33,620 bases of DNA from an uncultured Flavobacteriaceae bacterium (GCA_964648135.1 CAZYKN010000001.1:1-33620); one strand, 5' to 3'. Positions 1 to 33,620 are shown, counted from the first letter of the stretch. Numbers and translations: made by a program. Notes: generated from the sequence alone by a model not told the origin.

Positions 1-403
1 ATAAAATTGAAAAGGAATATAAAAGTAATGATAAAATAAATAAGATTGGTAGAGGATTGATTTAAAACTTATCACAACACATAATTAGTATAAATCTCAG
101 CTTTATTCCTTGAGAAAGTAACCATATGGAACAAAAAAAATCCATAGCACAAAGGTTTTGAAAAATTTTTTTGCCTTAAAATAAGAAAACATATTCCAAT
201 TTAGTTATCAGTAATTTTGCTTCCAAATTGATATAAATATCTATTTAACAATAATTACAATTTAATTATTTAGAGAATAGAACAAAAAAATAACGAATTT
301 CAGTATATTTTAAAGTAAATATACTTCTTATCTATTTGTTTATACGTGTTTTTATAATTTTTATCGGATAAAAGTAAAATATATTGTTTTTTCAATCTAC
401 AAT

Positions 404-420
404 ACAGGATAGCGCAGGAT
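404..420 (+). promoter_or_regulatory. Candidate operator/activator site ACAGGATAGCGCAGGAT (two CAGGAT half-sites, 10-nt period) upstream of susC
   Basis: Read directly. 16 of 17 nt are identical to a minus-strand copy at 21260..21276 upstream of the convergent operon. The promoter-proximal half recurs at 22808..22814 upstream of rhaEW. The element ends 21 nt before the TAACTTTG -7 box, so it covers the expected -33 region. The binding protein is unknown. Confidence 0.4.
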
Positions 421-441
421 GAAGAAAGATAAATTCATATT

Positions 442-449
442 TAACTTTG
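442..449 (+). promoter_or_regulatory. Bacteroidetes-type -7 promoter box TAACTTTG (consensus TAnnTTTG) for susC
   Basis: Exact match to the TAnnTTTG consensus, 35 nt upstream of the susC ATG at 485. No convincing TTTG -33 element was seen. Confidence 0.45.
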
Positions 450-484
450 TTGAATATTAACAAAAATAACTAAACAATCCATTT

Positions 485-3400
485 ATGAAAAACAATTTAT
501 TTTATAAAGAATTTGCAAGTTTTAAAACTGCAAAATTTTTAGTAGTATTACTATTTTTTGGCTTTTCGGTTCTATCATTTGGACAAAAGACAATTTCTGG
601 TACGGTAAAAGGCTCTGACAACTCACCACTTCCTGGTGTTAATGTCTCAATAGTAGGAACTTCAAATGGTACATTAACTGATTTTGATGGTAAATATACT
701 ATAAAAGCGAAAAAAGGAGAAACATTGCGTTTTTCTTATATAGGTATGCTGACTCAAAATAGTGTGGTAGGAGATTCTAATATAATTAATCTATCTATGA
801 AAGAAGGTGGAGAAACATTAGATGAGGTTGTAATTGTTGGGTATGGAACTCAACGAAAGAGTGATGTTACAGGAGCTGTTTCTACGGTAAAAGCTAATGA
901 AATAGTTAGCATTCCTACTACAAATGCAGTAGAAGCCTTACAAGGAAAAGCATCAGGTGTAACATTAATTAACAATGGTTCTCCTGGACATGATCCTACT
1001 GTAAGGATAAGAGGTTTAGCTACTTATAACAATAATGATCCTATTTATGTTGTTGATGGAGTTATTGTTCGTAATATAGATGGTTTAAGTGCAAACGATA
1101 TAGCATCATTTAGTGTATTAAAAGACGCATCAACAACTGCTGTGTACGGTTCACTAGGTGCTAACGGTGTTATTGAAATAAAAACGAAATCTGGTAAGGT
1201 TGGTAAAACTAAATTCAGTTTTAATTCTTATTTTAATTCTAAATTCAAACCCAGCACATTGCAATTATTAAATTCTGATCAATATGTTAGTTATGTATCA
1301 GATATGATTCATAACCAAGATCCTGCAGCAGCATTACCTCCTCGATTTACAGATTCTCAATATGCGGATATGCTTAGTCAAACAGTAAATTATCAAGATG
1401 CTATTTTTCAAAGAGGTTTTATAAATAATTATGAATTAAGTGCCTCTGGTGGAGTAGAAAATGCTAAATTTAGATTTTCAGGTAATTACCAAAAGCAAGA
1501 AGGAACAATGATAAATACTGCTTTAGATAGATATGTTTTTAGACTAAATAGTAAATTTAAAAAGGGAATTTTTCATTTAGGAGAGAATGTATCTGTTGCT
1601 TATGCAGAACAAGATCCATTAATTTTAGCATTTAGTGTTTCTCCTTTAGAAAATGCTATTAAAATGGCTCCTTATCTACCTATTAATAACGCAGATTTTA
1701 TAGGTGGTTATAACGAACTAGATAATACATTAGATGCTAACGATACACGTAACCCTCTAAGAACATTAAATAGAGAAACCCAATTAAATAAAAATATCAA
1801 TATTTTAGGAAATGTATTTGGTAAAGTAGATATTACTAAAGATTTACAGTATAAGTCTAGTATAGGAATGAATTTTTATGATAATAAATTCAAAAAAGCA
1901 GAACTGCCATATGGTAGTGGTTCAGTATTACAAACAGACAGTAGATATACTTACGTAAATGTAAGAGTTAAGACTATTAGTTTCATTAATAGTTTAAATT
2001 ATAAAAAAACGATAGCAGATAAACATAACTTTAACGTGTTGCTTTTAGCAGAACAAAGAAAAAGAAGCACTAATATTTTTAGTGGTCAAGGAACAACACC
2101 ATATGGTGTAAGCGATTTGTCTAGTGGTTTAACCGCAGGTGCAAAATCTATACAATATAATACCTTAGGCTATTTAGGAAGAATTAATTATAATTATGAT
2201 AGAAAGTATTTATTTGCAGCCTCATTAAGAAGAGATTCTTCTTCTCGTTTTGGTGAAAACAAAAGAAGTGGAACATTCCCTTCTCTAGCTTTAGGTTGGG
2301 TTGTAAGTAAAGAAAACTTCTTTAAAGATAATAATTTTATTAACTATCTAAAAATTAGAGGTAGTTGGGGAATTGCAGGTAATGATCAAGGTGCTACAGA
2401 TTATGCCTTTGAATCTAGTTTATCACCTAATTATATTTATAATGGAACAGCAGGTTTAGCTATTGGTAATATTTCCAATCCAAATTTAAAATGGGAAGAA
2501 ACAGTTGCTACTAACATAGGTTTAGACTTTAGGTTATTAAAAAACAAAATAAACTTTAGTGTTGAATATTACAAAAACACAAGTTCAGATTTAATTGTAA
2601 TGGTGAATCCAGCAGCATCTGTTGGTGCTCCAAATCCAACACCAACAAATGTTGGTGGAGTTATCAGTAATGGTGTTGAGTTTAATTTAGGATATGATTC
2701 TAAAAGCACTTCAGACTTTAACTGGTCTACTAATTTTAATTTAAGTACAAATAGAAATGAGGTTACCAAAGTATATGAAGATGCTATATATCAAGGATCA
2801 AAACCAAATGTACTTGGTGGAGGAGAAATTTCACGACTGGTAGAAGGAGAACCAATATGGCATTTTTATGGTTATGAAACCGATGGTATTTTTCAAAATC
2901 AAGCAGAAATAGATGAACATGCAACGCAACCTGGTGCAGCTCCAGGAGATATAAGATTTAAAGATTTGAATGATGATGGTGTAATAAATGCTGATGATAG
3001 AACTAATATTGGAAATCCTTTTCCTAAAATTTCTTATGGTTTAAATTTAAATGCGGATTATAAAAACCTTGATTTTAATATGTTTTTTAATGGCGTATCA
3101 GGAAATAAAATATTTAATGCCTTAAGATACTATTTAGATGGAGCAAGTCAAATAACAAACACAGGCACAGCTGTTCTTGATAGATGGACACCAACTAATC
3201 ATTCAAATTCTCAACCAAGAGCTGTTTTAGGTGATCCAAATGGAAACACAAGAGTGTCTGATAGATATATTGAAGATGGCTCATTTGTAAGATTAAAAAA
3301 TATTTCTCTAGGTTATAAATTACCTTCAAGAGTATTAGATAAAATAGGTAAAGGATCAATCTCTAAATTTAGAGTCTATATGAGTGCTCAAAATCTTTTG

Positions 3401-3553
3401 ACTTTTACCAAATATACAGGTTATGATCCTGAAATTGGACCTTCTGATGGTATTTCTTCAACAAATGGAAACCATAATTCAGAACTAGGTGTAGATAGAG
3501 GTCAATATCCACAATCAAAATCAGTATTACTAGGTGTACAAATTAATTTTTAA
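485..3553 (+). CDS. susC: SusC/RagA-family TonB-dependent outer-membrane transporter
   Basis: 1022-aa ORF with a signal peptide. It has a CarboxypepD_reg-like segment (TISGTVKGSDNSPLPGVNVSIVGT...DGKYTI) and a TonB-box/plug region (DEVVIVGYGTQRKSDVTGAVSTV). A long barrel ends in a terminal aromatic residue (LLGVQINF). A SusD gene follows 18 nt downstream. There is no STN (anti-sigma signalling) extension. Confidence 0.95.
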   Translation: MKNNLFYKEFASFKTAKFLVVLLFFGFSVLSFGQKTISGTVKGSDNSPLPGVNVSIVGTSNGTLTDFDGKYTIKAKKGETLRFSYIGMLTQNSVVGDSNIINLSMKEGGETLDEVVIVGYGTQRKSDVTGAVSTVKANEIVSIPTTNAVEALQGKASGVTLINNGSPGHDPTVRIRGLATYNNNDPIYVVDGVIVRNIDGLSANDIASFSVLKDASTTAVYGSLGANGVIEIKTKSGKVGKTKFSFNSYFNSKFKPSTLQLLNSDQYVSYVSDMIHNQDPAAALPPRFTDSQYADMLSQTVNYQDAIFQRGFINNYELSASGGVENAKFRFSGNYQKQEGTMINTALDRYVFRLNSKFKKGIFHLGENVSVAYAEQDPLILAFSVSPLENAIKMAPYLPINNADFIGGYNELDNTLDANDTRNPLRTLNRETQLNKNINILGNVFGKVDITKDLQYKSSIGMNFYDNKFKKAELPYGSGSVLQTDSRYTYVNVRVKTISFINSLNYKKTIADKHNFNVLLLAEQRKRSTNIFSGQGTTPYGVSDLSSGLTAGAKSIQYNTLGYLGRINYNYDRKYLFAASLRRDSSSRFGENKRSGTFPSLALGWVVSKENFFKDNNFINYLKIRGSWGIAGNDQGATDYAFESSLSPNYIYNGTAGLAIGNISNPNLKWEETVATNIGLDFRLLKNKINFSVEYYKNTSSDLIVMVNPAASVGAPNPTPTNVGGVISNGVEFNLGYDSKSTSDFNWSTNFNLSTNRNEVTKVYEDAIYQGSKPNVLGGGEISRLVEGEPIWHFYGYETDGIFQNQAEIDEHATQPGAAPGDIRFKDLNDDGVINADDRTNIGNPFPKISYGLNLNADYKNLDFNMFFNGVSGNKIFNALRYYLDGASQITNTGTAVLDRWTPTNHSNSQPRAVLGDPNGNTRVSDRYIEDGSFVRLKNISLGYKLPSRVLDKIGKGSISKFRVYMSAQNLLTFTKYTGYDPEIGPSDGISSTNGNHNSELGVDRGQYPQSKSVLLGVQINF

Positions 3554-3571
3554 TTCAGACAATATTATATT

Positions 3572-5074
3572 ATGAAAAAACAAATCTTATTATTTATTTT
3601 TATTCTATTTATTTTTAATTCTTGCAATACAAAAGATTTAGAATTAACAGATGGAAACGCAGTTTCAACAACTACTTTTCCGAAAACTAAGGCAGAATTA
3701 GGTGGTGCAGTAAATGCAATATATTCACCTTTACAATCTCAAGGATTATATGGTAGATATATATCTTATATGGATGATTATATGGCTGGAGATGAAGCCT
3801 ATGTTGGACCAACTAGAAGTACACCAGATTTAAGAGATTTTTTAAATTTTACATTTGATGCTACGAATAATGATATCTATTTATATTGGAAAAACTGCTA
3901 TAATGGTATTTCTAGAGCAAATTTTGTTTTAGATAAACAAACTAATATTGCAGATTTACCAGATTCAGAAGTTTCACAGGATCTTAAAAATGATTTTATT
4001 GGTCAAACAAAATTTTTAAGAGCGTATTATTACTTTTTATTAGTACAACGGTTTGGTGATATTCCGCTATACACAACTACAGAAGTAAGTGTATCAGGAT
4101 TACCTAAATCTCCAAAAGAAGATGTATATCAGTTAATATTTGAAGATTTAACAGATGCGGTTTCAAAACTACCATTAACTTCTGAACCTGGAAGAGTTAC
4201 CAAAGGAACTGCAAATGCTTTATTAGGAAAGATTCATTTATATAGAGCAGAATATGCTGAAGCAAAAACTGCATTTGAACAAGTGATATCAAGTGGAGTA
4301 TATACATTAACACCAAATTACTTTGATAATTTTGAAAATGTAAATGAAAATAATTCTGAATCTGTATTTGAAATTCAATTTACTTATGGAGGAGGAGGAG
4401 CTTGGGCATATTCAGATTGGGGTGGTCAAGATAATGGAGATTCTGAAACATCTTTTAGATCCATTGAATACGGTGGTTTAGGAGGCTTTCATAATTGTGA
4501 CCCTTCACAAAGTTTGGTTGACGAATACGAAACCAATGATCCTAGAAAACATGCTAATTTTTATTTTACAGGTGATGCTTGGTTTGGTGGTGTAGTTGGT
4601 GCAATGAATCCTCCAGCAGCTCCAGCATATTGGAGAAAATATCAAAGATCATATAACGGTGCTTCAGACGGCGGAGGTTTGTCAGATATTAATCATAGAG
4701 TAATTCGTTATGCAGACGTATTACTAATGGCTGCAGAAGTGCTTAATCAAACAGGAGGTACTATTGACAGTAAGACTCCAATTGATTTAATGAATATGGT
4801 TAGAGATAGAGTAGGAATGCCAAATTATGGTACAGCAAGTATGAATGCAACTTACCCTGTAACTAATCAAACAGAAATTTTTAATGCAATTAAGCATGAA
4901 AGAAGAGTTGAATTAGCAGGAGAACAAAGTAGATTCCCAGATTTATTACGTTGGGGAATGGCTTCTTCTATTCCTGGTTTTCAAGTTGGAAAAAATGAAC
5001 TATTTCCAATACCCCAAAAAGAATTTGACACTAATGCAAATTTATCTACTTCAGATCAGAACCCAGGATACTAG
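3572..5074 (+). CDS. susD: SusD/RagB-family outer-membrane glycan-binding lipoprotein
   Basis: 500-aa ORF with a lipoprotein signal (LFIFNSC). SusD hallmarks are present: NCYNGISRANFVL, IRYADVLLMAAE and ERRVELAGEQSRFPDLLRWG. It lies immediately downstream of susC. Confidence 0.95.
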   Translation: MKKQILLFIFILFIFNSCNTKDLELTDGNAVSTTTFPKTKAELGGAVNAIYSPLQSQGLYGRYISYMDDYMAGDEAYVGPTRSTPDLRDFLNFTFDATNNDIYLYWKNCYNGISRANFVLDKQTNIADLPDSEVSQDLKNDFIGQTKFLRAYYYFLLVQRFGDIPLYTTTEVSVSGLPKSPKEDVYQLIFEDLTDAVSKLPLTSEPGRVTKGTANALLGKIHLYRAEYAEAKTAFEQVISSGVYTLTPNYFDNFENVNENNSESVFEIQFTYGGGGAWAYSDWGGQDNGDSETSFRSIEYGGLGGFHNCDPSQSLVDEYETNDPRKHANFYFTGDAWFGGVVGAMNPPAAPAYWRKYQRSYNGASDGGGLSDINHRVIRYADVLLMAAEVLNQTGGTIDSKTPIDLMNMVRDRVGMPNYGTASMNATYPVTNQTEIFNAIKHERRVELAGEQSRFPDLLRWGMASSIPGFQVGKNELFPIPQKEFDTNANLSTSDQNPGY

Positions 5075-5094
5075 TATACTTGTTATTTGAATTT

Positions 5095-5125
5095 AAAAAC
5101 TGACTTTTTTAAGTCAGTTTTTTTT
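5095..5125 (+). terminator. Intrinsic terminator/attenuator hairpin between susD and the FG-GAP gene
   Basis: Arm aaaaactgactt (5095-5106), loop tttt, arm aagtcagttttt (5111-5122), with a T run extending to 5125. The core stem ctgactt/aagtcag is only 7 bp, extended by A:T pairs. Confidence 0.5.
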
Positions 5126-5149
5126 ATATTTGTAAATAAAACTTTTATT

Positions 5150-8100
5150 ATGGTTTTTTATAAAAACATTTTTAAAAATATCCTTTACATACTTGTTATC
5201 ACTTTATTTTTTTCTTGTACGAATGATTTAATAATTCCTTCAAAAAAATTATTTACAAAAAAAGAAGCTAAATATACTGGAATAGTATTTAACAATAAGC
5301 TTAATGAAAATAAAAGCCTTAATTATTTTAATTTTCAGTACATTTATATGGGTGGAGGCGTTGCCGTTGGAGATTTTAATAATGATAACCTTATAGATAT
5401 TTACTTTACAGGAAATATGGTTAATAATAAATTATATTTAAATCAAGGGAAGTTTAAATTTAAGGATATATCAAAAATTTCAAATACCAAATTATCTAAT
5501 ACTTGGTCAACAGGTGTAACTACCATAGATATAAATAATGATGGCCTGCTTGATATTTATGTAAGTGTTGGTGGAAAAAACAAACCTTATAAAAATAAAT
5601 TGCTTGTAAATCAAGGAATTGATAAAAATGGCATTCCTATTTTTAAAGAGGATGCTGAAAATTATGGAATTGCTGATATTGGTAGAACAGAGCAAAGCGT
5701 GTTTTTTGATTATGATAATGATGGTGATTTAGATTTATATGTTGCTAATTATCCAATCACAAATTTTAAAATTAGTGTAGATTATTATTCGTCTATGATT
5801 AATAATCCGTTATTATCATCATCTAGCCATTTGCATAGAAATAATGGAGATGGAACTTTTACAGATGTTACCAAAGAAAGCGGTTTATTATCTTTTGGAT
5901 TAAGCATTGGTGTGAGTGTGTCTGATCTGAATAATGATGGATACCTAGATATTTACGTATCAAATGATTTTGCCAGTCCAGATTTTATTTATTTTAATAA
6001 CAGAAATGGAACTTTTACTAATCAAAATAAAAAAGTTACTAAACAAAACTCTTTTTATGGCATGGGTACAGATATAGCCGATTTTAATAATGATGGATTA
6101 TTAGACATTATAGAACTAGATATGTCTCCACATAGCCATATACGTTCCAAAGAAAATATGTCTAGTATGGATCCTATAAATTTTCAACACATAATAGATT
6201 TAGGGCTACATCACCAATATATGTACAATACACTCCAATTAAATAGAGGTTTTCAAAAAGATAGTTTACCCGTTTTTAGCAATATTTCCGCCTTTGCAGG
6301 TGTAAAATCTACCGATTGGAGTTGGGCTGCTCTTTTTGCCGATTTTAATAATGATGGCTTTAAAGATTTATTTATTTCTAACGGAACACGAAGAGATATT
6401 CATAACAAAGACTTTTTTAATCGTTTTAAAAAAACAGCGTATTTTACAAATACCGTCAAGCATCAATCAAAAGATTATACAATTCTTCAAAAGATGCCCT
6501 CGGTTCCTTTAGAAAATTTTATGCTTCAAAATAATAAAGATCTAACTTTTTCAAATAAAAGTGATGATTGGGGATTAAGTGATAAAACTTTTTCAAATGG
6601 TGCAGCTTACGCTGATTTTGATAATGATGGCGATCTAGATTTAGTAATTAACAATATAGATCAAGAAGCCTTGTTGTATGAAAATAAATCAAATAAAAGA
6701 AAAAACGTAAATTATCTAAAAATTAATTTTAAGGGTACAAAACAAAACAAACTTGGTATAGGAAATACGGTAAAAATATACAAAGATGGTAAATTGCAAA
6801 TAGCAGAATTAATGCTAACAAGAGGTTACCAATCTTCCATCGCACCAGAATTACATTTTGGTGTAGGTAAAGTGAAAATAATAGATTCTCTAATCGTACA
6901 ATGGACAGATGGTGCTACTCAAAAATTAACCAACATAAACAGCAATCAAACCTTAGTATTAGATTATAAAAATGCTGTAAAAAACAGGTTTAAAAGTCCT
7001 CATTTAGAAAAAAATCAGTTATTTACTGATATTACTTCTAAAGTAAATATCGATTTTAAACACAAAGAAAATGAATATTTTGACTACAATAAAGAGCCGT
7101 TATTACCACATAAAATGTCTCAATTTGGACCAGGAATTGCAGTTGGCGATATTAATGGAGACCATTTAGATGATTTTTGGGTTGGTGGAGCATATAAACA
7201 AAGCGGTGCTATTTTTATCCAAAATAAAAAAGGTAAATTTATTCAAACTAATACGCAATTACTTGATAATGATAAAAATAAAGAAGATTTAGATGGCTTA
7301 TTTTTTGATGTAGATAATGATGGCGATTTAGATTTGTATGTAGTGAGTGGTGGTAATGAATTTAAACCAAATTCTAAAGAATATAAAGATAGATTGTACA
7401 TAAATGATGGTAAAGGAAATTTTACTAAAAATGAAACGGCATTACCAGAGTTTTTAGAAAGCGGTTCAAAAGTCATTCCAATAGATTTTGATAATGATGG
7501 CGATTTAGATCTATTTATTGCCACACGATTATTGCCTCAACATTATCCAAAACCTCCAAATAGCCATTTATTAGAGAATGTAAGTACAAAAATGAATATT
7601 AAATTTAAAGAAATTTCATCAGAATCTTTTAAAAAATTAGGTTTAGTTACCGATGCTATTAGTATTGATTTTGATAATGATAAAGATCAAGATTTAATTG
7701 TAGTTGGTGAATGGATGCCAATTACTTTTTTAGAAAATAACAATGGTATTTTTAAAAATGTAACGAAAAAACAATCCATAAAAAATACCACAGGTTGGTG
7801 GTATAGTATTCAAAAAGCCGATATAGATAAAGATGGTGATGTAGATTTTGTAGTAGGTAATTTAGGTTTAAATTACAAGTACAAAGCAACACCAACTAAA
7901 ACATTTGATATCTATGCCAATGATTTTGATAACAATAAAAGTTTAGATGTGGTTTTAGGCTATTACGAAGGAAAAACACAATATCCAGTTCGTGGTCGCC
8001 AATGTTCTTCACAGCAAGTTCCCAGCATTAAAAATAAATTTAAAAATTATGCTGATTTTGCAAAAGCAGACTTAAAAGAAATTTATACTCCAAAAAAATT

Positions 8101-8497
8101 AGAAAATGGGGTGCACTATAAGGCACAAACGTTCGCTTCTTTTTATGTAGAAAATATAGGCAACGGACAATTTAAAATGACTAAACTACCTAAAGAAGCA
8201 CAATTCTCTTCAGTAAACGCGATACTTATTGATGATTTTAATAACGACAAAACAAACGACATTTTAGTGGCAGGAAACCTATACCAATCAGAGGCAGAAA
8301 CACCAAGAAATGACGCCTCAATTGGTGTATTACTTTCAAATACAAAAGAGGGTTTACAATCTGTTCCTTTAAATGAAACTGGTTTTTTAGCGGATAAAGA
8401 TGTAAAACAAATGAAATTTATTACTATAAAAGGTAAAAAATGTGTTTTAATTGCCAATAATAATAAGAAACTTCAAATATTTCAAATAAATAACTAA
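5150..8497 (+). CDS. FG-GAP/VCBS-repeat plus UnbV/ASPIC-domain lipoprotein (CRTAC1-like), two 7-repeat arrays
   Basis: The ORF track opens at TTG 5087. The ATG at 5150 gives a clean lipoprotein signal (MVFYKNIFKNILYILVITLFFSC) and avoids the hairpin at 5095-5125. I count 14 D-x-[DN]-x-D-x-x-x-D repeats (DFNNDNLIDIY, DINNDGLLDIY, DYDNDGDLDLY and so on). Seven lie before and seven after an UnbV_ASPIC-like block (LGIGNTVKIY...LTRGYQSSIAPELHFGVG...IVQWTDG). Function is unknown. Confidence 0.85.
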   Translation: MVFYKNIFKNILYILVITLFFSCTNDLIIPSKKLFTKKEAKYTGIVFNNKLNENKSLNYFNFQYIYMGGGVAVGDFNNDNLIDIYFTGNMVNNKLYLNQGKFKFKDISKISNTKLSNTWSTGVTTIDINNDGLLDIYVSVGGKNKPYKNKLLVNQGIDKNGIPIFKEDAENYGIADIGRTEQSVFFDYDNDGDLDLYVANYPITNFKISVDYYSSMINNPLLSSSSHLHRNNGDGTFTDVTKESGLLSFGLSIGVSVSDLNNDGYLDIYVSNDFASPDFIYFNNRNGTFTNQNKKVTKQNSFYGMGTDIADFNNDGLLDIIELDMSPHSHIRSKENMSSMDPINFQHIIDLGLHHQYMYNTLQLNRGFQKDSLPVFSNISAFAGVKSTDWSWAALFADFNNDGFKDLFISNGTRRDIHNKDFFNRFKKTAYFTNTVKHQSKDYTILQKMPSVPLENFMLQNNKDLTFSNKSDDWGLSDKTFSNGAAYADFDNDGDLDLVINNIDQEALLYENKSNKRKNVNYLKINFKGTKQNKLGIGNTVKIYKDGKLQIAELMLTRGYQSSIAPELHFGVGKVKIIDSLIVQWTDGATQKLTNINSNQTLVLDYKNAVKNRFKSPHLEKNQLFTDITSKVNIDFKHKENEYFDYNKEPLLPHKMSQFGPGIAVGDINGDHLDDFWVGGAYKQSGAIFIQNKKGKFIQTNTQLLDNDKNKEDLDGLFFDVDNDGDLDLYVVSGGNEFKPNSKEYKDRLYINDGKGNFTKNETALPEFLESGSKVIPIDFDNDGDLDLFIATRLLPQHYPKPPNSHLLENVSTKMNIKFKEISSESFKKLGLVTDAISIDFDNDKDQDLIVVGEWMPITFLENNNGIFKNVTKKQSIKNTTGWWYSIQKADIDKDGDVDFVVGNLGLNYKYKATPTKTFDIYANDFDNNKSLDVVLGYYEGKTQYPVRGRQCSSQQVPSIKNKFKNYADFAKADLKEIYTPKKLENGVHYKAQTFASFYVENIGNGQFKMTKLPKEAQFSSVNAILIDDFNNDKTNDILVAGNLYQSEAETPRNDASIGVLLSNTKEGLQSVPLNETGFLADKDVKQMKFITIKGKKCVLIANNNKKLQIFQINN

Positions 8498-10791
8498 TGA
8501 AAAAAATATTTTTTTTAGCTACTATTTTATTCCTGTTAAATGCTTGTCAAAAAACAAAAAACAAAAATATAAATAAAGAACGTATTATTGCTAAAAAGGT
8601 AGATTCTATTCTGTCAATAATGACGCTCAAAGAAAAAATTGGGCAAATGAACCAATACAATGGGTCTTGGGATGTTACAGGTCCTCCTACCGATAAAACT
8701 TCTGAAAAAAAAGTAGCCTATTTAGAACAAGGCTTAGTTGGTGCAATGCTCAATGTAAAAGGTGCAAAAAATGTAAGAGCAGTGCAAAAAATAGTGGTTG
8801 AAAAATCACGATTAGGTATTCCATTAATTATTGGATTTGATGTAATTCACGGCTATAAAACCATAAGTCCTATTCCTTTAGCCGAAGCAGCAAGTTGGGA
8901 TTTAAAAGCCATTAAAAGATCTGCTGAAGTTGCTGCAAAAGAAGCCGCTGCTAGTGGTATAAATTGGACATTCGCACCTATGGTAGATATTTCAAGAGAT
9001 GCTCGTTGGGGTCGTGTAATGGAAGGTGCAGGAGAAGATCCTTTTTTAGGAAGTAAGATTGCAACTGCTAGGGTTAAAGGTTTTCAAGGCGAAGATTTAT
9101 CCAAAGAAAATACCATTACTGCTTGTGCAAAACATTTTGTTGCTTATGGCTTTCCAGAAGCAGGCAAAGAATATAACACCGTTTCGATAGGAAAACCAAC
9201 ACTTTATAATACTATTTTTCCTCCGTTTAAGGCAACGGTAGATGCAGATGTAAAAACATTTATGAATGCTTTTAATGAATTGAACGGTATTCCTGCAACA
9301 GCAAATAAATTTTTGCAAAGAACTATTTTAAAAGGCGATTGGAATTTTAAAGGTTTTGTAGTGTCAGATTGGGGTTCAATTATGGAATTACAACATCACG
9401 GTTACGCAAAGGATAATAAAGAAGCAGCAAAACTTGCCATAAATGCTGGTTCAGATATGGACATGGAATCTAATGCTTACATTGACCATTTAGAAGATTT
9501 GATAAAAGAAGGAAAAGTAAAAAAATCATTAGTTGATGATGCTGTTCGTAGAATTTTAACCGTAAAATATGAATTAGGTTTATTTGATAATCCTTATAAA
9601 TATTGCGATGAAAAACGAGAACAACAAGTTGTAAACAGTAAAGAAATAAATGATGCTGTTTTAGATATGGCAAAAAAATCGATTGTCTTACTTAAAAATA
9701 AACCTATAAAAAATCAAAAATTATTGCCTTTAAAAAAACAAGGTCAAAATATAGCGGTTATCGGTGCTTTAGCAAACGATGATGATAGTATGTTAGGTAA
9801 TTGGCGTATTGGTGCAGATAATCATACTGCTGTAACTGTTCTCGAAGGTTTAAGGCAATATAAAGGCAATAAAATAACGTATAAAAAAGGTGCTGATGTT
9901 GCTCTTGGAAAAACCTTTTTTTATTATGATGTTAAAATAAATAAAACGGACAAAAGTGAGTTTCCACAAGCCATTGCTAGTGCAAAAAATGCCGATGTGG
10001 TTATCATGGTAATAGGTGAACACGGTTTTCAATCAGGTGAAGGAAGAAGTCGAACCAATTTAGATATTCCAGGAGTTCAATTAGATTTGTTAAAGGAAGT
10101 ATATAAAGTGAATAAAAAAATTGTGTTGGTATTAACTAACGGCAGACCACTAACTATTAATTGGTCTAAAGAACATATTCCTGCAATTCTTGACGTATGG
10201 CAATTAGGTACGCAAGCTGGCAATGCCATTGCACAAGTGTTGTATGGCGATTACAATCCGAGTGGTAAACTGCCAATGACTTTTCCTAGAAATGTAGGGC
10301 AAGTCCCAATATATTATAGTCATAAACTTACTGGAAGACCAACTCCTTTACCAGATCCTGCGATGGTTTTTTGGTCTAAATATACCGATGTTGAAAGCAC
10401 TCCACTCTACCCATTTGGCTACGGATTGAGTTATACTTCCTTTGCCTATAAGAATTTAAAATTAGATAAATCAATAATAAAAAAAGAGGGAGAGATAAAG
10501 GTTTCAGTAGAGGTTACTAATACAGGTAATTTTGAAGGCGAAGAAGTTGTGCAACTATACATTCAAGATGTTATAGGTAGTTTAACTCGACCAGTTAGAG
10601 AATTAAAAGGCTTTGAAAAAATTAAGTTAAAAATTGGCGAAACCAAAACCGTTTACTTTACTATAAATGCTGATTTACTCCAGTTTTATACCGCAAATAA
10701 TAAATGGGAAGTTGAACCAGGTGATTTTAATCTTTGGATAGGTACAAACTCAAATGCAACTTTAAAAGCAACTTTTAAAGTGGTTGAGTAA
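8497..10791 (+). CDS. bglX: GH3 beta-glycosidase (BglX-like beta-glucosidase/xylosidase), lipoprotein
   Basis: 764 aa with a lipoprotein signal (LLNAC). It is colinear with E. coli BglX as I remember it: KIGQM, GFDVIHGY, WGRVMEGAGEDPFLG, KHFVAYG, the GFVVSDWGS nucleophile region, YNPSGKLPMTFPR and FGYGLSYT. The ATG overlaps the upstream stop (TAATG). Substrate specificity cannot be inferred. Confidence 0.9.
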   Translation: MKKIFFLATILFLLNACQKTKNKNINKERIIAKKVDSILSIMTLKEKIGQMNQYNGSWDVTGPPTDKTSEKKVAYLEQGLVGAMLNVKGAKNVRAVQKIVVEKSRLGIPLIIGFDVIHGYKTISPIPLAEAASWDLKAIKRSAEVAAKEAAASGINWTFAPMVDISRDARWGRVMEGAGEDPFLGSKIATARVKGFQGEDLSKENTITACAKHFVAYGFPEAGKEYNTVSIGKPTLYNTIFPPFKATVDADVKTFMNAFNELNGIPATANKFLQRTILKGDWNFKGFVVSDWGSIMELQHHGYAKDNKEAAKLAINAGSDMDMESNAYIDHLEDLIKEGKVKKSLVDDAVRRILTVKYELGLFDNPYKYCDEKREQQVVNSKEINDAVLDMAKKSIVLLKNKPIKNQKLLPLKKQGQNIAVIGALANDDDSMLGNWRIGADNHTAVTVLEGLRQYKGNKITYKKGADVALGKTFFYYDVKINKTDKSEFPQAIASAKNADVVIMVIGEHGFQSGEGRSRTNLDIPGVQLDLLKEVYKVNKKIVLVLTNGRPLTINWSKEHIPAILDVWQLGTQAGNAIAQVLYGDYNPSGKLPMTFPRNVGQVPIYYSHKLTGRPTPLPDPAMVFWSKYTDVESTPLYPFGYGLSYTSFAYKNLKLDKSIIKKEGEIKVSVEVTNTGNFEGEEVVQLYIQDVIGSLTRPVRELKGFEKIKLKIGETKTVYFTINADLLQFYTANNKWEVEPGDFNLWIGTNSNATLKATFKVVE

Positions 10792-10812
10792 CTCCATTTA
10801 ATAAACTGAGTC

Positions 10813-10845
10813 GACCTCTCACAGGTTTCTAAAACCTGTGAGGTC
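10813..10845. terminator. Bidirectional terminator hairpin shared by the convergent GH3 (+) and GH88 (-) genes
   Basis: gacctCTcacaggttt / cta / aaacctgtgaggtc forms a 10-bp plus 4-bp stem with a 2-nt bulge. Both sides are T-rich. It lies in the 84-nt gap between two convergent stop codons. Confidence 0.6.
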
Positions 10846-10875
10846 TATTACTATTTTTATTGTTTTAAATACTGG

Positions 10876-12144
10876 TTATTTAACTGTTTTCCATTTACTC
10901 ATTGCTTCCAAAAAGTAATAATCAGCATAATTTATGGGCTTGTCATTTTCTTCGCCTGTATGAATATTTCCAACAGAATGTTTTAAAATAAACCCTTGAT
11001 TTTTACCATATTTAGCTAAATAATCAGCAGAAGAAAGTCGGCGTAAAATACTTTCTGCATAGGCTATCATTTCAGCACGTTTTTCAGGTACATATTGTTG
11101 TAATGTTAATAAAGCCGAAGCGGTGATAGTTGCTGCAGAAGCATCACGAGGCTCGTTTGGTATTTTTGGAGCATCATAATCCCAATACGGTATATGATCT
11201 TTAGGCACTTTTTTACTTGTCATAATATAGTTGGCAATATGTTTTGCTTGGGCTAAAAATGTGCTGTCTTTGGTGTTTTCATAAGTTTGTGTAAAGCCAT
11301 ATAATCCCCAAGCTTGTCCTCTTGCCCAAGAAGTCCAATCTTTATAACCTTGTGCCGTTTGTTTAGATCGTACTTTCCCTGTTTTTGAATCATAATCTAC
11401 AACGTGAAAACTGCTATAATCATCTCTAAAATGATTTTTTAGTGTCGTTTTAGCATGGTTAAAGGCTATTTTATAAAAAGTGGAATCTTTTGAATATTTA
11501 CTAGCTTTAAAAAGTAAATCTAAATTCATCATATTATCAATTATTACAGGTGTATCCCAACCACGTTTAGATATCCAACCCATATCTGGTGTAGTATCCC
11601 AAGATTGAATAGCACCAATAATGGGTCTGTAACGAGTTGCTAATGATTTTGCACCTTTAATAATTACTTTTTTATAAGTATCTTTTTTTGTTAGTTTATA
11701 AGCATTACCGTAACTACTACCTAACATAAAACCAACATCGTGTGTATTTGTTATGTATTTAACAGAATCTAAGATTTCGGTAAATTTTATAGCATTTAAC
11801 TTATTTTTTTTTGTTGGATTATTTTTATATAAATACCACAATGAGCCAGGGAAAAATCCACTTGTCCAATCTCTATAAGGTTTTAACCGTAATTTGCCAT
11901 CTGCTGTTACTCCTCTAGGTTCTAATAGTGGTTTATTATTTTCTATACGATGTATTAAACTGTCGTATTGTTTTTCGGAAAAAGAAAAAATGCGATGAAT
12001 AAGTTCTTTTTTTGTTTCAATTTTTGATGCTGATTTATCATCTTTTTTATCTGTTTTACAAGCAACTATATTTGCTAAAGATATCGCTAGAATTATACAA
12101 ATTTTAATAAATTTCATAGATGTGATCTTGGTTATTTTATACAT
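10876..12144 (-). CDS. GH88 unsaturated glucuronyl hydrolase, lipoprotein
   Basis: 422 aa. GH88-type motifs are RDWTSGFFPGSLWY, WDTPVIIDNMMNLDLLF and WARGQAWGLYGF. An alternative start at ATG 12117 gives the signal MKFIKICIILAISLANIVAC. The longer ORF overlaps the GH78 stop by 13 nt. Confidence 0.88.
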   Translation of the reverse strand: MYKITKITSMKFIKICIILAISLANIVACKTDKKDDKSASKIETKKELIHRIFSFSEKQYDSLIHRIENNKPLLEPRGVTADGKLRLKPYRDWTSGFFPGSLWYLYKNNPTKKNKLNAIKFTEILDSVKYITNTHDVGFMLGSSYGNAYKLTKKDTYKKVIIKGAKSLATRYRPIIGAIQSWDTTPDMGWISKRGWDTPVIIDNMMNLDLLFKASKYSKDSTFYKIAFNHAKTTLKNHFRDDYSSFHVVDYDSKTGKVRSKQTAQGYKDWTSWARGQAWGLYGFTQTYENTKDSTFLAQAKHIANYIMTSKKVPKDHIPYWDYDAPKIPNEPRDASAATITASALLTLQQYVPEKRAEMIAYAESILRRLSSADYLAKYGKNQGFILKHSVGNIHTGEENDKPINYADYYFLEAMSKWKTVK

Positions 12145-14543
12145 TGTTTACCTTCTTTAAGTTGTATTTCTTTTCCTTTATATTTAAATATTCCTGTTGT
12201 TCCTTTTGGTAGTATAATATCACCTAAAACTTTATTTTTATTTAATTTTAAATCTACTTCAATCTTTCCTTTTGGGTGAGGCATTACTGCTTTAAAATAA
12301 TCTAATCCGTTAAAATTAGGAGCAATCATTATTTTATTAAAGTGTTTTGACATTGGTGAAATACCTGCAATAATTTTTAAAAAATGATAATTTGGTGATG
12401 CCGACCAAGCATGACATTCAGATCTTGGTTCTATATCAGTTTCAGCAAAAGTGGTTAAACCTTGATCTAATTGATTAGTCCAATTATTTAATAAACTTAC
12501 ATATTTATCACCCATTCCTACTTTTTGCAACGCATTGAATAGGTAGAATTTATAATAAATGGTGGTTTGTATTAAACTTTTATCGTCCAATATTTTTTGC
12601 ATCATTGCTTTTTGTTCTCTTTTTGGAATTGCATCCGTTAAGATAGCCATAATATTAGTATGTTGTGAAAATTTTTGCTTGTTTGGTGTTTCGGCAAACA
12701 ACCCTTTTTCTTTAACATAACAGTTTTTTAAAACGCTTTCTCGAATTTTTTTTTCGAGTATTTTATATTTATTTGCATCTTCTTTATAACCCAAATCTGA
12801 AAACATATCAGCAGCATATTGTAAAGTTTTTACAAACTGAAGTGCAATTGAGGCAGAATACCCATCATCTGCACCATCAGGAATTCCGTTGTGAAAACCA
12901 GGACTCCAATCGGTAAAATTCCACCATTCCATTTTGGTTGGCATACCAGTTTTATCTACTTTATTAATCCACCAATTTAAAACCGCTTTCATTCCAGGAA
13001 TGTATTTCTTGGTAAATTCAGGATTATCTTTATACATATAATGATCGTGAATCATATTGACCCAAAGCAATGAATAGGTTGGAATAACTTGCACAATATA
13101 AGATGGAAATCGGCTTGCCGTTAATCCACTAGGTAAACGCGAATTATCGAACATTTCAATAGCTTTTTTCATTAATCTATCATCACCATCGACACTTAAA
13201 GACACCATTGCTTCAATTCTAGTATCACCAACATATTGCAACTGCTCATAATATGGATCAATATATCCTTCAACAGCAGAATTACGAAGTGTCAACCAAG
13301 ACGCATTCCAAATTTTAGTAAGGGTTTTATTATTAGTTTCAAATTTGGCATTTTCTTTAAATGGATAAGCAGTATAGACGTTATAATAATCATTAATAGT
13401 TAATGGTTGATCTTTTGTTTGAATATCTAATTGTATAAATCGAAAGGTTTTTTGACCAATAGGTTTAAAGCTTCTGTTTTTTCCTCCATCTGCCTCAATA
13501 ATATCATAATATCCTAAAATATGTTTTCCTTTTACTATATTTCTATTGCCTTTTTTCCAATCTTTATCATACATTGCTTCAGAATAGGTCATTTTTATAG
13601 TACTATTTTTTCCATTAGAAAAATTGATTATAGGATGACCAATAGTATGATGTAAATTATCGATTAAAATACTTGCTTTTGTGTTTGGAGGAATGGTAAG
13701 TTTTCCCGTTCCTTTGATAAAATTTTCATCTTTTTTAATACCAATACTTCGTCTAATACTCCCAAAGCGTTGTTTTGTTTCTTCCATAAACGGAATTGTT
13801 CTTGGCACGAGATACCAAGTACTTCCAAAAAGAAAACCTCTACCAACTGCAAATTCCACTGTCCCTAATTTTGGAGCAAGCCATTTAGAGTCGTCAAAGT
13901 TTTTTTCTTTCCAGCCCCAAGCGTGTTTTTTTGAGATTAATTTTTCTCCAGGTCCTGCTACATAATATCCTCGTAATGAATCGCTAACAAACGGAATACT
14001 TTTAAAACCTGTATCGTTTAAAACTTTCCATTTTGATGCTTTTCCTGTATTCAAATTTACTGCGTTGTTTTTATCGCCTTGTAAAATAAAAGCAGTTTGA
14101 AAGGTCATTGTTGATGCTTTTCGATACTCACCAAAATTAACAACTTCAACGGCGATTACATTTTTGCCAACTTGCAAATTTTTAGCAATATCAAGAGTTT
14201 CGTAACGATAATGATTAATATCTCCTGAGGAAGGTCCAGAAACCAAATATTTACCGTTAATATACAAACGGTAGCGATTGTCAGCAGAAATATAAATAAT
14301 AAATTTTTCTGGTTTAGTTGCTAGATCAAACGTTCTTCGAAATAGAAATTTACGAGAATCTAGCGTTGATTCTGTTGGATGTGTAATCCATTGCGATGTC
14401 CAAGCGTGTTTTAATTTAGTAAACTCTTTACCTTGATAGTTTATTTTTACATTAGATTCTTGAGCAAATATTTGTGTAAACTGTACTACTGTAAATAAGA
14501 TTAGTACGATTAAATTTTGAATTTTAAATTTAGATTTTTTCAT
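12132..14543 (-). CDS. GH78-type alpha-L-rhamnosidase, secreted
   Basis: 803 aa with a Sec signal (QIFAQES). It carries the rhamnosidase N-terminal-domain signature (IYISADNRYRLYINGKYLVSGPS...GKNVIAVEV). A six-hairpin catalytic region is present (ECHAWSASPNYHFLKIIAGI). Its ATG directly abuts the stop of the upstream lyase gene. Confidence 0.8.
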   Translation of the reverse strand: MKKSKFKIQNLIVLILFTVVQFTQIFAQESNVKINYQGKEFTKLKHAWTSQWITHPTESTLDSRKFLFRRTFDLATKPEKFIIYISADNRYRLYINGKYLVSGPSSGDINHYRYETLDIAKNLQVGKNVIAVEVVNFGEYRKASTMTFQTAFILQGDKNNAVNLNTGKASKWKVLNDTGFKSIPFVSDSLRGYYVAGPGEKLISKKHAWGWKEKNFDDSKWLAPKLGTVEFAVGRGFLFGSTWYLVPRTIPFMEETKQRFGSIRRSIGIKKDENFIKGTGKLTIPPNTKASILIDNLHHTIGHPIINFSNGKNSTIKMTYSEAMYDKDWKKGNRNIVKGKHILGYYDIIEADGGKNRSFKPIGQKTFRFIQLDIQTKDQPLTINDYYNVYTAYPFKENAKFETNNKTLTKIWNASWLTLRNSAVEGYIDPYYEQLQYVGDTRIEAMVSLSVDGDDRLMKKAIEMFDNSRLPSGLTASRFPSYIVQVIPTYSLLWVNMIHDHYMYKDNPEFTKKYIPGMKAVLNWWINKVDKTGMPTKMEWWNFTDWSPGFHNGIPDGADDGYSASIALQFVKTLQYAADMFSDLGYKEDANKYKILEKKIRESVLKNCYVKEKGLFAETPNKQKFSQHTNIMAILTDAIPKREQKAMMQKILDDKSLIQTTIYYKFYLFNALQKVGMGDKYVSLLNNWTNQLDQGLTTFAETDIEPRSECHAWSASPNYHFLKIIAGISPMSKHFNKIMIAPNFNGLDYFKAVMPHPKGKIEVDLKLNKNKVLGDIILPKGTTGIFKYKGKEIQLKEGKQCIK

Positions 14544-15383
14544 TTATTCTAAGCCTTTCGGTTTATTTTTAGTTACTTTAAAGTCATCATAATAACAGTA
14601 AACATCATGTTTTGGAGCCCAATCATCACCTTGACCACCATGAAAAGTAGAAAAATAAAATGAGTCTATATCTCCTAAAGGAGCTAAACGGTAACGTACT
14701 TTAGTATCATTTACTACTTTTTTACCATCTACCCAAACTTCCATAACACCATTAAATTTATTGGTATCGTTCATTTTAAGATGTTGCGTAATTCGGTACC
14801 ATTCGCCTGTTTTAAAAACGGAATTCATTTCTACAATATCTCCCCATTTGTGTTTCATATCCATATGATAAAAATAGAGAATAATAGCTCCTTTTTCACG
14901 CCACATATATCTAGCAGACCAACCTTCACCGTGATCTGGATGTATTCCACCTGTATATTTCTCGCCTCCACTTGTTAAACCAGGTAATTTTCCTCCTAAA
15001 GCAAAATCAAATCCTTTAGCAAATTTTAGGTAATAATCTAAATAATATTCATTAAATTTTGGCAATGGTTTATCAAATTGAATACCTCCTTGTTTAGGAC
15101 CAACAGCACCTTTTGGATATTTTACTTTGAGTACTTTACCGTGTTTAGTATCTTGCTCAATGCTTGCTTTATCTTCAACAATTTTCCAAGTTACTTTACC
15201 TACATCTTTTAATAAATTGGCATCTAAATATTTACCTACACTGTCTTTTTCAAAATCTAACTGAAAAACAATATTTGCATTAACTGTCTTGGCTGGTTCT
15301 GTTTTTTTAGTTGTAATAGTTTTTGTTTTACAAGAAACCATCAAAACTAAGAAAACAATAATACTATATTTTAAATTTTTCAT
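14544..15383 (-). CDS. Small jelly-roll polysaccharide-lyase-like lipoprotein (Pfam Polysacc_lyase/PF14099-type; PL13/14/20/28-like clan)
   Basis: 279 aa with a lipoprotein signal (LVLMVSC). Motifs are GGIQFD, LGGKLPGLTSGG, GWSARYMWREKGAIILYFYH and FSTFHGG. I recognise these from the heparinase-I-like lyase superfamily. The family call is from memory of motifs, not from a search. It sits next to GH78 and GH88. Confidence 0.6.
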   Translation of the reverse strand: MKNLKYSIIVFLVLMVSCKTKTITTKKTEPAKTVNANIVFQLDFEKDSVGKYLDANLLKDVGKVTWKIVEDKASIEQDTKHGKVLKVKYPKGAVGPKQGGIQFDKPLPKFNEYYLDYYLKFAKGFDFALGGKLPGLTSGGEKYTGGIHPDHGEGWSARYMWREKGAIILYFYHMDMKHKWGDIVEMNSVFKTGEWYRITQHLKMNDTNKFNGVMEVWVDGKKVVNDTKVRYRLAPLGDIDSFYFSTFHGGQGDDWAPKHDVYCYYDDFKVTKNKPKGLE

Positions 15384-15452
15384 TTTAATTAAATTTGTCT
15401 TAACAAAATTTCACTCATTTTTATAATTTCTTTAATCTTACTTAAAAAAATA

Positions 15453-17570
15453 TTATTTTTCTTTATTTAAATATTTAAACATAAACTTTTTGGTATTTTC
15501 TACTGCTTTTTTAGATTCAGGTAAAAAGTAATGTCCTTGCCAGACATGCCACATACCTTCATAAACATCTAGTTTAACCGTTTTACCTGCATTGTCTAAG
15601 TTACGATACATTCTTATCGCATTACTTAAAAATATTTCTTTACTACCAACTTGAATTAATGTTGGTGGAAATTCTTTAGTAAAATCACCATAAACAGGTG
15701 AAACATACGGATTTTTAAATTCGCTTTTTGGTGCATACGCCAAAGCAGCATTTTCTAAAAAATTTGGATTTATTAAAAGCGGATCATTATCTGCTAAAGT
15801 GTGATAACTATCGCCAATAGCATCAATATCTGACCAAGGAGACCATAAAACAACTGCTGCCGGTAATTTAATACCTAAATCTCTCATTTTTAACACGCTA
15901 CTTGCAGTTAAGCTACCACCAGCAGAATCTCCGTAAATGGCAATATTTTTGGCATCGTATTGTTGTAATAAACCTTTGTAAAATTGAATAACTTCAGCTA
16001 TAATTTTAGAAAATTTTGCTTGTGGTGCTAAGGTATAATCTATTGCAATAATACGCAAACCAGAATTTTCTGCAAGAGGTAGCATGGAAGCAAGAGTTAC
16101 ATCTGCATGTAGAACAACATAAGCACCACCATGAATATAAAAAATAACTTTGTTGCTTTTTTTATAATTTTTAGGTTTAATATCAATAGCTCTAATACCA
16201 CCAATTTTTATGGTGTCTATTTGTGGTTTATAAAAATCTTTTATAGGTTGTAAACCAGAAAGTACCAAACTATCTATATGGTTTTGAAACTTTAGCCATT
16301 CACTATGTGGAGCATCTCCTTTTGGTGTTGATGCTAAATTTCTGTTAGAGCGTTTAAAGGTTTTCATCATTTTTTGTGCTTCAGCAGAAATTGTCTTAGG
16401 TGCGTAAAATTCATCATGTAATGTTGTTAGCTCGTACCTAGTAGTTGGATTGTTTTTGACTAAATTATTACTCTCAGCTTCTAAGGTAACTTCTCCTTTA
16501 TCTGGAACGGTTTTAACTAATACATATTTGTTACCATTGTAATTAATTGTTTTAAAAGATACTCTTTTCTTTTTTTGTGTAGCTTTTATATTAATCCAAT
16601 TATTAGGAATGCGAATTTTTACGGTTAATGGCATATCAAAAATTTCATCTTGCATAGCATCTGTTAAGATATAGGTAATTGTATTTTTTTTATTTTTAGT
16701 TACTTTGAGTTTATGTGTTGCATATTCTTGTGCATATTTTGCTATATTAGGAAAAGTACCAATCCATAATTTATCTTCTTTTTGTTTGAGATAATTTAAA
16801 AATTCATCTGTAATTTTATGTGCTTTATCACTATTTACGTTATGAAAATGAACACTTCCCCAACCTCTGTAATAATTTATATCTTCTAAGGTAGCCGTTT
16901 TGTTTAATAAGGGTAATATATAATGATTTCTAGTACTATCATTTAAATAAATATGAGGATTAGAAATACTTCTAATTTGTTTAAAATCTATTTTATTTGC
17001 AGGATTAAGTAAACCAATAACACCACGACTTGCTATAAAATGTTTAGCAACTTCTTTAATATTACCTTGTCCCCAAGGGTAGGCATAGGTTATACATTTT
17101 TGCTTTTTTATATGTTTATTAACGGTAGAAATAGTCTTTTTTAAACGTTTTCTATATTTTTTTACTGTAGGATTTTTTTGATTTTCTTTAGGATGGTCAT
17201 ACCAATTTTGATCATCGTGAGCTTGTATTGCATTGCCTTGTTCTGCAAGTTCGGCAAAAAGACTCCAATTTTTTACATTCCATTTTTTTTCGGCTTCGGT
17301 AATGACAAACCAAGTGTATTTAAATCCATATTTTTTTTGCATTTTTTTCCAAAAAGGGATGTCTTGTTCGTTATTATCATCAATTGTAATAGTAAATGCA
17401 CTTAACTTATCATCATTCCAAAGGCAAACATTTGCATGGCCAATAATTGGTGACCAAATTTTTTCGGTTAGTTTAAATCTAGTGGCTTGTGGTGTTTCTA
17501 AAATAAATTTATCTTGAGAAAACAATTTTATTGAATATACTATTAAAATTATAAACAGAATTTTTTTCAT
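15453..17570 (-). CDS. Secreted two-domain esterase: N-terminal polysaccharide-deacetylase-like domain fused to C-terminal alpha/beta-hydrolase-fold-3 (HSL-type) esterase
   Basis: 705 aa with a Sec signal. The N-terminal half has a NodB-like DD motif (FTITIDDNN) and a His-rich motif (AIQAHDDQNWYDHP). The C-terminal half has the HGG oxyanion motif (IHGGAYV), the GDSAGG nucleophile elbow and a distal His (MWHVWQ). Confidence 0.75.
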   Translation of the reverse strand: MKKILFIILIVYSIKLFSQDKFILETPQATRFKLTEKIWSPIIGHANVCLWNDDKLSAFTITIDDNNEQDIPFWKKMQKKYGFKYTWFVITEAEKKWNVKNWSLFAELAEQGNAIQAHDDQNWYDHPKENQKNPTVKKYRKRLKKTISTVNKHIKKQKCITYAYPWGQGNIKEVAKHFIASRGVIGLLNPANKIDFKQIRSISNPHIYLNDSTRNHYILPLLNKTATLEDINYYRGWGSVHFHNVNSDKAHKITDEFLNYLKQKEDKLWIGTFPNIAKYAQEYATHKLKVTKNKKNTITYILTDAMQDEIFDMPLTVKIRIPNNWINIKATQKKKRVSFKTINYNGNKYVLVKTVPDKGEVTLEAESNNLVKNNPTTRYELTTLHDEFYAPKTISAEAQKMMKTFKRSNRNLASTPKGDAPHSEWLKFQNHIDSLVLSGLQPIKDFYKPQIDTIKIGGIRAIDIKPKNYKKSNKVIFYIHGGAYVVLHADVTLASMLPLAENSGLRIIAIDYTLAPQAKFSKIIAEVIQFYKGLLQQYDAKNIAIYGDSAGGSLTASSVLKMRDLGIKLPAAVVLWSPWSDIDAIGDSYHTLADNDPLLINPNFLENAALAYAPKSEFKNPYVSPVYGDFTKEFPPTLIQVGSKEIFLSNAIRMYRNLDNAGKTVKLDVYEGMWHVWQGHYFLPESKKAVENTKKFMFKYLNKEK

Positions 17571-17580
17571 AATATTTTTA

Positions 17581-18657
17581 TTAGATAGCGTTTCCTACAC
17601 CAATTATAATTGTAGATAAAATAATTACGGTCAGCCCTAACCATAAAGTTCGCATTGTTTTTTTAGAAACGCCTTTCCATTCTTTAAAGTACAAACCCCA
17701 AAGTGTACTAAAGATAATAATAAATGCCATATGTAAAGTCCAACTTGCAAATTCGTATTTTTTACCTAAAAAAGTAGTTCCCATACCGTAAAAGAAAAAT
17801 TGAAAATACCAAGTTACTCCACCTGCAATGGCCAACAAGTAGTTTTTTGATTTTTTGGGAATAGATTTATCTGTAAAATCACTAAAAGTTTTATTTTTAA
17901 AACTTAAAGAAATAGTCCAAATAAAATTAGTTAAAAAGCCACCCCAAAGTATCCAAACTATAACAGGATTGTTTTGAAATAAATTTTTTGTTCCCAATTT
18001 TAATGCTTCTTCGGCGATTGGTTTTCCTGCTGCCAAACCAAAAGCAAAACAGGCACTTAATATTCCGGAAATAGTAGCTATTATTAATCCTTTAGATAAG
18101 TTAAATTCGGCAACTGCGTCAGTTTGTTGTTCGCTATCTAAGTCTTTTTCTTTAAGCATTCCTGCTTTTCCAGCAATGGCAATCCCAACAAGGCTAATAA
18201 ATACACCTAACAAAACTACTTTACCACCATTTGTAGAAATTAAAGCAGGAAAAGTTCCATTATAAATAGGCGGAATTAATGTGCCAAAAGCTGCGGTAAA
18301 ACCCAAAGCAACTGCCATTCCTAATCCGATGCCTAAATACCGCATAGAAAGCCCAAAAGTTAAAGCACCAATTCCCCAAAGTACACCAAAAAGGAAGGTG
18401 TAAAATTTAGTTATGGTACTTGCGCCATTTAATACTTCAAATAAATTTGGTACGGTAAACCAAGCCATAATAATAGGTGCAAAAACCCAAGCCGCAAAAC
18501 CGAGTATGAGCCAAGAGGTTTCCCATTTCCATTTTTTTATCAGTTTAAATGGTATGTAAAAACTTCCTGCTGCAAACCCGCCAATTGCGTGTAATAATAG
18601 TCCTATTAATGCTCCCATATTTTTAATTTTATTTTTTTTGATGCTATAATTCAACAT
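17581..18657 (-). CDS. rhaT: L-rhamnose/H+ symporter RhaT (DMT superfamily)
   Basis: Polytopic membrane protein colinear with E. coli RhaT (HAIGGFAAGSFYIPFKLIKKWKWETSW; MRYLGIGLGMAVALG). The more likely start is ATG 18618 (MGALIGLLLH...). The ORF-track start 18657 adds 13 residues. Confidence 0.9.
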   Translation of the reverse strand: MLNYSIKKNKIKNMGALIGLLLHAIGGFAAGSFYIPFKLIKKWKWETSWLILGFAAWVFAPIIMAWFTVPNLFEVLNGASTITKFYTFLFGVLWGIGALTFGLSMRYLGIGLGMAVALGFTAAFGTLIPPIYNGTFPALISTNGGKVVLLGVFISLVGIAIAGKAGMLKEKDLDSEQQTDAVAEFNLSKGLIIATISGILSACFAFGLAAGKPIAEEALKLGTKNLFQNNPVIVWILWGGFLTNFIWTISLSFKNKTFSDFTDKSIPKKSKNYLLAIAGGVTWYFQFFFYGMGTTFLGKKYEFASWTLHMAFIIIFSTLWGLYFKEWKGVSKKTMRTLWLGLTVIILSTIIIGVGNAI

Positions 18658-18683
18658 TTTAAATTAAGCATTCTACATTATTT

Positions 18684-19646
18684 TTAAGCTGCTTCAAAAT
18701 CTTTTTTTAAGACTTTTCTAGCCAATGCCAATTCTTCTTTTGTAAAAGGTTTTGCATCAGATGCAGCTACTGCTCCTTTTAGTTCTTCAATATTTTTTGC
18801 TCCAGACAATACAGTTGAAACTCCTTTTTGATCTAATACCCATCGTAATGCTGCTTGTGGCATATTAGTAATGTCATTTCTTAATAAAAACTTAAATGCT
18901 TCCACTTGATCTATTCTTTCAGCTAATTCTTTACGAGAATAACGAGCGTTGAGCGTTCCTTTAGCAAAAATGGTATCTTTTGTAAAAACACCTGCTAAAA
19001 AACCATTAGCTAAACACTCTCTACCAAAAACACCTATTGGATATTCAGACAGTTCGTTAACTAAATTTTGTGCTTCTCTGTTCATTAAACTTAATACCAC
19101 TTGCACTACATCAATTTTATTTTCTTTTGCCCATTGTCTTGCCATATTTTCTGTTTGATTAAACATAGAAATAGAATGTGCTACAAAACGAACTTTTCCT
19201 TGTTTTTTTACTTGTTCGATACCTTCCCAAACATCATCGTTAATTTCGTCTGGAGAAAAAGGTGAATGAAAAAATAACACATCAATATAATCGGTTTGTA
19301 AGCGTTTTAAACTCTCTTCAACCGAATCAATAATTCTTGATTTGTAAAATAAAGATTTGCCTCCTTCAATACAAGGGTTTCTTCCAAATTTAGATGAAAT
19401 ATGAACTTTGTTTCTTCTGCCTTTTAAGGCTTTACCTAATACAATTTCGGCAACACCATCTTGTTTATCGGTACCGTATTGAGGTGCTGTATCGAATAAA
19501 TTAATTCCCATTTCAATACCTGCGTGAATGGTATTTATACCATCTTGCTCTGCAACGCCACCATAAACATTATTACCAAAAGCCCAAGTTCCTAAGCTAA
19601 TTTCACTAACTTCTAGGTTTGTTCTGCCTAATTTTCTATATTTCAT
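18684..19646 (-). CDS. Aldo/keto reductase, cytoplasmic, substrate unknown
   Basis: 320 aa. AKR signatures are MKYRKLGRTNLEVSEISLGTWAFG, DTAPQYG and LKRLQTDYIDVLFFHSP. The ATG overlaps the upstream stop (ATGA). Confidence 0.9.
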   Translation of the reverse strand: MKYRKLGRTNLEVSEISLGTWAFGNNVYGGVAEQDGINTIHAGIEMGINLFDTAPQYGTDKQDGVAEIVLGKALKGRRNKVHISSKFGRNPCIEGGKSLFYKSRIIDSVEESLKRLQTDYIDVLFFHSPFSPDEINDDVWEGIEQVKKQGKVRFVAHSISMFNQTENMARQWAKENKIDVVQVVLSLMNREAQNLVNELSEYPIGVFGRECLANGFLAGVFTKDTIFAKGTLNARYSRKELAERIDQVEAFKFLLRNDITNMPQAALRWVLDQKGVSTVLSGAKNIEELKGAVAASDAKPFTKEELALARKVLKKDFEAA

Positions 19647-20344
19647 TTAATAAATTGACTTTTTAAATTATTAATTCTCTCAGTTGCTACTTCTAAAAAT
19701 ATTTTTACGATTTTTTTACCTTGATAAAAAGTTGCTGTTCTTGGATCTTCGCCAGAAACGGCATGTTTTTCTAAAGTTATTTCTTTGTTTTTTGGTAAAC
19801 ATTCTAAATCTACTGTTGTTGGTTCGTAGTATAATTGTATTGCCGTTTCTCCAATTGCAGAATGATTTGCAACTAATAAATTGTCTGGCAAAATATCAAA
19901 TTCGGCTAAAGCCCAAAAATGAATTTTAGAGTATTTTTTATTAAACTTTATAGCGGTATCTCTAAGAATTTGTAGATGAGGCTCACCTGCGTGACCTGAA
20001 AGTAAAATAATGATTTTAAAATCTTGCAGTATTAATTGTTCAAAATATTCTTCACAAATTTGTTTGATAATTCCTTCAGAAAATTCAATAGAATGTTTAG
20101 GAAAATTAACACCTGGATAGGAACTAATTAAATTAGCTGCTAAACTAATTGGAGGCAATACTAAACCACCATTTTTTTTGGCTAAATCTACACATAAATG
20201 ATGTGCTTTATGTGTATCTAAACCAGTTGGATTATGATTACCATGATATTCAATTGCTCCCCAAGGCAAATAAGCGATTGGTGTTTTTTCTTGAATTGCT
20301 TCAATTTGAATTGGCCGCAATTTATCGTAGAATCCCCAATTCAT
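19643..20344 (-). CDS. Creatininase/MftE/ArfB-family metal-dependent amidohydrolase-fold protein, cytoplasmic, substrate unknown
   Basis: The ORF track opens at TTG 20353. The ATG at 20344 overlaps the dioxygenase stop (TAATG). Family motifs are LPWGAIEYHGNHNPTGLDT and LLSGHAGEPH. No signal peptide. Confidence 0.7.
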   Translation of the reverse strand: MNWGFYDKLRPIQIEAIQEKTPIAYLPWGAIEYHGNHNPTGLDTHKAHHLCVDLAKKNGGLVLPPISLAANLISSYPGVNFPKHSIEFSEGIIKQICEEYFEQLILQDFKIIILLSGHAGEPHLQILRDTAIKFNKKYSKIHFWALAEFDILPDNLLVANHSAIGETAIQLYYEPTTVDLECLPKNKEITLEKHAVSGEDPRTATFYQGKKIVKIFLEVATERINNLKSQFIK

Positions 20345-21168
20345 TAGTCCCAATTTTTATGATAAATTAATGGATTCTGTTCTTCCTTATTAAGCAAATC
20401 ACCTATTTTTAAGGTTTTGAAATAGTCATCTGACAGTACGTTTTGTTTTCCGTTAAAGGTACTACCATCTGGCATAAATGCACAGGTCATTGCGTTTCGA
20501 GTATATGGAGTCATATTTACACCTGCGGCATGAATACATAATCCGTTATGAAATGAACAACTTCCTGCTTTAATAATAGAAGGTACTGGTTTTATATTTT
20601 TATACTTAGGATAAGCATCAAAAATATCGCCCATGTTTGCACCAATTCCAGGTTCGATAAAATCGGTATCGTGATTAGATTCTGGCATAAAATATAAACA
20701 TCCGTTTTGAAGTGTTACATCTTCTAAAGCAATCCAAATACTTAATGCTTCTCTGTGAGAAAAAGACCAAAAAGGGGTGTCTAAATGCCAAGCAGTTGCA
20801 TTTGCCCATGGTTGTTTTATTAATGATTGGTCGTGCCAAACACGAATACCATCAACTTGAGCTAAATCTGCTGCCATTTTACCTATTCGTTTGTCTAAAA
20901 TTAAATCTTTTACTTTGTCATCTGTCATCCAAAGATTGATAATTTGTGTAAATACTTTTCCGAAATAATCGGCATTTTTATTTATACCATCATTTTCTCC
21001 TGATTTTATTTTAGAATGTGGAAATTTAGTACCGTTTCTATTCTTAACTGCTTTATCTATAGTGTTTTTCCAAATACTTACTTCTTCAGGGTTTAAAAAA
21101 TCATCTACAATTAAAAAACCATTTTTTCGATACGATGCAATTTGTTCTTGGGACAAAATAGAGTTCAT
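20344..21168 (-). CDS. PhyH-family Fe(II)/2-oxoglutarate-dependent dioxygenase, cytoplasmic, substrate unknown
   Basis: 274 aa. Motifs are GFLIVDDFL, an HxD in AWHLDTPFW, ALEDVTLQNGCLYFMPESNH, and a distal His plus Arg in FHNGLCIHAAGVNMTPYTRNA. No signal peptide. It is the first gene of the minus-strand operon. Confidence 0.8.
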   Translation of the reverse strand: MNSILSQEQIASYRKNGFLIVDDFLNPEEVSIWKNTIDKAVKNRNGTKFPHSKIKSGENDGINKNADYFGKVFTQIINLWMTDDKVKDLILDKRIGKMAADLAQVDGIRVWHDQSLIKQPWANATAWHLDTPFWSFSHREALSIWIALEDVTLQNGCLYFMPESNHDTDFIEPGIGANMGDIFDAYPKYKNIKPVPSIIKAGSCSFHNGLCIHAAGVNMTPYTRNAMTCAFMPDGSTFNGKQNVLSDDYFKTLKIGDLLNKEEQNPLIYHKNWD

Positions 21169-21259
21169 TCAACTTATTTTTTAAATTTATAAATATATTT
21201 TTTATGTTAATGTATTACAATACCAATACACAATGTTAAATAGATTTAAGAAAATAGTT

Positions 21260-21276
21260 ATCCTGTGCTATCCTGT
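21260..21276 (-). promoter_or_regulatory. Second copy of the shared element (minus strand ACAGGATAGCACAGGAT), upstream of the dioxygenase-to-GH88 operon
   Basis: Read directly. It differs from 404..420 at one position (A for G). It lies 91 nt upstream of the dioxygenase ATG and 12 nt downstream of the regulator stop. Confidence 0.4.
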
Positions 21277-21288
21277 GAGCGGGTTAAT

Positions 21289-22323
21289 TCACACTGAATT
21301 TCTATCAATAAAAGTAAAATTATTTTTAAATTTTCCTTTTTTATTTTGAAGTATCATTTCAGCAACCAATTTACCCATTTGCTTAAAATCGGTACACATT
21401 ACAGTAATACCTAAAAGATTTTTTAAAGGGGTTTCATTATAAGAAATAACACCAATTTCTTTACCTAATACTAAATTTTTTTTTCGTGTTTGTTTTACTA
21501 AAAACACCAAATCTGTTTCGTCAATTACTATAAAACATTCTGGCACTTCAAACTCCATATCTTTATAAATTTCGTCGATAACTTCAAAATTAAAAAAGTG
21601 CTCCACACAAAACTTTTTAAAACCTTGAATAATGGGTTTTGGATATGGGTATTCTGATTTTGTAGGATACACTAAAATTAACTTTTTATATTTTGATAAC
21701 TTATCAATTCCTTTATTTAAAGCATCATAAATGTCTAATTTAAAATCTTGATAAATATTGATATAATTACCAGATATTTGAGGAATTTCATTATCTAATA
21801 AAATTAACTTATCAATAGGTATTTTTTTTATAGCTTTTATAATTTCGTTATTTGTTGAAATATAATTTTTTTTATCATCTTTAAAATGACTCATTATAAT
21901 ATAGTAATCATAACCTCCAAGATGTTTATTAATAAGGTTTAAGAAAAGGGACTCGTCGCAATGATAAATAAATAAATTAATATGTGCATCCATTCCCATT
22001 GAATCTACAAATGCATTGTATAACCGCATTTTATATGAACTCAATTTATTAATTAAAAAGAAAATATTAACTTTTGATATTAATTCAGTTTTAGCAGTAT
22101 AAAATCCTTTTCCTTTTACAGAAACAATAATTTTTTTTTCTTTTAATTGCCGATATGCTTTTTCTACAGTATCTCTAGATAAATAACAATCCTCACTTAA
22201 TTCGTTAATAGAAGGTATTTTCTCACCAATTTTTAAAGAACCATTTGAAATTTTAGCAATAATGCCGTCTATAACTTGTTTGTATTTTGGCTTACTCGAC
22301 TTTTCGTTAATAATTAAAAACAT
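21289..22323 (-). CDS. AraR-like chimeric transcription regulator (GntR-type winged-HTH plus LacI/periplasmic-binding-protein-like sugar sensor)
   Basis: 344 aa. The N-terminal region has a GntR-type HTH (KYKQVIDGIIAKISNGSLKIGEKIPSINELSEDCYLSRDTVEKAYRQLKEKKII). The remaining ~250 aa have alternating beta-alpha character typical of PBP type-I sensor domains. It is divergent from rhaEW and co-directional with the degradative operon. Confidence 0.8.
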   Translation of the reverse strand: MFLIINEKSSKPKYKQVIDGIIAKISNGSLKIGEKIPSINELSEDCYLSRDTVEKAYRQLKEKKIIVSVKGKGFYTAKTELISKVNIFFLINKLSSYKMRLYNAFVDSMGMDAHINLFIYHCDESLFLNLINKHLGGYDYYIIMSHFKDDKKNYISTNNEIIKAIKKIPIDKLILLDNEIPQISGNYINIYQDFKLDIYDALNKGIDKLSKYKKLILVYPTKSEYPYPKPIIQGFKKFCVEHFFNFEVIDEIYKDMEFEVPECFIVIDETDLVFLVKQTRKKNLVLGKEIGVISYNETPLKNLLGITVMCTDFKQMGKLVAEMILQNKKGKFKNNFTFIDRNSV

Positions 22324-22373
22324 TTGTAAGTTATTTAAGTCAAAGGAAAATAAAATTTTTATTAATCAAAATA

Positions 22374-22381
22374 CAAAATTA
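22374..22381 (-). promoter_or_regulatory. Candidate -7 box TAATTTTG (TAnnTTTG) for the regulator gene
   Basis: The plus strand reads caaaatta. On the minus strand this is an exact consensus match, 50 nt upstream of the regulator ATG at 22323. Confidence 0.35.
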
Positions 22382-22797
22382 TACTATTTTTTTAACTGTT
22401 GTCCAATAAAACATAAAAAATAGTTATGATTTTTGTGAGTATAATCTGTTTTTTTCGCAAAAGTAACAAAGAACGCAAATTTTGGATAAAAAGTATAAAA
22501 ATATTTGGTTACTATCAACATTATTAATCAGTGTTAAATTTAAAACCATTTTTTGAGTTTTAAATCGTTTTTTTTGTAAAAACTATTATTTTTTAACACT
22601 AGTGTTTTTAATAGTATTTTTGTTAAATAATTTAATCATTTGACTTAAATTTTTAAAGACATTCAAAAGAATTATTATTTCTTCATAATAAAAAGGCTTA
22701 TAAAATTACCTATTTTATAGAAAAAACATCAATTATTAATACTTTTTTAATGGGACAATAGAGAGTTTTTTTTAACATAGATATTTATAAAAAATTT

Positions 22798-22814
22798 ATC
22801 AGACAGTACAGGAT
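22798..22814 (+). promoter_or_regulatory. Degenerate third copy of the shared element (ATCAGACAGTACAGGAT) upstream of rhaEW
   Basis: The proximal half ACAGGAT is exact and the distal half is degenerate. About 11-12 of 17 positions match the other two copies. It ends 56 nt upstream of the rhaEW ATG. Confidence 0.3.
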
Positions 22815-22870
22815 ACAATTTACAAGACTTACAATTAATTTTACTTTTTAATTTTTATAATAGACATTTA

Positions 22871-24973
22871 ATGATTACTGAAGTAAAAAAATTTAAATTT
22901 GTTGATAATTTATGGGATAATGCAAAAGCAAAATCCTTAGAAGGAGATGAAATTGCTTTATTACTATATCGCTCAAATCTTTTAGGAGCCGACTTGCGAA
23001 TTACAAATTATGGAGGAGGAAATACCAGTTGTAGAACCATAGAAAAAGACCCTTTAACAGGTAAAGAATCCGAAATAATGTACATTAAAGGTTCTGGTGG
23101 AGATATTGGTAGTTTAAAAAGAAATGGTCTTGCAGGGTTATATGTAGATAAGTTAAGAGCTTTAAAAAATGTATATCGTGGTTTAGAACACGAAGATGAA
23201 ATGGTTGGTTTATTTAATCATTGCATATACGATTTGAATAGCAAAACCCCATCAATAGATACTCCTCTTCATGGATTATTACCTTTTAAACATATTGACC
23301 ATTTGCATCCAGATGCTTTAATTGCTATTGCAGCAGCTGCAGATGGAGAGAAAATTACCAAACAAATCTGGGGAGAGACAATGGGTTGGATTCCTTGGCA
23401 AAGACCAGGTTTTGATTTAGGATTACAAATAGAAAAATGTTTAAAAGAAAAGCCAAATATTAGAGGGCTAATATTAGGTAGTCATGGTTTATTTACGTGG
23501 GGAAATACGGCTTATGAATGTTATATGAACAGTTTGGAAGTTATTGAAATGGCATCTGAATATATAGAAAATAAATTAGATAGAAAGAAAATATTTGGAG
23601 GTCAAAAATTAGAGAGCCTATCAAAAGAAAATAGAAAAAAGCAAGCAAGTTTAATTGCTCCTCTATTAAGAGGTTTATGTTCAGAAGATAAACAAATGAT
23701 AGGTCATTTTACAGATGATAATGTGGTGTTAGAATTTGCAAATAGCTATGATTTAAAGCGTTTAGCTCCTTTAGGAACTTCGTGTCCTGATCATTTTTTA
23801 AGAACTAAAATCCAACCTTTGGTTTTAGATATAGATTCTGAATCTGATTTAACAGATACAGCATTTATTTTAAAGCAATTAACACCTGCTTTTGAGCAAT
23901 ACCGTAAAGAATATCTAGCGTATTACAACAGTTGCAAAAAAGATAAAAGTCCTGCAATACGTGATGCTAATCCTATAGTGATTATTTTTCCAAGAATAGG
24001 AATGTTCACTTTTGCAAAAAACAAGCAAACAGCTCGTGTAGCAAGTGAGTTTTATATTAATGCAATAAATGTTATGCGTGGAGCAGAAGCTATTTCAACA
24101 TACACCTCTTTACCAAGACAAGAAGCATTTGATATTGAATATTGGTTATTAGAAGAAGCAAAACTACAAAGACAACCAAAAGAACAACCACTATCAAGAA
24201 AAGTAGCTATCGTAACAGGAGCAAGTGGTGGAATTGGTAAAGCAATTGCTGACAAACTTATTCAAGAAGGAGCAAATGTGGTTTTTACCGATTTAAAAGA
24301 AAAAACGCTAAGAGAAGCAACCAAAGAATACAATACAGACACTGCTACAACTTCCCTTTGTGATGTAACTAATGAGGATTCTATAAAAAAAGCCTATAAA
24401 AAGGCTTGTTTAGATTTTGGAGGAGTTGATATTGTAGTGCATTCTGCTGGTTTAGCAATTTCTAAACCTTTAGAAGATACCACCATAAAAGATTGGGATA
24501 TTTTGCAAAATGTTTTAGTAAAAGGACAATTTTTAATGGCTAAAGAAGGTGTTAACATTATGCGAAAACAAAATTTAGGTGGCAATATTGTGAATATTGC
24601 AAGTAAAAATGGGTTAGTATCTGGACCAAATAATATAGCTTACGGAACGGCTAAAGCAGCGCAGCAACATATGACTCGTTTATTAGCTGCCGAAGTTGCC
24701 AAAGATAATATTAGGGTGAATACCATAAATCCAGATGGCGTTATTGTAGGTTCTAAAATTTGGGAAGGAGCATGGGCAGAAGGAAGAGCAAAGGCAAATG
24801 GAATTACTGTTGAAGAATTGCCTGCATTTTACGCTAAAAGAAATCTTTTAAACCAAATAATTTTGCCAGAAGATATTGCTAACGCCGTATTTACAGTAGT
24901 AAGTATTTTAGATAAAAGTACTGGAAATACCATTAATGTAGATGGAGGAATGGCAAATGCTTTTGTAAGATAG
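22871..24973 (+). CDS. rhaEW: Bifunctional L-rhamnulose-1-phosphate aldolase / L-lactaldehyde dehydrogenase (class II aldolase domain plus SDR domain)
   Basis: 700 aa. An N-terminal aldolase/adducin-like domain is fused to a C-terminal SDR (VAIVTGASGGIGKAIA; YGTAKAAQQH). This architecture matches the characterised RhaEW fusion. It sits directly upstream of the rhamnose isomerase and kinase genes. Confidence 0.88.
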   Translation: MITEVKKFKFVDNLWDNAKAKSLEGDEIALLLYRSNLLGADLRITNYGGGNTSCRTIEKDPLTGKESEIMYIKGSGGDIGSLKRNGLAGLYVDKLRALKNVYRGLEHEDEMVGLFNHCIYDLNSKTPSIDTPLHGLLPFKHIDHLHPDALIAIAAAADGEKITKQIWGETMGWIPWQRPGFDLGLQIEKCLKEKPNIRGLILGSHGLFTWGNTAYECYMNSLEVIEMASEYIENKLDRKKIFGGQKLESLSKENRKKQASLIAPLLRGLCSEDKQMIGHFTDDNVVLEFANSYDLKRLAPLGTSCPDHFLRTKIQPLVLDIDSESDLTDTAFILKQLTPAFEQYRKEYLAYYNSCKKDKSPAIRDANPIVIIFPRIGMFTFAKNKQTARVASEFYINAINVMRGAEAISTYTSLPRQEAFDIEYWLLEEAKLQRQPKEQPLSRKVAIVTGASGGIGKAIADKLIQEGANVVFTDLKEKTLREATKEYNTDTATTSLCDVTNEDSIKKAYKKACLDFGGVDIVVHSAGLAISKPLEDTTIKDWDILQNVLVKGQFLMAKEGVNIMRKQNLGGNIVNIASKNGLVSGPNNIAYGTAKAAQQHMTRLLAAEVAKDNIRVNTINPDGVIVGSKIWEGAWAEGRAKANGITVEELPAFYAKRNLLNQIILPEDIANAVFTVVSILDKSTGNTINVDGGMANAFVR

Positions 24974-25044
24974 TTAAATAGTTAGTAGATGACAGTATTT
25001 AGTTAGCAATAACAAATACAAAACACAAAAATGAATATATAAAA

Positions 25045-26325
25045 ATGCAGTTAAAGAAACAACAAATAGCAGATTACAACAAGTCAAAAATAGCAAACCT
25101 TAATAATCAAACAGATTTTTTAGGAAACCTATTAGACAAAAAAGGATGTAATACCAATGCAATTATTCAAAAAATTGTAGATTTTCAAGTTGCTATACCA
25201 AGTTGGGCTTTAGGTGCTGGAGGCACACGTTTTGGACGTTTTTCTTATGGAGGAGAACCGTCTTCTTTAGAACAAAAAATAGAGGATATTGGTTTAATTC
25301 ATAAACTAACACAATCTGCAGGAGCAATTTCTTTACATATTCCTTGGGATATTCCAAAAGATTATAAAGCTATAAAAGAATTAGCAAATTCACATAATAT
25401 TTTATTTGATGCAGTAAATTCTAATACTTTTCAAGATCAAGCAAACGCAAAAGAAACTTATAAATATGGATCGCTTTCCAATATAAGCAAAGCGGTTCGC
25501 GATCAGGCAATTGCTCATAATAACCAAGTAATACAAATTGGAGAAAAATTAGGTTCTAAGAGCATTACTGTTTGGTTAGCTGATGGTTCAAATTTCCCAG
25601 GACAACAAAATTTTCAAACAGCATTACAAAACACACAACAATCCCTTCAAGAAATATATAAAACATTACCGAACGACTGGAGAATGTTTATTGAATACAA
25701 ACCCTATGAACCAAATTTTTACAGTACGGTAATTAGAGATTGGGGAACTTCACTAATGCTAGCTGAGGGATGCGGAGATAAAGCCTATACGTTAGTAGAT
25801 TTAGGACATCATCTACCAAACACTAATATTGAACAAATTGTTGCAACCTTAATGATGAAAGGTAAATTAGGAGGTTTTCATTTTAACGATAGCAAATATG
25901 GTGATGACGATTTAACCGTTGGATCAATAAAACCATACGCTTTGTTTCTTATTTTTAACGAATTAGTTTATGGAATGAGCAATAATAAAAATAATCCAGA
26001 TTTAGCTTGGATGATAGATGCAAGTCATAACATAAAAGACCCTTTAGAAGATTTATTACAATCAATAGATGCGATACTAATTGCTTATGCACAAGCACTT
26101 TTAATCAATCAAAATGAATTACGACAAGCACAGAAAGAAAATGATGTAACCAAATGTCAAGAAATTTTACAAGATGCGTATCGTACAGACGTACGTCCAT
26201 TAATTAAACAAGCAAGATTACAATCTGGAGGTGTTATTAATCCAATTGAGGCTTACCGTAATTTTAATGTAAGAAATCAGTTAATTAAAGAAAGAGGTTT
26301 AGATAATGTAGCAACAGGACTTTAA
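25045..26325 (+). CDS. rhaI: L-rhamnose isomerase (xylose-isomerase-like TIM barrel, Pseudomonas stutzeri/actinobacterial RhaI type)
   Basis: 426 aa. Motifs are IPSWALGAGGTRFGRF, DLGHHLPNTNIEQ and GGFHFNDSKYGDDDL. It is not the E. coli RhaA type. The operon context supports the call. Confidence 0.85.
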   Translation: MQLKKQQIADYNKSKIANLNNQTDFLGNLLDKKGCNTNAIIQKIVDFQVAIPSWALGAGGTRFGRFSYGGEPSSLEQKIEDIGLIHKLTQSAGAISLHIPWDIPKDYKAIKELANSHNILFDAVNSNTFQDQANAKETYKYGSLSNISKAVRDQAIAHNNQVIQIGEKLGSKSITVWLADGSNFPGQQNFQTALQNTQQSLQEIYKTLPNDWRMFIEYKPYEPNFYSTVIRDWGTSLMLAEGCGDKAYTLVDLGHHLPNTNIEQIVATLMMKGKLGGFHFNDSKYGDDDLTVGSIKPYALFLIFNELVYGMSNNKNNPDLAWMIDASHNIKDPLEDLLQSIDAILIAYAQALLINQNELRQAQKENDVTKCQEILQDAYRTDVRPLIKQARLQSGGVINPIEAYRNFNVRNQLIKERGLDNVATGL

Positions 26326-26326
26326 T

Positions 26327-27715
26327 ATGAAAAAACAGAAAGTAACAGCAGTTTTTGATATTGGTAAAACCAATAAGAAATTCTTTTTATTTGATAAGGA
26401 TTTTCAAGAAGTGTATCGCGAATATTCTTGTTTTGAAGAAATTACAGATGAAGATGGTCATCCAACAGAAGATTTGCAACGCTTACAAAAATGGCTAAAA
26501 ACACGTTTTGATCGTATTTTAAAAACAGGAAAATATAACATTACAGCTATAAATTTTTCTACTTATGGAGCAAGTTTTGTACATTTAGATAAAAACGGAA
26601 AAGTACTAACACCTTTATATAATTATACAAAAAAAATCCCTCAAAAAATTTTAAATGAATTTTATGCCAAGCATGGAGGAGAAAAATTAATTGCTTGCGA
26701 AACAGCTTCACCTCAAAATGGAGCTTTAAATTCTGGATTGCAATTATATTGGATTAAAAAAACCAAACCAGAAATTTTTAAGCAAATAAAACATTCACTT
26801 CATTTTCCACAATATTTATCTTATTTATTTACAGGAATACCATTAAGCGAATTTACAAGTATTGGTTGCCATACCAATTTATGGAATTTTAAAGATAATA
26901 CTTATCATAAATGGATTATTGAAGAAGGTATTGACGAGGTTTTAGCACCAATAGTATCTACTAAAACCAGTATAAATATGACATATCAAGGTAAAAAAAT
27001 TAGAATTGGTATTGGTATTCATGATAGTTCATCTTCATTATTACCGTATGTCTTAAGTAAGAAAAAACCATTTTTATTGCTTTCAACTGGAACTTGGAGT
27101 ATTGCTTTAAATCCATTTAACTATGAGGTTTTATCTCCAAAAGATTTAGAAAACAATTGCTTAAATTTTATGCGTATTGATGGAAAACGTGTAAAAGCTA
27201 CTCGATTTTTTATGGGAAATGAGTATCGTGTACAAGTAGAAAAACTAAGTAAATTTTATAAAAAAAAATACGGTTATCATAGAAACATTCGTTTTAATAA
27301 AACATTGTATTTAAGCTTAATCAATAACCCAAAAATCTATTTTAAATTTGAAGGGATAACTTTAAAAAGAAAACCTATTTCAAAAACCGATTTAAAAAAA
27401 TTTGATACTTTTGAAGAGGCTTTTCATCAATTAATGATAGAATTAATGCAATTACAAGTACAAACTATAAAAAATGCAATTGGAAATAATAAAGAAATTA
27501 GACAAATATATATTGATGGTGGTTTTACAGATAACGATGTTTTTATTAAACTAATGTCACATTACTTTAGTGGTTACAAAATAAGAACTTCAAAATCTTC
27601 TTTAGGTTCAGCTTTAGGCGCTGCTATGGTAATTTCTGATAAAAATATTAATTCTAAATTTTTAAAAGAAAATTATAAACTGGAAAAATTACCACCATTA
27701 TTACTAACAAATTAA
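26327..27715 (+). CDS. rhaB: FGGY-family sugar kinase, predicted rhamnulokinase
   Basis: 462 aa. FGGY motifs are AVFDIGKTNKKFFLFD, GIHDSSSSLLP, LSTGTWSI and YIDGGFTDN. It lies between rhaI and lldD. Specificity is inferred from context. Confidence 0.8.
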   Translation: MKKQKVTAVFDIGKTNKKFFLFDKDFQEVYREYSCFEEITDEDGHPTEDLQRLQKWLKTRFDRILKTGKYNITAINFSTYGASFVHLDKNGKVLTPLYNYTKKIPQKILNEFYAKHGGEKLIACETASPQNGALNSGLQLYWIKKTKPEIFKQIKHSLHFPQYLSYLFTGIPLSEFTSIGCHTNLWNFKDNTYHKWIIEEGIDEVLAPIVSTKTSINMTYQGKKIRIGIGIHDSSSSLLPYVLSKKKPFLLLSTGTWSIALNPFNYEVLSPKDLENNCLNFMRIDGKRVKATRFFMGNEYRVQVEKLSKFYKKKYGYHRNIRFNKTLYLSLINNPKIYFKFEGITLKRKPISKTDLKKFDTFEEAFHQLMIELMQLQVQTIKNAIGNNKEIRQIYIDGGFTDNDVFIKLMSHYFSGYKIRTSKSSLGSALGAAMVISDKNINSKFLKENYKLEKLPPLLLTN

Positions 27716-27853
27716 AACAAAAAGAGTATTAACTACAATCCTAAATATCCAACAATAGCAGATTTAAGACTAAAGGCAAAGAAAACAATTCCACGTTTTG
27801 CTTTTGAATACTTAGATGGAGGTTGCAATGCAGATGTAAACCTCTATAAAAAT

Positions 27854-28876
27854 ATGCGTAATATTCAAGAGGTAGAACTACGTCCAGAATATTTAAGTAA
27901 TCATATTAAATCATCACAAAAAACTGAATTATTTGGGGTTACTTACGATGCACCTTTTGGTATTGCACCTGTTGGTTTACAAGGATTAATGTGGCCAAAT
28001 GCTGCTGAAATATTGGCAAAATCTGCTGTTAATGCAAACATTCCTTTTATTTTAAGTACTGTTTCTACAAGTAGTATTGAGCGTATATCAGAAATTACTG
28101 AAGGTAAAGCATGGTTTCAGTTATACCATCCCGCAGAAAAAAAAGTAACCAATAATATATTAAAACGTGCTAAAGATTCTAGTTACGATGTCTTAGTTAT
28201 TTTAGCAGATGTACCAACTTTTGGTTATAGACCAAGAGATATAAAAAATGGATTAGCAATGCCTCCAAGAATGTCTATTCAAAATATATTACAGATTTTA
28301 GGAAAACCAAAATGGGCGTATAATACCTTAAAATATGGACAGCCAAGTTTTAAAACTTTAGAACCATATATGCCAAAAGGGTTAGATTTAAAACAATTAG
28401 GTGCTTTTATGGATGCAACTTTCTCAGGAAGATTGAACGAAGAAAAAATAAAAATTCTTAGAGACCAATGGAAAGGAAAAATAGTTATAAAAGGTGTAGA
28501 AAATAGTGTGGATGTAGAAAAGGCAATTGCTTTGGGTTTAGATGGAATTATCATTTCTAATCACGGAGGAAGACAGTTAGATGCAGGACAATCTACCATT
28601 AATTCCTTACAAGAAATTGTAAAAAAGTATAAAGACAAAACTAAAATTATGATTGATGGAGGTATTCGTTCAGGACCAGATATTGCTAGAATGATGGCAT
28701 CTGGAGCAGAATTTACCTTTATGGGAAGACCATTTATGTATGGCGTTTCTGCTCTTGGAAAAAAAGGAGGAGATCACACTATAAATATTCTAAAAGTACA
28801 ATTACAACAAATAATGGAACAATTATGTTGTCAAACCACAACCGATTTTCCAAATCATTTAATAAAAAGAAAATGA
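27854..28876 (+). CDS. lldD: FMN-dependent alpha-hydroxy-acid (L-lactate) dehydrogenase/oxidase; coordinates give the ATG-initiated part only
   Basis: TIM-barrel FMN-enzyme motifs are APVGLQGL, FILSTVSTSSIE, WFQLY, IIISNHGGRQLD, DGGIRSGPDI and GRPFMYG. Family-typical N-terminal sequence (IPRFAFEYLDGGCNADVNLYKN) continues in frame upstream to 27716. That stretch has no ATG, GTG or TTG (see finding). Confidence 0.85.
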   Translation: MRNIQEVELRPEYLSNHIKSSQKTELFGVTYDAPFGIAPVGLQGLMWPNAAEILAKSAVNANIPFILSTVSTSSIERISEITEGKAWFQLYHPAEKKVTNNILKRAKDSSYDVLVILADVPTFGYRPRDIKNGLAMPPRMSIQNILQILGKPKWAYNTLKYGQPSFKTLEPYMPKGLDLKQLGAFMDATFSGRLNEEKIKILRDQWKGKIVIKGVENSVDVEKAIALGLDGIIISNHGGRQLDAGQSTINSLQEIVKKYKDKTKIMIDGGIRSGPDIARMMASGAEFTFMGRPFMYGVSALGKKGGDHTINILKVQLQQIMEQLCCQTTTDFPNHLIKRK

Positions 28877-29916
28877 GTAAAAGACATTCCATATTCCGTA
28901 AAGGTAAAAGAACTTCTATACAAATTTTAAAGGACGTTAATTTGCCATTTTATATGATTAGCTTATTAATCGCCACATTTCTTTTAACTTCTTGCTCCTC
29001 AAATTCATCAACAAAAATTATTAAACTGGCTCATGGCTTAGATGTCAATCATCCTGTGCATAAAGCAATGATTTTTATGGGAAAAGAATTAGAAAAAAAT
29101 TCTGAAGGTAAAATGAAACTCGAAATTTATCCTAATTCACAATTAGGTTCAGAACGTCAATGTTTAGAATTATTGCAAATAGGGAGTTTAGGGATGACCA
29201 AAGTATCAGCAGCAGTTATGGAGAATTTTTCACCTAATATGAAAGTTTTTGGGTTACCATTCCTATTTAAAAATAAAGCCCATCGTTTTAAAGTATTAGA
29301 TGGTAAAATAGGTGAAAAGCTTCTAAATGGAGGAATTCCATTTTGGTTAAAAGGGCTAGGATATTATGATGCAGGAAGTAGAAGTTTTTATACTAAATCA
29401 AAACAAATATATAGTCCAAAAAATTTAAAAGGAATGAAAATACGGGTCATGGAAAGTGCCACTGCAATGGAAATGGTTAAAAAACTTGGAGGATCTCCAA
29501 CACCAATTTCGGCAGGAGAATTATATACAGCTTTACAACAAGGAGTGGTTGATGGTGCTGAAAATAATCCACCTACGTTTTATCTTTCAGGTCAATACGA
29601 GGTTTGCAAGTATTATTCTCTAGATGAACATACTGCAATTCCTGATGTTTTGGTAATAAGTACGCATCTTTGGAATAAATTAAATAATCAAGAAAAAAAG
29701 TGGTTACAAGATGCAGTTAATAAATCTGTTATTTATCAAAGAGAATTATGGAAACAATCTGAAAATAAAGCTCTTGCTGCTGTAAAAAAAGCAGGTGTTG
29801 AAGTAGTAACACCAGATAAATCTAAATTTACTGAAAAAGTAAAAACAATGTTTGATGAATATAAAGACGATAAAGAAGTATATGGTTTAATCCAACAAAT
29901 TAAAGCAATCAATTAA
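28873..29916 (+). CDS. dctP: TRAP transporter substrate-binding protein (DctP family), probable lipoprotein
   Basis: DctP-type motifs are IKLAHGLDVNHPVHKA, IYPNSQLGSERQ and YYDAGSRSFYT, which holds the conserved Arg. A lipobox is present (FLLTSCSS). The ATG at 28873 overlaps the lldD stop (ATGA). Alternative starts are 28825 (ORF track) and 28954. Confidence 0.88.
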   Translation: MSKRHSIFRKGKRTSIQILKDVNLPFYMISLLIATFLLTSCSSNSSTKIIKLAHGLDVNHPVHKAMIFMGKELEKNSEGKMKLEIYPNSQLGSERQCLELLQIGSLGMTKVSAAVMENFSPNMKVFGLPFLFKNKAHRFKVLDGKIGEKLLNGGIPFWLKGLGYYDAGSRSFYTKSKQIYSPKNLKGMKIRVMESATAMEMVKKLGGSPTPISAGELYTALQQGVVDGAENNPPTFYLSGQYEVCKYYSLDEHTAIPDVLVISTHLWNKLNNQEKKWLQDAVNKSVIYQRELWKQSENKALAAVKKAGVEVVTPDKSKFTEKVKTMFDEYKDDKEVYGLIQQIKAIN

Positions 29917-29918
29917 TT

Positions 29919-30374
29919 ATGATACGAAAAAAAATAGATAGGTATATTGCTAATTTTTTAGCATTTATATTGGCTTTTATGGTACTAAATGTACTTTGGC
30001 AAGTTTTTACACGCTTTGTTCTTAGTAATCCAAGTTCTTTTACTGATGAACTGGCTCGTTATTTAATGATTTGGGTTGGTCTATTAGGAGCAGCTTACGT
30101 TTCAGGAAAAAATGGTCACGTAGCTATTGATGTATTGTCCAAAAAATTAAATGATAAAAAGAAGAAAAATTTGGACTTTTTTGTACACAGTTTAATTTTT
30201 GTTTTTGCTTTATTGGTTTTGGTAATTGGTGGTTTGCGATTGGTATATATTACAGCAAAACTAAACCAACATTCACCTGCTTTAAATATACCTTTAGCCG
30301 TTGTTTACGCAGTAATTCCATTAAGTGGATTGCTAATTATGTATTATAAATTTAACGATTTAATTACTAAATAA
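29919..30374 (+). CDS. dctQ: TRAP transporter small permease (DctQ)
   Basis: 151-aa protein with four hydrophobic segments, located between the dctP and dctM genes. It starts 2 nt after the dctP stop. Confidence 0.88.
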   Translation: MIRKKIDRYIANFLAFILAFMVLNVLWQVFTRFVLSNPSSFTDELARYLMIWVGLLGAAYVSGKNGHVAIDVLSKKLNDKKKKNLDFFVHSLIFVFALLVLVIGGLRLVYITAKLNQHSPALNIPLAVVYAVIPLSGLLIMYYKFNDLITK

Positions 30375-30375
30375 T

Positions 30376-31674
30376 ATGATGGAGTTTTTACCAATAACTA
30401 TTTTAGTATGCAGTTTTATCGTTTTATTAGCGTTAAAAGTACCTGTTGCATGGAGTATTGCCATTGCATCATTATTAACAATGCTTATTAGTATTCCTTT
30501 TTTACCAGCAGTTACAACTATTTCTCAACGTATGACTACTGGCTTAGATAGTTTTGCTTTACTTGCTATTCCCTTTTTTATTTTATCTGGTCAAGTAATG
30601 AATAATGGAGGAATTGCCAAACGATTAATAAATTTTGCTAAAACCATAATAGGTTCCTTACCTGGAGGTTTAGCCTTAATAAATATTGTTTCTGCAATGA
30701 TGATGGGAGCTATCGCAGGTTCTGCAATGGCATCAGCTTCAGCAATGGGAAGTATATTAGGCCCAGAAATGGAAAAAGAAGGATATTCTAGAGAATTTGG
30801 TGCAGCAGTAAATATAACCTCAGCAACTACAGGATTATTAATTCCACCGAGTAATGTGTTAATAGTTTATTCCTTAGCAAGTGGTGGCGTTTCAATAGCT
30901 GCATTATTTTTGGCAGGTTATATTCCAGGAATTTTAACTGGTTTATTTTTAATGATTGTAGCCATGTTTTGGGCAAAAAAGAAAGGATATAAAACACAAA
31001 AACGCAGTTCATTAAAAGAAGTGTTTAATACATTTATAAAAGCAATACCAAGTTTGTTTTTATTAGTTATAGTTATTGGAGGAATTGTTGCAGGAATTTT
31101 TACAGCAACCGAAGCATCAGCAATAGCTGTATTATACACTGCTCTATTAGCTTTTTGGTATAAAGAAATAAAAGTAAAAGATTTACCAGAAATTTTAGTC
31201 GAAAGTGTAAAAACAACCGCAGTTGTAATGCTTTTAATTGGAGCTTCCATGAGTATGTCTTGGATTATGTCTTATGAAAATATGCCACAAGATTTAAGTA
31301 ATGCCTTATTAGGAATGAGCCAAAATAAATTCACCATTTTATTAATCATCAATTTAATCTTATTGTTTGTTGGAATATTTATGGATATGACACCTGCAAT
31401 TTTAATATTTACACCAATATTTTTACCAATAGTTACCAAATTAGGTATTAATCCAGTACATTTTGGTATTATAATGATACTAAATTTGTCTATAGGTCTA
31501 TGTACTCCACCAGTTGGATCAGTATTATTTGTAGGTGTTGGTATTGCCAAAACAACCATAGAAAAAGTTATAAAACCATTAATACCATTATATATTGCAA
31601 TGATTATAGCCTTAATTATTATCACGTATTTTCCAATGATAAGTTTATGGTTACCAAAAGTTTTTGGAGTATAA
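30376..31674 (+). CDS. dctM: TRAP transporter large permease (DctM)
   Basis: 432-aa polytopic membrane protein. DctM-like segments are IPFFILSGQVMNNGGIAKRL and MGAIAGSAMASASAMG. It starts 1 nt after the dctQ stop. Confidence 0.92.
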   Translation: MMEFLPITILVCSFIVLLALKVPVAWSIAIASLLTMLISIPFLPAVTTISQRMTTGLDSFALLAIPFFILSGQVMNNGGIAKRLINFAKTIIGSLPGGLALINIVSAMMMGAIAGSAMASASAMGSILGPEMEKEGYSREFGAAVNITSATTGLLIPPSNVLIVYSLASGGVSIAALFLAGYIPGILTGLFLMIVAMFWAKKKGYKTQKRSSLKEVFNTFIKAIPSLFLLVIVIGGIVAGIFTATEASAIAVLYTALLAFWYKEIKVKDLPEILVESVKTTAVVMLLIGASMSMSWIMSYENMPQDLSNALLGMSQNKFTILLIINLILLFVGIFMDMTPAILIFTPIFLPIVTKLGINPVHFGIIMILNLSIGLCTPPVGSVLFVGVGIAKTTIEKVIKPLIPLYIAMIIALIIITYFPMISLWLPKVFGV

Positions 31675-31719
31675 TTTAGATAAAATAAAAATAAATTCCG
31701 TAGAAAAAAATAAAAAATA

Positions 31720-32763
31720 ATGAAAAATAAAATCGTTACCTTTGGAGAAATAATGTTGCGTTTATCACCACCAAATTATTTGCGTTTTTCACAAACAAAT
31801 AGTTTTGATGTAGTTTACGGTGGTGGAGAAAGCAATGTGGCAGTTTCGTTAGCTAATTATGGTGTAAATGTAGATTTTGTAACACGCTTACCAGATAATG
31901 ATATTGGTAAATGTGCCTTTATGGAAATGCGAAAACGTGGTGTTGGTACAGATAAAATAATTTTTGGAGGTGATCGTCTAGGAATTTATTTTTTAGAAAC
32001 AGGTGCTGTTTCAAGAGGCAGTAAAGTAGTTTATGATAGAGCGCATTCCGCTATTGCAGAAGTTAAACCTGGAATGATGGATTGGAAAACTATTTTTAAA
32101 GATGCTAATTGGTTTCATTGGACAGGTATTACACCAGCAATTTCTCAATCTGCTGCTACAGTTTGTCTAGAAGCGGTAAAAGTTGCAAGTGATATGGGTT
32201 TAACCATTTCAACGGATTTAAATTATAGAAGCAAACTATGGAAATACGGTGTAAAACCAGAAAAAATAATGACTGAATTAACTAGTTATTGTGATATTAT
32301 ATTGGGAAATGAAGAAGATGCAGAAAAACATTTTGGTATTAAACCAGAAGGGTTAAATATAACTAAAGATGCTCATAAAGTGAAAGCTGAGGCATTTCTA
32401 TCGGTTTGTAAACAACTAATGAAAAAATTCCCAAAAGCTAAAAAGGTAATTACCACATTAAGAGGTTCTATAAGTGCTTCACACAATACTTGGGCAGGTG
32501 TTTTGTACGATGGAAAAACCCTTTTTAAGTCTAAAGAATATCAAATTACACATATTGTAGATCGTGTTGGTGGAGGAGATAGTTTTATGGGTGGTTTAAT
32601 ATACGGTTTACTAAAAAATCCAAATAACAACCAAAAGGCATTAGATTTTGCTGTTGCAGCTTCGTGTTTAAAACACACCATAAAAGGCGATGCTAATTTG
32701 GTTACGGTAGCAGAAGTAGAAAAATTAGTGAATGGCGATGCCTCTGGAAGAGTAGTAAGATAA
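31720..32763 (+). CDS. kdgK: 2-dehydro-3-deoxygluconokinase (PfkB family)
   Basis: 347 aa. Motifs are VTFGEIMLRLSPP, GGGESNVAVSLANYG and the PfkB ATP motif DRVGGGDSFMGGLIYGL. It lies next to a KDPG aldolase gene and kduI. Confidence 0.9.
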   Translation: MKNKIVTFGEIMLRLSPPNYLRFSQTNSFDVVYGGGESNVAVSLANYGVNVDFVTRLPDNDIGKCAFMEMRKRGVGTDKIIFGGDRLGIYFLETGAVSRGSKVVYDRAHSAIAEVKPGMMDWKTIFKDANWFHWTGITPAISQSAATVCLEAVKVASDMGLTISTDLNYRSKLWKYGVKPEKIMTELTSYCDIILGNEEDAEKHFGIKPEGLNITKDAHKVKAEAFLSVCKQLMKKFPKAKKVITTLRGSISASHNTWAGVLYDGKTLFKSKEYQITHIVDRVGGGDSFMGGLIYGLLKNPNNNQKALDFAVAASCLKHTIKGDANLVTVAEVEKLVNGDASGRVVR

Positions 32764-32773
32764 AATTAATTCA

Positions 32774-32806
32774 TTGCAAACTTTGCAAAATATTTGCGAA
32801 CTTTGC
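32774..32806 (+). promoter_or_regulatory. Palindrome/direct-repeat element TTGCAAAcTTTGCAA ... TTGCGAACTTTGC between kdgK and kdgA
   Basis: A perfect 7-1-7 palindrome lies at 32774..32788. A 13-nt near-copy (12 of 13) lies exactly 20 nt downstream at 32794..32806. The element ends 16 nt before the kdgA ATG. It is a candidate operator or internal promoter. Confidence 0.3.
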
Positions 32807-32822
32807 GGTCAATAAACATAGA

Positions 32823-33500
32823 ATGGCAAAATATACAAGAATACAAGTAGCAACAATTATGGAGCAAACAGGTTTAGTTCCATTATTTTATACGGATGAT
32901 ATTCAACTAGCCAAAAAGGTGCTTAAAGCTTGTTATAACGGAGGTGCTAGATTGTTAGAATTTACTAATAGAGGTGATTTTGCACACGAAATTTTTACAG
33001 AATTAAACAAATATGCTTTAGCTGAATTAAATGGTATGGTTTTAGGCGTTGGTTCTGTAACCGATGCAGGAACCGCTTCTTTATATATGCAATTAGGAGC
33101 AAATTTTATAGTAACTCCAGTTTTACGTGAAGATATTGCTTTGGTTTGTAACCGAAGAAAAGTACTTTGGAGTGCAGGTTGTGGTTCACTTACTGAAATA
33201 GCAAGAGCCGAAGAATTAGGTGCAGAAATTGTAAAATTATTTCCTGGAGGAATTTATGGAGCTAATTTTGTAAAAGCCATTAAAGGACCTTGTCCGTGGA
33301 CAAGTATTATGCCTACAGGAGGTGTTTCGCCTACAATAGAAAATTTAAGTGCTTGGTTTAATGCTGGTGCATCTTGTGTTGGAATGGGCTCTAAGTTAAT
33401 TACAAAAGAAATTTTAAAAAGTGGTAATTTTAAGGAATTGGAAAATCAAGTTTCAAATACTATAAAAATTATTAAAGAATTAAAAAATAAGAAGAAATAA
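32823..33500 (+). CDS. kdgA: 2-dehydro-3-deoxy-6-phosphogluconate (KDPG) / 4-hydroxy-2-oxoglutarate aldolase
   Basis: 225 aa of the Eda/KdgA family. Motifs are GLVPLFY, GGARLLEFTNRG, the Schiff-base lysine region GAEIVKLFPGG, and PTGGVSP. Confidence 0.9.
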   Translation: MAKYTRIQVATIMEQTGLVPLFYTDDIQLAKKVLKACYNGGARLLEFTNRGDFAHEIFTELNKYALAELNGMVLGVGSVTDAGTASLYMQLGANFIVTPVLREDIALVCNRRKVLWSAGCGSLTEIARAEELGAEIVKLFPGGIYGANFVKAIKGPCPWTSIMPTGGVSPTIENLSAWFNAGASCVGMGSKLITKEILKSGNFKELENQVSNTIKIIKELKNKKK

Positions 33501-33511
33501 ATAATACTAAA

Positions 33512-33620
33512 ATGAGCAAAAATTATAAAGTACGATACGCTTCTAGTCCTAAAGAAGTAAAAAAAATGAACACCAAACAATTAAGAAAAGAATTTTTAAT
33601 TAAAAAGGTAATGCGTATAA
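33512..33620 (+). CDS. kduI: 5-dehydro-4-deoxy-D-glucuronate isomerase, 5' fragment that runs off the window
   Basis: MSKNYKVRYASSPKEVKKMNTKQLRKEFLIKKVMRI matches the KduI N-terminus as I remember it (E. coli ...TLDTQGLRNEFLVEKVF...). Only 36 codons are visible. Confidence 0.7.
   Translation, partial: MSKNYKVRYASSPKEVKKMNTKQLRKEFLIKKVMRI

Follow-up and report, generated by a model that had tools for sequence, protein, structure and literature searches.

What do three enzyme genes do between a rhamnose-transporter gene and a regulator gene, in a locus that encodes both the degradation of a rhamnose-containing glycan and the catabolism of rhamnose? The stretch analysed here (the window; 33,620 nt) carries on its minus strand a PhyH-family Fe(II)/2-oxoglutarate (2OG) oxygenase (20344..21168, 274 aa), a creatininase-fold metal hydrolase (19643..20344, 233 aa counted from the ATG at 20344) and an aldo/keto reductase (AKR; 18684..19646, 320 aa). 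Pfam placed them in PhyH, Creatininase and Aldo_ket_red, all above the curated cut-offs, as a sequence-only reading of the locus had proposed. Direct reading of the sequence showed that the three genes are translationally coupled: the oxygenase gene ends in GAC TAA, whose final A (20344) is the A of the hydrolase ATG (TAATG, 20342..20346, minus strand; 1-nt overlap), and the hydrolase gene ends in AAA TGA, overlapped by 4 nt by the AKR ATG (ATGA, 19643..19646, minus strand), an overlap type also present in loci L086-L088 and L094. The mechanical ORF start of the hydrolase is a TTG at 20353, three codons upstream of the ATG. The AKR stop lies at 18684, and the gene of a RhaT-family sugar/proton symporter (17581..18657, minus strand) follows after 26 nt if it starts at 18657, or after 65 nt if it starts at 18618; the latter start is favoured because the match to the NCBIfam RhaT profile starts only at residue 14. 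These junctions and gaps agree with the earlier description, as does the absence of signal-peptide-like N-termini from the trio, judged by eye.

The symporter, a predicted L-rhamnose/H+ symporter, scores 471.9 against the equivalog cut-off of 468 of NCBIfam NF010024. Beyond it, the same gene run continues into a part encoding secreted enzymes (10876..17570, minus strand; Pfam matches, intergenic gaps of -13 to 69 nt), namely a CE4+esterase fusion (15453-17570), a PL14-like lyase (14544-15383; also a PDB sequence match), a GH78 rhamnosidase (12132-14543) and a GH88 unsaturated glucuronyl hydrolase (10876-12144; also a PDB sequence match), all with signal- or lipoprotein-like N-termini. The trio had been thought to head this operon; the three joined genes with rhaT next to them were borne out, but a GntR-HTH regulator gene with a sugar-binding-type C-terminal part (21289..22323, minus strand; Pfam GntR 2.7e-13) lies 120 nt upstream on the same strand, and therefore the trio may not come first in the transcript. 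The regulator occupies the same position in the Flavobacteriaceae loci L005, L006, L008, L009, L011, L012, L014, L100, L101 and L104, and a scan for sigma-70 promoters and terminators performed no better than on shuffled sequences. The rhamnose catabolic genes, whose presence the earlier reading had noted, are divergent (22871..28876, plus strand; NCBIfam and Pfam architectures): rhaEW (22871-24973, above NCBIfam cut-offs), rhaI (25045-26325) and rhaB (26327-27715), the last two with best NCBIfam matches below cut-off and agreeing Pfam architectures, and a gene for an FMN-dependent L-lactate dehydrogenase (27854-28876, Pfam). The window also holds a TRAP transporter, KdgK and KdgA. Of the kduI/kdgK/kdgA uronate route named previously, kdgK and kdgA are present, but neither kduI nor kduD was found in the 33.6-kb window, nor was an S1 sulfatase in a Pfam search of it.

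The oxygenase matches Pfam PhyH (PF05721) along the whole profile (positions 1-213 of 213; 3.9e-30, 106.1 bits against a cut-off of 22) and no other Pfam family, including TauD/TfdA (PF02668). Its HxD...H iron triad and the arginine that binds the C5 carboxylate of 2OG are intact, as had been noted, and H128, D130, H213 and R224 proved invariant in 20 orthologues. The top Foldseek matches of its AF2 model (pLDDT 90.8) are all PhyH-like 2OG oxygenases of the double-stranded beta-helix fold. Among the matches listed, SnoK and SnoN come closest in both solved fold and sequence (TM 0.74-0.80, 22% identity), and the next nearest folds are small-polar-substrate hydroxylases. SnoK and SnoN, PhyH-like Fe/2OG enzymes of nogalamycin biosynthesis, act on L-deoxysugar C-H bonds; however, they tailor an anthracycline glycoside by carbocyclisation and epimerisation, whereas the window's enzyme belongs to a catabolic locus. 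No AtsK or TauD chain appears among its PDB sequence matches or the top 50 fold matches listed, and KanJ is likewise absent from its 18 PDB sequence matches (E≤0.01) and those 50 folds. The characterised sugar demethylases of the P450 G6Me and MocDEF types showed no homology to it, and its putative tie to demethylases lies in gene position and analogy rather than in family membership.

The hydrolase matches Pfam Creatininase (PF02633; 1.1e-23, 84.3 bits against a cut-off of 31.3) and has its fold and most metal-binding residues in common with the creatininase-family enzymes creatinine amidohydrolase, MftE, ArfB and IolN. E32, H34, D43, H118, H161 and E166 are invariant in 17 orthologues. Compared with the creatininase ligands E34, H36, D45, H120, E122 and H178, the position of E122 is a glycine, and the creatininase motif GHYEN reads GHAGE instead; any second metal site is therefore putative. 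Its NCBIfam scores for creatinine amidohydrolase (50.9/235), MftE (33.5/172) and IolN (26.3/245) lie far below the equivalog cut-offs. It is a member of a small marine subfamily with only 184 relatives at E≤1e-8. The AKR (PF00248; 5.7e-50, 170.5 bits against a cut-off of 24) has the tetrad D52/Y57/K86/H127; its closest solved relatives are IolS, YhdN and AKRs that epimerise deoxynivalenol (DON), and it scored under the cut-off of every named NCBIfam AKR.

At least 560 species genomes, from Bacteroidota and neighbouring phyla, encode orthologues of the oxygenase (58-92% identity). We counted rhamnose linkage in 55 PhyH loci of at least 15 kb with a search radius of 10 kb, and found a rhamnose-linked gene (GH78/GH106 rhamnosidase, rhaEW/I/B or rhaT) in 47 of them and a GH78/GH106 rhamnosidase in 44. 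Most orthologues lie in soil or freshwater loci of the pectin type, with GH106/GH28 and without the AKR. The partner of the oxygenase varies by clade, being an unassigned TIM-barrel protein in soil, the hydrolase and AKR in marine bacteria, or none, and most loci have the oxygenase without hydrolase and AKR. In about eight loci it stands partnerless immediately ahead of GH106, GH78 or GH28; an oxygenase found alone fits a self-sufficient unmasking reaction. Three loci have the oxygenase first in a cluster with a 2-hydroxyacid dehydrogenase, an aldehyde dehydrogenase, an SDR, a TIM barrel and an HpcH aldolase, an arrangement resembling a non-phosphorylative deoxysugar route. Widespread and conserved, the oxygenase forms the core of the module. 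Our literature search returned no paper on this PhyH clade or module and no biochemical or genetic datum for any clade member; the module is uncharacterised and belongs to marine rhamnose-glycan loci.

The hydrolase-AKR pair is a different matter. An oxygenase gene stands directly ahead of it in all 31 metagenomic loci with close orthologues of the pair and upstream sequence, and the pair usually overlaps that gene or starts within ~15 nt of it; the AKR is always paired with the hydrolase. The preceding oxygenase is PhyH in 21 of the 31, and in the other 10 a fused di-iron enzyme of the MocD-MocE-reductase type, ~770 aa long, with FA_desaturase, Rieske and NqrF-like reductase domains. This fusion takes the place of PhyH in L086, L087, L088, L093 and L094, where the hydrolase is 66-70% and the AKR ~80% identical to those of the window. 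L093 reproduces the window's exact layout with the oxygenase swapped (oxygenase, hydrolase, AKR, rhaT, then convergent FMN_dh, rhaB, rhaI and rhaEW), and the fusion also occurs without the pair in GH78/GH106 loci of Mucilaginibacter, Opitutales and one further genome. In its N-terminal domain the fusion shares 52% identity with the MocD-position gene of Rhizobium johnstonii 3841 pRL11, behind which come genes for a MocE ferredoxin and an FAD oxidoreductase; the middle domain of the fusion matches the MocE family (3e-31). Hence PhyH has been displaced non-orthologously by a MocD/MocE-type oxygenase, and the pair, strictly placed behind an oxygenase, is a marine, lineage-specific add-on that depends on it. 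The trio had been read as one unit; the pair always follows an oxygenase, but the oxygenase is usually the only one of the three present, and PhyH can be replaced by an unrelated type. For more distant pairs (33-44% and 46-60% identity) the neighbours are thioredoxin reductase, Fur and Suf genes and no oxygenase is present, and therefore the pair may have a general role unrelated to sugars.

With rhaT behind the trio in 14 of the 15 metagenomic loci of the PhyH type with room for it, and a rhamnose-linked gene near 47 of the 55 oxygenases, the trio lies mostly near, not away from, rhamnose and glycan genes. This upholds the earlier proposal of an undescribed cytoplasmic function tied to such genes but outside the canonical rhamnose and uronate routes. 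Our preferred, though tentative, reading is that RhaT imports a methylated 6-deoxyhexose, which is then unmasked by oxidation, most likely through O-demethylation. The PhyH-type enzyme would be a cytoplasmic Fe(II)/2OG sugar oxygenase serving rhamnose-containing glycan loci. The periplasmic lyase, GH88, GH78 and esterase would reduce the glycan to monosaccharides, and RhaT would bring in a rhamnose-type sugar whose remaining modification blocks RhaI, RhaB and RhaEW. The oxygenase would then take off that modification through C-H hydroxylation, the likeliest reaction being O-demethylation of a 2-O- or 3-O-methyl-6-deoxyhexose: this would give a hemiacetal that yields the free sugar and formaldehyde, and the sugar would enter the divergently encoded rhamnose pathway. 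We infer that the hydrolase and AKR act as an auxiliary pair, the hydrolase presumably carrying out a metal-dependent hydrolysis and the AKR an NAD(P)H-linked reduction of a carbonyl, on the oxygenation product or a side-product.

O-demethylation is the favoured of the three hypotheses of the sequence-only reading, and it is independently supported by the homology of the displacing oxygenase to MocD/MocE: rhizobial MocDEF is reported, on old genetic evidence cited in PMC13434037, to O-demethylate 3-O-methyl-scyllo-inosamine. In this rhizopine catabolism system of Rhizobium/Sinorhizobium, a fused homologue of which takes the exact place of PhyH ahead of hydrolase-AKR(-RhaT), mocDEF is flanked by a PF01261 TIM-barrel gene (PMC3538637), and PhyH of soil Bacteroidota likewise stands beside a TIM barrel; the two TIM barrels show no detectable orthology. 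However, the MocDEF substrate is an inosamine, whereas the window's system is linked to rhamnose glycans, and the Fe/2OG oxygenase of the window is soluble and unrelated to MocD in sequence. A second parallel is the P450 6-O-methyl-D-galactose system of Zobellia and Formosa, which O-demethylates an algal methyl sugar oxidatively in the cytoplasm and is encoded alongside genes of glycan degradation, as is predicted for the window. In these marine Flavobacteriia it includes a conserved, growth-essential auxiliary NAD-dependent dehydrogenase that is not a formaldehyde detoxifier (PMC10033563; PMC9400963), and the RuMP formaldehyde route is found in only ~3.6% of marine genomes (PMC9400963). That system differs in using a P450 with ferredoxin and reductase, a Zn-ADH in place of AKR and creatininase-fold protein, and another sugar. 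As to a substrate, calcium spirulan contains 3-O-methylrhamnose along with rhamnose and sulfate (PMC11339812), and several titles and abstracts indicate 3-O-methylrhamnose in bryophyte, fern and charophyte glycans. Alternatively, the target could be a different methylated sugar from these glycans, for instance methyl-fucose or methyl-xylose; GH29, RhaT, PhyH and a FucI-like isomerase occur together in one locus.

Against O-demethylation, neither of the closest folds is a demethylase (one is a carbocyclase, the other an epimerase), and we know of no sugar O-demethylase in the PhyH family. Nor would a plain demethylation to rhamnose call for a partner such as the hydrolase, AKR, TIM barrel or FucI-like protein, and yet in most loci PhyH has translational coupling to one or another of them.

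Oxidation of a ring carbon would give the AKR an obvious job, and we consider it unlikely. Here the oxygenase would hydroxylate the carbon bearing an ester or ether, as in rhamnose-3-sulfate, the substituent would leave as keto-rhamnose forms, the AKR would restore rhamnose and the hydrolase would act on an intermediate. Chemical precedents are AtsK, and sulfoquinovose dioxygenase with 6-oxo-glucose reductase; AKR relatives such as the DON 3-epimerase DepB-type enzymes reduce ring ketones. Marine rhamnose glycans are usually sulfated, and the window has no S1 sulfatase. AtsK and other TauD-family cleavers of esters and ethers use the same cofactor set as the window's oxygenase, and their logic, hydroxylation of the carbon that adjoins the leaving oxygen, would apply to it too. 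However, they belong to another Pfam family (PF02668) with no sequence or fold match listed, most orthologues of the PhyH enzyme sit in soil/freshwater GH106/GH28 loci without an AKR, and the MocD-type di-iron enzymes that displace it hydroxylate methyl or methylene groups. S1 sulfatases adjoin the oxygenase in five loci and in L151, showing that the two are not mutually exclusive, and the scheme leaves the hydrolase without a role. The AtsK-like desulfation proposed earlier is thereby weakened.

We give a similarly small chance to the trio being two independent units, in which the oxygenase alone would serve a rhamnose-side sugar, and the hydrolase and AKR would turn the 4-deoxy-5-hexosulose uronate released by GH88 into KDG, replacing KduI/KduD non-orthologously. 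Consistent with this, the window has GH88, the TRAP transporter, KdgK and KdgA but neither KduI nor KduD; in L086-L088 the pair is conserved together with a GH88 orthologue (52-58% identity), and in L087 with TRAP genes (58-78%); and soil loci relying on GH28 hydrolases, from which no unsaturated uronate arises, lack the pair. In further support, AKRs act as reductases on 2,5-diketogluconate, which is analogous to the substrate of KduD. However, the placement of 31 of 31 close orthologues right behind an oxygenase would be unexpected for an unrelated function, in L093, L005 and Saprospiraceae loci the pair accompanies rha genes and rhaT with no GH88 within 10 kb, and to our knowledge no creatininase-fold isomerase exists.

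Slightly less probable still is epimerisation, either by SnoN-like radical abstraction of a ring hydrogen or by alcohol oxidation and AKR re-reduction with opposite stereochemistry, which would convert a rare 6-deoxyhexose into L-rhamnose or another catabolisable sugar. The kinship with SnoK and SnoN, the isomerase-type partners of the oxygenase in other clades (TIM barrel, FucI-like) and the keto-reduction epimerisations of AKR relatives agree with it, but the displacing MocD-type enzyme is by precedent a hydroxylase/demethylase, the cost would be one 2OG per epimerisation, and as far as we know rare 6-deoxyhexoses seem too uncommon to account for at least 560 genomes. A KanJ/KanK-like route, in which the hydrolase would deacylate an N-acyl-amino-6-deoxyhexose, the oxygenase would deaminate it oxidatively and the AKR would reduce the keto sugar, is highly improbable and has been weakened, with no specific support: it would employ the whole trio, the creatininase fold is that of amide hydrolases, KanJ belongs to the PhyH family, and Pedobacter-type loci have NagA-like and NagB-like genes just ahead of the oxygenase, but KanJ is missing from the PDB and fold matches listed, the oxygenase comes first in gene order and mostly occurs without hydrolase or reductase, the PL14-like, GH88 and GH78 enzymes target uronate-rhamnose rather than amino-sugar polymers, and deamination is not expected of a MocD-type enzyme.

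A broader model, which we put forward as a long shot, is that the PhyH Fe/2OG enzyme and the fused MocD-MocE-reductase, from two unrelated oxygenase families, would be interchangeable oxidative uncapping enzymes for modified 6-deoxyhexoses in hundreds of glycan degraders, and in marine Flavobacteriaceae would feed a new finishing step by hydrolase and then AKR, with ring-carbon oxidation releasing the sulfate or methyl group while the keto-sugar stays. If true, this would amount to desulfation independent of sulfatases, or to demethylation without formaldehyde.

The three focal genes lie in a minus-strand gene run that extends from 22323 to 10876, in which ORF calling across the window left only small or negative gaps. 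Pfam placed all three products above the curated cut-offs, as a PhyH-family Fe/2OG oxygenase (20344-21168; PhyH, 3.9e-30), a creatininase-fold hydrolase (19643-20344; Creatininase, 1.1e-23) and an aldo/keto reductase (AKR, 18684-19646; Aldo_ket_red, 5.7e-50). Direct reading of the sequence showed that the last base of the oxygenase stop codon is the first base of the hydrolase ATG (GAC TAA TG), and that the AKR ATG overlaps the hydrolase stop codon by 4 nt (AAA TGA), confirming the trio, its families and its overlapping junctions as the sequence-only reading had described them. RhaT (17581-18657) follows directly, 26 nt behind the AKR if its first ATG is used and 65 nt behind it if counted from the later ATG, where the RhaT profile match starts, and further downstream, down to 10876, come a CE4-esterase fusion, a PL14-like lyase, a GH78 rhamnosidase and a GH88. 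The same reading had the trio opening this operon, which needs correcting: a GntR-type regulator gene on the same strand (21289-22323) is the first gene of the run and stands 120 nt ahead of the oxygenase gene. Judged by eye, the three focal N-termini lack signal peptides; the glycan enzymes carry them. The esterase (15453-17570) joins a CE4-like polysaccharide deacetylase domain to an Abhydrolase_3 domain of the hormone-sensitive-lipase type, and is reduced to its N-terminal part (~375 aa) in Maribacter and Aureibaculum loci.

The plus strand carries rhaEW (above the NCBIfam cut-offs), rhaI, rhaB, an FMN-dependent L-lactate dehydrogenase, a TRAP transporter, kdgK and kdgA, and SusC, SusD, an FG-GAP/UnbV protein and a GH3 are encoded upstream. 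A uronate route including kduI had been proposed for this locus; kdgK and kdgA are present, but neither kduI nor kduD occurs in the window. With GH88 (10876-12144) and TRAP/KdgK/KdgA (28825-33500) encoded and KduI/KduD missing, the two steps from unsaturated uronate to KDG are therefore absent locally. Within 27854-29916, the mechanically called L-lactate dehydrogenase ORF lacks ~40 N-terminal profile positions and the DctP ORF overlap amounts to 52 nt, suggesting that both starts are mis-set; for DctP, an ATG inside the called ORF is the probable start. Between the regulator gene and the divergent rhaEW lies an ORF-free, very AT-rich gap of 547 nt (22324-22870), unusually long for such a compact locus. 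A perfect inverted repeat, TGTATT-N8-AATACA (21211-21230), occupies the 120-nt gap between regulator and oxygenase genes and has no other exact copy in the window; allowing up to 2 mismatches gave no enrichment (10 matches against 7.7 expected), and the rhaEW upstream region holds no copy that would indicate a shared operator. A scan of 10700-22900 for sigma-70 promoters and terminators gave counts equal to those of shuffled sequence and is uninformative for Bacteroidota. The nearest public counterpart in a one-genome-per-species scan, an uncultured Lutibacter MAG, has the identical gene order and an oxygenase 92% identical.

All three enzymes appear intact. The oxygenase residues H128, D130, H213 and R224 are kept in 20/20 aligned orthologues, and the AlphaFold model has a pLDDT of 90.8. 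Among the matches listed, its nearest folds are SnoK and SnoN (TM 0.74-0.80), deoxysugar-modifying 2OG enzymes of nogalamycin synthesis, followed by MysH, GriE, EctD and proline hydroxylases, which act on small polar substrates, with PhyH itself further down. The hydrolase retains E32, H34, D43, H118 and H161 at creatininase metal-ligand and catalytic-histidine positions but reads GHAGE where creatininase has its GHYEN motif, placing Gly at the E122 position and making a second metal site uncertain, and the AKR tetrad D52/Y57/K86/H127 is present. None of the three reached the cut-off of any named NCBIfam model, and on their sequences they look like ordinary members of large superfamilies to which no specificity is assigned. 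Canonical rhamnose or uronate steps were rejected for them, since rhaEW, rhaI and rhaB are separately present and no named cut-off was reached; a true creatininase or MftE was likewise rejected, with scores far under the cut-offs and the wrong genomic context.

Oxygenase orthologues of 60-90% identity occur in Flavobacteriia, Saprospiria, Sphingobacteriia and Chitinophagia. With one genome scanned per species, at least 560 genomes had a relative, and the best 80 loci were fetched, their ORFs called and clustered and the clusters named by Pfam. Of the loci, 55 span 15 kb or more; in this set a GH78 or GH106 rhamnosidase lies within 10 kb in 44, some rhamnose-linked gene is present in 47, and SusC/SusD in 34. 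Marine loci (Flavobacteriaceae, Saprospiraceae, Lewinellaceae) run (GntR), oxygenase, hydrolase, AKR, RhaT, then esterase, lyase, GH78 and GH88, often with divergent rhaEW-I-B. Soil and freshwater loci (Sphingobacteriia, Chitinophagia) run SusC, SusD, oxygenase, a 278-aa TIM barrel, GH106 and several GH28, often with rhaEW-I-B upstream. In a further group of three comparison loci (L023, L029 and L045, downstream of 10001) the oxygenase comes first, accompanied by a 2-hydroxyacid dehydrogenase, an aldehyde dehydrogenase, a GH43-like gene, an SDR, a second TIM barrel (AP_endonuc_2) and an HpcH aldolase fused to two cupin domains, a cluster that may encode a non-phosphorylative deoxysugar route. 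About eight loci place GH106, GH78 or GH28 directly after the oxygenase with no cytoplasmic partner, and a Flavihumibacter locus reads GH29 fucosidase, RhaT, oxygenase, FucI-like isomerase. Because of these recurring layouts, we regard the oxygenase, not the trio, as the unit conserved beside rhamnosidases and rhamnose catabolism; evidently it can work without hydrolase and AKR. The earlier proposal of an extra cytoplasmic function tied to rhamnose loci accordingly stands (47/55), but the trio is no indivisible unit, the oxygenase usually occurring without the other two.

The 278-aa TIM barrel, present in 38/80 PhyH loci and usually overlapping the PhyH stop codon (for example at 10816-11661 in locus L001 and 10821-11657 in L070), gave no NCBIfam match, nothing meaningful among PDB sequences and, in Pfam, only AP_endonuc_2 below threshold, and appears to be an unassigned family. 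In five Pedobacter and Pelobium loci (L040, L053, L067, L070, L076), a CBM9-like protein, a NagA-like amidohydrolase and a NagB-like gene directly precede the PhyH-TIM-GH106-GH28 series and GH92 and a PL8 lyase follow it, suggesting that these loci are aimed at a different, amino-sugar-containing rhamnoglycan.

The hydrolase belongs to a small marine subfamily, for which 184 relatives were found at E<=1e-8. We chose five hydrolase loci with no PhyH orthologue on the contig (L086, L087, L088, L093 and L094). In all five, the hydrolase-AKR pair sits 11-13 nt behind a gene of ~770 codons that encodes a fusion of an FA_desaturase-type membrane di-iron domain, a Rieske ferredoxin and an NqrF-like FAD/NAD reductase. 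Compared with the window, the hydrolases of L086-L088 are 66-70% and the AKRs ~80% identical, and the 4-nt hydrolase/AKR overlap recurs in L086-L088 and L094. We take L093 as decisive for the equivalence of PhyH oxygenase and fusion: its order of fusion, hydrolase, AKR and RhaT, then convergent FMN_dh, rhaB, rhaI and rhaEW, is the layout of the window with the oxygenase alone exchanged. With the hydrolase alignment as seed, a scan of metagenomes gave 36 close orthologues (>=56% identity); directly upstream stood PhyH in 21, the fusion in 10 and nothing else, the contig ending too early in the other 5. The AKR always followed the hydrolase in this set, and RhaT came next in 14 of the 15 PhyH-type metagenomic loci with room for it. 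The close form of the pair is restricted to marine lineages and never lacks an oxygenase in front. The fusion shows 65-78% identity between Flavobacteriaceae, Prolixibacteraceae, Mucilaginibacter and Opitutales, and it recurs in GH78/GH106 loci that lack the pair, in Mucilaginibacter, in an Opitutales bacterium and in a third genome. The dependence runs one way: the close pair always follows an oxygenase, and both types of oxygenase also occur without it. The fusion is annotated 'NqrF' (L086, 7667-9988; also in L087, L088, L093, L094 and L090-L092), and this label, like phytanoyl-CoA dioxygenase, ectoine hydroxylase-related and creatininase for the other proteins, is misleading.

Distant hydrolase-AKR pairs (33-44% and 46-60% identity) stand beside thioredoxin reductase, Fur and Suf genes without sugar genes, which hints at an ancestral general role. 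In L130, L134, L137 and L139 (~5300-8700 in each), such pairs (~44% and ~50% identity) lie between a thioredoxin-reductase-like gene and Fur/SufC/SufB, with no oxygenase or sugar genes near. Other distant hydrolase members adjoin GH29, or DUF4432, or PhyH together with an S1 sulfatase and GH127; in the metagenomic locus L151 (1086-5996), PhyH (53% identity), a creatininase-fold gene (43%), an S1 sulfatase and a GH127-like gene follow one another in that order, the sulfatase taking the place of the AKR.

Plasmid pRL11 of Rhizobium johnstonii 3841 encodes a 'fatty acid desaturase family protein' to which the fusion is 52% identical in its N-terminal domain, and the middle domain of the fusion matches the MocE family model. 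Behind the pRL11 gene come a 'MocE family 2Fe-2S ferredoxin' and an FAD oxidoreductase, and ahead of it a LacI regulator and a TIM-barrel gene, an order that is the mocDEF arrangement (PMC3538637); rhizobial MocDEF is reported to O-demethylate 3-O-methyl-scyllo-inosamine. The TIM barrel beside mocDEF showed no detectable orthology to the PhyH-adjacent soil TIM barrel (E=5.5) and only a weak match to a second TIM family (E=0.001). Since PhyH and the fusion are unrelated O2-dependent enzymes that fill the same operon slot and are each independently associated with rhamnosidases, they would most simply catalyse the same reaction. Among the three reactions suggested earlier, AtsK-like desulfation, KanJ/KanK-like deamination and O-demethylation of a methylated deoxyhexose, we favour the last, mainly because the swap partner, a MocD/MocE homologue, has its precedent in an O-demethylase of a methylated sugar-like molecule.

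We therefore tentatively propose, somewhat short of even confidence, oxidative uncapping of a rhamnose-type sugar, most likely by O-demethylation. The secreted lyase, related to PL14 alginate/glucuronan lyases, together with GH88 (E=3e-105 against the Pedobacter heparinus GH88), GH78 and the esterase, would cut an acetylated uronate-rhamnose glycan to monosaccharides, and RhaT would import rhamnose and the capped sugar. The oxygenase would hydroxylate the cap, most likely the methyl of a 2-O- or 3-O-methyl ether, which would leave as formaldehyde, and the freed sugar would pass through RhaI, RhaB and RhaEW to L-lactate dehydrogenase. Suitable substrates occur in both habitats of the gene. Methylated or otherwise capped rhamnose is found in cyanobacterial, green-algal, bryophyte and bacterial glycans; 2-O- and 3-O-methyl-rhamnose occur alongside glucuronic acid in the Chlorella acidic polysaccharide, and calcium spirulan has been described with a hexuronosyl-rhamnose repeat. 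Titles and abstracts of several papers point towards 3-O-methylrhamnose in bryophyte, fern and charophyte glycans, and in calcium spirulan 3-O-methylrhamnose and 2,3-di-O-methylrhamnose accompany rhamnose and sulfate (PMC11339812).

Plain demethylation to rhamnose leaves the hydrolase, reductase, TIM barrel and FucI-like protein unneeded. The P450 cluster for 6-O-methyl-galactose in marine Flavobacteriia likewise has a conserved auxiliary dehydrogenase, which is needed for growth on the methyl sugar, is no formaldehyde detoxifier and has no known physiological substrate (PMC10033563). Given this parallel and the constrained placement of the pair, we therefore call the pair auxiliary; it might act on a product or side-product of oxygenation, by hydrolysis and then carbonyl reduction. 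Formaldehyde detoxification by the pair is conceivable, and attractive because the RuMP route occurs in few marine genomes, but the analogous ADH of the P450 cluster does not detoxify formaldehyde (PMC10033563).

Oxidation of a ring carbon, with sulfate or methanol leaving and a keto-sugar remaining for the AKR, would account for both the AKR and the sulfatase-free window; we consider it unlikely, as the oxygenase falls outside the AtsK/TauD family, most orthologues sit in soil pectin-type loci without an AKR, and sulfatases adjoin the oxygenase in some loci. It is similarly improbable that the pair, unrelated to the oxygenase, replaces KduI/KduD on unsaturated uronate from GH88: the strict position behind an oxygenase and the loci with rha genes but no GH88 argue against what the local gene complement (GH88, TRAP, kdgK and kdgA without kduI/kduD) and the co-conservation of GH88 in several loci would otherwise suggest. 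Processing of a rare deoxyhexose, by SnoN-like epimerisation or by oxidation and re-reduction, agrees with the nearest folds but is at odds with the MocD analogy, and we rate it as quite improbable. KanJ/KanK-type deamination after deacylation would give all three enzymes a use but has no specific support, and is very improbable.

The literature searched held nothing on this PhyH clade or the trio module; a 2013 rhamnose-regulon paper mentions no dioxygenase, and the match for PhyH in Verrucomicrobia concerned phytol only. Of systems encoded in glycan loci that take a cap off a sugar oxidatively in the cytoplasm, one case is known, that of P450 and 6-O-methyl-galactose, which in that literature is the sole characterised route by which bacteria strip methyl ethers from glycan sugars. 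Two of the new facts are the most useful: the pair depends on an oxygenase while the oxygenases also occur without the pair, and PhyH is swapped for the MocD/MocE-type fusion in some loci; demethylation, the tentative reading, is drawn entirely from genomic context. The uncapping hypothesis is sharp and widely applicable, and the echo of the P450-cluster dehydrogenase in the pair sharpens the question of what needs clean-up after oxidative sugar demethylation. If the hypothesis is true, the widespread Fe/2OG and MocDE-fusion versions would be two further solutions, much more widespread than the P450, and would account for the use of 'indigestible' capped sugars from pectin-, spirulan- or ulvan-type polymers by aerobic Bacteroidota and Verrucomicrobiota.
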